Shown here: in pieces, positions 1-64,000 of the stretch
Position numbering within the stretch: position 1 is the first letter of the stretch
Layout: the number at the start of each line of letters is the position of its first letter
From: Phyllobates terribilis
Lineage: Eukaryota
Assembly (NCBI RefSeq): GCF_046119375.1
Contig: NW_027362763.1
Span: 653,976,001 to 654,040,000 of the forward strand
DNA length: 64,000 nt
Direction of reading: 5' to 3'
The notes under the pieces: generated by a model
The model's input: the letters and a program-made list of their open reading frames with translations, nothing else
The model's database searches: none
Told to the model about the DNA's origin: nothing
Position numbers and translations under genes: made by a program

Positions 1-294
1 CTACCCTCACCTACTGTATCCTCACCCATCCCCTGTAGATTGTGAGCACTCGCAGGCAGGGTCCTCGCTCCACCATACCGCTCCATGACCTCCTCTACCC
101 TCACCTACTGTATCCTCACCCATCCCTTGTAGACTGTGAGCCCTCGCGGGCAGGGTCCTCGCTCTTCCTGGACCAGTCGCTGTCACACTGTGTTCCTAGA
201 TTATTGTAATTGTTCTTGTATTATACCCCTTTTTCACATGTAAAGCGCCATGGAATAAATGGCGCTATAATAATAAATAATAATAATAATAATA
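1..294 (+). mobile_element. 3' tail of an L2-clade LINE or L2-mobilised SINE, with an internal ~95-bp tandem duplication
   Basis: Tail motif tagactgtgagccctcgcgggcagggtcctc occurs twice (from 1 and ~96). Terminal stem-loop AGCGCCAT-ggaataa-ATGGCGCT at 244-266, then a (TAA)n tail. It resembles the tail of the L2 at 13096-13250. Confidence 0.85.
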
Positions 295-1510
295 TTTGCC
301 TGGAAAAAAAATATCAAAACAAAAACAAACACACTAAAAAAGTTTAAACAAATTTAACTACTTATAGAATTTTTCGCTTTCTTTCATAGCCTCTCTCTAC
401 AAAACTTCAATTCCTACCTTCTGGGAAAAGTCAGGGGTAAAGAAAATAAAGGACTTACACGATGGAACAAATTTCATTCCATTTAAAAACCGTCAAAAAC
501 AAATTTAATTTAACCTCATCAGACTTTTTCCGATATTCACGCATGAAAGAATGTATCCAAAAATTTCTCATAAATAAACCGTTGATTTCAGAATCAGCAT
601 CAAACCTTATCTGCAATTATAACCATAAGATTTTCTGGAGTTTAAAGAAATATATACAATGGGTTTAACAACGACTCGCAATTTACAAAAAAACTCATAT
701 ATGATAAAGTGGGAAACAGACCTAAAGGACGCCTTCCATTTGAACAATGGGACAATGCATTAGCATTTACATACGCGTCTAATATTTCTATGCCTCTTCA
801 GGAATCGTATTATAAACTGCTATCAAGGTGGTACTATACGCCAACTAGGCTTTTTCACATTAACCCCAATAACTCCCCCCTTGTGCTGGAGAAATTGTGG
901 CCAAAAGGGTAACATTTTACATTTATTTTGGAGCTGTCCCAAGATTCAAAAATTATGGGCGGAAACATTCAATCTAATTACCAGCTTTGTGAACGGGTCT
1001 ATAGTCATTTCTCCCCAAATGGCCCTACTCTCAATTGGTATGGCATCAGAAAGACTCATCTTAATCCACATTTTTTTTAGTCGTTTAAAAACGCAATAGC
1101 ATTTCACTGGAAAAAATCCGGCTATACCTTTATCAACAGATATTATAGAAAGCATTAATCTACATAGGTCATACGAAAAAAAAAAAGATTCGCTACTATT
1201 AATAATTGCTTTGAAAATTTTCAAAAGGGACAAATGGACCGTTAAATTTCCATATTAGAGGTCTGAGCTTAGTATAACCGCATTTTGAACTGTATAAAAG
1301 CTAATATCTGCAACATGTTGATGAACGTTTTGTTTGTTATATTATATGTAACATTATATTGTTATATTTTTGCTTGTTTCAAGTTCCCCACCCCCTATTG
1401 TCCCACCTCATCCCACTTTCATTTCCCTATCCCCTTACTCTCCTTCCTTCCCCCCCTTATTCTGATTAAAAATGTTTCAATAAAAATTATTGAAAAAAAG
1501 AAAAAAACTA
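295..1510 (+). mobile_element. 5'-truncated L1-clade LINE 3' fragment (frameshifted ORF2 C-terminus, 3'UTR, poly-A)
   Basis: Joining ORFs 709-912 and 881-1099 gives LLSRWYYTPTRL...CWRNCGQKGNILHLFWSCPKI, the L1 ORF2 CCHC motif. AATAAA and an A-rich tail lie at ~1480-1510. Confidence 0.85.
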
Positions 1511-2035
1511 CTAATTGTGATACATGGAGAACAGGTGTAAAAGGGAAAACAGTACTGTTCCATTCTGAAGTATCTCGCGAGATAAATCTGTTTGCAAAGA
1601 TTCATTGTTATTCTGCAAAATTCTGGACACCAGATTATTTTTTTATGGCTTTGTTTCAGAAAATGGATGTGTAGCCCTCGCTGGAAACTTTTTACTCTTT
1701 ATTATTCTCTTAAATGAAGTAAAAAAGTGAATTAAAAATCTGGAACATTGATTCACTTAATGGCTCCAATGTATCATTTACTTGTTTTTTAAACTCTTTT
1801 TTGTCCTGTGGTCTTCATGCCAAATTCTTCAAAATGGTGGAAGTGGTTCATAGATTTTGTGCAGTCACAAATGGTCTTTTGACCAGTTTTGTGACTTCAT
1901 ATCCACAAGTCACACGTTTCACAAAATGGCACAAAGTTTGTACAAAAATATCAATTATACCTGTAAACAGGAAAAAAAATGGAAGCAAATGCCCACCATG
2001 CATTGTCAAATAGAATCTGGAAATAAACTGTTTAA

Positions 2036-2940
2036 CCCCTTACCAACATATGAAGTACAGTTACATCATATGTCGACTCACTGTCTTTGATGCCGGCACA
2101 GGAGCTGAGCCCGCATCCTTGCCTGAAGATGATGGCTGTGTTATTCAGCCATAATATGCCTCTAAAACACTCTTAAATGCCACTATAAATCTCTGACAGC
2201 AGCATTAAGAGAGCGCAGCCTGGGAGGCGCACTGTTCAGACCATGCACGGGTAGCCATGACAGCCGCTAAAGACCCCCATGCCTATCTTGATGGTTTTCC
2301 TGTGAACACCAGCATAGGAGACCATGATATTTCCTATATACAGCAATATAGGGACTAACAAATACAGGGTGAAATAAAAAAAATATTTTTATAAATATGA
2401 AATTTAAAACAAATGTTAGAATCACCCTCATTTTCCCCGATTAAAAATAAAGAAATTGAAAAAAGAAAATAAAAATACACATATGTGGTATCTCCATGTC
2501 TGTAAAAGTTCGATCTATCAAAATATAACATGAATTAACTCAATTTGTAAGAGCTGTAATCATGTAAAAAAAAAACAACAAAAGGCTAGAATTGAGTTTT
2601 TTTAGGCTGCTGCAAAACCACAACCAAGAGCAATCACAAGAGATCAAAACATCATATCTATTCCAAAATGGTATCAATAAAAAATGATGGCTCGAAGAAC
2701 AAAAAACAACAAAAAAAGCCCTTCCAGAGCTCCATTGAATGAAAATGTTCTAGGAAAAATTGTGACAGAAGCAAAAATTTTTTCACCACTTAAAAGAAAA
2801 ACTATGCATATTTGGTATCATCGTATCGCAATATGTCATTTTTACTGTATAATAAACGCTGTAAATAAGAAACCCATAAAACAATTGCGGAATTGTGCTT
2901 TTTTGCTAGAAAGGAACACAGAGGAGAAAAGGAAGGGAAA
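2036..2940. mobile_element. Probable decayed non-autonomous TTAA-targeting (piggyBac/Kolobok-like) element
   Basis: Begins TTAA|CCCCTT at 2032-2041 and has an AT-rich non-coding body. The right end is not clearly preserved. Confidence 0.35.
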
Positions 2941-3284
2941 CTAAATGGGAGAGGATGAGTATTTGCACACATGCGAAACACCAAGCAACAGTCAAAGATA
3001 AACACTCTAAAAGCCTCTACCGACAACCGACTCTTCCACTCCTCACCAGGCAGTACAAGACTTAACACTGGCAATCCAGATTGCCAGAGGCGGGTGTATA
3101 TACAATCCTGCTCATGGTTATTAGCACCCATGAAGTGTAACTACATAATGTGGAATATCTCCTGAAAAAAATTAATCAAGTGAAACAGGTTTTTTATATA
3201 GAGACTCCTGTTAAATACAAAAGAGAAAATGATAAACAATAATGTAAAACAAAAAACAATGGGAGGGAAAAATAGAAAAACCTA

Positions 3285-4704
<1,420 letters not shown>

Positions 4705-5475
4705 TATAGGAGAGGGGAGTGGTCAATACTGAACAGCTGATATCATCCAAGCTGGGAAGCTACAGAGACTCCAAGCTTAACAGATTAACCCCTACACTGC
4801 TAACAGAAATCAGCACCATTTAATATGAAGGAGAAGTGCTTCTGATCGGTGCAGGAGTACATGAAATCAGATGCTGCGACCTTCTGGCCCCTCTCTGTCG
4901 TGGTAAACCTGTGACAAGTGTAATTCAAAAGTACAACTTGTCTGGAAAAAAACAAGCCCTCATACAGCTACTGAAAAAGTTATAGCTCTTGCAATAAGAG
5001 GAGGAAAAAAACAAAAGAGCAAAAACGGAAAATCGAAATGTCAGGAAGAGGTTAAAATGTAATCTCATTGAAAGAGTGGAGTGTGGACGGTGTTCCTGCA
5101 TGTGCTTATTATGGAGAACTTTATCATGTCCGTAGCAGGAAATTCTCAACGCTGACCCCCTAAGTAATACAGTGTAGTGTTATTTAGAGTTTTTGTAAAG
5201 AATGAATGAAAGTATCTGCTCTACCATAAACACATGCAGATAGCGATCCAGGCCATATGATTGTCAAAGGAAATATGATGGATGACTATCTGAACGCCTG
5301 GAGCTTCCTGGTGTATCTGTCAGACAGACACTGCAAACACAATATGAATGCACCCTGTCTTGTACTAATGATGAACTACAGCTTGTTACATACTCCAGAG
5401 TTGTGCTCATTATTTTACTGATAAAGTCACTAACTATAAACTATATACATGTATATTTGTGTATGTGTATATATC

Positions 5476-6595
5476 TGTAACGGGTCTGGGAGGCGGAACC
5501 TCTGAGCTACTATACAAGGGGGCGGTCCTTGTAAGGGAGCGGGTGGCGACCAGGGAAGACGGGCAGGCAGTCACAGCAGGTGACCGGGACAGTCTCTGGA
5601 TGAACGGGCAGGAGGTCACGGCAAGTGACCGGGGCAGTCTCTGGATGAACGGGCAGGAGGTCACGGCAAGTGACAGGGGCAGTCTCTGGGTAAAGGGTAG
5701 GTACGACCTGTGATGGCAGAGCCTCCAGGTAGGCTAGCAGGCAGATGGTTGATGTGTGTTCCCAGGTGAGCAAGCGAGAGTCTCTGGAATGGCGGGTGGT
5801 CACAGCACGTGACGGCGGAGCCTCCCGGTAGGCTAGCAGGCAGGTAACAGGTGTGCGCTCCCAGGTGAGCGGGCAGGAGTCTCTGGAATGGCAGGTGGTC
5901 ACAGCACGTGACGGCGGAGCCTCCCGGTAGGCTAGCAGGCAGGTAACAGGTGTGCGCTCCCAGGTGAGCGGGCAGGAGTCTCTGGAATGGCAGGTGGTCA
6001 CAGCACGTGACGGCGGAGCCTCCAGGTAGGCTAGCAGGCAGGTAGCAGATGTGCGCTCCCAGGTGAGCGGGCAAGCTGGTCCATAGACAGACTGACAGGA
6101 GTTGGAGGGCAGACCGTCAGACCTCAGGCTAGCAGGCAGGTAGCAGAGGAGCGCTCCCAGGTGAGCGGGCAAGCTGGTCCTTAGACAGACTGACAGGAGT
6201 CGGTAGGCAGACCGTCGGACCTCAGGCTAGCAGGCAGGTAAGCAGAATATCAGGCAGGAATCAGACAGCAAACTGGCAGGAATCTGGCAGGTAACTGGCA
6301 ACGGGACCTGAGGGCTGAAGCAGAGTAGTGAACAGTGCAACAACATTGCTCGGGCACCTCCATTTTGGAGGAGGTGCCTTATATATGGTGAAGTCCTCCG
6401 GCCATTGGCCGGGGACTCCTTAGGACGGCGCGCGTGGCCCCTTTAAGAGGGAGGGAGCGCGCGCGCGCCCTAAGCACAGTGGCCGGGAAGGAGCGCGCGC
6501 TGCCAGCAGAGCGGGAGGAGGACGCCGGGCACGGAGCAGGGAGGTGAGGGGAACAGCGTCCCTGCCTAGCAGAGGGCAGGGACGCCGGCGCTACA
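5476..6595 (-). mobile_element. Solo LTR (Gypsy-type) with 5-bp TSD
   Basis: TGTAAC...GCTACA termini, flanked by ATATC at 5471-5475 and 6596-6600. The minus-strand TATA-like TATATAAG (~6378-6385) is followed by an inverted repeat GGCACCTCC/GGAGGTGCC. Confidence 0.85.
5560..6250. repeat. Tandem repeats inside the solo LTR (3 x ~41 bp, then ~95-bp units)
   Basis: Recurring cagtctctggatgaacgggcaggaggtcac and ggctagcaggcaggta...gctcccaggtgagcgggca. These explain the repetitive ORFs 5510-6172 and 5661-6074. Confidence 0.9.
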
Positions 6596-7136
6596 ATATC
6601 TATACATAGTTATACAGTTGAAACCAGAAGTTTCCATCCACTATATAGAAAGACTCATCTGCAGGTTTTTCTCAATATCTGACATGAAATCAGAATAAAC
6701 CTCTCCCGTTTTAGGTCAGTTAGGATTACCAATTTTTTAAATATTTGCCAAATGCCGGAATAATGAGAGAGAGAGAATGTTTTAAGGCATTTTTATTACT
6801 TACCGCAAAGTCAGAAGTTTCCATCCATTTCATTAGTACAATGCTCAAAAAAAATAAAGGGAACATTTAAACAACAGAATATAACTCCAAGTAAATCAAA
6901 CTTCTGTGAAATCAAACTGTCCACTTAGGAAGCAACACTGATTGACAATCAATGTCACATGCTGTTGTGCAAATGGAATAGACAATAGATGGAAATTATT
7001 TCCAATTATCAAGACCCCCTCAATAAAGGAGTGGTTCTGCAGGTGGGGACCACAGACCACATCTCAGTACCAATGCTTTCTGGCTGATGTTTTGGTCACT
7101 TTTGAATGTTGGTTGTGCTTTCACACTTGTGGTAGC

Positions 7137-8159
7137 ATGAGACGGATTCTACAACCCACAGAAGTTGCTCAGGTAGTGCTGCTCATCCAGGATGGCACAT
7201 CAATGTGAGCTGTGGCAAGAAGGTTTGCTGTGTCTGTCAGCGTAGTGTCCAGAGGCTGGAAGCGCTACCAGGAGACAGGCCAGTACACCAGGAGACGTGG
7301 AGGGGTCCGTAGGAGGGAAACAACCCAGCAACAGGACCGCTACCTCTGCCTTTGTGCAACGAGGAACAGGAGGAGCACTGCCAGAGCCCTGCAAAATGAC
7401 CTCCAGCAGGCCACAAATGTGCATGTGTCTGCACAAACGGTTAGAAACCGACTCCATGAGGATGGTATGAGGGTCCGACGTCCACAGATGGGGGTTGTGC
7501 TCACAGCCCAACATCATGCAGGAAGCTTGGCATTTGCCACAGAACACCAGGATTGGCAAAGTCGCCACTGGCGCCCTGTGCTCTTCACAGATGAAAGCAG
7601 GTTCACACTGAGCACATGTGACAGACGTGACAGAGTCTGGAGACGCCGTGGAGAGCGATCTGCTGCCTGCAACATCCTTCAGCATGACTGGTTTGGCAGT
7701 GGGTCAGTAATGGTGTGGGGTGGCATTTCTTTGGAGGTCCGCACAGCCCTCCATGTGCTCGCCAGAGGTAGCCTGACTGCCATTAGGTACCGAGGTGAGA
7801 TCCTCAGACCCCTTGTGAGACCATATGCTGGTGCGGTTGGCCCTGGGTTCCTCCTAATGCAGGACAATGCCAGACCTCATGTGGCTGGAGTGTGTCAGCA
7901 GTTCTTGCAAGATGAAGGCATTGAAGCTATGGACTGGCCCGCTCGTTCACCCGACCTGAATCCAATTGAGCACATCTGGGACATCATGTCTCGCTCCATC
8001 CACCAACGATGGAACTCCATTGCACCACAGGAGTTGGCGGATGCTTTAGTCCGGGTCTGGGAGGAGATCCCACAGGAGACCATCCGCAGCCTCATCAGGA
8101 GCATGCCAAGGCATTGTAGGGAAGTCATACAGGCACGTGGAGGCCACACACAATACTCA
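7137..8159 (+). pseudogene. Tc1 transposase, 340 codons, with one premature TGA (7206-7208) and the native stop changed TGA>TCA
   Basis: [14 protein letters not shown]...VLFTDESRF...LMQDNARPH-(34)-SPDLNPIE...RGGHTQY, in frame from the ATG at 7137. Confidence 0.9.
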
Positions 8160-10152
8160 GCCTCATCAGGAGCATGCCCAGGCGTTGTAGGGAAGTCATA
8201 CAGGCACGTGGAGGCCACACACAATACTGAGCCTCACCAGGAGCATGCCCAGGCATTGTAGGGAGGTCATACAGGCATGTGGAGCCACACACAATACTGA
8301 GCCTCATCAGGAGCATGCCCAGGCGTTGTAGGGAGGTCATACAGGCACGTGGAGGCCACACACAATACTCAGCATCATCAGGAGCATGCCCAGGCGTTGT
8401 AGGGAAGTCATACAGGCACGTGGAGGCCACACACAATACTGAGCCTCATCAGGAGCATGCCCAGGCGTTGTAGGGAGGTCATACAGGCACGTGGAGGCCA
8501 CACACAATACTCAGCCTCATCAGGAGCATGCCCAGGCGTTGTAGGGAGGTCATACAGGCACGTGGAGGCCACACACAATACTCAGCCTCATCAGGAGCAT
8601 GCCCAGGCGTTGTAGGGAGGTCATACAGGCACGTGGAGGCCACACACAATACTCAGCCTCATCAGGAGCATGCCCAGGCGTTGTAGGGAAGTCATACAGG
8701 CAGGTGGAGGCCACACACAATACTCAGCCTCATCAGGAGCATGCCCAGGCGTTGTAGGGAGGTCATACAGGCACGTGGAGGCCACACACAATACTCAGCC
8801 TCATCAGGAGCATGCCCAGGCATTGTAGGGAGGTCATACAGGCACGTGGAGGCCACACACAATACTCAACCTCATCAGGAGCATGCCCAGGCGTTGTAGG
8901 GAGGTCAAACAGGCACGTGTAGGCCACACACAATACTCAGCCTCATCAGGAGCATGCCCAGGTGTTGTAGGGAGGTCATACAGGCACGTGGAGGCCACAC
9001 ACAATACTGAGCCTCATCAGGAGCATGCCCAGGAGTTGTAGGGAGGTCATACAGGCACGTGGAGGCCACACACAATACTCAGCCTCATCAGGAGCATGCC
9101 CAGGCGTTGTAGGGAGGTCATACAGGCACGTGGAGGCCACACACAATACTCAGCCTCATCAGGAGCATGTCCAGGCGTTGTAGGGAGGTCATACAGGCAC
9201 GTGGAGGCCACACACAATACTGAGCCTCATCAGGAGCATGCCCAGGCGTTGTAGGGAGGTCATACAGGCACGTGGAGGCCACACACAATACTCAGCCTCA
9301 TCAGGAGCATGCCCAGGCGTTGTAGGGAGGTCATACAGGCACGTGGAGGCCACACACAATACTCAGCCTCATCAGGAGCATGCCCAGGCGTTGTAGGGAA
9401 GTCATACAGGCAGGTGGAGGCCACACACAATACTCAGCCTCATCAGGAGCATGCCCAGGCGTTGTAGGGAGGTCATACAGGCACGTGGAGGCCACACACA
9501 ATACTCAGCCTCATCAGGAGCATGCCCAGGCATTGTAGGGAGGTCATACAGGCACGTGGAGGCCACACACAATACTCAGCCTCATCAGGAGCATGCCCAG
9601 GCGTTGTAGGGAGGTCATACAGGCACGTGGAGGCCACACACAATACTCAGCCTCATCAGGAGCATGCCCAGGTGTTGTAGGGAGGTCATACAGGCACGTG
9701 GAGGCCACACACAATACTGAGCCTCATCAGGAGCATGCCCAGGAGTTGTAGGGAGGTCATACAGGCACGTGGAGGCCACACACAATACTCAGACTCATCA
9801 GGAGCATGCCCAGGCGTTGTAGGGAGGTCATACAGGCACGTGGAGGCCACACACAATACTCAGCCTCATCAGGAGCATGTCCAGGCGTTGTAGGGAGGTC
9901 ATACAGGCACGTGGAGGCCACACACAATACTGAGCCTCATCAGGAGCATGCCCAGGCGTTGTAGGGAGGTCATACAGGCACGTGGAGGCCACACACAATA
10001 CTCAGCCTCATCAGGAGCATGCCCAGGCGTTGTAGAGAGGTCATACAGGCACGTGGAGGCCACACACAATACTCAGCCTCATCAGGAGCATGCCCAGGCG
10101 TTGTAGGGAGGTCATACAGGCACGTGGAGGCCACACACAATACTCAGCCTCA
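8089..10152 (+). repeat. 71-bp tandem array (~29 copies) of the Tc1 transposase 3' end
   Basis: Unit agcctcatcaggagcatgcccaggcgttgtagggaggtcatacaggcacgtggaggccacacacaatact(c/g). Rare variants recur at a 710-bp spacing. Confidence 0.97.
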
Positions 10153-10570
10153 TTTTGACTTGTTTTAAGGACATTACATCAAAGTTGGATCAGCCTGTAG
10201 TGTGTTTTTCCACTTTAATTTTGGGGGTGACTCCAAATCCAGGCCTAAATTGGTTAATAAATGTGATTTCCATTGATGATTTTTGTGTGATTTTGTTGTC
10301 AGCACATTCAGCTTTCTACAGAACAAAGTATTCAATGAGAAGATTTCATTCATTCAGATCTAGGATGGGTTATTTGAGTGTTCCCTTTATTTTTTTGAGC
10401 AGTGCATTTGGTGCCATTGTCCTTAGACTGAATGACTTGGGTCACACGTTTGGGATCTCCTTCCACAAGCTTCTCACAATAGTTGGTCGGAATTTGGGCC
10501 GATTCTTCCTGACAAAACTGGTGGAACTGATCCAGGGTTGTAGGTCGCCTTGCTCGCACCGGCCTTTTCA

Positions 10571-10878
10571 CCTTGGCAATGAAACACCTTTTTATAGACC
10601 ATCAGTTGAACCAGCTGATATTATTTGTCACTAAGTGACAGGATTGCTTTCTAATTACTGATACATTTCAGCTTTTTGCACCTCTCTTTCTTCATGTGTT
10701 CAATACATTTTCCCTGTGTCATTTCTCATTACACATAATTTTTGGATATCTATGGGTGATTTATTTGCCTGGGTGGACAGGATGGATTGCTACCGACGTC
10801 TGGTGAGAATTTCATGTCAATAGCACCTTTAGAAATAGATTTACTTGGTGATTTGTTCAATACTTATTTCACCCAATG
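10571..10878. mobile_element. Terminal fragment of a third Tc1 family
   Basis: Ends ...caatacttatttcacccaatg|TA (reverse complement CATTGGGTGAAATAAGTATTG), a TIR type unlike the SB-like end at 6615. Confidence 0.6.
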
Positions 10879-11538
10879 TATATATGCACACACACAAACT
10901 ATATACTGTACTATAAATTGTACACTCCATACTCAATCCCACAATACCCAACCCGGCACTTATGTGAGAGCTGGTCCTGTCTCATGCCTCAGGCCAAGTT
11001 CAACGTCCATAGGCCAGTGCCAGTTTTTCACCCGAACTTCCTAGTGTCCCAAAGTCCCATGAGAAGAACCCAGCTCCCCCTTTCCAACCACCCAACCTAA
11101 CACCTACACCCATGTATATTATCCTTATATACAGTATATATACAACATAAATCAAAACAGTAACTATAAGCAATGACCACAACTAACAAAGCCCAAGTTT
11201 GGCATCTACTGCCCTACGATCACTGTATACTGACCAAAACAAAACAAAAATGTACAGTGTCAGCAGCAGCCCACCACCAGGAGAGGAGATGACCAGACTA
11301 GGGCACACTAAAAGAAAAGCCCCTCCAGAGAGCGGCCCTTACATAGTTTGAAAAGCCGAATAAAGACTTGCGTTCATCAAGTTCGACCTGTAAGTTCTGT
11401 AGTTGCTAAAGTTGATCCAGAGGAGGGCAAAAACCCCAAATGATTTAGCCAATCTTCACCTGAGGAAAAATTCCCTCCCGACTCTGAAACCAGCAGTCAG
11501 AATAAATCCCTGTATCAACCTACTATTTTATTCTATTT

Positions 11539-13095
11539 TTAAGTATATGCAGAAATCTGCCTGGTATCTAGAAAAGCATCCAGTCCCCGCTTGAACTGGT
11601 GTAGTGAATCCGACATTACCGTCTCCTCACTCAGTGAATTCCATATTCTCACTGCTCTTACCGTAAAGAACCCCTTCCTATGCTGGTGCTGAAACCTTTT
11701 CTCTTCCAGTCTTAGTGAGTGCCCTCTTGTTACCGTAATATCCCTCCTTTTGAACAAATCCCGGGCAAGGTCTCTATACTGTCCCCTAACATATTTGTAC
11801 ACATTTATTATGTCCCCCCTCAACCTTCTCTTTTCCAGGCTGAATAGTCCTAGTTTTGCCAACCTCTCTGGGTATTGCAGTCCCTCCATTCCCTTTATTA
11901 ATATTGTTGCCCTCCTTTGTACCTTTTCAAGCTCATTTATATCCTTTCTATATATTGGGGCCCATAACTGAGCACAGTATTCCAAGTGTGGTCTGACCAG
12001 TGCTTTGTACAGTGGAAGAACAATGTTCTCATCCTTTGCAGCTATACCTCTTCTGATACATCCCATTACCCTGTTTGCCCTTACAGCAGCGGCCTGACTT
12101 TGGGCACTCCAATTTAGTTTGCTATCAATCAAGATGCCCAAGTCCTTCTCCATCTCTGAATTCCCCAATGATTTCCCATTCAGTGAGTACTGGTGACTTC
12201 CATTTTTCCTTCCCATATGTATGACCTTACATTTCTCCTCGTTAAACCTCATTTGCCATTTAATGCTCCACCTACCCAGCTTATCCAAATCCCTCTGAAG
12301 GTCTTCACTATCCTCTTTTGTATTAATTGTTTTACATAACTTTGTGTCATCTGCAAATATTGATATTTTACTATTTATCCCGTTGACTATGTCGTTAATA
12401 AAGATATTAAATAACATTGGGCCTAGTACAGACCCCTGTGGTACCCCACTAGTGACGCTTACCCAATCTGAGTATATTCCATTTATAACCACCCTCTGCC
12501 TTCTATCCTTTAGCCAGTTAGCTACCCACTTGCAGACATTTTCCCCCAGCCCCATCATTCTCATTTTGTATACCAACCTATTATGTGGCACGCTATCGAA
12601 CGCTTTTGAGAAGTCGAGATACACGACATCCACTGGTTCCCCCTGATCTACTCGAGAGCTCACCTCCTCGTAGAAGTCAATCAGGTTTGTTTGGCAGGAG
12701 CGATTCCTCATGAATCCATGTTGGTTCGGGGTTAATAGATTATTAGCGTCAAGATGCTCCATGATTGCCTCATTAATAAAGCCTTCAAAAATTTTGCCCA
12801 CAACGGACGTCAGACTCACCGGCCGATAGTTTCCGGCGTCACTTTTTGCTCCCTTTTTGAATATTGGCACTACATTCGCCTGTCGCCAATCAAGTGGTAC
12901 AGACCCAGTCTCAACAGAGTCCTTAAATATAAGGTATAACGGTCTGTCTATCACATGACTTAGTTCCCTTAGTACCCGTGGGTGTATGCCATCAGGTCCT
13001 GGTGATTGGTTTATTTTAATGTTACTGAGGCGTTTCTGTACCCCAGCTTGGCTTAGATTTGTCATACTTAGTGGAGGATTAAGTTTGTCACTTAT
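11539..13095 (-). CDS. CR1 ORF2 C-terminal part (reverse transcriptase)
   Basis: [53 protein letters not shown]. Ten codons upstream of the 13065 ATG connect in frame to the N-terminal half once the L2 is removed. Confidence 0.95.
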   Translation of the reverse strand: MSDKLNPPLSMTNLSQAGVQKRLSNIKINQSPGPDGIHPRVLRELSHVIDRPLYLIFKDSVETGSVPLDWRQANVVPIFKKGAKSDAGNYRPVSLTSVVGKIFEGFINEAIMEHLDANNLLTPNQHGFMRNRSCQTNLIDFYEEVSSRVDQGEPVDVVYLDFSKAFDSVPHNRLVYKMRMMGLGENVCKWVANWLKDRRQRVVINGIYSDWVSVTSGVPQGSVLGPMLFNIFINDIVNGINSKISIFADDTKLCKTINTKEDSEDLQRDLDKLGRWSIKWQMRFNEEKCKVIHMGRKNGSHQYSLNGKSLGNSEMEKDLGILIDSKLNWSAQSQAAAVRANRVMGCIRRGIAAKDENIVLPLYKALVRPHLEYCAQLWAPIYRKDINELEKVQRRATILIKGMEGLQYPERLAKLGLFSLEKRRLRGDIINVYKYVRGQYRDLARDLFKRRDITVTRGHSLRLEEKRFQHQHRKGFFTVRAVRIWNSLSEETVMSDSLHQFKRGLDAFLDTRQISAYT

Positions 13096-16000
13096 AATAA
13101 TAATAATAATAATAGTTTATTTTTATAGCGCCAACATATTCCGCAGCACTTTACAAATTTTAGGGGGGACTTATACAGACAATACAGAATAAGCATATCT
13201 CATATTGAACGGAGTGAGGGCCCTGCTCGCGAGCTTACAGTCTATGAGGAAGTGGGGGAGACACAAAAGGTAAAAAGTACATATATTGTATAATGCAGCC
13301 TTGATATACTGAATAGGATAAATAATAATACATGGACTGGTCGTCAGCCAGTATGTGTGCAGTCCTGACAGAGGCTTTTATGTGCATGGTTGGTTTGAAC
13401 CCGAAGTTGAAGAAGATTTTAATATGGGGGAAAGCTGGGATGGACAGAGTGTGTTTAGGTGATACGCCAGTCTAAAGAAATGTGTTTTTAGGGTTCGCTT
13501 GAAACTGTGGGTATTGGGAATTAATCAAACTGTCCTGGGTAGGGCATTCCAGAGAATTGGCGCAGCACGCGAGAAATCTTGGAGACGGGAGTGGGAAGTT
13601 CGGATTATGGAGGATTTTAGTTTCAAGTCATTTGCAGAACGGAGGGCACGTGTAGGGTGGTAGACTGAGACAAGGGAGGAGATGTAGGGGGGTACTGAAT
13701 CATGGAGCGCTTTGTGGGTAAGCGTGATAAGTTTAAAACGAACTCTATATTGGATGGGCAACCAATGCAATGACTGGCACAGGGAAGAGGCATCTGAGTA
13801 GCGGTTGGCGAGGAATATGATCCTGGCTGCTGCGTTCAGGACGGATTGGAGAGGGGAGAGTTTAGTAAGAGGGAGACCGATTAGTAGAGCGTTGCAATAG
13901 TCAAGACGAGAATGAATAAGAGCGACAGTAAGAGTTTTTGCCGAGTCAAAGGTGAGAAAAGTCCTGATTCTTGAGATGTTTTTGAGGTGTAGATGACATG
14001 AACGAGCGAGTGATTTGATGTGAGGAGTGAAAGAAAGATCTGAATCAAAAATGACCCCAAGACAGCGGGCTTGTAGCTGGGGAGTAATGGTTGAGCCACA
14101 AACGGAGATGGCAATATCGGGCACAGGTAGATTAATGGAGGGAGGAAAGACGAGTAGTTCAGTTTTTGACAGATTCAGTTTTAGGTAGAGGGAGGACATA
14201 ATGTTAGACACAGCAGAAAGACAATCACTGGTCTTTTGTAGTAATGCAGGGGTGATGTCCGGAGCAGAGGTGTATAATTGGGTGTCATCAGCATAGAGAT
14301 GGTACTGAAAACCGAATCTACTGATTGTTTGTCCAATAGGAGCGGTGTATAAGGAGAAAAGAAGGGGGCCTAGGACTGATCCTTGAGGAACCCCGACAGT
14401 AAGAGGAAGTAGGGAGGAGGAGGAGCCGGCAAAAGACACAGAGAAGGAGCGGTCAGAGAGATAAGAGGAGAACCAGGAGAGAACCGTGTCCTTGAGGCCA
14501 ATAGTGCGGAGCATAGTGAGGAGGAGCTGGTGATCCACAGTGTCGAATGCTGCAGAGAGATCCAGGAGAATCAGCAGGGAGTAGTGACCATTAGATTTAG
14601 CTGTTAGTAGATCATTAGAGACTTTAGTGAGGGCAGTTTCAGTAGAATGTAAAGAGCGGAAACCAGATTGTAGAGGGTCAAGAAGAGAGTTGTCTGAGAG
14701 ATAGCGGATTAGACGGGAGTGGACCAGGCGTTCCAGGAGTTTAGAGATAAAGGGAAGATTGGAAACAGGTCTGTAGTTGGCCATGCAGTTCTGGTCGAGG
14801 GATGGTTTTTTAAGTAATGGTTGTATGCTGGCGTGTTTAAAAGAAGAGGGAAAGATACCAGATGAGAGGGAAAGGTTGAAAATTTTAGTTAGGTGAGAGG
14901 TGACAGCTGGAGCAAGGGACTGAAGGAGATGTGAGGGAATAGGGTCGCTGGTGCAGGTGGTAGGGCGAGAAGATGCAAGGAGCCTGATCACTTCATCTTC
15001 CGTGACTGGTTCGAAGTCAGAAAATGAGCAAGATACAATGTGGCGGGGGGGAGCATGCATAACATTTGGGGATTGGGAGAAAATTTCCTGTCGGATATGG
15101 TCAATTTTTTCTTTGAAATAGTTAGCCAGATCGTCAGCGCTGAGGTCGGTGGTCGGGGCCTGTGCTGTTTGATTGAGGAGAGAATGAAACGTGTCAAAGA
15201 GTCGTTTAGGATTATTGGAAAGTGAGATGATGAGGTTGTTAAAGTAGGTTTGTTTGGAGAGGTGAAGGGCAGAGTTATAGGTTTTCAGCATAAATTTATA
15301 GTGGAGGAAATCTTCGGGCAGATTTGATTTTCTCCACAGCCGTTCAGCGCACCTGGAGTACCTCTGGAGAAGACGTGTTTGAGGCGTGTGCCAGGGTTGT
15401 CGCCGTCTATGCCGAATTGTTCTTTGTGTAGGAGGTGCGGCTTCATCCAGGGCGCATAGCATTATTTTGTTATAATGCTTCAATGCAGATTCGGGACATG
15501 AGAGGGAGGAGATTGGGGCCAATGATGATTGCAACCTTTTTATAAATTTCTGGGTGTTAATGGCGCGTAAATTTCTATAAGTGTGGACGGTGGGAGTGTC
15601 TTGAGTAGAGTCACAGTTCTTGACAGAGAATGAAAGAAGATTATGGTCAGAGAGTGGAAGGGGAGAGTTAGTAAAGTCATGTACTGAGCAAAGCCGGGAG
15701 AAGATCAGGTCCAATGTGTTCCCGTCCTCATGTGTAGGAGAATTAGCAAGCTGTGAAAGGCCGAAGGAGGAGGTTAATGATAAAAGATGCGTGGCAGATG
15801 GGGAAAGAGGATCGCCAATTGGGATGTTAAAGTCTCCCATGATTATCGTGGGGATGTCGCAGGATAGAAAATTTGTAAGCCAGGCAGCAAAGTGATCCAG
15901 GAATTGACGGGGGGGACCTGGGGGGCGATAGACAACCGCCACTCGCAGGGAGAAGGGCCGGTAGAGTCTGACTGTGTGGGCCTCAAAGGACGGGAAGATA

Positions 16001-16909
16001 AGGGAGGGTACAGGGGGGATAACCTGAAAAGTACATTTTGTTGAAAGAAGCAGACCAACACCTCCACCTGATCTGTTGTCAGGTCGCGGGGTATGAGAGA
16101 AGTGTAGGCCACCATAGGAGAGAGCTGCAGCGGCGGTGGTGTCCGACTGCTGGATCCAGGTTTCAGTGAGAGCCAGAAGGTTGAGGGAATTAGAGAGGAA
16201 AAAGTCATGGATGTAAGAGAGTTTATTACAAGCTGAGCGTGCATTCCAAAGGGCACAGTTGAATGAGACAGAAGATATGCAGGGAATATTAATGAGATTA
16301 GCAGGGTTTCTGAATGTAACAGGGAAAGAGTTAGTGTTATTATTACTGGAGGGTCCTGGGTTGGGAGAAATATCACCTGCGACTAATAGAAGGAAGATAC
16401 AGAGAGTGAGCAGATGATTGAGTGATTTGTGAGAGCGTTTCCTGCGTTGTATGGTGGGAATGAATGGATCTGCGTGGTATAACATTGTGAAGAGAGCATG
16501 ACAACTGTACATAGGAGAAGAGAGGAGTGAGGGATTAATATGGATGAAGTGTGCCGCATTTGTGGGAGAACGGTGAATGTGGATGATTGTAGCAACCAGA
16601 GTATAAATGGCACAGATACAAATGGTGAATACTGTTTGCCAAAAAGATGACCTGGGAGCAAGTTTGTTTAATTGTCTTGCATGTCTTACCTGTCTCCTGC
16701 CCTGTCCAACTGCCATTTTCTAACTGCCAGGGCACTTTGCTAAATTATGGCACTTCGATAAAGTATGCATAAATGCTATATGCATAAATGCCCCCGCATA
16801 AATGCCTCCCCTTAACTAAGTCTCAATATATAGGGACGTATCTGCTTAGATCTGCACAGATTTAACTCATTAACAATCAATCACTAGCTTAAAAGACAAC
16901 AGGAGACCA
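13096..16909 (-). mobile_element. L2-clade LINE, near intact, inserted in CR1 ORF2
   Basis: APE-RT ORF, L2-type 3' tail (gtaaagtgctgcggaatatgttggcgctata) and an (ATT)n tail at 13096-13113. No TSD. Confidence 0.93.
13525..16716 (-). CDS. L2 ORF2: 2A-like N-terminus, APE endonuclease, reverse transcriptase
   Basis: [70 protein letters not shown]. The stop at NALPRTV* is premature, since the frame continues LIPNTHSFKRTLKTHFFRLAY. Confidence 0.95.
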
Positions 16910-18253
16910 TAAAGTGCCTGTTAGTTCTTTTTCCTTTGTGAAAGTTGACGAAAAAAATTTATTTAATAGATTAGCTTTATCCTCATCTTTCTCTATGATT
17001 TTGCCTTCATCACTTTTTATCGGTCCAATATTATTCGATTTAATCCTTTTACTATTTATATACGTAAAGAACAGTTTGGGATTTGATCTACTTTCCCTAG
17101 CAATACGTCTCTCTGTTTCCTCCTTTGCTATTTTTATTTGTTTTTTACAGGTTCTCGTTTTTTCCTTGTAACACATTAGTGCCTCCTTGCTGTTTTCCTG
17201 TTTTAATCTCTTGAATGCCTCTTTTTTGCTATTTAACGCCCCTTTTACGTTCTTATTCAACCATATTGGTTTCCTCTTATTTCTGGCCCTTTTATTCCCA
17301 TACGGTATATACCTCTCGCACTGAGTATTCAGAATTCTTTTGAAGGTTTCCCATTTACTATTCGTATTTCCTTGATTAAGAACTTTGTCCCAGTCTATAA
17401 GTTGAAGGTTTTCTTTCAGCTGATCAAACTTCGCCCTCCTAAAGTTTAATGTTTTAGTTGTTCCCTTATTGATAACCCTACTGAAGGGCATTTTGAAATT
17501 GATAATATTATGATCGCTATTACCTAGGTGCCCCCCTATCTGTACCTCAGTTATTCTATCAGGCCTATTAGTCAATATTAAGTCCAACACTGCCTTCCCT
17601 CTCGTTGGTTCCTGCACTAGTTGGGAGAGATAATTATCCTTGATATTTGTCAAGAACCTTTTTCCTTTCTGCGATCTACAGGTTTCTGTTTCCCAGTCAA
17701 TATCCGGGTAGTTGAAGTCCCCCATTACAATCACCTCATTATGTTTTGCTACTTTGTCTATTTGTCCTAATAGCAGTTTCTCATTCTCCTCTGTTATATT
17801 GGGTGGCTTATAGCAGACCCCCAGTAATATTTTATTATTATTTTTTGCCCCCTCTATCTCTACCCACATGGACTCGACCCCCTCTTCTCCCTCTCCTATA
17901 TCTTCCCTTAGTCTGGGCTTTAGACGTGACTTTACATATAAGCAGACTCCTCCGCCCTTCCCCTGTTTCCGGTCCCTTCTAAATAAACTATAATCTGTTA
18001 AATTTACCGCCCAGTCGTAGCTATCGTCTAGCCAAGTCTCTGTTATACCTACGATGTCATACCTCTCCTCCGATATAAGCGCCCGCAGCTCATCCGCCTT
18101 ATTGGTCAGGCTTCTTGCGTTGGTCAGCATGCAAGATAAAACTTTGGGGTTATTTAGCATCCTATTCTTCTCTAACGATCTAAATGTACTATCCCCACCC
18201 CCCTCTCCACCCTCATTATATTCACTTCTCCCCTTCCCCCTTGCTTGCCTCAC
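16910..18253 (-). CDS. CR1 ORF2 N-terminal part (APE endonuclease)
   Basis: TNARSL, VGITETW, GGGVCLY, MGDFNYP, LDLILTN, SDHNII. The first ATG is at 18160, and the track start at 18253 is GTG. Confidence 0.95.
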
Positions 18254-18288
18254 ATCCCACCTATTTCCTTGGTTTCCCCCCCCCGTCT

Positions 18289-19257
18289 CTAGTTTAAAAA
18301 CTCCTCCAACCTATTAGCCATCTTCTTCCCCAGCACCGCTGCACCCTCCCCATTGAGGTGCAGCCCGTCCCTACGGTAGAGCCTGTAGCCGACAGCGAAG
18401 TCGGCCCAGTTCTCCATGAACCCAAACCCTTCTGCCTTGCACCAACTCTTTAGCCACTTATTCACCTCCCTAACCTCCCGTTGGCGCTCCTGTGTGGCTC
18501 GCGGGATTGGTAGTATTTCTGAGAAAACTACCTTGGAGGTCCTTGCCCTAAGCTTCCTACCTAGATCCCTGAAATCATTTTTAAGGACCCTCCATCTACC
18601 ACTCACTTTGTCATTGGTGCCAATGTGGACCATGACCGCTGGGTCTTCGCCAGCCCCACCCAGTAACCTGTCAACCCGATCAGCGATGTGCCGGACTCGA
18701 GCGCCAGGGAGGCAGCACACCGTTCGGCGATCCCGGTCTTTGTGACAGATTGCCCTGTCTGTCCCCCTAATAATAGAGTCACCCACTACCAGGACCTGTC
18801 TAGCCTGCCCTACACTTCCCCCCTCCCCCTCATTACTGGAGCATACACTCCCCCGGCGGTCAGAGGATCTGTCGTGCTCCAATAATGCCGGTTCTGAACC
18901 AGCCTTCCTATACTTCTTCCCTCTATCCCTTCTAACCGTTACCCAGCTCCCTGCCTGTTCAGCCTGCACTTCCCCACTAAGCTCCACCCCCAGTGTTGAC
19001 CCATTGAGTGTCTGCTCGGTGAGCAGCAAACTCCGTTCCATGTTGTCGATGATCCTCAGTACCGCTATCTGAGCACTTAGATCCAGGATTTGGGCTTCCA
19101 AGTGCACGATATGCTCACATCTCTCGCAGCAGTATGGATCCCTGAGCGGTAGCTCAGGGAATGCATACATTGCGCAAGATGTACACTGCACGGCTCCGGC
19201 CAACATGGACGTCATTCTAAATATGGGGATACAGTCAGTATATATGTACAAGTACAA
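18289..19257 (-). CDS. CR1 ORF1: CxxC-CxxC zinc finger/leucine zipper plus SGNH/GDSL esterase domain
   Basis: CTSC...CERC, VVGDSIIRG, VHIGTND, DGLHLN. Likely start ATG at 19215 (MTSMLAG). Confidence 0.93.
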   Translation of the reverse strand: MYLYIYTDCIPIFRMTSMLAGAVQCTSCAMYAFPELPLRDPYCCERCEHIVHLEAQILDLSAQIAVLRIIDNMERSLLLTEQTLNGSTLGVELSGEVQAEQAGSWVTVRRDRGKKYRKAGSEPALLEHDRSSDRRGSVCSSNEGEGGSVGQARQVLVVGDSIIRGTDRAICHKDRDRRTVCCLPGARVRHIADRVDRLLGGAGEDPAVMVHIGTNDKVSGRWRVLKNDFRDLGRKLRARTSKVVFSEILPIPRATQERQREVREVNKWLKSWCKAEGFGFMENWADFAVGYRLYRRDGLHLNGEGAAVLGKKMANRLEEFLN

Positions 19258-19264
19258 AACACAA

Positions 19265-20000
19265 TTATTTATATATAGGTGTATGGACGGGGATCAATTA
19301 GGGATGTGCAAGTGTATCGATTAGATATCGGCGCGGGATCAGTTAAGTATGGACGGGGGATCAATTAAGTATCAATTAAGTATGGACGGGGGATCAGCTG
19401 AGTGGGTCAGGTGGATTAATTAAGTGTGGACGGTGTGTCAATTAACTATGGACTGGGATCAATAAGTATGGACTGGGGAAATAATTAATTGTGGACTAGG
19501 GATTCAATCAATTAATTATGGACAGGGGGTTTAATTAAATAGGATGGGGGGTAAAGCAAAAAAATAGGTATGGACGGTGGGTCAATTAACTAAGGACTGG
19601 GGATCAATAAGTATCAATAATATCAATAAATATGGACTGGGGAAATAATTAATTGTGGTCTGGGGAATCAATCAATTAATTATGGACAGGGGTTAATTAA
19701 ATATGGTGGGGGATAAGGCAAATAGATAGGGATTGGGGATGAGTAAAAGTGGACAAGGGGAATCTATTAAATAGGACAAGGGGGATCAATCAATTATGGG
19801 CTGGGGGGGTCAATCATTTAAATGTGGTCAGGGGGATCACTTTAATATGGACGGGGGGTGGTCGGGGATCAATTAAATGAGGACGGGGGGGTCAATATAA
19901 TGTGGTCAGAGGGATCAGTTAAATATGGACGGGGGTGTTCAGGGGAATCAATTTAAATATGGACGGGGGGGTAATCAATTAAATATGGACTAGGGAATAC
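19265..20000. repeat. Imperfect minisatellite in the CR1 5'UTR
   Basis: Recurring ~25-30-bp ggacgggg(g)atcaattaa(g/a)tat motif, plus a ~140-bp block duplication. Confidence 0.75.
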
Positions 20001-22199
20001 AATACAATTACAATACAGATACAAATACAATACAGTACAGTACACACTTGGGTTCAGTAGGGCCGCTTATCGCGGCCTCCTGCCCCTCACTCACCTCCTC
20101 TAGGGACGCTGCACGCTATCACAGCGCGCTTGTCCCTCCGGTCGCCTCTTACCGGTCCTCCTGATCACCTCCTGGTAACCACCACCTGGCACCCTCCGCT
20201 GGCCGGCACTGCACGCTGCCACAGCGCTCTCTTGCGCTCGTCCCTCCGGTCGCCTCCTACTGGTCCTCCCGGTCCGCTCGGTCACCTCCGCCTGGCTCTC
20301 CTCCCTTCCCAGGAGCTCTCTCCACACACAGCACAACTCTTGCAGCACACGGCAGGCTCCGCCTCCACCACTTCCTGTCAGGCCTTCATGTGCCCAGTCT
20401 CTCTTACTCCAGAGAACGCACCTTTACCAGGTACACCGCTGTGTTAAAGGGACAATGAAGAAGCAAGTGGTCCATGCTTTCCAGCATGGTACCACAATGA
20501 TCCTTGGGCAATCTCTGAACCAGGGTAGTGTACGCTGGAAGATGTCTATATGGTGTGTGAAGATCCTTCACTTGCCCACTTGTCTCCCATTCCTGGAAGG
20601 AGGGCTTAAAGAATCCCCTACAGGAAAATACCCAGGAGAATACCCACGGAGGAGCCCTCTCATTCCAGAGGTTTGCAATATTGATCTTAATGAAGGTATT
20701 CACAAGGAATACCACAAGGTTGACCATACCCAACCCTCCTAGTCTCCTCGGACAGTAAGTAACCGCTCTCTTGACCAGGTTCAGTCTATTCCCCCATTAC
20801 AGTTGGAAGAACAACCTGTAGACCCGAGTCCAGAGAGGCTCTGGCAAGATACACACACTGCCCAGATAGATCAGCAAAGGGAGCAGGTAAGTTTTGATCA
20901 GGTTTAACCTTTCCCTTAGGGTCAAAGACCAAACCTTCCATTAGTTCACATTCTGAGAGTCGATCTCTAGCCTGTTGTCCCAGTTTTGTTTGGGGTAATC
21001 CCCCTGGCCAAATTCAATGCCGAGGACTTTAACAGAGAGTTAGGGACCTGGAATGGTGTCAGGGAGATCAAAATCAGGATCTGCTCCTCCCAACTAGAGA
21101 CTCTCACACTTATCCTGGTTATTCTTGGACCCTGGTGCCTCGGAGTAGCGATTTACCTCTGACATCAGCCACTCTGCTTCGCAATCAGAGGACACAAACA
21201 CATTGACATCATCGGCATACTGCACTCTCGATAGAGTGGCTTCCGATGCCACCTAGTCCATCACGAAGTCACACTCCATCCTTCTAGGGAATGGGTCAAT
21301 TGCAAACAAGTAGAGCTGTGGGCTCAAGGTACAATCCTGGCGAACACCACACCCAACCCCAAAAGACTTTATAGAATGCAAGAGTTCAGCCATCTGGACC
21401 TGGTGATTTCTTTATGGCAAACCCTTCAATCAACAACTTCCTCTTCCCGAATTAAGTCTGTCAAAACAACAAAAGAGAGGTCTACCCCTGGTTCGGGGAC
21501 AGTTTCAGCCACAAAGCCAACATGTCATCCCAATCTAGATTTCGCTTACCAAAGAGGTGTGAGTAGAAGGATTTGACAACCTTTTCAGGGACTTCGTACT
21601 GTCAACCAGACCTGTGACAACTCTACTATTTTCTGACATTGTGCAGTTTCTGTAAGACTAGGGTGAGTAGTACTTACCGCAATCCCTTTCTAAATCAAAA
21701 GATGCGTGCCTATCATACTGATACCTCATAAGCAAAGATAAAATTCTGGAGATACTCTCACGGCTACCTCTAGTGGAGACAAGATGCTTGGGTTTCCCTT
21801 TGATGCCCTCATATAGGAGGTATCTGTCTAGATTTCTGAGGTTTGAAAGCAGAAGGAAGAATCTCGCCACCCTTTACTTGAACATTCTCCGACCACTATG
21901 ACTTACTACTAAAAAGATCCAACAATGGTACCTGGCTCTGAAGAAAATGCTCAAGGGGCTGGCTTATTTCTGCTTCTTCCAACAGACGAATTGAGCCTCT
22001 TCTCATCTCTGGGGTGGAAATCTCTGTAACATGCAAAGAAAACAAAATTAAACAGAACTCCAATTTAACAACAGACACGACTAAAAAGATGGTTTCCTCC
22101 TTTAAATAAAACCTACAATTACCTACATATGACCTATGTGGGCGTGGCTTGCTGTCGCGATGCGGTCCCTCTTCCCTCGGACGCACTCGGCGGCTCCGA

Positions 22200-22800
22200 C
22201 GGGTATGATGTAGGTGCTTCATGCGTCAACCTACCGCATAGTAACAATAAACATAAGAGGCAGTTAGGTGATGGAACTTTGGATTGGGTGTTAAGCTATA
22301 TTTAAAGGACACATGTTCCCCATGATGCCACTCCCCCAGATCAAGGCACATTAGCCAAAACGCGCGTAGGGGAAGTGGCACCATCGCTTGGCATATACAT
22401 GTAAGTTACTATCTCTGTGCTGTATAACTCTATCCACTGCATGGTAGTTGTGGTATTATGGCTTATCCACAGTGACTATATTTTTGCACTTGGCACTTTA
22501 CTAGTGTTCATGTATGTAAGCATAATTTTACTTAGTCATTTCTATCAACTTTTCTATTGAATCAATTGCCTTATGTTATGGATAGTTATATTTCTGTATC
22601 ATGTACTAAAGATTATGTATCATGTATGTACACCAATCTGTGGTGCCCTTTTGGCAAAAAAAAAACACTGATCACCACTTGCCACATTAGATTTTATTGT
22701 ATATGTTGTTTTTAATATCTTTATCAATTAAATTTATTTATATAATTCATAATTAGTTCTTGGTACATTGTTTTTTTTTCGTTTGATCTATCAATTACTT
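22200..22800 (+). mobile_element. Penelope-like pseudo-LTR fragment inserted in the Tx1
   Basis: TATA-like tatatttaaa (~22297), then a hammerhead-like motif, then an AT-rich tail. It interrupts the Tx1 coding remnants. Confidence 0.65.
22328..22378 (+). ncRNA. Degenerate minimal type-I hammerhead ribozyme motif
   Basis: ccactcccc-CAGATCA-a-ggc(acatta)gcc-AAAA-cgcgc-GTA-ggggaagtgg. Stems I and II are intact, stem III is palindromic, and there are three core mismatches to CUGAnGA/GAAA. Confidence 0.6.
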
Positions 22801-23911
22801 ACATGAGTGGTGAACCACCTCGTGGCCTGGGGTTTGCTGGATGGGGACATTCACCAGTTGAGTCTCACTAGTTCTCATGCTCAGGGCGACACTATCTGTA
22901 GCTTATCTCTGGAACCTCCTCTACCTCAGAGCCTCCTAATAGACTTACTTTTGACTCTTCATGCTCATGACCCAGGAGCCATAGGTGGAAATAGACTTCC
23001 AGGGCCTCTGCCATCTCCAACCTTCCTCAATAAGTTCAGCCTCACCTCCAGGAGCACTTAGTTTTTAACATGATTAAGGGTTTCAATACCTGAAACTAGT
23101 TGTTTTATCCACTACCATGGCATCTTAAATTCACCAACTATAGAGCTTCCATTCATACCAATAAAGAAAAGTTTTTTGGGATTTCCGTGAAGCTGGATTT
23201 TTCTTTCTTTGCAATCATTTACATCCAAGGCACGGATGCTTCCTCTGCCCCGAATCTTCAAATAGTGCATGCGGGTGAACTGGGCTCCTTTCCCACACTT
23301 AGTTTTACTCCGGAAGGACCACTGTCTTGCATACCTGTCTTTTCCTTCAAGCACAACAGCCTGTGAGAGGGTGCAGAGGTAACTTCTTCCAGCAGTGAGT
23401 ACAGGTGGGTAGCCTGGCATTAGTACACTGTACAGAAGGACAAGTAATAATTGAAAGATATTAGGTCTGGTTCTGCCCCTGGTCATTTTGCATCATTAGC
23501 AGAGCGTCCTGCCATTTGTTGATTGACCCAATCATGGGTGGATCTGATTCAAGCGCGTCAATCTTTTGTATTATAAGGAGGTTCTGGGTCAGTATTAGAA
23601 GGGATCAAGGGCAATTATTATAAGGAGGCACAAAGGGACACTATTTCAATAGTGTGCTGAATAATTGTAAGGAGGTGCTGGGAAGCATTATTCCTATAGG
23701 AAAGTACAGAAGAAACAATATTACTGTGTAGGGGCACAGAGGGGGCACTGCTATTGTGTGGGGCATAAAAGGAGGGTAATATTACTGCACAGGGCACAGA
23801 GGGACATTATTACTGTCTAGGGCACTGGTTATAGCACTATATGGTTCATGTAGAGGTGGGAATGTGAGGACGGGCCTGGAAAAGTAATAAGTCAAGGATG
23901 TTTCTGTTACA

Positions 23912-26900
23912 CTAGATGGTGGCCCGATTCTAACGCATCGGGTATTCTAGAATAGGTATGCGGCCGACCGGGCGCAATCAGCAGAGCGGTATTTAAATTT
24001 GGCGCCAAAATCGCTGATTGGTCGAGGCCAGCAACCGCGACCAATTAGCAAAGCGGTGTTAAAATTTGGTGCCTATATCGCAGATTGGTCACGGCCGGCG
24101 GTCGCGACTAATCAGCAGAGCGGGGTTTAAATTTGGCGCCAATAATGCTGATTGGTCGCGGCCAGCGAACGTGACCAATCAGCAGAGCGGGGTTTAAATT
24201 TGGCGGCAATAATGCTGATTGGTTGCGGCCGGCGGTCGCGACCAATCAGCAGAGCGTTCTTTAAATTTGGCGCCAATAATGCTGATTATTTGTGACCGGT
24301 AACCGCAACCAATGAGCAGAGCAGTGTTTAAATATGGCGCCAATATCGCTGATTGGTCGTGGTGGCCGGCAGCGACCAATCAACGAAGCGGTGTTTAAAT
24401 TTGGCGCCAATATCGCTGATTGGTCGCGGCCGGTGGTTGCGACTAATCAGCAGAACGAGGTTTAAATTTGGAGCCAATACTGCTGATTGGTCGCGACCAG
24501 AGACCGCGACCAATCAGCAGAGCGGTGTTTAAATTTAGCACCAATATTGCTGATTGGTCGCGGCCGGAGACCGTGACTAATCAGCAGAGCGGTGTTTAAA
24601 TTTGGCGCCAATACTGCTGATTGGTCGCGGCCGGAGACCGCGAGCAATCAGCAGAGCGTTGTTTAAATTTGGCACCAAAATCGCTGATTGTACGCGGCTG
24701 GCAGTCGCGACCAATCAGCAGAGCGGGGTTTAAATTTGGCGCCAATACTGCTCATTGGTCGCGGCCGACGACCGCGACCAATCAGCAGAGCGGTGTTTCA
24801 AATTGGCACCAAAATCGCTGATTGGTCGCGGCCGTCCACCGCAACCAATCAGCAGAGCGTTGTTTAAATTTGGCTCCAATCTCACTGATTGGCTGCGGCT
24901 AGCAGCCGTGACCAATCAGCAGAGCGTTGTTTAAATTTGGCGCCAATCTCGCTGATTGGTCGCGTCTGCCGTCCGCGACCAATCAGCAGAGCGTTGTTTA
25001 AATTTGGCGCCAATCTCGCTGATTGGTCACGTCTGGCGTCCGCGACCAATCAGCAGAGCGTTGTTTAAATTTGGCGCCAATCTCGCTGATTGGTCGCGTC
25101 TGGCGTCCGCGACCAATCAGAAGAGAGTTGTTTAAATTTGGCGCCAATCTCGCTGATTGGTAGCGGTCGCCGGCGGCCGCGACCAATCAGCACAGCGGTG
25201 TTTAAAATTAGCGCCAATCTCGCTGATTGGTCGCGGCCGGCCACCGCGACCAATGAGCAGAGCGGCGTTTAAATTTGCCGCCCATGTCGCTGATTGGTCG
25301 CGGTCGGCCACCGCGACCAATGAGCAGAGAGGCGTTTAAATTTGCCACTGATATCGCTGATTGGTAGAGGTGGCCGGCCGCGACCAATCAGCAGAGCGGC
25401 GTTTAAATTTGCCGCCCATCTCGCTCATTGGTCGCGGCCGGCCACCGCGACCAATCAGCAGAGCGGCGTTTAAATTTGCCGCCCATCTCGCTCATTGGTC
25501 GCGGTCGGCCGGCCACCGCGACCAATCAGCAGAGTGGCGTTTAAATTTGCCGCCCATCTCGCTCATTGGTCGCGGTGGCCACCGCGATTAATCAGCAGAG
25601 TGGCGTTTAAATTTGGCACCAAAATCGCTGATTGTACGCGGCTGGCGGTCGCGACCAATCAGCAGAGCGGGGTTTAAATTTGGCGCCAATACTGCTCATT
25701 GGTCACGGCCGACGACCGCGACCAATCAGCAGAGCGGTGTTTCAAATTGGCACCAAAATCGCTGATTGGTCGCGGCCGGCCACCGCAACCAATCAGCAGA
25801 GCATTGTTTAAATTTGGCGCCAATCTCAGATTGGCCGCGGCTAGCAGCCGCGACCAATCAGCAGAGCGTTGTTTAAATTTGGCGCCAATCTCGCTGATTG
25901 GTCGCGGTGGCCGGCCGCGACCAATCAGCAGAGCGGCGTTTAAATTTGCCGCCCATCTCACTCATTGGTCGCGGCCGGCCACCGCGACCAATCAGCAGAG
26001 TGGCGTTTAAATTTGCCGCCCATCTCGCTCATTGGTCGCGGCCGGCCACCTCGACCAATCAGCAGAGCGTTGTTTAAATTTGGCGCCAATCTCGCTGAAT
26101 GGTCGCGTCTGGCGTCCGCGACCAATCAGCAGAGCGCTGTTTAAATTTGGCGCCAATCTCGCTGATTGGTCGCGGCCGGCCACCGTGAGAAATCTGCAGA
26201 GCGGCGTTTAGATTTGCTGCCCATCTCGCTGATTGGTCGCGGCCGGCCACCGCGACCAATCAGCAGAGCGGCGTTTAAATGTGCCGCCCATCTCGCTGAT
26301 TGGTCGCGGCCGGCCACCGCGACCAATCAGCAGAGCGGCGTTTAAATGTGCCGCCCATCTCGCTGATTGGTCGCGGCCGGCCACCGCGACCAATGAGCAG
26401 AGCGGCGTTTAAATTTGCCGGCCATCTCGCTGATTGGTCGCGGCCGGCCACCGCGACCAATGAGCAGAGCGGCGTTTAAATTTGCTGCTCATCTCTCTGA
26501 TTGGTCGCGGTCGGCCACCGCGACCAATCAGCTGAGCGGCGTCTAAATTTGCCGCCGATATCGCTGATTGGTCGCGGTGGCCGGCCGCGAACAATCAGCA
26601 GAGCGGCGTTTAAATTTGCCGGACATCTCGCTGATTGGTCGCGGTGGCCGGCCGCGACCAATCAGCACAGCGGTGTTTAAATTTAGCGCCAATCTCGCTG
26701 ATTGGTCGCGGCCGGCCACAGCGACCAATCAGCAGAGCGGCGTTTAAATGTGCCGCCCATCTCGCTGATTGGTCGCGGCCGGCCACCGCGACCAATGAGC
26801 AGAGCGGCGTTTAAATTTTCCGGCCATCTCGCTGATTGGTCGCGGCCGGCCACCGCGACCAATGAGCAGAGCGGCGTTTAAATTTGCCGCCGATATCGCT

Positions 26901-27788
26901 GATTGGTCGCGGTGGCCGGCCGCGACCAATCAGCAGAGCGGCGTTTAAATTTGCCGCCCATCTCGCTGATTGGTCGCGGTGGCCGGCCGCGATTAATCAG
27001 CAGAGCGGCGTTTAAATTTGCCGGACATCTCGCTGATTGGTCGCGGTGGCCGGCCGCGACCAATCAGCAGAGCGGCGATTAAATTTGCCGCCCATCTCAC
27101 TCATTGGTCGCGGCCGGCCACCGCGACCAATCAGCAGAGCGGCGTTTAAATTTGCCGCCCATCTCGCTCATTGGTCGCGGTGGCCGGCCGCGATTAATCA
27201 GCAGAGCGGCGTTTAAATTTCCCGGCCATCTCGCTGATTGGTCGCAGTGGCCACCGTGACCAATCAGCAGAGCGGCGTTAAAATTTGCCACCCATCTCGC
27301 TAATTGGTCGCGGCCGGCCACCGCGACCAATCAGCGTCGTATTAGTGTGGGCCCGGGAGCGGCGCTGCTTGTGCGGCTCCGTATTAGCGAGGATCGGGGA
27401 GCGGCGCTGCCTGTGCGGCTCCTTCTGCTGCGAGAAGCCAGGAGATGAGCGGCTGCTCGCAGCAGAAGCATCCCGACCGGCGGTGCCGCTCCTCGGTCCT
27501 CCGTTCACACTTGTTGTCGGGAGAACAGCAGGCCAAGACGCTGATCTTCCGACGTTAGCCGCATGGAGGTCAGCGGCGCCGTCGGGGTAGTTGTGCTGCT
27601 AGCGCCGCTCATCTCCCCGCTGCATTGCCACTGACCTCGGTCCGCCAGATGAGCCGCTAACGGCCGCCATCTTTTTTCAGAAATCAAGCGGCGCTGATTG
27701 GCCGCTGCCGGACCAATGAGTGACGCGGGATTTCCAGGACAGACAGACAGACAGACAAATAGACGGGATAAGACAATTATATAGTAGA
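23912..27788 (-). mobile_element. Non-autonomous Helitron
   Basis: The minus strand starts TCTACTATATAA followed by (TGTC)n. It ends with hairpin CCCGAT-gcgttaga-ATCGGG, then CCACCAT-CTAG. Inserted between A and T with no TSD. Confidence 0.9.
23950..27335. repeat. 67-bp hairpin-forming satellite (~50 copies) within the Helitron
   Basis: Unit cgcgaccaatcagc-agagcggcgtttaaatttgccgcccatctc-gctgattggtcgcg-gccggccac. The ORF track shows repeats at 67/134-bp offsets. Confidence 0.96.
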
Positions 27789-27959
27789 TTTTGCAGGGAC
27801 GAGTTATGGATCGAAGAAGAGGTCATGGAGGTCTGGGCCGAATGAATAAGAAAAGAGAAAATGAATAACAAAAATCAACAAGAACGTAACTGGGGAGAAC
27901 CTGTACAGTACACACATATATGGTCTGCAGAGCACTGGTGTAGACCTGATATTACCATT

Positions 27960-28979
27960 TGCTTATACACCATACTCATTGGGTACTACTACCCAATGAG
28001 TTCAAGAAGTGACACACATATGTTTCAATAAAATATACATTTTATTAATAAATTCTAAAACCATATATTAAAACAGAAAGGAACTAAAAAGTACACTGGG
28101 GCACAATCATTAATGCATTCTATAGCATTGGGCACAATTGGACAATAGTCTAAAAGGGAGGTATAGATGTGCTTAAATAAAATTATATGCAAATATACCC
28201 GTCCTTCTACAATAGGAAATCACTGCATAAAGGGTAAATATCCTAGTTGTCACTGCTAGAAGTCTATACTGCAGATAATCACCATTGAGGGGAAAGGTCT
28301 CCACATATATAAATAAGAGCGATAATCAGATCACTAATAACATCAGTTCCTCATAAAGTACAAGACACAAGGTCTATATCCTGTATCAATTTAAGAAAAA
28401 TTACTCTCTATATTTATCAACCATATCCTCATACCATAATGGTGAGCATAGTAATGAGCGCGGCTATCTCCTCGCGCTGATAAGAGTAAATTGCTTATAC
28501 AAAGGACCAAGGTCAAAATGCTATTTACCTAGTGTACAGTAGTTGCTTAATGTAGATCTGCTCCTCAGTGTAGCCCCGCCGCGCACGTTTCGCCCTGTTT
28601 GCTTCTTCCGGGGGCGTGTCTATATTACGGAAGGTGGGTGTTTAAATACCTCAATGGTGATTATCTGCAGTATAGACTTCTAGCAGTGACAACTAGGATA
28701 TTTACCCTTTATGCAGTGATTTCCTATTGTAGAAGGACGGGTATATTTGCATATAATTTTATTTAAGCACATCTATACCTCCCTTTTAGACTATTGTCCA
28801 ATTGTGCCCAATGCTATAGAATGCATTAATGATTGTGCCCCAGTGTACTTTTTAGTTCCTTTCTGTTTTAATATATGGTTTTAGAATTTATTAATAAAAT
28901 GTATATTTTATTGAAACATATGTGTGTCACTTCTTGAACTCATTGGGTAGTAGTACCCAATGAGTATGGTGTATAAGCA
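27960..28979. repeat. 331-bp apparently perfect inverted repeat (27960-28290 / 28649-28979) around a 358-bp spacer; Penelope-like pLTR with inverted 3' copy
   Basis: The arms read as exact reverse complements by eye. The spacer carries tatttaaa and a hammerhead-like motif on the minus strand. ATTT lies on both outer sides. Confidence 0.88.
28572..28618 (-). ncRNA. Degenerate minimal hammerhead-like motif
   Basis: Minus strand cgcccc-CGGAAGA-a-gc(aaacagg)gc-GAAA-cgtgcgc-GGC-ggggc. There is a U>G change in the core and at the cleavage triplet. Confidence 0.5.
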
Positions 28980-29356
28980 TTTGAAATGTTGAAGTGCTAA
29001 ACAATATATTTTTGGACGCTTTTGAAAGTAAACTGATATTACCATTATATGGTCACTGTATGGTGGTTATAACAGTCCTAGTGCAGTTGTTTTGGATAAT
29101 CACTACGGCGGTATTATCACTACTGTATATGCTGGTGATATATGGTTATGATCTGGTGGTATTTATCTGTTATATTGTATTATTATATCTTATATAGTGG
29201 TATTATTGGAAATATAGGTAGTAGTCTTGATTTTCTGCAGGCAGGGTACTGTAAGTAATAGAGACCCTAATCTGGGGAGGGTGCAGGTACCACATGGGCC
29301 TGTGTGCTTTCAAATGCCAGGGCTAAATTTTATTTAGTCCCAGTCCATCCTTGCCC

Positions 29357-30960
29357 ACTAGATAACCCTGCTAGATAACCCTGACCATGAGCTCTTTGTG
29401 GATGGATCACGGTACGGCGTGGATGGCCGGTTCTACACTGGATATGCTGTTGTTTCCCTCCATAAAACCATAAGAGCAGAGCAGCTGCCCCCACACATGT
29501 CCACCCAGGAAGCTGATCTCCGTATCCTAGAAGAAGCCTGCAGACGTGCTAAAGACCAAACTGCCACCATTTATACAGACAGCCGCTATGCTTTTGGCAT
29601 AGCTCATGACTATGGACCTATATGGAAAGCTCGATCTTTGCTCACAGCAGCAGGCAGGCCTATCAAGAATTATAAATCCGTCCAACGCCTGATAGAGGCT
29701 TTACTTTTAGCCAAGAAAGTTGCCATAGTGAAAGTCAAAGGCCATGCAAAGAACGACTCAACTACAACTAAAGGCAACTATCTGGCCGCCCAGGCTGCAA
29801 AATCTGCAGCTTACCAAGCAAAAGACAACCATGCCGGGGTGACAGCCGCACAGGTGGCCTCCACCGCAGACCCACCTGTGACCTATGACATTCTCTAGAA
29901 GCTACAACAACAGGCTGGTGTTGAAGAATTCGCCAGGTGGCAAGATAAGGGAGCTGTACAGTCACCAGAAGGACTGTGGCATGTGGGGGAGAAAGTTTGT
30001 CTTCCCTGGGTTCTGTATCCCATGATGGCTCAAGCCACCCATGGCAATACCCACCAAATTAAGACTGCCATGACAGACCTCATCCACCATCATTGGTATG
30101 CTCCTGGGTTCAGTGTCACCACAGCCAAACACGTTCAAGCCTGTCTGACCTGTGTGCTCAACAACATGGGACGCACCAACAAGACGCCAATGAGACACAC
30201 ACCGAGGCCCCTGTACCCATTTCAGCACCTTCAGAAAGATTAAATTCAACTTCTCAAGGTGCAAACCTAAGAGTATGTACTTGCGTGTATCGACCTATTC
30301 TCAGGATGGCCAGAAGCATACTCTGTGTGTAAAGCCACCACCAAAGCTACAGCGAAGAAACTAATCTCAGAAGTCGTCAGCATAAACGGGGTGCCCTAGA
30401 CCATAGAGAGTGACAAAGGCACCCACTTTACTGGAGAAGTGATGCAGGAAATAATACCCGCCCTGGGAGTGGCATGGGCCTTTCATACTCAGTATCATCC
30501 ACAAAGTAGCGGTAAAGTAGAGAGACTGAATAGGACCCTGAAACTGAAAATCCACAAAGCCATGGTGAAAAGGGCAGACCATGGACAGAATTCTTGCCCC
30601 TTGCACTCTTCTCAATCAGGTACACTCCCTACAGAGACAAGCCTCAGCCAATATGAGGTGTTATTTGGGTCAGCCCCTAGGCTGTGGTTGTATTTTCCGC
30701 AGCAGCTCCGGATGCAACATGATAGGAGGTCTTATTATGTTATTGCACTCAGAAAACACTTGTCTGACATATACTCTCGAGTTTACTTTTTTCTTCCAGA
30801 TCCAGATTCTGTGGAAGGAAACCACCCCCTGCAGCCTAGATGGCGGGCAAAAGACATGTCAGAAAAGCCCTTGAGCCTCGATTTGATGTGCAGTTCCAAG
30901 TTCTTGTGAAAACTGAGGTGGCCTTAAAGCTCGAGTGAAAGCCTAAGTGGATCCACGCCT
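29357..30960 (+). pseudogene. pol: ERV pol remnant: RNase H plus integrase, with stops and frameshifts
   Basis: LFVDGSR...IYTDSRYAFGIAH...KVKGH; HHCC (THGNTH...CLTC); SDKGTHFT; HTQYHPQSSGKVERLNRTLK. Confidence 0.92.
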
Positions 30961-30997
30961 GACACTGAAAGACAGCTGATGCTAGGAAGGTCACCGA

Positions 30998-31590
30998 ATG
31001 ACATGGACACACAGCCTGTGCCTTATCCTTTTTGCCTTGATAAATGGGGGCTCATCAAAGGCTATGTTCCAGGAGAGAAAGGATGAGGAGCTAGTTACCA
31101 CTTTCTGGTTTAATACATCAGACCCTGTAGTCAGTTATAAATTTGACCTGTGTAACATGGTCTCCTGTCCTAGGGTGAAGTGGCACGTGGAGACACCTAT
31201 AGACTCACTCAAAATTATACATTCGTCAACAATGGCTAGGAGTCTGATTGCGAGTCCTGGCACATCGAGTGGTGGAACATTGGTGAGGACTGGGTCTACA
31301 AACTTTCAGTAGCCCAAGAGAAGACAGACCTCAAGGATTGTGTCTCTAAATACAGACTAGCTCCACAAATGTGCAAAGGAAAGTCAGAGACACAAGCGTG
31401 ACACTGGCATTCCTACTTCTTTCGACCTTTACGTGTACATCGACGCTATTGGAGTACCAGATGAGTTCAAAAGCCAGAGATCTAGCTGCAAGGTTTGAAT
31501 CACTATTCCCCAGTATTACAGTGAATAAACATGTGGACTGGATAAATTATATCTACTATACCCAACAGATTTGATCATTTTAGTAGGGAT
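30998..31590 (+). pseudogene. env: ERV env 5' part (signal peptide, deleted SU, start of TM)
   Basis: MTWTHSLCLILFALING...FDLCNMVSCP; IDAIGVPDEFKAR...NKHVDWINYIYY, a motif typical of fish/amphibian ERV env. Confidence 0.85.
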
Positions 31591-32239
31591 TAGTGTTGAG
31601 CGAGCACTAAAATGCTCGGGTGCTTGAAGCTCGGGCCGAGCTCGCCGTGATACTCGGGTGCTCGACCCGAGCAACGAGCCCAATGTTAGTCTGTGGGAGA
31701 CTCGAGCATTTTTGCGGTGGCACCCCCGGCAGTCTTTTAAAAGCCTAACAAGTGCCCAAAACGATAGTGACAGTGCTCAAATGACATGGGGACAGCATGG
31801 GGATCGCCCCAGGAAGCATTTCTGACCCCCAGGTCACTGCTGTCAACAACGTGGTCAGAGGTATTAAGCCACTGTTACGGGCTCACAATAAAACGTTCAA
31901 AAACGAAAGTGAAACTTTTCCTGTGAAATATGTTAAGGAACATCCTTTCCAGGGAAAAGACTTGTGTATAAGTTAAAATAAATGACCAAAAACAAAAATA
32001 CTCCTCCACACCTTCGGCTATGTACACAAGTAGCATTTTTGATGCGTTTTTGCACTTTTGTATTGCTTTCAACTATGACCAATGCATTCACCGGGAAATG
32101 TCATTTTAACATTTTACAACCTTATCTGGCCATGTGCTGTGTGACACATGCATAAAGTGCTGAAAAGACATGGGAACAGCATGGGGAAGACCCCTGGAAG
32201 CATCTCTGACTCCCAGGTCACTGTCTAAAAGTGTGCCCA

Positions 32240-33670
32240 TCATAAGTGATCCTTGCCGCATCAGAAGATGCAGACTTGCAACTATCCCCATGCAAGTTCT
32301 AGTCCCAGGGCAGTGTTCAATTGTACCTCCCCCATTCCTTGCAATACAAGCGCAAGTATGCAGCCTGCCACCCACCCACCCCCAGGCTGCAATACTATAC
32401 TGCTTGCTTGCTTGAACTTGAAATTGGGCCTTTTAGGCATGTGGAGGCGGAATCTGGCCACCACGTCATGGCTGTGTTGGCGGCCTGGAATCCATACTCA
32501 GTCCCCAGCCGCCCGGCGGCCGGGTGTCCATACTCGGTCCCCAGCCGCCCCGCGGTCGGGTGTCCACACACGGTCCCCAGCCGCCTGGGGGCAGCCGGGT
32601 GTCCATAAACAGTCCCCAGCCGCCCCTATTTCTCCTTGGAACATCCCCCCACACACTTTTCTTAGCCCGGCCTGCTTTAGGCAGCATTGGACGAGCCCAC
32701 CAGAGAACCAGACTCCTCCGGTGGGCCCTGACTTCTCCATCGGTGGAGTTGAGAGTGCCAAGGTGAGGAGCATGATGATGATGATGACAGAAGTTAGCAT
32801 CTGCTATGTTTTCTTTTAATGGAAGTGTAAGTGTGCAGCCTGCCACCCACCCACCCCCAGACTGCAATTCCATACTGCTAGCTTGCACTTGAAATGGGGC
32901 CTTTTAGTTTGGAGGAGGCCGAAGCTGGCCACTACCTCATGGCTGCTTCGGTAGCGAGGTATCCATACTCAGTCCCCAGCCGCCCCTATTTGTCCTGGTG
33001 TGCCTTATACATAAGATTAAGCGCGTATACCAAAACATTACCTGTGCCCTCCCCAGTGCATTTAGTGGGAAGGAGAGCCTATTCCGCTGTAGTGTGTGCA
33101 TGTCAAACCCCTGTTCATGGTACATGCGAAGATGCCTCCCACCTTGCACCTGTCGTTGCAGACTTGCAGCTATCCCCATTTAAGTCCTTGTCCCAGGGCA
33201 GTGTTCAATTGTACCTCTCCCATTCCTTGCAATGCAAGCGCAATTATGCAGCCTGCCACCCACCCACCCCCAGGCTGCAATACCATACTGCTTGCTTGCA
33301 CTTTAAATTGGGCCTTTTAGGCATGTGGAGGCGGAATCTGGCCACCACGCCATGGCAGTGTCGGCGGCCTGGTATCCATACTCAGTCCCCAGCCGCCTGG
33401 TGGCCGGGTGTCCCCGCTTGCTCCCCAGCCTCCAGGGGGTGGCCGGGTGCCCATACTCGGTCCCCAGCCACCCCTATTTGTCCCGGTAACCTTTCCCACA
33501 CTTTTCTTAGCCTGGCCTGCTTTAGGGCAGCATTGGCCGAGCCCACCGGACTATCAGACTCCTCCGGTGGGTCCTGGCTTCTCCATCAGGGGAGTTGAGA
33601 GTGCCAAGGTGAGGAGCATGATGAGGATGATAGAAGTTAGCATCTGCTTTGTTTTGTTGTAATGCAAGCG
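32240..33670. repeat. hAT-internal ~500-bp direct repeats containing a ~27-bp GC-rich minisatellite
   Basis: Block gaagatgc...cacccacccccaggctgcaatac...ggcccttttaggcatgtggaggcggaatctggccacc recurs at ~32265, ~32830 (partial) and ~33137. The minisatellite is ctcagtccccagccgcc. Confidence 0.85.
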
Positions 33671-34147
33671 CATGTATGTAGTAGCGGCTAGGCCTGAGGT
33701 GGTCAGCGTTTTGGCGCATATCCTACCTCCTCCGAGGATTGCTGGATGTTTTCCTGCTACTATCCAAGTTCTATGACTCCCGTTAAAACAAAGCTTCAGG
33801 TGATAAATGATGGATGAGGTAGTGGCAAAGGAGAAAGAGCAGGAGGAACAGGGACCATTCACATCAATATCAGGCCAGTCAACCAGATATGTCTTGTAGG
33901 ATATGTTTCTGTAACAAAAGGAGCGGTTCGGCTACACAGTTATAGGGCATACAGTGAGTGCAATGCCTACCAAAAATTTCGAGGCACTCCAATGCCCCTT
34001 GGAAATGACATGGAGGTCAGAGGGCGTTAACTAAACCTTTTTTTCCATTTATAGCAACTGGGTCTCCTGTGCACTGTTGGCCTAAGCAGTGAATGGAAGG
34101 CTTTCCAAAAATTATGAGGAACTGCAATGCCCCTTACAAGAGCCATG

Positions 34148-35174
34148 TGTGGCACCCCAGGGGACTGGTCACCACAGTAATAGAGATTTTACGTCGGAGA
34201 GCAAGTGGGAGGTTTCCTGGTCAGGATCCCTTAAACATGCAACATCCTCCTGTCCCAGTCCTGGGAGTGGAGAATTCTGCCCTTATAAACTGGATCTGGG
34301 GCGGGGTTGAGTGAGTCAGAGAACAGAGAACAGTCAGAGTCAGAGTGAGAGCAAGGGAAAGTAACAGCAAGGAGCTCTGTAGGAGCTAGGAGCTAAAGAC
34401 CAGGGGCTGGAAGCTGAGCAGAGCTCGCCCTGGCAGAAAACAATAGGAACTGGACACAGGAGTCCGAGGCTGTGAGGACTTATATATCCAGCAGCAGAAA
34501 CCAGCCGGCAGGGGATTTCAGGTCCTCTGGCCATAGAAGCCCGGAGGCTCAATCACAAGCAAGGGACCAGCACAGCCGTCGTGGAGAGGAGGCTAACAGA
34601 AGGCCCCAAGTCACCAGCCATACGGGTGAGCACTACACGGTACACTCAGGGACGTGGGCTACTTCTACCCGCTTACAGCAAGGTAGCCAGGAAGAGTGCA
34701 GACAGACGGGGAGGCCTACAACTCCACCTGGCCAGGGGAACTCCTGCTTGCTCACAGACTGACCAGGCCTCTTATGCTAGCCAGTACTCCCAGGAGGGTC
34801 TACCTTATAATCATCAGTAAAGACCCTGAACTGCACTGCAAAGACTCTGAGTCGTTCCTGCTGCGCTAGTGCACCATCACCCCCATCATACACACTCACT
34901 GCCCTGAGGCTATACTCCTCCCGTGGGGAGTTATCCCATTCTCTGCTGTGCACACAACACCAGCCTCAGCGGTCTGCCTCGCAGCGGTGGTACTCCCTGA
35001 CCGCAATCCACGGGTGGCGCAGTCGGACAATTAACCTCAAAACCTAAGAAAGACTGCCACTGGTTTGACCAGCCTGAGCCACGGGACCGGGTCACCGCCA
35101 CGGAGACTACAGACCCCAGAGACCCGGTACCGGGTATCCCACACACGTGTACACACGGCCCAGGGGGCGCGTCA
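34148..35174 (+). mobile_element. Solo LTR inserted in the hAT
   Basis: TGTGGC...GCGTCA with CATG on both sides (34144-47, 35175-78). TATAAA at ~34282 and AGTAAA at ~34816. It splits one 133-bp hAT repeat unit. The right end could alternatively be 35176. Confidence 0.8.
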
Positions 35175-35690
35175 CATGCAGTACAGCATATTACAAACAT
35201 AAGTCCCATTATTGGGGAGTGGGTCTCCCATAGTATTTGCTTATGCCTTGCAAGCAAAAGCTGCCAAAAATTAGGACGGAGCAACTTTCAATGCCCCTTA
35301 CAGGAGCCATGCAGTACAGCATATTACAAACATAAGTCCCATTATTGGGGAGTGGGTCTCCCATAGTATTTGCTTATGCCTTGCAAGCAAAAGCTGCCAA
35401 AAATTAGGACGGAGCAACTTGCAATGCCCCTTACAAGAGCCATGCAGTACAGCATATTACAAACATAAGTCCCATTATTGGGGAGTGGGTCTCCCATAGC
35501 ATTTGCTTATGCTTTCCAAGCAAAAGCTGCCAAAAATTAGGACGGAGCAACTTTCAATGCCCCTTACAAGAGCCATGCAGTACAGCATATTACAAACATA
35601 AGTCCCATTATTGGGGAGTGGGTGTCCCATAGTATTTGCTTATGCCTTGCAAGCAAAAGCTGCCAAAAATAAGGACGGATGAACTTGCAA
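35175..35690. repeat. 133-bp tandem repeat (~4 copies) downstream of the hAT transposase
   Basis: gccccttaca starts at 35293, 35426 and 35559. The first unit begins at ~34128, before the LTR. Confidence 0.95.
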
Positions 35691-35838
35691 TGCAGGCACC
35701 CTGGTGGTATAGTGGTGGTGGAGGCTGAGGATAAGGAGAAGAAGATAAAACAGCCGAAACGAGGAAGCGTATACCCATGTGTGGGTGTGAAGCGGTGCAT
35801 GTGAATACACCTCCCGAAATAACACAGTGGATTTGACT

Positions 35839-38800
35839 TTATGTTACTCTGCTGTCATTTGGTGGTGATGAGAAGTCTGGCCCAATCCAGCCCTTGTTCA
35901 TTTTGATAAGGGTCAGCTTGTCAGCATTGTCAGTTGACAGGCGAGTGCGCTTATCAGTTATAATTCCCCCAGCGGAACTAAAAACACGCTCCGATAACAC
36001 GCTAGCGGCAGGGCAGGCCAGGACCTCCAAGGCGTACAGAGCGAGTTCATTCCAAGTGTCCAGCTTGGATACCCAATAATTAAAAGGCACAGAGGAATCA
36101 CGGAGGACGCTGGTACAGTCGGCAAGGTACTCCATCACCATCTTTTGAAACTTTCCACTCTTTGTGAGAGTACCCCGCGCCTCAGGGCCTGTAAGCTGGG
36201 CGGGTGTCAGAAAACTGTCCCAGAACGTTGACAGTGTTCCCCTGCCTCTGCTGGATTGGAGTTGCATCTCTCTCGCCTGTACGCCTTGGTTGGGCAACGA
36301 ACTGTGACCTCTGCCGCTAGCGTGTTCAGATGGGAATTTTTTTAAGAGTTCTGCAGCAAGGGCCTTCTGGTACTGCCCCATTTTTGTAGACCTCTCCACC
36401 TCAGGAATAAGAGAGTGAAAGTTCTCCTTGTAGCGGGGGTCTACAAGTGTCACCAACCAGTAATGACTGTCACCCAACATTTTGACAACACGAGGGTCAC
36501 GGTTAAGGCAGCGAAACATAAAGTCAGCCATACGTGCCAGACTGGTAACGGGCAAGATTTCCATGTCCTCACCAAGATGACGACTGACCATGCTCTCCTC
36601 CTCCTCCTCTTCCTCCTCCCCCCTGTCCTCAGGCCACCCACGCTGAACCGACGGTATGACACTTGTACAGGTACTACCGTCTACAACGCATGATAGCAGC
36701 TCCTGTTCTTCCTCCTCCTCCTCTCCCTCATTGTCCCCCAATGCACGTTGGGATGAGATGAGGCTGGGCTGTGTGTAATCGCCCGCTACGGCTTCTTGAT
36801 CCATCTCATCATACTCTGGCTGCAATGCCTCATCTTTACTTCTCTGCAGAGAGCGTTGCAAAAGACAGACAAGTGGGATGCTGACACTAATGATGGCGTC
36901 ATCGCCACTCACCATCTTGGTGGCCTCCTCAAAGTTTGTCAGGATGGTACATATGTCAGACATCCAGGTCCACTCCTGAGGTCTTATGTGTGGAGTCTGA
37001 CCAGAATATCGACGGCCTTGTTGCAGCTGGTACTCCACAACTGCTCTCTTCTGCTCACAAATCCTTTGCAACATGTGGAGGGTAGAGTTCCAACGTGTGG
37101 GGACATCACACACCAGTCGGTGTGCCGGAAGCTGCAAACGCTGCTGCAACACAGCAAGGGCGGCGGAAGCTGTAGCCGACTTGCGAAAATGAGCTGACAG
37201 GCGGCGTACTTTCACGAGCAGATCTGGCAACTCGGGGTACGATTTAAGAAACCGCTGAACCACGAGGTTAAGCACATGAGCCAGGCATGGTATGTGTGTG
37301 ATCTCACCTCGCCTCAGAGCCGCCACCAGGTTACGGCCATTGTCACACACGACCATGCCGGGATGTAGGTTCAGCGGTCTCAGCCACAGATCTGCCTGCT
37401 CTTTCACAGCTGTCCACAACTCACAAGCAGTGTGAGGTTTATCACCTAAGCTTATGAGTTTCAGCACAGCCTGTTGCCGCTTGGCGGAGGCAGTACTGCA
37501 ATGCTTCCAGCTTGTAACTAATGTGGTGATATCTGAGATGGAGGCTGAACATGAGGAGGAGGATGCGCAGGAGCTGTACACTGTGGGGGCAACTCTGACT
37601 GACATAGGGCCCACAATCCTCGGTGTGGGGAGGATGTGTTCCGTCCCAAGGTCCGACTGGGTCCCGGCTTCCACTATGTTTACTCAGTGTGCCGTCAGAG
37701 AGATGTACCGTCCCTGGCCACAAGCACTTGCCCACGTGTCCGTTGTCAGGTGGACTCTCCCAGTAACTGCGTTGTTGAGGGCACGGCAGATGCTTGGGGA
37801 CACGTGCTTGTGTAGTGCGGGGATGGCACACCGGGCAAAATAGTGTCGGCTGGGGACCGAGTACCGAGGGACGGCCACCGCCATAAGATTGCGGAAGGAT
37901 TCCATTTCCACCAGCCTAAAAGGCAGCATTTCCAATGCAAGCAGTCGTGAAATGTGCGAATTTAGGACTGTGGCCTGTGGGGCGTTAGCTGCGAATTTCC
38001 GCTTTCGTTCAAAGGTCTGGGATATGGACAATTGAACGCTGCGGTGGGACGTGGACGTTGATGCTGTTTCTTGAGAAACTGCCATAACAAGTGAAGACTG
38101 AGAGGAGGGGGCATCTTTACATGCAGTATGGACAGGGGATTGCCTTGCACACACAATAGGGGGTTCTATTGCACGCACAACAGTGGAAGAAGCAGTGGTG
38201 ACACCCGCTGACACTGGTCGTGGACCCTGGGTTTCGCCCCACAAAGTCGGGTGCTTTGCTGCCATGTGCCTGATCATGCTGGTGGTGGTCAGGCTGGTAG
38301 TTTTGTCACCCCTGCTGATGCTGGCATGGCAGGTGGAACATATGGCCTTTTTGGGGTTATCAGCAGAGTCTTTAAAAAAATTCCAGACTCTGGAAGACCT
38401 ACCGCTTGTACTGGCAACGTCCCTCGTGTTGGTGTTACGGGGAACGGTTGCCTGCCTTCTGTCTGCGGCCACCACACTGCTTCTTCCTGCCTGTTGGGGT
38501 ACTCTGCCTACCTCCCCCTGTGTGCTGCTGGCCTCACTCTGCATGTCCTCCTTCCACGTTGGGTCAGTTACTAGATCATCCACCACCTCCTCCTCTTCCA
38601 CTTGCGCACCACGATCCTCCTCCTCACTTCCTGGCAATTGTGTCTCGTCATCGTCCACCTCTTGTGACAGATTGCCAACGTCGACTTCCTGTGGCCGTGG
38701 CTGTTCAAATATTTGGGCATCGCAACATGGGATCTCCTCTTCCACCACTTCAAGCGTATCAGGCGAGGGGCCCAAATTTGGAAATGGACCAGTGAACAGC

Positions 38801-39177
38801 TCTTCAGAGTGTCCAAGTGTGGGATCACTTGTTGTCTGACGACACTCGGCATGGTGGGAGGAAGGAGCATCAGGGTGAGGAGTATGCGGTCGAGACTCAC
38901 GGCTACTAAGAGTTGACCGTGTGGAAGACAGACTGGAGGTGGTGGTGCCCAGGTAACTGGAAGTATTATCTGCTATCCAATTAATAACCTGTTCACACTG
39001 ATCAGTTCTCAATACTGGTGTTGTAGTGTGCTTCCCTAGTAATTCGGTCAAGAAGTGGGAGCGAGAAGATGTGGCTGTTAGTTGTGGCACATTTTCACCT
39101 TGGCCACGGCCCCGTCCTCTGCACGAACCATCACCAGAACGTCCACTTCCACGTCCCTTGCCATGCGCCTTGCCCAT
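35839..39177 (-). pseudogene. hAT transposase (BED zinc finger, RNase H-like core, hATC dimerisation domain), 1112 codons with a single premature TGA at 37684-37686
   Basis: VWNFF...CSTC...MIRHMAAKHP; LTTDTW; VCDNGRNL; CLAHVLNL; TRWNST; PAASVLSERVFS. ORFs 37684-39177 and 35839-37674 are in the same frame (H*VNIVEAG). Confidence 0.95.
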
Positions 39178-39245
39178 TGTAAATGAAGTAAAATAGCTTA
39201 CACTTGCACTATCAATGGAAAAAGGGTAATAAAGAGTAGATTAGA

Positions 39246-40650
39246 ACCGTGGAAGAGGAAAACCACAGTTATTGTTTACTGGGGTATACCACACTTTTTT
39301 AAATAGAGATATTTGCGGCTGAACAGTGAGCGACACACTCAAACTGCTTTTTTTTTAGATACCAAAGGCCCAAAACTGCATAGTACAGCGATTTGACCCG
39401 TGGAACTGCGAAACCACACTGGGATGTCGGGCCTACACAAGACTATTTTCAACAGATATATTTTTGTGTCACAACAGTCAGGAGACACTACTGTTTTTCT
39501 TTACGGAAAAAACTACCAAAAGCTGAATAATAGAGATTTTTTACCGTGGGATGGCAAAACCACAGTTATTGTTTACTGGGGTATACCACACTTTTTTAAA
39601 TAGAGATATTTGCGGCTGAACAGTGAGCGACACACTCAAACTGCTTTTTTTTTTAGATACCAAAGGCCCAAAACTGGATAGTACAGCGATTTGACCCATG
39701 GAACAGCGAAACCACACTAGGATGTCGGGCCTACACAAGACTATTTTCAACAGATATATTTTTGTGTCACAACAGTCAGGAGACACTACTGTTTTTCTTT
39801 ACGGAAAATATACCAAAACCTGAATAATAGAGATTTTTTACCGTGGGATGGCAAAACCACAGTTATTGTTTACTGGGGTATACCACACTTTTTTAAATAG
39901 AGATATTTGCGGCTGAACAGTGAGCGACACACTCAAACTGCTTTTTTTTTTTAGATACCAAAGGCCCAAAACTGGATAGTACAGCGATTTGACCCATGGA
40001 ACAGCGAAACCACACTGGGATGTCGGGCCTACACAAGACTATTTTCAACAGATATATTTTTGTGTCACAACAGTCAGGAGACACTACTGTTTTTCTTTAC
40101 GGAAAATATACCAAAACCTGAATAATAGAGATTTTTTTACCGTGGGATGGCAAAACCACAGTTATTGTTTACTGGGGTATACCACACTTTTTTAAATAGA
40201 GATATTTGCGGCTGAACAGTGAGCGACACACTCAAACTGCTTTTTTTTTAGATACCAAAGGCCCAAAACTAGATAGTACAGCGATTTGACCCATGGAACT
40301 GCGAAACCACACTGGGATGTCGGGCCTACACAAGACTATTTTCAACAAATATATTTTTGTGTCACAACAGTCAGGAGACACTACTGTTTTTCTTTACGGA
40401 AAATATACCAAAACCTGAATAATAGAGATTTTTTACCGTGGGATGGCAAAACCACAGTTATTGTTTACTGGTGTATACCAGACTTTTTTAAATAGATATA
40501 TTTGCGGCTGAACAGTGAGCGACACACTCAAACTGTTTTTTTTTTTAGATACAAATGGCCCAAAATGGATAATACAGAGGTTTGAACCGTGGAAGTGCAA
40601 AACAACACTTCTGTTTCTCTAGCCTACACCAGACTATTTTCAACAGTTAT
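39246..40650. repeat. ~297-bp tandem repeat (~4.7 copies) upstream of the hAT transposase
   Basis: accgtgg starts at 39246, 39543, 39840, ~40139 and 40435. Confidence 0.95.
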
Positions 40651-41337
40651 ATTTGTGTCTGAAAAATCAGAGACACGCTTTTTTTTTTGGGGGGGGGGGG
40701 GGACACACCAAAAGGTTAATAAGACGGGTATTTGTACAGTGTGAAGGAGGAAAAAAAAAGGAGGATTTAGATGAAAAAAAAAGGATTTTTCCTGGCCCCC
40801 GACACCTGGTGCTAAGTCCAGCAATTTCAGCAACAGGAGCAGCACACAGGACTGTAATGCAGCGTTTGCTGGTATAACCACTGTGTCTCCTATACAGCCT
40901 GCCTGCCTGGTATCTGGGATGGATATTAGTCCTGAAAAGGACTGTTTGTTTGATCTGGCAGCCTTTACAGACCCTACACTAACTATTTCGCAGTTTATAT
41001 CTCTCCCTAAATCAGCAGCGCTGTCCCTACACAGTCTAATCCGGAGCGACTGTGTCCAAGATGGCGGCGCCCGGTTTTAAATACTCGAGGTGACGCTGTG
41101 CGGCCAGCCAATCACTGTAATGCCCACAAACAACATGGCTGCGGCATTACAGTGACTGGCTGGCAATCCCTGCATGTTCATTGGCTCTGTAAAGAGCGTC
41201 AAACATGCAGGGCAGAGACCCGAGCTCCCGCCCGAGTAACCCGGAAATGCTCGGTGCTCGCCGAACATCTCGAGTAGCGTGATGCTCGGGCGAGTACCGA
41301 GCAGTGTCGAGCATGTTCGCTCAACACTAGTAGGGAT

Positions 41338-41720
41338 GCATTCCGGGGGGATAGCTGAACAGTTGGGTGTCACCTTGACCATGACCTTTCAGAATAGACT
41401 CGCCCTTGACATGATTCTGGCAGAGAGGGGAGGGGTCTGTAAGATGGTTGCGGCATCACGCTGTACCTTTATTCCCAACAACACTGCTCCGGATGGTAGC
41501 ATAATTAAAGCCCTGAGAGGAATCGATGACCCCCCTGCCCAACGAATTAGCTGAAAACTCAGGTATTAACAACCCCTTCAGCAAGTGGTTAGAAAACACG
41601 TTTGGTAAATGAAGATCCCTTCTTAGTAACATAGCGTGTACTTTAGTGATAGTTCTGATGGCCATTGCGGTACTTGGTTGCTGCCTCATACCGTGTTCAG
41701 GGCATTGTTTCAAGAGCTAT
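41338..41720 (+). pseudogene. env: ERV env 3' part (TM: immunosuppressive domain, membrane anchor)
   Basis: AFRGIAEQLG...FQNRLALDMILAERGGVCKMVAASRCTFIPNNTAPDG; hydrophobic LVIVLMAIAVLGCCLIPC. It continues F-S-R-D across the hAT TSD. Confidence 0.9.
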
Positions 41721-42212
41721 ATACAAAGCCACTGAGACATGATGCCATACAAAGCCACAGAGACATGATGCTGGACTGCACCCTGTGTTAGTGAGAGTAC
41801 TATGACCAACTGTTGGATGCTGACTCTGACCAGCACATGAATGTGCACCAATATAGTTTCATTGATTGCTGCAGTTTGTGTGTGTGTCCATCTGATGGTG
41901 TGACAGGCAGGCCGAAGAGGAGAATCCGGTGAAGTGGTGGTGTAGGAAATCCGGCTTCTTCTATTAGTGGAGGAGAATGTATCTGGGGGAGTCTGTAGGT
42001 GTGCACTTCGGCTGGAACATCCACCCACTTTCACAATAGAAGGGAATTGCGAGAGCAGCATTTATTTATCCATTTTAATTCCACTTTAGATGTGTCTACT
42101 TGCATCTCCTGCTTTATGAAATGGAGACTGACTGTTTGTGCGTAGATTAGAAGTCACTTTCATTACTTTGTCTAATGAAACTTAGAGATAACACATAGTA
42201 AAGTGAAAGTTA

Positions 42213-43068
42213 GGCTGAGTTCACACGATGCGTTTTTCATGCGTTTCCGCGGCGTTTTTGCAGTTGCGTAAACGCCGCGGAAACGCATGAAAAACGCATG
42301 GTAGAAGGGCAGCAATGTTCCCCAATGGAAATCCGCATGTGCTGTGCCCATGATGCGGATTTTTCCGCAGCGTAAACGCTGCGGTCAAAAATCCGCAGCA
42401 TGTCAATTAATTTTGCGGAAACGCTGCTCTTTTGCCACCATTGACTTGCATTAGACCGCATGGAATCCGCATCACTGTATATGTTGATGCGCTTTTCATG
42501 CGGTCTAATGTGCGGATGGTACCCGGGTGTGGATGAGAGGACTCTCATCCAGACCCAGGTACCAAAAGAATAAAATAAAAAATATATATATTCTCACCTT
42601 CTGACGGCCCGCGCTGCGTCCTGCCGGCTTCCCGGGCACTTCGCGTTTGAATGAAGAAGGACCTTCGCTGACGTCAGAGTCATGTGACGGGTCACGTGAC
42701 GCTGACGTCGGAAGGTCCTAAAGTCTTCACTGCCGGCAGCCGGGACCGATGAAGCAGGACACCGGGGGCCATCAGAGGGTAAAGTATAGATTTATTTTTT
42801 ATTTTTTGACATCACACACTATATAAATCCATGCCGGTTGCATGGATTTATATAGTGTGAAGTTGACAAGCACTTTCCAAGTGATGCTAAAATCGCTTGG
42901 GAAGCGCTTGTCAACCCGCATGCGGAAATGAAAGTGAAGACCGCTTCATTTCCGCATGTCCCTGGCAGGAAACCGCATGTACAATCCGCATGCGTTTTTT
43001 CCTGCCAGAGAGATGCAGAAACGCTCAGGAAAAAATCCTGAGCATTTCTGCATCGTGTGCACATACCC
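42213..43068. mobile_element. PIF/Harbinger-type MITE
   Basis: TTA TSD (42210-12, 43069-71). Imperfect TIRs GGCTGAGTTCACACGATGC / GCATCGTGTGCACATACCC, with internal AAACGC/GCGTTT repeats. Confidence 0.85.
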
Positions 43069-43201
43069 TTAAGAAATAAGTACCACACCTAGACCCTTAA
43101 GATGGGTGTAGATAATATTAACTTTAGCCAATGAGATGTATATATGTTAATACCAGCACGTATGTAAAGATAACCTAAGCCAATTATATTATTACAATGT
43201 A

Positions 43202-44724
43202 CAGTACAGACCAAAAGTTTGGACACACCTTCTCATTTAAAGATTTTTCTGTATTTTCATGACTATGAAAATTGTACATTCACACTGAAGGCATCAAAAC
43301 TATGAATTACCACATGTGGAATTATATACTTAACAAAAAAGTGTGAAACAACTGAAAATATGTCTTATATTCTAGGTTCTTCACAGTAGCCACCTTTTGC
43401 TTTGATGACTGCTTTGCACAATCATGGCATTCTCTTGATGAGCTTCAAGAGGTAGTCACCGGAAATGGTTTTCACTTCACAGGTGTGCCCTGTCAGGTTT
43501 AATAAGTGGGATTTCTTGCCTTATAAATGTGGTTGGGACCATCAGTTGTGTTGTGCAGAAGTCAGGTGGATACACAGCTGATAGTCCTACTGAATAGACT
43601 GTTAGAATTTGTATTATGGCAAGAAAAAAGCAGCTAAGTAAAGAAAAACGAGTGGCCATCATTACTTTAAGAAATGAAGGTCAGTCACTCTGAAAAATTG
43701 GGCAAACTTTGAAAGTGTCCCCAAGTGCAGTTGCAAAAACCATCAAGCGCTACAAAGAAACTGGCTCACATGAGGACCACCCCAGGAAAGGAAGACCAAG
43801 AGTCACCTCTGCTTCTGAGGATAAGTTTATCCGAGTCACCAGCCTCAGAAATCGCAGGTTAACAGAAGCTCAGATTAGAGACCAGGTCAATGCCACACAG
43901 AGTTCTAGCAGCAGACACATCTCTACAACAACTGTTAAGAGGAGACTTTGTGCAGCAGGCTTTCTTGGTAAAATAGCTGCTAGGAAACCACTGCTAAGGA
44001 CAGGCAACAAGCAGAAGAGACTTGTTTGGGCTAAAGAACACAAGGAATGGACATTAGACCAGTGGAAATCTGTGCTTTGGTCTGATAAGTCCAAATTTGA
44101 GATCTTTGGTTCCAACCACCGTGTCTTTGTGCGACGCAGAAAAGGTGAACGGATGGACTCTACATGCCTGGTTCCCACCGTAAAGCATGGAGGAGGAGGT
44201 GTGATGGTGTGGGGGTGCTTTGCTGGTGACACTGTTGGGGATTTATTCAAAATTGAAGGCATACTGTACCAGCATGGCTACCACAGCATCTTGCAGCGGC
44301 ATGCTATTCCATCCGGTTTGCGTTTAGTTGGACCATCATTTATTTTTCAACAGGACAATGACCCCAGATTCACCTCCAGGCTGTGTAAGGGCAGAGTGAA
44401 GGCAAAAGGGCCAACAAGTGCTAAGCATCTCTGGGAACTCCTTCAAGATTGTTGGAAGACCATTTCCGGTGACTACCTCTTGAAGCTCATCAAGAAAATG
44501 CCAAGAGTGTGTAAAGCAGTCATCAAAGCAAAAGGTGGCTAATTTGAAGAACCTAGAATATAAGACATATTTTCAGTTGTTTCACACTTTTTTGTTAAGC
44601 ATATAATTACACGTGTTAATTCATAGTTTTGATGCCTTCAGTGTGAATGTACAATTTTCATAGTCATGAAAATACAGAAAAGTCTTTAAATGAGAAGGTG
44701 TGTCCAAACTTTTGGGCTGTACTG
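43202..44724 (+). mobile_element. Tc1 transposon with long TIRs
   Basis: TA|CAGTACAGACCAAAAGTTTGGACACACCTTCTCATT ... AATGAGAAGGTGTGTCCAAACTTTTGGGCTGTACTG|TA, with ~200-bp inverted ends. Confidence 0.96.
43616..44542 (+). pseudogene. Tc1 transposase with a premature TGA (43691) and an in-frame deletion of the SPDLNPIE segment
   Basis: MARKKQLSKEKR...VLWSDKSKF...KHGGGGVMVWGCF...FQQDNDP...SRLCKG|RVKAKGPTS. The catalytic Glu region is absent. Confidence 0.92.
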
Positions 44725-44798
44725 TACGTCCAAAAATGCCTATACAAGAGAGTGACTGTCAGGGAGCGATAGAGACGACACCGGCGAGGTCACACAAT

Positions 44799-44816
44799 AT
44801 CCCACCGCTGCCACCA
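44799..44816 (-). other. Perfect 18-nt tRNA-Leu primer-binding-site sequence lying inside the 3' LTR
   Basis: TGGTGGCAGCGGTGGGAT is complementary to the vertebrate tRNA-Leu(AAG/TAG) 3' end ...AUCCCACCGCUGCCACCA. Confidence 0.85.
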
Positions 44817-46769
44817 ATTTGTCAGGGCTTCACATCGACGACACCGGCGAGATCACACAATTTCTCACGGCTGCCGTCACTCTATCAGAATTGAACAGGG
44901 ATTCTCGCACACACGATCCCGATTACTCACTTCGTAGCTATCGGCAAGCGAGCAGAAAGCGTATGGCATACACACCTCCGGATTCCAACGCATGGAATAT
45001 GTGTATACGTCCCTGTGCGGTTACTGCCAGCTTCACGATGGCCCAATTATTATTAGTCGCTGCCACCACCAACCCAATTTGAAATATAATACAGGTAAGG
45101 TCGGACACCTGCTGGTAGCGTATGGCTTCGGGGGAGGGAGCGGTTACAGAACAAAGTAAACCGGACTATTAAATTTTATATTTAATCCAAAAGGGAGGAA
45201 GTGTTTATGAAAAATATACAAAAGGTTTTACAAATGGACATTTACAGTACAGGATATACAGTTACACAAAATAAACAGGATTAAAGACGAAACTTAGTTT
45301 AAAGATCGCAGAGACGACTCAGTATAGTTGGAGGGGAGCTCTTCTATGACCGTTCAGTGAAAGTGACTCCTAGCTTATGAAACATAAAACTCCTGGCAAT
45401 GAGCACTGACTCCCCCTTCGGCTGTGTCTTTCATGCCGAAGGGAGAGACCTGCCCACACACCCCTGTGATGACCTCACGTGGGCTGGGCTCCAGCTTTCA
45501 TATTTTTATTAGCATATCTGGTTTCTGCGATAATTTCTCACTGGTTGATCCCAGAAGCCCAAAAGGGATACCATATTTTTCATTATGAATTTACCTTTCT
45601 CCAGAGACCACACATGATACTGCTGCGGTCTGTCATTCTGTACTTTTGCGTTACCGCTTCCCGGAGGGGCGTACAGCTACGGAAAATTATCCATATTGTT
45701 CCTTGGCAGACTCTGCCACTAGAAATATGGGTCCCATGGAACTTCAGATATTCTATATTTTGCGCCAGTGCCAGCTAGACTAAATATTTCAGTTGAATTT
45801 TTCTGAATGTCTGGGAATACAACCTTATCACCTAGATGTAGATTTATCGCAAGTCTGTGTCACTGGAAAACACACTTGCATGTTAATTGGGTTTGCCACC
45901 TCTCTTGGTACTGGCCTCTGCCTCTTAGCTACTTCTCATGTGTGTGTTAATTTGCATAGAAGTCACTGGCCAAAGTGTCAGCTCATTAAATTGTCTGCTC
46001 TGACAAATGGTAGATAGAAGGGGGGATGAGGAGTTTCAGGGGGAGAGAGAAATCCTTAATATTTTAATAATATCTAGGATAAGGGAGAAGAAAGATTTTC
46101 AAAATTTACATGACATCTCCCCCTCTTTGAGGTAGAATAGGTGCCGATTTACCGATCACCCCTTAAGCCTACCTCGCGGCCCACCCTCACTGCTGATCCG
46201 ACAAGCCGTGGACCCAACTTGCCCACCCCTCTGACCAACTGGGGATCCAGCTTTCGGATCACCCTGACCGGTTTGGCGTACATTCTTCCCACCCCTCTGA
46301 CAGGCTATGGGTACCTTCTTCCCATACTCCTGACAGTGTGACACACCGTGCTTGTTTGTGAGGCCTACCTTCCCACACCTCATTGTTACCTGGGGGGCTG
46401 TACTAGCGATGGGGAAGTGGCGACCGGCCATGTCACAGTCCGCCGTGACACTCATCAGCGGCACGGGACCACTTCTCTTATGATCCCTGTGTTTCTCCTC
46501 ATCCTTTCCAGTTACCTCTGGAGCCGTGCTAATCATGTGGCAGCTATCCCCGACCATGTCACCATCTGGCGTGACACTGGTCATCTGCACGGGGCGACCT
46601 GCTTCCTGGTGTCCGTGCCTGCTCCCATAGCACTCATACTGGCTCGCTGTAGGAGATCCTCAGCAGCATCACCCCTCGGTGTGAGGTGGCTGAGTTCCCC
46701 TTTGCCACAACACACATTTTTTTTATGCATTACATTGACATTATTGACAGTGGCATTACATGACATATC

Positions 46770-48170
46770 AGATCTGGGGGGTTGTCTGGGATGTATTGGG
46801 CCACCGACCGTCCCAGATCAGTTCCCAATAGTACATTAGTGGGGAGATTCTTTGACACCCCCACTTCTCTCAACCGCCTCCCCGCATCCTAGTCCAGGAA
46901 AAGACGGCCCATCAGCATGGGATGGCGAATACCCCCAAACCCGGTGACAGTCAGGGTCTTCCCAGGAAGGAGTTCTTCTGGTAACATGAACTCAGGGCAG
47001 ATGAGAGTACGTTCTGCGCCAGTGTCCTTGAGGCCAACAGTAACGGTGTTGTCCACAGTAACCGGTTGTAAGTTCTCATGGGCCCTGCCGACCACCCCAC
47101 CCACAAAAAGAATGGCTGCAGTAGGCCCTGGGGCCTCAGGTGTGGTGTCCATCTTCTGCCTCTCCGGGCAGACAAGGCTGATGTGACCCGTTTGGTCACA
47201 AGTATAACACTTACGTGAGTCAAATGCAGGCAGGGTGCTGGAAGATGGGCCAGAACCCGCTGAGGGCCGGCTGGCTGGAACACTAGGGGTGGCTGTACAC
47301 TTACCCCCTTTCCAGCTGATGGCGACTGACTTCTGCACCTCTGGTGTGCGGTTGGCCTCATAGGCATCCACGATCTGGGCTGCTTTGGCGGCCTCCTTTG
47401 GCTTCCGGTCCAGCACAAACTGTCGCACTTCCACTGGGCAAAGACGAAGAAACTGATCCTTCACCATCAGATCCTTCAGGTCCTTGAAGGTGGTGACGGA
47501 CAATCCCTGGACCCACTGCTCAAAGTTGGTCCTGAGCCCGTCCACCAAATCACTGTAGCTGTCGTGTGGTCCACGCTGGAGGGCTCCGAATTTTTTCCGG
47601 TAAACCTCCGGAGTCAGCTGGTACTTTTTTATCAGGGCCTGCTTGATGGCCCCATAGTCTCCATTCTGGTTTTGAGGGAGAGAAGCAAACACTTACAGAG
47701 GTTTTCCTCTGAGCCCTGGAGTTAAGTACCTGACCCACTGGTCTTCAGGCAGCTGGTACTGTCTGCAGGCTTTTTCAAATTCTCACAGAAATATGTCCAA
47801 GTCCCCGTTTTTCCCCATTACAGGAAAATGCTCAGGACAGGGTATAAAGCAGTTGGCACTGTTGGACTCACGGGTCTGTGTGGAGGATGGCTCCTTCTGA
47901 ATCCAGGCTAGCTCCAGCTGGTACAGACGCTCCACTTGAGCCTGGCTGGCAATCATAGGTGGGACCCCGCAGCAGCACCATCCGGGTCTTGGCTAGCCGC
48001 CCCTTCATCAGGGATCTGCTGTTGGACTGGCCTTGCGGCACCTTGCAACAGTTCCGCAATCAGTTGGGCCTTGGTTTTGCCCGTGGGGTCAATCTGCCTC
48101 AGCTCACAGAGGGCAGTGATAGTGTCCTTTAACTGCTGGTGATACCAGGGCTCTCCATGCGTAGCCATCA
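46770..48170 (-). pseudogene. gag: Gypsy gag-protease remnant (SCAN-like domain, CCHC knuckle, aspartic protease)
   Basis: MMATHGEPWYHQQLKD...; DYGAIKQALIKKYQLTPEVYRKKF...DLMVKDQFL...VRQFVLDRKPK; CYTCDQTGHISLVC; LKDTGAERTLI. Frameshifted. Confidence 0.9.
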
Positions 48171-48369
48171 TTGCCAAATAAAAGATAGAACAGAAAAACA
48201 AGAGAAGGGAGGGGATGCAACTGCTACACGTATAGTAATGTCCCAGATTTAAAAAAAATTAAAACACGGAGTCCGGTTCCTTAAAACTTTGCACAGAATT
48301 CTCGCAAGAACCGTGCAAGTTTTCAGCGACAGGAATGATTGCTCAATCCAGCCACTGATGTTCTGTAAT

Positions 48370-48388
48370 ATCCCACTGCTTGCCATCA
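48370..48388 (-). other. Canonical-position PBS (degenerate) 3 nt downstream of the 5' LTR
   Basis: TGATGGCAAGCAGTGGGAT, a decayed version of the tRNA-Leu PBS. Confidence 0.75.
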
Positions 48389-48982
48389 ATTTGTCAGGGA
48401 ACGACAGTGACGAAAACGGGGAGATTACACAATATCTCACCGCTGCCGTCACTCTGTCAGGATTGAGCAGGGATTCTCGCACACACGATCCCGATAACTC
48501 ACTACTTAGGTATTGGCAGGCTAGCAGAAAGCGTATGGCATACACACCTCCGGATTCCAATGCATAGAATATGTGTATACGCCCCCCATACGGTTACTGC
48601 CACCTTCACGATAGCCCAATTATTATTAGTCGCTGCCACCACCAAACCAATTTGAAATATAATAAAGGTCGGGTCAGACGCCTGCGTTCTGGTAGCGTAT
48701 GGCTTCGGGGGAGGGAACGGTTACAGAACAAAAGAAACAGGACTATTCAATTTTATTTAATCCAAAATGGAGGCAGTGTTTAGGAAAAATATACAAAAGG
48801 TTTCACAAATGTACATTTACAGTACAGAATATACACAAAATAAACAGGATTAAAGAAGAAACTTACTATAAAGATCGCAGAGACGACTCAGTATATTTCG
48901 AGGGGAGCTCTCCTATGACCATTCATCGAACGTGACCCCTTGCTTATGAAACGTATACTCCCGGCAATGAGCACTGAACCCC

Positions 48983-49428
48983 TGTCACGGGTGTATCAGA
49001 GGAGAAAGACAGTCCCCCTGCATTTGGTTGCAGGAGATCTCTATATTTGGCATTACAGACATCTTCTTAGATGAGAGGCTGTCTCTAGGACCTAATGGCT
49101 ATTTCCGACTGATAATTAGCTCCCTTGCCTGGGTGTATATATACACCTGATGTGTCTGAGAGGGAGGTGCCGGCGATATTCATTTCTACTTGTGAAGGCT
49201 TAGCAAGAGCAGTACTTCGTCCACTCTGGAGCTTGAGGCCAAGTTCGCATTTGTCTGGAGTCGTCTAAAGCTAAGCACTCTTCCCGTTTGTCTACCCTTG
49301 TTGTCTATAGAGTTTAGTGGAGATCGACTAATGCTCATGTCCTCCCATCCCTAGCCATACGCCAGGGAAAGACAGGGCGAGGCATGAGTGCGGCGATTGC
49401 TGAAGAGGCAAGTTGAGAAAGGGTGACA
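48983..49428. mobile_element. Probable unrelated solo LTR nested in the Gypsy 5' LTR
   Basis: TGTCAC...GTGACA termini and a TATA-like gtatatatacac. The block is absent from the 3' LTR. No TSD is visible. Confidence 0.6.
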
Positions 49429-50254
49429 CTAGACCAGACTAGGAGGATGACCTCACGTGAGCTGGGCTCCAGCCTTCATATTTTTATTAGCATATCTGGT
49501 TTCTGCAATAATTTCTCGCTGGTTGATCGCAGAATCCCGAAAGTGATACCATACTTTTCATCATGAATTTACTCTTCTCCAGAGTCAACACATGATACAG
49601 CTGTGGTCTGTCAATCTGTACTTTTGCGTTACCGCACCCCAGAGGGGAGTTCAGCTATGGAAAATTATCCATATTGTTCCTTGGCAGACCCTGCCACTAA
49701 AAATATGGGTCGCATTATTATCGGACGTACGGAACTTCAAATATTCCATATTTTGCGCCGGTGTCAGCCAGACTAAAGATTTCTGTTGAATTCTTCTGAA
49801 GTTCTGGGAATACAACCTTCTCATCTAGATGTAGATTTATCGCAGGTCTGTGTCACTGGAAGACACACTTGCATGTTAATTGGGTTTGCCACCTCTCTTA
49901 GTACTGGCCTCTGCCTCTTAGCCACTTCTCATGTGTGTGTTAATTTGCATATAAGCCACAGGCCAAAGTGTCAGCTCTTTTGACTGTCAGCTCTGACAAA
50001 TGGTAGATAGGAGGGGGGGGGGGTGAGGGGTTTCAGGGGGAGAGGGAAATCCTTAATATTTTATTAATATCTAGGACAGGGGAAAAGAAAGATTTTCAAT
50101 ATTTCCATGACAGTGACCATGATATAATAAATGGAGATCTGTCCTAATATTAAGTGCCTCACAGTGGTTCTTCCCTTGTACAAGTACTTGGACTATGTAA
50201 CATTGATTTGGAGCAGACACATTGTCTCAGAAAGTCTCACATTACATGGCGACA

Positions 50255-53200
50255 ATACTGTGGATAATGATCAGTACTGTCTGTATATAGTATATGAGGT
50301 AATAATAGTGATATACGGGGTCCAGTACCTGTGTATAGTGATCAGTACTGTCTGTATATAGTATATGAGGTAATAATAGTGATATACAGGGTCCAGTACC
50401 TGTGTATAGTGATCAGTGCTGTCTGTATACAGTATATGAGATAATAATGGTGATATACAGGGTCCAGTACCTGTGTATAGTGATCAGTACTGTCTGTATA
50501 TAGTATATGAGGTAATAATGGTGGTATACAGGGTCCAGTACCTGTGTATAGTGATCAGTACTGTCTGTATATAGTATATGAGATAATAATGGTGGTATAC
50601 AGGGTCCAGTACCTGTGTATAGTGATCAGTACTGTCTGTATATAGTATATGAGGTAATAATGGTGATATACAGGGTCCAGTACCTGTGTATAGTGATCAG
50701 TACTGTCTGTATATAGTATATGAGATAATAATGGTGGTATACAGCGTCCAGTACCTGTGTATAGTGATCAGTGCTGTCTGTATATAGTATATGAGGTAAT
50801 AATGGTGGTATACAGGGTCCAGTACCTGTGTATAGTGATCAGTACTGTCTGTATATAGTATATGAGGTAATAATGGTGTTATACAGGGTCCAGTACCTAT
50901 GTATAGAGATCAGTGCTCTCTGTATATAGTATATGAGGTAATAATGGTGATATACAGGGTCCAGTACCTGTGTATAGTGATCAGTGCTGTCTGTTTACAG
51001 TACATGAGGTAATAATAGTGATATACAGGGTCCAGTACCTGTGTATAGTAATCAGTGCTGTCTGTATACAGTATATGAGATAATAATGGTGGTATACAGG
51101 GACAAGTACCTGTGTATAGTAATCAGTGCTGTCTGTATACAGTATATGAGATAATAATGGTGGTATACAGGGACAAGTACCTGTGTATAGTGATCAGTGC
51201 TGTCGTATACAGGATATGAGGTAATAATGGTAATATACAGGGTCCAGTACCTGTGTATAGTGATCAGTGCTGTCTGTATACAGGATATGAGGTAATAATG
51301 GTGGTATACGGGGTCCAGTACCTGTGTATAGTGATCAGTGCTGTCTGTATACAGGATATGAGGTAATAATGGTGATATACAGGGTCCAGTACCTGTGTAT
51401 AGTGATCAGTACTGTCTGTATACAGTATATGAGGTAATAATGGTGATATACAGGGTCCAGTACCTGTGTATAGTGATCAGTGCTGTCTGTTTACAGTATA
51501 TGAGGTAATAATAGTGATATAAAGGGTCCAATACCTGTGTATAGTGATCAGCGCTGTCTGTACACAGTATATGAGATAATAATGGTGGTATACAGGGTCC
51601 AGTACCTGTGTATAGTGATCAGTGATGTCTGTATATAGTATATGAGGTAATAATGGTGGTATACGGGGTCCAGTACCTGTGTATAGTGATCAGTGCTGTC
51701 TGTATACAGTATATGAGGTAATAATGGTGGTATACAGGGTAGAGTACCTGTGTATAGTGATCAGTACTGTCTGTATACAGTATATGAGGTAATAATGGTG
51801 ATATACAGGGTCCAGTACCTGTGTATAATGATCAGTACTGTCTGTATATAGTATATGAGGTAATAATAGTGATATACGGGGTCCAGTACCTGTGTATAGT
51901 GATCAGTACTGTCTGTATATAGTATATGAGGTAATAATAGTGATATACAGGGTCCAGTACCTGTGCATAGTGATCAGTGCTGTCTGTATACAGTATATGA
52001 GGTAATAATGGTGATATACAGAGTCCAATACCTGAGTATAGTGATCAGTACTGTCTGTATATAGTATATGAGGTAATAATGGTGATATACAGGGTCCAGT
52101 ACCTGTGTATAGTGATCAGTGCTGTCTGTATATAGTATATGAGGTAATAATGGTGGTGTAAAGCGGTCCAGTACCTGTGGATAATGATCAGTACGGTCTG
52201 TATATAGTATATGAGGTAATAATGGTGATATACAGGGTCCAGTACCTGTGTATAGTGATCAGTACTGTCTGTATACAGTATATGAGGTAATAATTGTGGT
52301 ATACAGGGTGCAGTACCTGTGTATAGTGATCAGTGCTGTCTGTATATAGTATATGAGGTAATAATGGTGGTGTAAAGGGGTCCAGTACCTGTGTATAGTG
52401 ATCAGTACTGTCTGTATACAGTATATGAGGTAATAATGGTGATATACAGGGTCCAGTACCTATGTATAGAGATCAGTGCTGTCTGTATATAGTATATGAG
52501 GTAATAATGGTGGTATACAGGGTCCAGTACCTGTGTATAGTGATCAGTACTGTCTGTATATAGTATATGAGATAATAATGGTGGTATACAGGGTCCAGTA
52601 CCTGTGTATAGTGATCAGTACTGTCTGTATATAGTATATGAGGTAATAATGGTGATATACAGGGTCCAGTACCTGTGTATAGTGATCAGTACTGTCTGTA
52701 TATAGTATATGAGATAATAATGGTGGTATACAGCGTCCAGTACCTGTGTATAGTGATCAGTGCTGTCTGTATATAGTATATGAGGTAATAATGGTGGTAT
52801 ACAGGGTCCAGTACCTGTGTATAGTAATCAGTGCTGTCTGTATACAGTATATGAGATAATAATGGTGGTATACAGGGACAAGTACCTGTGTATAGTAATC
52901 AGTGCTGTCTGTATACAGTATATGAGATAATAATGGTGGTATACAGGGACAAGTACCTGTGTATAGTGATCAGTGCTGTCTGTATACAGGATATGAGGTA
53001 ATAATGGTAATATACAGGGTCCAGTACCTGTGTATAGTGATCAGTGCTGTCTGTATACAGGATATGAGGTAATAATGGTGGTATACGGGGTCCAGTACCT
53101 GTGTATAGTGATCAGTGCTGTCTGTATACAGGATATGAGGTAATAATGGTGATATACAGGGTCCAGTACCTGTGTATAGTGATCAGTACTGTCTGTATAC

Positions 53201-56200
53201 AGTATATGAGGTAATAATGGTGATATACAGGGTCCAGTACCTGTGTATAGTGATCAGTGCTGTCTGTTTACAGTATATGAGGTAATAATAGTGATATAAA
53301 GGGTCCAATACCTGTGTATAGTGATCAGCGCTGTCTGTACACAGTATATGAGATAATAATGGTGGTATACAGGGTCCAGTACCTGTGTATAGTGATCAGT
53401 GATGTCTGTATATAGCATATGAGGTAATAATGGTGGTATACGGGGTCCAGTACCTGTGTATAGTGATCAGTGCTGTCTGTATACAGTATATGAGGTAATA
53501 ATGGTGGTATACAGGGTCCAGTACCTGTGTATAGTGATCAGTACTGTCTGTATACAGTATATGAGGTAATAATGGTGATATACAGGGTCCAGTACCTGTG
53601 TATAATGATCAGTACTGTCTGTATATAGTATATGAGGTAATAATAGTGATATACGGGGTCCAGTACCTGTGTATAGTGATCAGTACTGTCTGTATATAGT
53701 ATATGAGGTAATAATAGTGATATACAGGGTCCAGTACCTGTGCATAGTGATCAGTGCTGTCTGTATACAGTATATGAGGTAATAATGGTGATATACAGCG
53801 TCCAATACCTGAGTATAGTGATCAGTACTGTCTGTATATAGTATATGAGGTAATAATGGTGATATACAGGGTCCAGTACCTGTGTATAGTGATCAGTGCT
53901 GTCTGTATATAGTATATGAGGTAATAATGGTGGTGTAAAGCGGTCCAGTACCTGTGGATAATGATCAGTACGGTCTGTATATAGTATATGAGGTAATAAT
54001 GGTGATATACAGGGTCCAGTACCTGTGTATAGTGATCAGTACTGTCTGTATACAGTATATGAGGTAATAATGGTGGTATACAGGGTGCAGTACCTGTGTA
54101 TAGTGATCAGTGCTGTCTGTATATAGTATATGAGGTAATAATGGTGGTGTAAAGGGGTCCAGTACCTGTGTATAGTGATCAGTACTGTCTGTATACAGTA
54201 TATGAGGTAATAATGGTGATATACAGGGTCCAGTACCTGTGTATAGTAATCAGTGCTGTCTGTATACAGTATATGAGATAATAATGGTGGTATACAGGGA
54301 CAAGTACCTGTGTATAGTAATCAGTGCTGTCTGTATACAGTATATGAGATAATAATGGTGGTATACAGGGACAAGTACCTGTGTATAGTGATCAGTGCTG
54401 TCTGTATACAGGATATGAGGTAATAATGGTAATATACAGGGTCCAGTACCTGTGTATAGTGATCAGTGCTGTCTGTATACAGGATATGAGGTAATAATGG
54501 TGGTATACGGGGTCCAGTACCTGTGTATAGTGATCAGTGCTGTCTGTATACAGGATATGAGGTAATAATGGTGATATACAGGGTCCAGTACCTGTGTATA
54601 GTGATCAGTACTGTCTGTATACAGTATATGAGGTAATAATGGTGATATACAGGGTCCAGTACCTGTGTATAGTGATCAGTGCTGTCTGTTTACAGTATAT
54701 GAGGTAATAATAGTGATATAAAGGGTCCAGTACCTGTGTATAGTGATCAGCGCTGTCTGTACACAGTATATGAGATAATAATGGTGGTATACAGGGTCCA
54801 GTACCTGTGTATAGTGATAAGTGCTGTCTGTATATAGTATATGAGGTAATAATGGTGGTATACGGGGTCCAGTACCTGTGTATAGTGATCAGTGCTGTCT
54901 GTATACAGTATATGAGGTAATAATGGTGGTATACAGGGTCCAGTACCTGTGTATAGTGATCAGTACTGTCTGTATACAGTATATGAGGTAATAATGGTGA
55001 TATACAGGGTCCAGTACCTGTGTATAATGATCAGTACTGTCTGTATATAGTATATGAGGTAATAATAGTGATATACGGGGTCCAGTACCTGTGTATAGTG
55101 ATCAGTACTGTCTGTATATAGTATATGAGGTAATAATAGTGATATACAGGGTCCAGTACCTGTGCATAGTGATCAGTGCTGTCTGTATACAGTATATGAG
55201 GTAATAATGGTGATATACAGCGTCCAATACCTGAGTATAGTGATCAGTACTGTCTGTATATAGTATATGAGGTAATAATGGTGATATACAGGGTCCAGTA
55301 CCTGTGTATAGTGATCAGTGCTGTCTGTATATAGTATATGAGGTAATAATGGTGGTGTAAAGGGGTCCAGTACCTGTGGATAATGATCAGTACGGTCTGT
55401 ATATAGTATATGAGGTAATAATGGTGATATACAGGGTCCAGTACCTGTGTATAGTGATCAGTACTGTCTGTATACAGTATATGAGGTAATAATGGTGATA
55501 TACAGGGTCCAGTACCTGTGTATAGTGATCAGTGCTGTCCGTATATAGTATATGAGGTAATAATGGTGTTATACGGGGTCCAGTACCTGTGGATAATGAT
55601 CAGTACGGTCTGTATATAGTATATGAGGTAATAATGGTGATATACAGGGTCCAGTACCTGTGTATAGTGATCAGTACTGTCTGTATACAGTATATGAGGT
55701 AATAATGGTGATATACAGGGTCCAGTACCTGTGTATAATGATCAGTACTGTCTGTATATAGTGTATGAGGTAATAATGGTGGTATACAGGGTCCAGTACC
55801 TGTGTATAGTGATCATGCTGTCTGTATACAGTATATGAGGTAATAATGGTGATATACAGGGTCCAGTACCTGTGTATAGTGATCAGTACTGTCTGTATAT
55901 AGTATATGAGGTAATAATAGTGATATACAGGGTCCAGTACCTGTGTATAGTGATCAGTGCTGTCTGTATACAGTATATGAGATAATAATGGTGGTATACA
56001 GGGTCCAGTACCTGTGTATAGTGATCAGTGCTGTCTGTATATAGTATATGAGGTAATAATGGTGGTATACAGGGTCCAGTACCTGTGTATAGTGATCAGT
56101 GCTGCCTGTATACAGTATATGAGGTAATAATGTTGGTATACGGGGTCCAGTACCTGTGTATAGTGATCAGTACTGTCTGTATACAGTATATGAGGTAATA

Positions 56201-59200
56201 ATGGTGATATACAGGGTCCAGTACCTGTGTATAGTGATCAGTGCTGTCTCTATATAGTATATGAGGTAATAATGGTGGTATACAGGGTCCAGTACCTGTG
56301 TATAGTGATCAGTGCTGCCTGTATACAGTATATGAGGTAATAATGTTGGTATACGGGGTCCAGTACCTGTGTATAGTGATCAGTACTGTCTGTATACAGT
56401 ATATGAGGTAATAATGGTGATATACAGGGTCCAGTACCTGTGTATAGTGATCAGTGCTGTCGGTTTACAGTATATGAGGTAATAATGGTGATATACAGGG
56501 TCCAGTACCTGTGTATAGTGATCAGTACGGTCTGTATACAGTATATGAGGTAATAATGGTGATATACAGGGTCCAGTACCTGTGTATAGTGATCAGTGCT
56601 GTCGGTATATAGAATATGAGGTAATAATGGTGGTATACAGGGTCCAGTAACTGTGTATAGAGATCAGTGCTGCCTGTATACAGTATATGAGGTAATAATG
56701 TTGGTATACGGGGTCCAGTACCTGTGTATAGTGATCAGTACTGTCTGTATACAGTATATGAGGTAATAATGGTGATCTACAGGATCCAGTACCTGTGTAT
56801 AGTGATCAGTGCTGTCTGTTTACAGTATATGAGGTAATAATGGTGATATACCGTGTCCAGTACCTGTGTATAGTGATCAGTATTGTCTGTATACAGTATA
56901 TGAGGTAATAATGGTGATATACAGGGTCCAGTACCTGTGTATAGTGATCAGTATTGTCTGTATACAGTATATGAGGTAATAATGGTGGTATACAGGGTCC
57001 AGTACCTGTGTATAGTGATCAGTGCTGCCTGTATACAGTATATGAGGTAATAATGTTGGTATACGGGGTCCAGTACCTGTGTATAGTGATCAGTACTGTC
57101 TGTATACAGTATATGAGGTAATAATGGTGATATACAGGGTCCAGTACCTGTGTATAGTGATCAGTGCTGTCTGTTTACAGTATATGATGTAATAATGGTG
57201 ATATACAGGGTCCAGTACCTGTGTATAGTGATCAGTACGGTCTGTATACAGTATATGAGGTAATAATGGTGATATACAGGGTCCAGTACCTGTGTATAGT
57301 GATCAGTGCTGTCTGTATATAGAATATGAGGTAATAATGGTGGTATACAGGGTCCAGTAACTGTGTATAGAGATCAGTGCTACCTGTATACAGTATATGA
57401 GGTAATAATGGTGATATACAGGGTCCAGTACCTGTGTATAGTGATCAGTATTGTCTGTATACAGTATATGAGGTAATAATGGAGAGATACAGGGTCCAGT
57501 ACCTGTGTATAGTGATCAGTACTGTCTGTATACAGTATATGAGGTAATAATGTTGGTATACGGGGTCCAGTACCTGTGTATAGTGATCAGTGCTGTCTGT
57601 ATATAGTATATGAGGTAATACTAGTGGTATACAGGGTCCAGTACCTGTGTATAGTGATCAGTGCTGCCTGTATACAGTATATGAGGTAATAATGTTGGTA
57701 TACGGGGTCCAGTACCTGTGTATAGTGATCAGTACTGTCTGTATACAGTATATGAGGTAATAATGGTGATATACAGCGTCCAGTACCTGTGTATAGTGAT
57801 CAGTGTTGTCTGTTTACAGTATATGAAGAAATAATGGTGGTATACAGGGTCCAGTACCTGTGTATAGTGATCAGTACAGTCTGTATACAGTATATGAGGT
57901 AATAATGGTGGTATACAGGGTCCAGTACCTGTGTATAGTGATCAGTACTGTCTGTATACAGTATATGAGATAATAATGGTGGTATACAGGGTCCAGTACC
58001 TGTGTATAGTGATCAGTGCTGTCTGTATACAGTATATGAGATAATAATGGTGGTGTACAGGGTCCAGTACCTGTGTATAGTGATCAGTACTGTCTGTATA
58101 CAGTATATGAGGTAATAATGGTGGTATACAGGGTCCAGTACCTGTGTATAGTGATCAGTACTGTCTGTATACAGTATATGAGGTAATAATGGTGGTATAC
58201 AGGGTCCAGTACCTGTGTATAGTGATAAGTGCTGTCTGTATACAGTATATGAGGTAATAATGGTGATAAACAGGGTCCAGTACCTGTGTATAGTGATCAG
58301 TACTGTCTGTATACAGTATATGAGGTAATAATGGTGGTATACAGGGTCCAGTACCTGTATATAGTGATCAGTACTGTCTGTATACAGTATATGAGGTAAT
58401 AATGGTGATATACAGGGTCCAGTACCTGTGTATAGTGATCAGTGCTGTCTGTATACAGTATATGAGATAATAATGGTGATATACAGGGTCCAGTACCTGT
58501 ATATAGTGATCAGTACTGTCTGTATACAGTATATGAGGTAATAATGGTGATATACAGGGTCCAGTACCTGTGTATAGTGATCAGTGCTGTCTGTATACAG
58601 GATATGAGATAATAATGGTGGTATACATGGTCCAGTACCTGTGTATAGTGATCAGTACTGTCAGTATATAGTATATGAGGTAATAATGGTGATATACAGG
58701 GTCCAGTACCTGTGTATAGTGATCAGTGCTGTCTTTATATAGTATATGAGGCAATAATGGTGGTATACAGGGTCCAGTACCTGTGTACAGCGATCAGTGC
58801 TGTCTTTATACAGTATATGAGGTAATAATGGTAATATACAGGGTCCAGTACCTGTGTATAGTGATCAGTACAGTCTGTATACAGTATATGAGGTAATAAT
58901 GGTGATATACAGGGTCCAGTACCTGTGTATAGTGATCAGTGCTGTCTGTATACAGTATATGAGGTAATAATGGTGATATACAGGGTCCAGTACCTGTGTA
59001 TAGTGATCAGTACTGTCTGTATACAGTATATGAGGTAATAATGGTGGTATACAGGGTCCAGTACCTGTGTATAGTGATCAGTGCTGTCTGTATACAGTAT
59101 ATGAGGTAATAATGGTGATATACAGGGTCCAGTACCTGTGTATAGTGATCAGTGCTGTCTGTATATAGTATATCAGGTAATAATGGTGATATACAGGGTC

Positions 59201-62200
59201 CAGTACCTGTGTATAGTGATCAGTGCTGTCTGTATAAAGTAGATGAGGTAATAATGGTAATGTACAGGGTCCAGTACCTGTGTATAGTGATCAGTGCTGT
59301 TTGTATATTGGATATGAGGTAATAATGGTGATATACAGCGTCCAGTACATGTGTATAGTGATCAGTGCTGCCTGTATACAGTATATGAGGTAATAAGGGT
59401 GATATACAGGGTCCAGTACCTGTGTATAGTGATCAGTGCTGTCTGTATACAGGATATGAGGTAATAATGGTGGTATACATGGTCCAGTACCTGTGTATAG
59501 TGATCAGTACTGTCTGTATATAGTATATGAGGTAATAATAGTGATATAAGGGGTCCAGTACCTGTGTATAGTGATCAGTACTGTCTGTATATAGTATATG
59601 AGGTAATAATGGTGGTATACAGAGTCCAGTACCTGTGTATAGTGATCAGTGCTGTCGGTATACAGTATATGAGATAATAATGGTGATATACAGGGTCCAG
59701 TACCTGTGTATAGTGATCAGTACTGTCTGTATACAATATATGAGGTAATAATGGTGATATACAGGGTCCAGTACCTGTGTATAGTGATCAGTACTGTCTG
59801 TATACAGGATATGAGGAAATAATGGTGGTATACAGTTAAGTACCTGTGTATAGTGATCAGTACTGTCTGTATACAGTATATGAGGTAATAATGGTGATAT
59901 ACAGGGTCCAGTACCTGTGTATAGTGATCAGTGCTGTCTTTATACAGTATATGAGGTAATAATGGTGGTATACAGGGTCCAGTACCTGTGTATAGTGATC
60001 AGTACTGTCTGTATACAGTATATGAGGTAATAATGGTGGTATACAGGGTCCAGTACCTGTGTATAGTGGTCAGTGCTGTCTGTATACAGTATATGAGGAA
60101 ATAATGGTGGTATACAGGGTCCAGTACCTGTGTATAGTGATCAGTACTCTCTGTATACAGTATATGAGGTAATAATGGTGGTATACAGGGTCCAGTACCT
60201 GTGTATAGTGATCAGTGCTGTCTGTATACAGGATATGAGGTAATAATGGTGATATACAGGGTCCAGTACCTGTGTATAATGATCAGTGCTGTCTATATAC
60301 AGGATATGAGGTAACAATGGTGATATACAGGGTCCAGTAGCTGTGTATAGTGATCAGTGCTGTGTGTATACAGTATATGAGGTAATAATGGTGATATACA
60401 GGGTCCAGTACCTGTGTATAGTGATTAGTACAGTCTGTATACAGTATATGAGGTAAAAATAGTGATATACAGGGTCCAGTACCTGTGTATAGTGATCAGT
60501 GCTGTCTGTATACAGTATATGAGGTAATAATGGTGATATACAGGGTCCAGGACCTGTGTATAGTGATCAGTGCTGTCTGTATACAGTATATGAGATAATA
60601 ATGGTGGTATACAGGGTCCAGTACCTGTGTATAGTGATCAGTGCTGTCTGTATACAGTATATGAGGTAATAATGGTGATATACAGGGTCCAGTACCTGTG
60701 TATAGTGATCAGTGCTGTCTGTATACAGGATATGAGGTAATAATGGTGGTATACAGGGTCCAGTACCTGTGTATAGTGATCAGTGCTGTGTGTATACAGT
60801 ATATGAGGTAATAATGGTGATATACAGGGTCCAGTACCTGTGTATAGTGATTAGTACAGTCTGTATACAGTATATGAGGTAATAATGGTGGTATACAGGG
60901 TCCAGTACCTGTGTATAGTGATCAGTGCTGTGTGTATACAGTATATGAGGTAATAATGGTGATATACAGGGTCCAGTACCTGTGTATAGTGATTAGTACA
61001 GTCTGTATACAGTATATGAGGTAATAATGGTGGTATACAGGGTCCAGTACCTGTGTATAGTGATTAGTACAGTCTGTATACAGTATATGAGGTAATAATG
61101 GTGGTATACAGGGTCCAGTACCTGTGTATAGTGATCAGTGCTGTCTATATACAGTATATGAGGTAATAATGGTGGTACACAGGGTCCAGTACCTGTGTAT
61201 AGTGATCAGTGCTGTCTGTATAAAGGATATGAGGTAATAATGGTGGTATACAGGGTCCAGTACCTGTGTATAGTGATCAGTGCTGTGTGTATACAGTTTA
61301 TGAGGTAATAATGGTGATATACAGGGTCCAGTACCTGTGTATAGTGATCAGTGCTGTCTTTATACAGTATATGAGGTAATAATGGTGGTATACAGGGTCC
61401 AGTACCTGTGTATAGTGATCAGTGCTGTCTTTATACAGTATATGAGGTAATAATGGTGGTATACAGGGTCCAGTACCTGTGTATAGTGATCAGTGTTGTC
61501 TGTTTACAGTATATGAAGAAATAATGGTGGTATACAGGGTCCAGTACCTGTGTATAGTGATCAGTACAGTCTGTATACAGTATATGAGGTAATAATGGTG
61601 GTATACAGGGTCCAGTACCTGTGTATAGTGATCAGTACTGTCTGTATACAGTATATGAGATAATAATGGTGGTATACAGGGTCCAGTACCTGTGTATAGT
61701 GATCAGTGCTGTCTGTATACAGTATATGAGATAATAATGGTGGTGTACAGGGTCCAGTACCTGTGTATAGTGATCAGTACTGTCTGTATACAGTATATGA
61801 GGTAATAATGGTGGTATACAGGGTCCAGTACCTGTGTATAGTGATCAGTACTGTCTGTATACAGTATATGAGGTAATAATGGTGGTATACAGGGTCCAGT
61901 ACCTGTGTATAGTGATAAGTGCTGTCTGTATACAGTATATGAGGTAATAATGGTGATAAACAGGGTCCAGTACCTGTGTATAGTGATCAGTACTGTCTGT
62001 ATACAGTATATGAGGTAATAATGGTGGTATACAGGGTCCAGTACCTGTATATAGTGATCAGTACTGTCTGTATACAGTATATGAGGTAATAATGGTGATA
62101 TACAGGGTCCAGTACCTGTGTATAGTGATCAGTGCTGTCTGTATACAGTATATGAGATAATAATGGTGATATACAGGGTCCAGTACCTGTATATAGTGAT

Positions 62201-64000
62201 CAGTACTGTCTGTATACAGTATATGAGGTAATAATGGTGATATACAGGGTCCAGTACCTGTGTATAGTGATCAGTGCTGTCTGTATACAGGATATGAGAT
62301 AATAATGGTGGTATACATGGTCCAGTACCTGTGTATAGTGATCAGTACTGTCAGTATATAGTATATGAGGTAATAATGGTGATATACAGGGTCCAGTACC
62401 TGTGTATAGTGATCAGTGCTGTCTTTATATAGTATATGAGGCAATAATGGTGGTATACAGGGTCCAGTACCTGTGTACAGCGATCAGTGCTGTCTTTATA
62501 CAGTATATGAGGTAATAATGGTAATATACAGGGTCCAGTACCTGTGTATAGTGATCAGTACAGTCTGTATACAGTATATGAGGTAATAATGGTGATATAC
62601 AGGGTCCAGTACCTGTGTATAGTGATCAGTGCTGTCTGTATACAGTATATGAGGTAATAATGGTGATATACAGGGTCCAGTACCTGTGTATAGTGATCAG
62701 TACTGTCTGTATACAGTATATGAGGTAATAATGGTGGTATACAGGGTCCAGTACCTGTGTATAGTGATCAGTGCTGTCTGTATACAGTATATGAGGTAAT
62801 AATGGTGATATACAGGGTCCAGTACCTGTGTATAGTGATCAGTGCTGTCTGTATATAGTATATCAGGTAATAATGGTGATATACAGGGTCCAGTACCTGT
62901 GTATAGTGATCAGTGCTGTCTGTATAAAGTAGATGAGGTAATAATGGTAATGTACAGGGTCCAGTACCTGTGTATAGTGATCAGTGCTGTTTGTATATTG
63001 GATATGAGGTAATAATGGTGATATACAGCGTCCAGTACATGTGTATAGTGATCAGTGCTGCCTGTATACAGTATATGAGGTAATAAGGGTGATATACAGG
63101 GTCCAGTACCTGTGTATAGTGATCAGTGCTGTCTGTATACAGGATATGAGGTAATAATGGTGGTATACATGGTCCAGTACCTGTGTATAGTGATCAGTAC
63201 TGTCTGTATATAGTATATGAGGTAATAATAGTGATATAAGGGGTCCAGTACCTGTGTATAGTGATCAGTACTGTCTGTATATAGTATATGAGGTAATAAT
63301 GGTGGTATACAGAGTCCAGTACCTGTGTATAGTGATCAGTGCTGTCGGTATACAGTATATGAGATAATAATGGTGATATACAGGGTCCAGTACCTGTGTA
63401 TAGTGATCAGTACTGTCTGTATACAATATATGAGGTAATAATGGTGATATACAGGGTCCAGTACCTGTGTATAGTGATCAGTACTGTCTGTATACAGGAT
63501 ATGAGGAAATAATGGTGGTATACAGTTAAGTACCTGTGTATAGTGATCAGTACTGTCTGTATACAGTATATGAGGTAATAATGGTGATATACAGGGTCCA
63601 GTACCTGTGTATAGTGATCAGTGCTGTCTTTATACAGTATATGAGGTAATAATGGTGGTATACAGGGTCCAGTACCTGTGTATAGTGATCAGTACTGTCT
63701 GTATACAGTATATGAGGTAATAATGGTGGTATACAGGGTCCAGTACCTGTGTATAGTGGTCAGTGCTGTCTGTATACAGTATATGAGGAAATAATGGTGG
63801 TATACAGGGTCCAGTACCTGTGTATAGTGATCAGTACTGTCTGTATACAGTATATGAGGTAATAATGGTGGTATACAGGGTCCAGTACCTGTGTATAGTG
63901 ATCAGTGCTGTCTGTATACAGGATATGAGGTAATAATGGTGATATACAGGGTCCAGTACCTGTGTATAATGATCAGTGCTGTCTATATACAGGATATGAG
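50255..64000. repeat. 71-bp satellite, ~193 copies, continuing beyond the window
   Basis: Unit gtgatcagtactgtctgtatatagtatatgaggtaataatggtgatatacagggtccagtacctgtgtata. The period of 71 was checked at many positions. The ORF track is empty over the array. Confidence 0.99.

What the first reader, a model, noticed from the sequence alone, without database searches (positions are those of the whole stretch)
18254..18300. CR1 ORF1 ends in a correctly phased U_UUA_AAC slippery heptamer with ORF2 open in the -1 frame: candidate programmed frameshift in a LINE
Seen: minus strand GAG UUU UUA AAC UAG. The heptamer U UUA AAC (18298-18292) is phased X_XXY_YYZ in ORF1, directly before the stop. I read the -1 frame codon by codon (F K L E T G G G N Q G N R W D V R Q...) and it is open into ORF2, whose first ATG lies ~130 nt downstream (18160). 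A G9 run starts 6 nt after the heptamer, followed by further G-rich sequence. Established: UUUAAAC is the coronavirus -1 PRF site, and LINE ORF2 is usually explained by re-initiation rather than frameshifting. Inference: this CR1 may make an ORF1(esterase)-ORF2 fusion by retrovirus-style -1 PRF, possibly stimulated by a G-quadruplex. I cannot say whether this has been reported.
Basis: partly seen in the sequence, partly recalled or inferred. Interest (0 to 1): 0.78.

Follow-up and report, generated by a model that had tools for sequence, protein, structure and literature searches.

The report
Conserved slippery frameshift site in CR1
This CR1 jumping gene and its distant relatives end their first gene in the same virus-style slippery sequence, followed at a fixed distance by a short run of G's, with the second gene open one base back and often lacking a start codon, so the copying enzyme is likely made when ribosomes slip back one base, a route my literature searches did not find described for this abundant family.

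Summary
Confirmed and much wider than the window. U_UUA_AAC (18298-18292, minus strand) forms the last codons of a CR1 esterase ORF1, directly before UAG, and the -1 frame is open into the ORF2 endonuclease. Relatives found through esterase motifs, not through the heptamer, carry the same TTTAAAC-stop: 26 of 33 ends with a downstream endonuclease (window included), from loci most like duck and tubeworm proteins. ORF2 is open in the -1 frame in 19 of 30 junctions (decayed copies included), and 13 of those 19 have no in-frame ATG before the endonuclease's first motif. Of 218 homologous proteins, 130 end x-L-N; a crab-containing clade ends Q-G-N, which fits a switch to G_GGA_AAC (protein evidence only). 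The conserved downstream element is a single G5 exactly 10 nt after the heptamer (27 of 30), with no conserved fold or quadruplex. Best reading: programmed -1 frameshifting gives an ORF1-ORF2 fusion (0.85). It may be stimulated by a protein on the G-run, as at the arterivirus nsp2 site. No frameshift was measured. The window copy is dead (split by an L2).

The parts
19300..20050 (-). CR1 5' UTR region of degenerate 22-23-nt repeats rich in CCCCGTCC; 5' boundary of the element not fixed
18289..19215 (-). ORF1, 308 aa: CxxC...CxxC zinc-finger-like part, then SGNH esterase (GDS, GTND, DGLH), ending F-L-N-stop
   Evidence: (PF13472 E 3e-11)
18292..18298 (-). Slippery heptamer U_UUA_AAC, the last codons of ORF1
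   Evidence: conserved in relatives
18289..18291 (-). ORF1 stop UAG directly after the heptamer (TAG in 13 of 14 representatives, TAA in 1; the pick pattern allowed only these two)
18282..18288 (-). 7-nt variable spacer (fifth base G in 13 of 14 representatives)
18277..18281 (-). Conserved G5 at +11 to +15 after the heptamer, inside this copy's G9 run (18284-18276); candidate unstructured stimulator
   Evidence: 27 of 30 junctions; no local fold
16889..18298 (-). -1 frame: 59-codon linker, then APE endonuclease (first motif Asn at 18121; in-frame ATGs at 18160 and 18130); cut off by the L2 insertion
   Evidence: (PF03372 E 1.5e-16)
13093..16910 (-). Nested L2-like LINE (1064-aa EN+RT frame 16719-13525, (TTA)n tail) that interrupts CR1 ORF2; boundaries approximate
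11539..13092 (-). Rest of CR1 ORF2 (reverse transcriptase), 54% identical to the intact ORF2 of L004
   Evidence: (PF00078 E 4e-36)
11340..11538 (-). CR1 3' UTR; its end aligns with the 3' ends of L004 and L009

Best explanation
In esterase-type CR1 LINEs ORF1 ends in U_UUA_AAC plus a stop and ORF2 is open in the -1 frame from that site, so a minority of ribosomes likely slip back one base there and make an ORF1-ORF2 fusion (zinc finger, esterase, linker, endonuclease, reverse transcriptase), while most would stop and release ORF1p. Shown: heptamer, phase, stop, open -1 frame, frequent lack of an ORF2 ATG, a G5 fixed 10 nt downstream, no conserved fold. Inferred: the slip itself; the predicted junction ...L-N-L-E-T-G-G...; a high ORF1p to fusion ratio, as for Gag and Gag-Pol. 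Least certain (about 0.4 given frameshifting): the G5 acts as an unstructured stimulator bound by a G-run-binding protein at the mRNA entry channel, with the slow stop next to the slip site possibly adding a pause. The window copy cannot make a full fusion because an L2 splits its ORF2.
For: (1) Loci found by esterase motifs (patterns): 26 of 33 ends with a downstream endonuclease have exact TTTAAAC. (2) Synonymous positions are fixed: chance of T+TTA+AAC is 0.005-0.048 per element. (3) ORF2 frame: 20 of 30 junctions have the endonuclease in the -1 frame, 19 open; linker lengths of 105, 117, 132, 159, 177 and 270 nt are all multiples of three; the frame runs 953, 1006, 963 and 962 aa from the heptamer in L004, L009, L007 and L079. 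(4) No in-frame ATG before the endonuclease Asn in 13 of the 19 open junctions. (5) Proteins: 130 of 218 end x-L-N and in 129 of 130 x can be coded by a T-ending codon; 19 end G-N (17 Q-G-N) and 2 end S-K-N, which fit G_GGA_AAC and A_AAA_AAC; residues with only pyrimidine-ending versus only purine-ending codons at -3 are 67:1 before LN and 0:17 before GN, against 34:43 at -4. GN, KN and one LN ending share one clade, support 0.993. (6) G5 at +11 to +15 in 27 of 30; the PRRSV protein-stimulated site has a 10-nt wild-type spacer before an unstructured C-rich motif (PMC4937337, passages). (7) In four public runs no substitution at 3% or more was listed between 18185 and 18312 (one row not shown), and a frame-breaking tenth G stood at about 1% of depth in the two DNA runs.
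Against: No frameshift product or rate was measured. No stem-loop or pseudoknot at the usual 5-9-nt spacing, although high-level frameshifting almost always needs a stimulator (PMC7618472). 11 of 30 junctions are broken (10 off-frame, 1 with a stop); the linker was broken in 9 of 28 copies against 5 of 28 flagged in the next 55 endonuclease codons. L083 has 900 open ORF2 codons yet a linker one base short. The window copy and five bird-like loci do have in-frame ATGs in the linker, in four of them 2 nt after the stop, so re-initiation is possible there. 58 of 218 proteins do not end in N, and a distant clade (L033, L049, L059, L060, L071) lacks the heptamer. The G_GGA_AAC reading rests on protein ends only. 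The samples are related, so counts are not independent events: about four deep lineages were seen as DNA.
Confidence: 0.85

Rival explanations
1. Termination and re-initiation, as described for L1 and SART1: ribosomes stop at UAG and restart on ORF2 at a nearby AUG or non-AUG codon; the conserved motif and G5 would serve as a re-initiation signal.
For: It is the mechanism described for other LINEs, and L1 tolerates loss of its ORF2 AUG (PMC5972666, PMC1965478, passages). The stop position is conserved. In-frame ATGs exist in 6 of 19 open junctions, four of them 2 nt after the stop.
Against: No overlapping stop-start; the ATG after the stop is ACG, TCG, GTG, TGG or GGG in other families; 13 of 19 have no ATG before the endonuclease Asn. 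It does not explain the fixed T before TTA, the TTA and AAC codons, the switch to Q-G-N and S-K-N endings, or a frame that stays open right up to the heptamer.
Confidence: 0.08
2. Frameshifting is real but termination-coupled: the slip happens with UAG in the A site (P-site Asn tRNA moving from AAC to AAA), which puts the G5 7 nt from the A-site codon. The product is the same.
For: A stop follows the heptamer directly in 26 of the 28 exact-heptamer junctions printed, the two exceptions being off-phase copies (L031, L041); the spacing from the stop falls in the canonical 5-9-nt range.
Against: The full X_XXY_YYZ, including the first base, is conserved, as two-tRNA slippage predicts. In PRRSV the same 10-nt spacing works without a zero-frame stop.
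Confidence: 0.25
3. Frameshifting is stimulated by an RNA G-quadruplex.
For: The window linker has seven GGG-runs in 130 nt; a quadruplex was predicted in 3 of 14 representatives.
Against: L006, L012 and L078 have one GGG-run in 130 nt; the window's predicted quadruplex is two-tier and about 85 nt away. An intermolecular quadruplex is not excluded.
Confidence: 0.1
4. The motif is kept for another reason (a 3' splice acceptor at ...TAG, an RNA packaging signal, or a needed L-N C-terminus), and ORF2 comes from a spliced or internally started message.
For: TAG ends the motif as in a YAG acceptor; the L-N ending is conserved at protein level.
Against: The sequence upstream is purine-rich with no pyrimidine tract; L040 has TAA; a protein constraint would not fix synonymous bases nor swap L for G or K in step with the preceding codon.
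Confidence: 0.05

Closest known systems
Viral -1 programmed ribosomal frameshifting on X_XXY_YYZ heptamers (Hill and Brierley 2023, PMC7618472, passages read; U_UUA_AAC as the coronavirus site and Gag/Gag-Pol ratios are recalled knowledge)
   Same: Canonical heptamer in the right phase at the end of a structural ORF, with the polymerase ORF overlapping in the -1 frame.
   Different: It sits in a non-LTR retrotransposon; there is no stem-loop or pseudoknot at 5-9 nt; a zero-frame stop follows at once.
Arterivirus (PRRSV) nsp2 -2/-1 frameshift stimulated by nsp1beta and PCBP (Napthine et al. 2016, PMC4937337, passages read)
   Same: No downstream structure; a short conserved homopolymer-rich motif after a 10-nt spacer.
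   Different: G5 instead of CCCANCUCC; U_UUA_AAC instead of GG_GUU_UUU; no trans-acting protein identified here; the -1 frame is the long coding frame.
L1 and SART1 ORF2 translation by termination-reinitiation (PMC5972666, PMC3894237, PMC5009743, passages or sections read)
   Same: Two-ORF LINE that needs much ORF1p and little ORF2p; ORF2 can lack dependence on an AUG.
   Different: Those make a separate ORF2p; here the frames overlap at a slippery heptamer, with no UAAUG overlap and no stop-closed spacer.
CR1 subgroup 7, type IVB ORF1 (zinc finger/leucine zipper plus esterase; Metcalfe and Casane 2014, PMC4120745; Schneider et al. 2013, PMC3905857; passages read)
   Same: Same ORF1 architecture and APE-RT ORF2.
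   Different: The word 'frameshift' occurs 0 times in either main text. The first paper found this ORF1 type only in vertebrate subgroups; here relatives resemble tubeworm and crab proteins too.
Penelope-like elements with ORF1 separated by a frameshift and pseudoknot (Craig et al. 2021, PMC8557442, figure legend read) and Drosophila HeT-A gag frameshift (PMC5009743)
   Same: Frameshifting invoked in retroelements without LTRs.
   Different: Different clades and domain layouts; HeT-A shifts inside gag and has no RT; a pseudoknot is drawn for the Penelope-like case.

Membership tests
CR1 LINE with esterase ORF1 (type IVB) | ORF1 with zinc-finger-like cysteines and an SGNH esterase | tested here: met
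   PF13472 above cut-off; CxxC...CxxC, GDS, GTN and DGxH columns
CR1 LINE with esterase ORF1 (type IVB) | ORF2 with APE endonuclease and reverse transcriptase | tested here: met
   PF03372 and PF00078 in the two halves; RT half 54% identical to L004, against 25% for the nested L2
CR1 LINE with esterase ORF1 (type IVB) | 3' UTR hairpin and octamer microsatellite (PMC4316615) | tested here: inconclusive
   The window end aligns with L004 and L009, which carry GATTCTAT repeats; the window has no clear octamer repeat
CR1 LINE with esterase ORF1 (type IVB) | RT phylogeny against Repbase clade references | not testable with these tools
   No Repbase library; only an esterase tree was built
Canonical -1 programmed ribosomal frameshift | X_XXY_YYZ heptamer in zero-frame phase | tested here: met
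Canonical -1 programmed ribosomal frameshift | Downstream ORF open in the -1 frame from the slip site | tested here: met
   19 of 30 junctions; 953-1006 aa in four copies
Canonical -1 programmed ribosomal frameshift | Stimulatory stem-loop or pseudoknot 5-9 nt downstream | tested here: not met
   Window MFE -2.6 kcal/mol, z +0.9; z -1.56 to +0.97 in 14 representatives; no consistent long-range partner in 11 elements. Pseudoknots were not folded explicitly.
Canonical -1 programmed ribosomal frameshift | Measured trans-frame product that depends on the slip site | not testable with these tools
   Needs a reporter assay, ribosome profiling or mass spectrometry
Protein-stimulated frameshift (arterivirus type) | Conserved unstructured motif about 10 nt after the heptamer | tested here: met
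   G5 at +11 to +15 in 27 of 30; PRRSV spacer 10 nt
Protein-stimulated frameshift (arterivirus type) | A trans-acting protein that binds the motif and is needed for the shift | not testable with these tools
   No binding data
Stop-start re-initiation (SART1 type) | Overlapping stop and start codons (UAAUG) | tested here: not met
   No overlap in 14 representatives; 13 of 19 open junctions lack an ATG before the endonuclease

The most novel reading that the evidence does not exclude
Esterase-type CR1 LINEs of vertebrates, worms and crabs have used retrovirus-style -1 frameshifting since early animal evolution to make an ORF1-ORF2 (Gag-Pol-like) fusion, and the shift is driven not by RNA structure but by a protein bound to a G5 element 10 nt past the slip site: a protein-stimulated frameshift encoded in animal genomes that would tie the reverse transcriptase covalently to the esterase-bearing ORF1 particle.
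Probability: 0.35. Interest if true: 0.93.

Novelty: new variant of a known kind. Interest (0 to 1): 0.8.

Why it matters
How LINEs translate ORF2 is called an open question in the review read here (PMC3894237), and the described cases are re-initiation, IRES-like entry or 2A skipping. CR1 is a major repeat (11.8% of the chicken genome per PMC11835228). If CR1 uses a -1 frameshift, its enzyme is an ORF1-ORF2 fusion: ORF2 annotations that start at an internal methionine are truncated, attempts to express or mobilise CR1 from a free ORF2 would be mis-designed, and the esterase would travel with the reverse transcriptase. The signal is about 25 nt and can be tested directly in a reporter. A structure-free G5 stimulator would also be a new type of frameshift element.

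Tried and rejected
No genome is held for the window, so its own copies could not be listed. Local hairpin or pseudoknot stem after the site: none; no Rfam match in 11000-21000. Long-range pairing of the G-box: the window's 5' UTR repeats (10 bp, -25 kcal/mol) and 3' UTR (-24 kcal/mol) can pair with it, but no common partner was found in ten other elements, so it was set aside. Natural in-frame ORF1-ORF2 fusions: the search of longer proteins gave 2 hits, neither such a fusion by its Pfam domains; this is weak evidence. DNA for the Q-G-N clade: none in viral contigs, plasmids or the three handle genomes, which returned the L-N families again. The five viral-contig loci had no esterase match to my profile and were dropped. 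26 of 66 esterase ends had neither an endonuclease nor the heptamer, 4 had the heptamer but no endonuclease hit, and 3 were too short; they were left out of the 33. The Fisher P value ignores relatedness and is not used. No RNA holder was listed; contigs cannot show splicing or expression. A precedent in Dictyostelium TRE5-A, named in an earlier scan note, was not found in the passages of two papers.

Full report
The observation. On the minus strand ORF1 (19215-18289, 308 aa) ends GAG TTT TTA AAC TAG. The heptamer T-TTA-AAC lies at 18298-18292 in X_XXY_YYZ phase, and the -1 frame is open from 18310 to 16889. The first in-frame ATG is at 18160. Seven bases, not six, separate the heptamer from the G9 run. 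ORF1 has an SGNH esterase; the -1 frame has an APE endonuclease; the reverse transcriptase follows at 13092-11539, after a nested L2-like element with its own 1064-aa frame. So this copy is dead. The closest named protein is from the frog Hyla sarda (72%), so the host is likely a frog. No genome is held for the window.

One heptamer proves little: XXXYYYZ strings occur 284 and 310 times on the two strands of the window. The test is conservation. I fetched 90 loci with patterns taken from internal esterase motifs and 45 more, largely the same places, from three handle genomes. Of 66 distinct esterase ends, 33 had an endonuclease hit within 900 nt, the window included; 26 of these 33 carry exact TTTAAAC. 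Of the other seven, L041 has it just outside the searched stretch, L018, L020 and L133 are one-base variants within a heptamer family, and L049, L059 and L113 belong to other clades. The heptamer-bearing loci fall into about four deep lineages: the window, L001, loci most like duck proteins (44-67%), and loci most like Lamellibrachia tubeworm proteins (44-61%). The latter lie in contigs filed under bacterial genomes and are best read as host DNA. From each element's own codon usage, the chance of T+TTA+AAC at that spot is 0.005-0.048 (12 elements). The constraint is therefore on the RNA, not only on the protein.

Frame and start codon. Among 30 distinct junctions picked by heptamer, stop-like triplet and the endonuclease's first motif, 20 have the endonuclease in the -1 frame and 19 are open; six different linker lengths (105, 117, 132, 159, 177, 270 nt) are all multiples of three. 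From the heptamer the frame runs 953, 1006, 963 and 962 codons in L004, L009, L007 and L079. Thirteen of the 19 open junctions have no in-frame ATG before the endonuclease Asn; their first methionine lies inside the domain. Against this: 11 of 30 are broken. In 28 copies with enough sequence the linker was broken in 9 and the next 55 endonuclease codons were flagged in 5, one of them only for a motif miss. L083 has 900 open ORF2 codons but a linker one base short. Six open junctions, the window among them, do have in-frame ATGs. In four public runs that hold the window's family, no substitution at 3% or more was listed between 18185 and 18312 (40 rows shown, 1 not), a tenth G stood at 899 of 73322 and 774 of 81312 depth in the two DNA runs and 5 of 70 in a run guessed to be RNA, and loose ends showed another subfamily with the same heptamer and stop.

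Protein ends widen the sample. Of 317 hits reach the last esterase motif; 160 end in Asn, 130 in x-L-N, including named proteins from frogs, coelacanth, sharks, a ray, ducks, a turtle and a monitor lizard. In 129 of 130 the residue before L-N can be coded by a T-ending codon. Nineteen end G-N (17 Q-G-N, one S-G-N, one R-G-N that looks like a decayed L-N copy) and two end S-K-N; these fit G_GGA_AAC and A_AAA_AAC. At the -3 position, residues with only pyrimidine-ending versus only purine-ending codons stand 67:1 before L-N and 0:17 before G-N, against 34:43 one position earlier. The G-N and K-N endings and one L-N ending sit in one clade (support 0.993), and two named snow-crab proteins end Q-G-N. 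A swap among three legal heptamers is what a slip site predicts and a protein or splice motif does not. It rests on proteins alone: I found no DNA for this clade. Related sequences inflate all these counts. Fifty-eight of the 218 end otherwise; I did not check each one.

The downstream element. Aligned without gaps, 14 chosen representatives read heptamer, stop, seven variable bases, then G5. The first G was part of my pick pattern; the next four were not, and all 14 have them. In the 30-junction set, where no G was required, 27 have G5 at +11 to +15. Two of these Gs are third positions of the -1 frame, so the signal is at RNA level. No local structure is conserved (z -1.56 to +0.97), a quadruplex is predicted in 3 of 14, and three families have a single GGG-run in 130 nt. 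No common long-range partner was found. The layout matches the PRRSV nsp2 site, where an unstructured C-rich motif after a 10-nt spacer binds PCBP and nsp1beta and works only at 9-11 nt (PMC4937337). That a G-binding protein plays this part here is inference.

Mechanism. Most ribosomes would stop at UAG and give ORF1p; a minority likely slip back one base and give a fusion of zinc finger, esterase, linker, endonuclease and reverse transcriptase. I put this at 0.85. Re-initiation (0.08) cannot explain the fixed slippery bases, their swaps, or the lack of ATGs, though L1 shows that an AUG is not always needed. Slippage with the stop in the A site is a variant with the same product. A distant esterase clade (L033, L049, L059, L060, L071) ends TGA-CCA or TGA-CAA; in the three with endonuclease sequence it lies in the same frame as ORF1, so the frameshift is not universal among esterase elements.

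What is in print. Ten full-text searches showed no paper on a CR1 frameshift; 'CR1 + slippery + retrotransposon' gave 0 papers. For most hits I saw only the listing and the start of the abstract, and searches listed 25 of 66 and 30 of 83. Passages were read in PMC5009743 (first 300,000 characters; 'CR1' 0 times), PMC3708506, PMC1965478, PMC5972666, PMC4937337, PMC7618472, PMC3905857, PMC8557442, PMC11835228, PMC5006619, PMC3159450, PMC8665684, PMC4120745 and PMC4316615, and two of three parts of PMC3894237. 'Frameshift' occurs 0 times in the CR1-centred papers. No supplements were read. The original CR1 papers (Haas, Kajikawa; not looked up), Kapitonov and Jurka 2003 (not held) and Repbase notes were not seen, so an earlier remark there is possible. 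Two earlier notes of this scan reached the same idea for shark CR1 and a Penelope-like element; they are unchecked AI notes and not counted as support.

Verdict. The feature is real, conserved at nucleotide level across distant animal lineages, and best explained as a programmed -1 frameshift in a LINE, with an unusual structure-free G5 element. It is a new variant of a known kind; interest 0.8.

Noticed in passing
window 16719-13525 (-): The nested L2-like ORF carries a 2A-like motif ([14 protein letters not shown]) ahead of its endonuclease, the kind described for L2 and CR1 elements in PMC3708506; so two different recoding signals sit in one nested pair.
   Followed up: no
window 20050-19300 (-): The CR1 5' UTR is made of 22-23-nt repeats with CCCCGTCC, which can pair over 10 bases with GACGGGGGGG just after the ORF1 stop. 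Not seen as a shared feature in other families.
   Followed up: partly
window about 21300-20404 (-): A decayed reverse-transcriptase fragment (YADD motif, C-terminal HLLLHC) ends a few hundred bases upstream of the CR1 leader; an earlier scan note (e1-8039930) describes Tx1-type elements landing in front of CR1 promoters. Its clade was not tested.
   Followed up: no
L033, L049, L059, L060, L071 (ORF1 end): A distant esterase clade ends ORF1 with TGA-CCA or TGA-CAA then TGC; where the endonuclease is present it is in the same frame, with an ATG three codons after the stop in four of five: stop read-through or re-initiation instead of a frameshift.
   Followed up: partly
proteins P0178, P0201, P0240, P0150, P0195: Several invertebrate-like ORF1 proteins end F-F-R, F-F-H or F-F-R-G, which could hide a U_UUU_UUY slip site one or two codons before the stop; two others end S-N, which fits no canonical heptamer.
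   Followed up: no
L078-L090 (genome contigs): Many CR1 copies lie in contigs filed under bacterial genome records (28 matches in G001), which points to animal host DNA in those assemblies.
   Followed up: no
window 35839-39240 (-): Two long frames (518 and 614 aa) separated by a single stop look like one hAT-type transposase (label from recall, not scanned).
   Followed up: no
window 7209-8261 (+), 43694-44542 (+), 46889-47692 (-): Two Tc1-like transposase frames and a gag/protease-like frame (labels from recall, not scanned).
   Followed up: no
window 8087-10153, 23975-27335, 50258-64000: Large tandem arrays: 71 bp x 29, a 67-bp partly palindromic unit x 50, and a different 71 bp x 194 running off the window.
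   Followed up: no

Follow-up and report, generated by a model that had tools for sequence, protein, structure and literature searches.

Primer-site units at the LTR ends of a leucine-primed Gypsy element in Phyllobates terribilis

A Gypsy-type LTR element of the frog Phyllobates terribilis carries copies of its own primer-binding site (PBS) inside the ends of its LTRs, within units of 63 bp, of which one (M1) closes the 5′ LTR and two (inner, M1; outer, M2) close the 3′ LTR. The element lies in the window analysed here, a stretch of 64,000 nucleotides to which all positions refer. The outer unit begins as the true LTR-end/PBS junction does and goes on as a recopied LTR end; its likeliest origin, to which we give a probability of about 0.5, is slippage from the true PBS to the internal site. 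Such a slip likely happened once, and at the level of the family the first unit probably goes back to an earlier capture of this kind that has been inherited. These observations suggest that the LTRs of such elements can lengthen at their ends by primer-site capture. A PBS is usually taken to lie outside the LTR and to occur once, and LTR ends and PBS are used as fixed landmarks. Here, in a high-copy vertebrate family, the position of the LTR end varies and primer sites are found inside the LTR.

The element and its terminal units

The element (Table 1) has the marks of a Ty3/Gypsy LTR element, namely TG...CA LTRs that both start with TGTCA, a short target-site duplication (TSD), a decayed Leu PBS 3 nt past the 5′ LTR, a polypurine tract (PPT) before the 3′ LTR, and a Gag with a SCAN-like capsid domain (PF02023, E 3.2e-10). 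Aligned over 1287 bases, the LTRs show 133 differences (66 transitions and 67 transversions), a divergence of 10%, and they are also set apart by one unrelated block. No reverse transcriptase or integrase was found behind the gag-protease region, where about 630 bp lead to the PPT and the longest frame is without a Pfam hit. The element is an old, non-autonomous, gag-protease-only Gypsy copy, lacking the pol (reverse transcriptase, RNase H and integrase) of an autonomous one. The Gag search returned 18 relatives, all from dendrobatid frogs, the best being 82% identical, and the SCAN-like domain is present in 18 of 18; the same search of viral contigs returned 0 loci. A related Gag is also encoded at 8 of 18 loci of other elements with the same Leu PBS. 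Judged by its Gag, the element appears to be Gmr1-like. The Gmr1 clade has a characteristic gene order of pol, whereas the likeness of this pol-less copy to the clade is the SCAN-like capsid domain. Gmr1-like Ty3/Gypsy retrotransposons are named as the source of the SCAN domain in the available text of PMC3406341.

Several other features were observed. The unrelated LTR blocks (48978-49445 against 45410-45467, the latter containing a short inverted repeat) may go back to two independent indels at an 8-mer that both LTRs share, or else to a pair of parental templates. One Gag relative (P0010, 55% identical) is annotated as glycine N-methyltransferase in a public frog annotation, probably from a mis-joined gene model. 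Rfam gave 0 matches at E up to 1 over 44600-50300. A Tc1-like DNA transposon (43199-44727; 275-bp inverted ends 95% alike; PF01498 and PF13565 transposase domains) ends 24 bp from the TSD of the element, and a 71-bp satellite array of about 194 copies (50258-64000) starts 140 bp from the 5′ LTR. Farther away are a different 71-bp array (8087-10153), a 67-bp array (23975-27335), and a 358-bp core enclosed by a pair of perfect inverted repeats of 331 bp (27960-28979), the last likely a very young non-autonomous DNA transposon.

Table 1. Features of the element, its terminal units and its primer-site sequences
Feature	Position	Strand	Remark
LTR element	50112 to 44757	minus	GTCAC on either side
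TSD GTCAC, 5′ side	50113-50117	minus
5′ LTR, 1721 bp, TG...CA	48392-50112	minus	one unit at end
About 470-bp block, 5′ LTR only	48978-49445	minus
Candidate poly(A) signal AATAAA	48752-48757	minus	units inferred in U5 from its position
PBS-like word, 11 nt, farther up LTR	48631-48641	minus	twin at 45058-45068
PBS-like word, 8 nt, 5′ LTR	48597-48604	minus
Older LTR end, CTGACA, 5′ LTR	48455-48460	minus
5′ LTR unit, M1	48392-48454	minus	internal site 48434-48451
Anti-PBS arm of 5′ M1	48408-48425	minus	16/18 pair; 48/5000 shuffles
3-nt spacer and decayed true PBS	48370-48391	minus
gag-protease region	46751-47920	minus	SCAN-like capsid domain; stop codons within
PPT	46116-46128	minus
3′ LTR, 1359 bp	44757-46115	minus	two units at end
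58-bp block, 3′ LTR	45410-45467	minus	same place as about 470-bp block of 5′ LTR
Older LTR end, CTGATA, 3′ LTR	44883-44888	minus	private change at one base, where the other letter makes up 92-97% of family depth
Inner 3′ unit, M1	44820-44882	minus	internal site 44862-44879
Anti-PBS arm of inner 3′ M1	44836-44853	minus	17/18 pair with intact site; 1/5000 shuffles
Outer 3′ unit, M2	44757-44819	minus	true-junction-type spacer, intact 18-nt site, 42-nt LTR end
Intact site of M2	44799-44816	minus	exact 18-nt complement of tRNA-Leu(AAG) 3′ end including CCA
Anti-PBS arm of M2	44773-44790	minus	15/18 pair with intact site; 229/5000 shuffles as good
TSD GTCAC, adjoining outer unit	44752-44756	minus

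The initial annotation had placed the three units on the sequence and divided each into 3 + 18 + 36 + 6 nt, and both the coordinates and this gapless layout are borne out. The units differ pairwise at 12, 13 and 15 of 63 sites, with 19 of 63 positions variable among the three, and their likeness within the window gives BLASTN E values of 1.5e-12 and 3.4e-08. CpG decay was considered as the cause of the tail differences and rejected, as only 3 of the 12 differences between the two M1 copies are transitions. Within the 64-kb window, six sites lie within 5 mismatches of the 18-mer; three are the unit sites, at 0, 3 and 5 mismatches, and the remaining three, located elsewhere, have 5 mismatches each. 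The perfect tRNA-Leu PBS reported in M2 equals the first 18 bases of a tRNA-Leu(AAG) probe, a mammalian and not a frog reference, in the available text of PMC7997516, and departs from it at base 19. The true PBS (48370-48388) is decayed as described, by two substitutions and one extra base. ARAGORN called no tRNA in the window; on 120 viral-contig loci with a 15-nt tRNA-sense motif it called one, as Met, which does not name the primer.

The M1 copies are each preceded by the older LTR end, CTGACA or CTGATA, as had been noted, and this older end is a real LTR end in relatives. All units lie about 300 nt past the AATAAA and, from its position, are likely in U5. The PBS-like words farther up the 5′ LTR were equalled in 1-2 of 300 shuffles, and the single such word near the 3′ LTR end in 11-47 of 300. 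The 36 nt before CTGACA in M1 have no global likeness to those at the old end (437-645 of 1000 shuffles as good); the best local match covers 11 of 13 nt and is borderline, at P about 0.05 (97-118 of 2000 shuffles; four of six comparisons far weaker). M1 may be a copy of the old end, and M2 appears to be a copy of the end that precedes it.

LTR ends in relatives and the origin of the outer unit

In its head, M2 is unlike either M1 copy at positions 1, 3, 6, 7 and 18, and at 5/5 of these diagnostic sites it agrees with the true LTR/PBS junction or with the tRNA complement. Its tail is M1-type. M2 is therefore a junction of the true PBS region with the internal site, as had been proposed, with the crossover somewhere within 24 shared bases. 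As expected of strong-stop DNA, the spacer and the 18-nt tRNA complement come right after the U5 end and stop at base 18. At its other end M2 touches an intact GTCAC, so that this end either was the integration end or replaced it exactly, which agrees with the earlier idea of a new integrable end. The tails of the inner 3′ and 5′ units differ at 10 of 42 sites and that of the outer unit from each of them at 8 of 42; they are about equidistant, and thus the duplication is about as old as the insertion. Variable sites in the tails number 14, against 6.5 expected from the LTR average (P = 0.007), or P = 0.21 if the cluster at 47-55 is treated as one event.

Contigs from four public DNA runs (X1-X4; three samples, two studies) were aligned to 44710-45260 at 80% likeness, giving 4278, 4775, 3681 and 4465 aligned contigs per run. 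The matches listed are the best 15 of 91 joints, 12 of 218 joint fills, 24 of 1105 loose ends and 32 of 17505 pieces, and contig depth, which is not copy number, was used for presence only. Among the matches listed, 43, 35 and 40 contigs (X2, X3 and X4) depart from the reference at 44896, with the LTR-end word and then mixed letters (agreement about 0.5), and are read as LTRs ending at the old end. At least two contigs among the matches listed cover 44820-45007 and stop exactly at the M1 end (X1 record 1, X4 record 25), beyond which they run on unlike for about 200 and 860 letters; these would be one-unit LTR ends. A joint that leads from 44826 to 44897 across 7 intervening letters, a net of 63, recurs in 4/4 runs (shorter side 46, 64, 52 and 64 letters) and appears to show the old end followed directly by one intact-type unit. 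Its reading as unit-free LTRs was ruled out, since the shorter side reaches 64 letters.

Furthermore, two back-joints in X4, among the matches listed, have periods of 53 bp (depth 48.5) and 52 bp (depth 38.8) between two PBS copies, and in the tail of the 53-bp unit 15 of 18 PBS bases are pairable by eye. The PBS with the next 10 bases of the unit is very common (105-112 contigs per run at 44789), and depth over the last bases of M2 drops to 54-126. The first unit, present in both LTRs, is covered by 31-57 contigs per run at 44862-44895. On the evidence of these contigs, unit number and length appear to vary in the family and the first unit to be inherited, and capture would be a family trait without a fixed 63-bp ratchet. 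The initial annotation had envisaged growth in exact 63-bp steps, which the 52- and 53-bp units of relatives contradict. It had also asked whether the family is fixed at two units, and the one-unit LTR ends and old-end LTRs of relatives indicate that it is not.

Two further arguments drawn earlier from M2 did not hold. Its perfect site had been taken as tRNA-copied, yet 18 bases would remain unchanged with probability 0.39 at 5% change per copy, and relatives have an intact-type internal site; as between tRNA and genomic PBS as template, the 3 nt past the site are the same at all junctions. The outer unit had also been said to resemble the 5′ allele more than the adjacent unit, hinting at an intermolecular switch. 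The likeness stands in part, as the M2 tail groups with the 5′ unit at 48, 52, 53 and 55 but sides with the adjacent unit at 29, 35, 39 and 41. Among the best 40 of 152 difference rows, with the M2 row omitted (39), the letter of the 3′ LTR is rare in the family at 15 of 23 listed LTR-LTR difference sites, unit positions 21 and 55 being among the 15, with position 14 at 72-87% and positions 35, 47 and 48 mixed. At 14, 21 and 55, a letter other than that of the inner 3′ unit makes up 72-98% of depth. The likeness of the outer and 5′ units there is thus a shared common state around a family-rare letter in the inner unit, and does not argue for a switch between molecules.

Under the slip favoured here, the parent lineage would have had one unit per LTR, as the copies show, and this unit directly repeats the PBS region, at a distance of 63 nt upstream of the real PBS. 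A PPT-primed plus strand would, as is established for such strands, copy U5, the spacer and 18 nt of PBS. After removal of the primer, the free PBS end may have annealed again, now with the complement of the internal site on the same template or on one packaged alongside it, and been extended to the end of the template, so that slip and recopying of the LTR end would precede integration. The product would bear the ordinary LTR terminus and 5-bp TSD visible here, and the 5′ LTR would come from another strong-stop molecule in which one unit was retained.

One copy alone cannot separate a gain in the 3′ LTR from a loss in the 5′ LTR, and the same one-plus-two layout is exactly what would come from a parent with two U5 units, left by an earlier inherited slip, if the 5′ LTR of this copy lost the outer one, either in plus-strand transfer via the intact internal site or by later deletion between the 63-bp repeats. 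Consistently, the 5′ unit is hybrid-like, M1 in its head and M2 at 48, 52, 53 and 55, tail variation is above the LTR average, and the back-joints give PBS-unit-PBS arrangements in many copies. Two events are required, however, one-unit ends exist, and at position 55 the inner 3′ unit has a letter seldom seen in the family (at most 9-15% of depth). Among the matches listed (best 32 of 17505 pieces), no piece or contig runs through both M1 and M2, the longest M1 pieces stopping at 44820-44855, although a 31-nt repeat at the M1/M2 junction would break spanning contigs regardless. We therefore regard such a parent as somewhat unlikely, if the strongest competitor of the slip.

Repair of a break or replication after insertion could also have copied the 5′ LTR end and PBS into the 3′ LTR, re-annealing on the internal site without reverse transcription. 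This needs only LTR homology and the 24-nt repeat of the PBS region, both of which are there, would leave the TSD intact, and predicts the true-junction spacer. It also predicts that the inner 3′ unit is nearer to the 5′ unit than the outer one is, against the observed 10 and 8 of 42, and LTR divergence is even along U5 (9.3, 9.6 and 10.0%), without a conversion tract; the event would fit only soon after insertion, and we consider it distinctly improbable. The exact 63-bp period might suggest a plain tandem duplication of M1, in which case the M1 spacer and its three site changes would be expected instead of the true-junction state at 5/5 sites. For a separate small insertion, which had been named as a possible refutation, a second TSD is absent: M2 stands directly after CTGACA and is followed by the element's own GTCAC. 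These last two origins have very little probability. Slip, two-unit parent and later conversion have one common cause, the direct repeat of the PBS region 63 nt inside U5.

A ratchet that lengthens LTRs had been suggested on the basis of M2. The progeny of LTR elements take U5 from the 5′ LTR, and because the units are likely in U5, a unit confined to the 3′ LTR is likely not inherited, which argues against a ratchet in this copy.

A predicted hairpin over the internal site

Beyond the initial annotation, every unit has at positions 30-47 a stretch complementary to the PBS, termed here the anti-PBS arm. The 5′ unit has a predicted fold of -27.2 kcal/mol (z -4.2; 0 of 200 shuffles as good) and is also predicted to fold as DNA on both strands (z -3.4), whereas the two 3′ units fold more weakly and are not significant alone (22 and 21 of 200 shuffles). 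A hairpin around the upstream 11-nt word is not significant (55 and 26 of 200 shuffles). Three site changes are common to both M1 copies and thus older than the insertion, and 3/3 of them turn a G:U into a Watson-Crick pair; the chance of this, calculated after it had been noticed, is 0.001 over all substitutions and 0.012-0.025 over transitions. With the same changes, pairing with the primer is predicted to be weaker, at -24.4 instead of -39.0 kcal/mol. The bias toward Watson-Crick pairs argues that the decay of the inner site is not random and, together with the anti-PBS arm, suggests that the captured site is locked away in a hairpin.

Palindrome correction in DNA can perfect inverted repeats, and the inner-site changes may reflect either such correction or selection for locking. 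The first unit likely persists through a U5 tail that is complementary to the PBS and is predicted to fold over the captured site, as this fold would block tRNA priming at the internal site and leave the true PBS free; priming at the internal site would cut the unit off again. The predicted hairpin would thereby offer a way to keep a second site without mis-priming.

Other animals and comparison with known systems

Among 18 loci from other animals with TGACA-NNN-PBS, 6 have an anti-PBS arm within 120 nt upstream (at most 6 of 300 shuffles) and 0 downstream at this threshold; grouped by eye, these loci form 11 families, 3 with such an arm. From these sequences, the arm appears not to be special to the frog. 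In one of these 3, unrelated to the frog family (L126, L133 and L134), U5 has a 10-nt PBS-like word 83-91 nt upstream of the PBS that is predicted to fold with the anti-PBS arm into a hairpin of 12 bp (whole-region z -1.6 and -1.9), and a second short arm is predicted to pair with the true PBS. Separately, an unrelated animal contig (L130:629-760) has TGACA-3 nt-PBS and, 106 nt later, a second TGACA-3 nt-PBS; the pair recurs about 1.4-1.8 kb on (2058-2083, 2473-2498), and the first site has a 22-nt match to the tRNA-Leu complement. It is possibly an independent PBS-end module or a tRNA-derived repeat. The patterns PBS-gap-TGACA and TGACA-NNN-PBS gave 0 and 0 matches in viral contigs, a frog-specific 23-mer 0 in metagenome contigs, and TGACA-NNN-PBS 0 in bacterial genomes.

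A broader and tentative reading, which we hold to be possible rather than probable, is that Leu-primed Gypsy elements lengthen their LTRs at the U5 end through serial capture of the primer site, with a new integrable end made by every slip. The anti-PBS arm would lock the site and also act as a switch by which the true PBS is freed or masked, and the upstream PBS-like words would be relics of earlier rounds. If serial capture is true, the hairpin words of L126, L133 and L134 and the PBS-end-PBS repeat of L130 would be independent cases. Should the slip model be right, the frequency with which PBS-bearing strong-stop DNA reaches the chromosome is on record in frog genomes, and the mode of plus-strand transfer in animal Gypsy elements becomes countable from sequence alone. 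Such elements would be annotated wrongly by tools that take the first PBS as the mark of the LTR end.

In retroviruses, U5-IR and U5-leader stems pair the U5 end with the PBS region, as would the predicted fold here, but the complementarity of the present arm extends over the whole PBS, and the arm has a choice of two partners, the internal copy and the true site. These stems are named in the available text of PMC3601003. tRNA fragments that target the PBS act in silencing, according to the accessible part of PMC7472051, and the predicted hairpin would bear on this. In Ty3 and Drosophila gypsy, primer sites that are bipartite or additional bind to other regions of the tRNA, at the RNA's 3′ end (PMC5371799 and PMC1635307, in the text available); these are likewise second tRNA-binding sites in Ty3/Gypsy elements, whereas here the second site, 63 nt upstream of the first, consists of the same 18 nt. 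In the literature listings and abstracts searched, in which older virology is thinly covered, no report was found of an LTR end with a duplicate PBS within it.

In HIV-1 and MLV proviruses from repair-deficient cells, PBS remnants of 2-15 nt abut host DNA, often with abnormal short repeats, as excerpted from PMC2797772. These resemble the present case in having PBS sequence after the 3′ LTR of an integrated element, but here the site is complete, at 18 nt, and 42 nt of LTR end and then a normal 5-bp TSD come after it, with no PBS remnant at host DNA. The portion of PMC5371799 available describes plus-strand strong-stop DNA of Ty3 that bears the PBS, accumulates and is not transferred, and together with that of PMC7472051 it describes such plus strands without transfer in both Ty3 and Ty1, with a PPT recycling model. 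As far as these sources go, the yeast elements supply the proposed substrate, which copies U5, the spacer and the tRNA 3′ end; there it is a by-product, whereas here such an end appears to be fixed in a genomic copy and re-extended to an integrable terminus. The arrangement is a variant of known strand-transfer slips, to which a family-level trait and a predicted structural lock are added.
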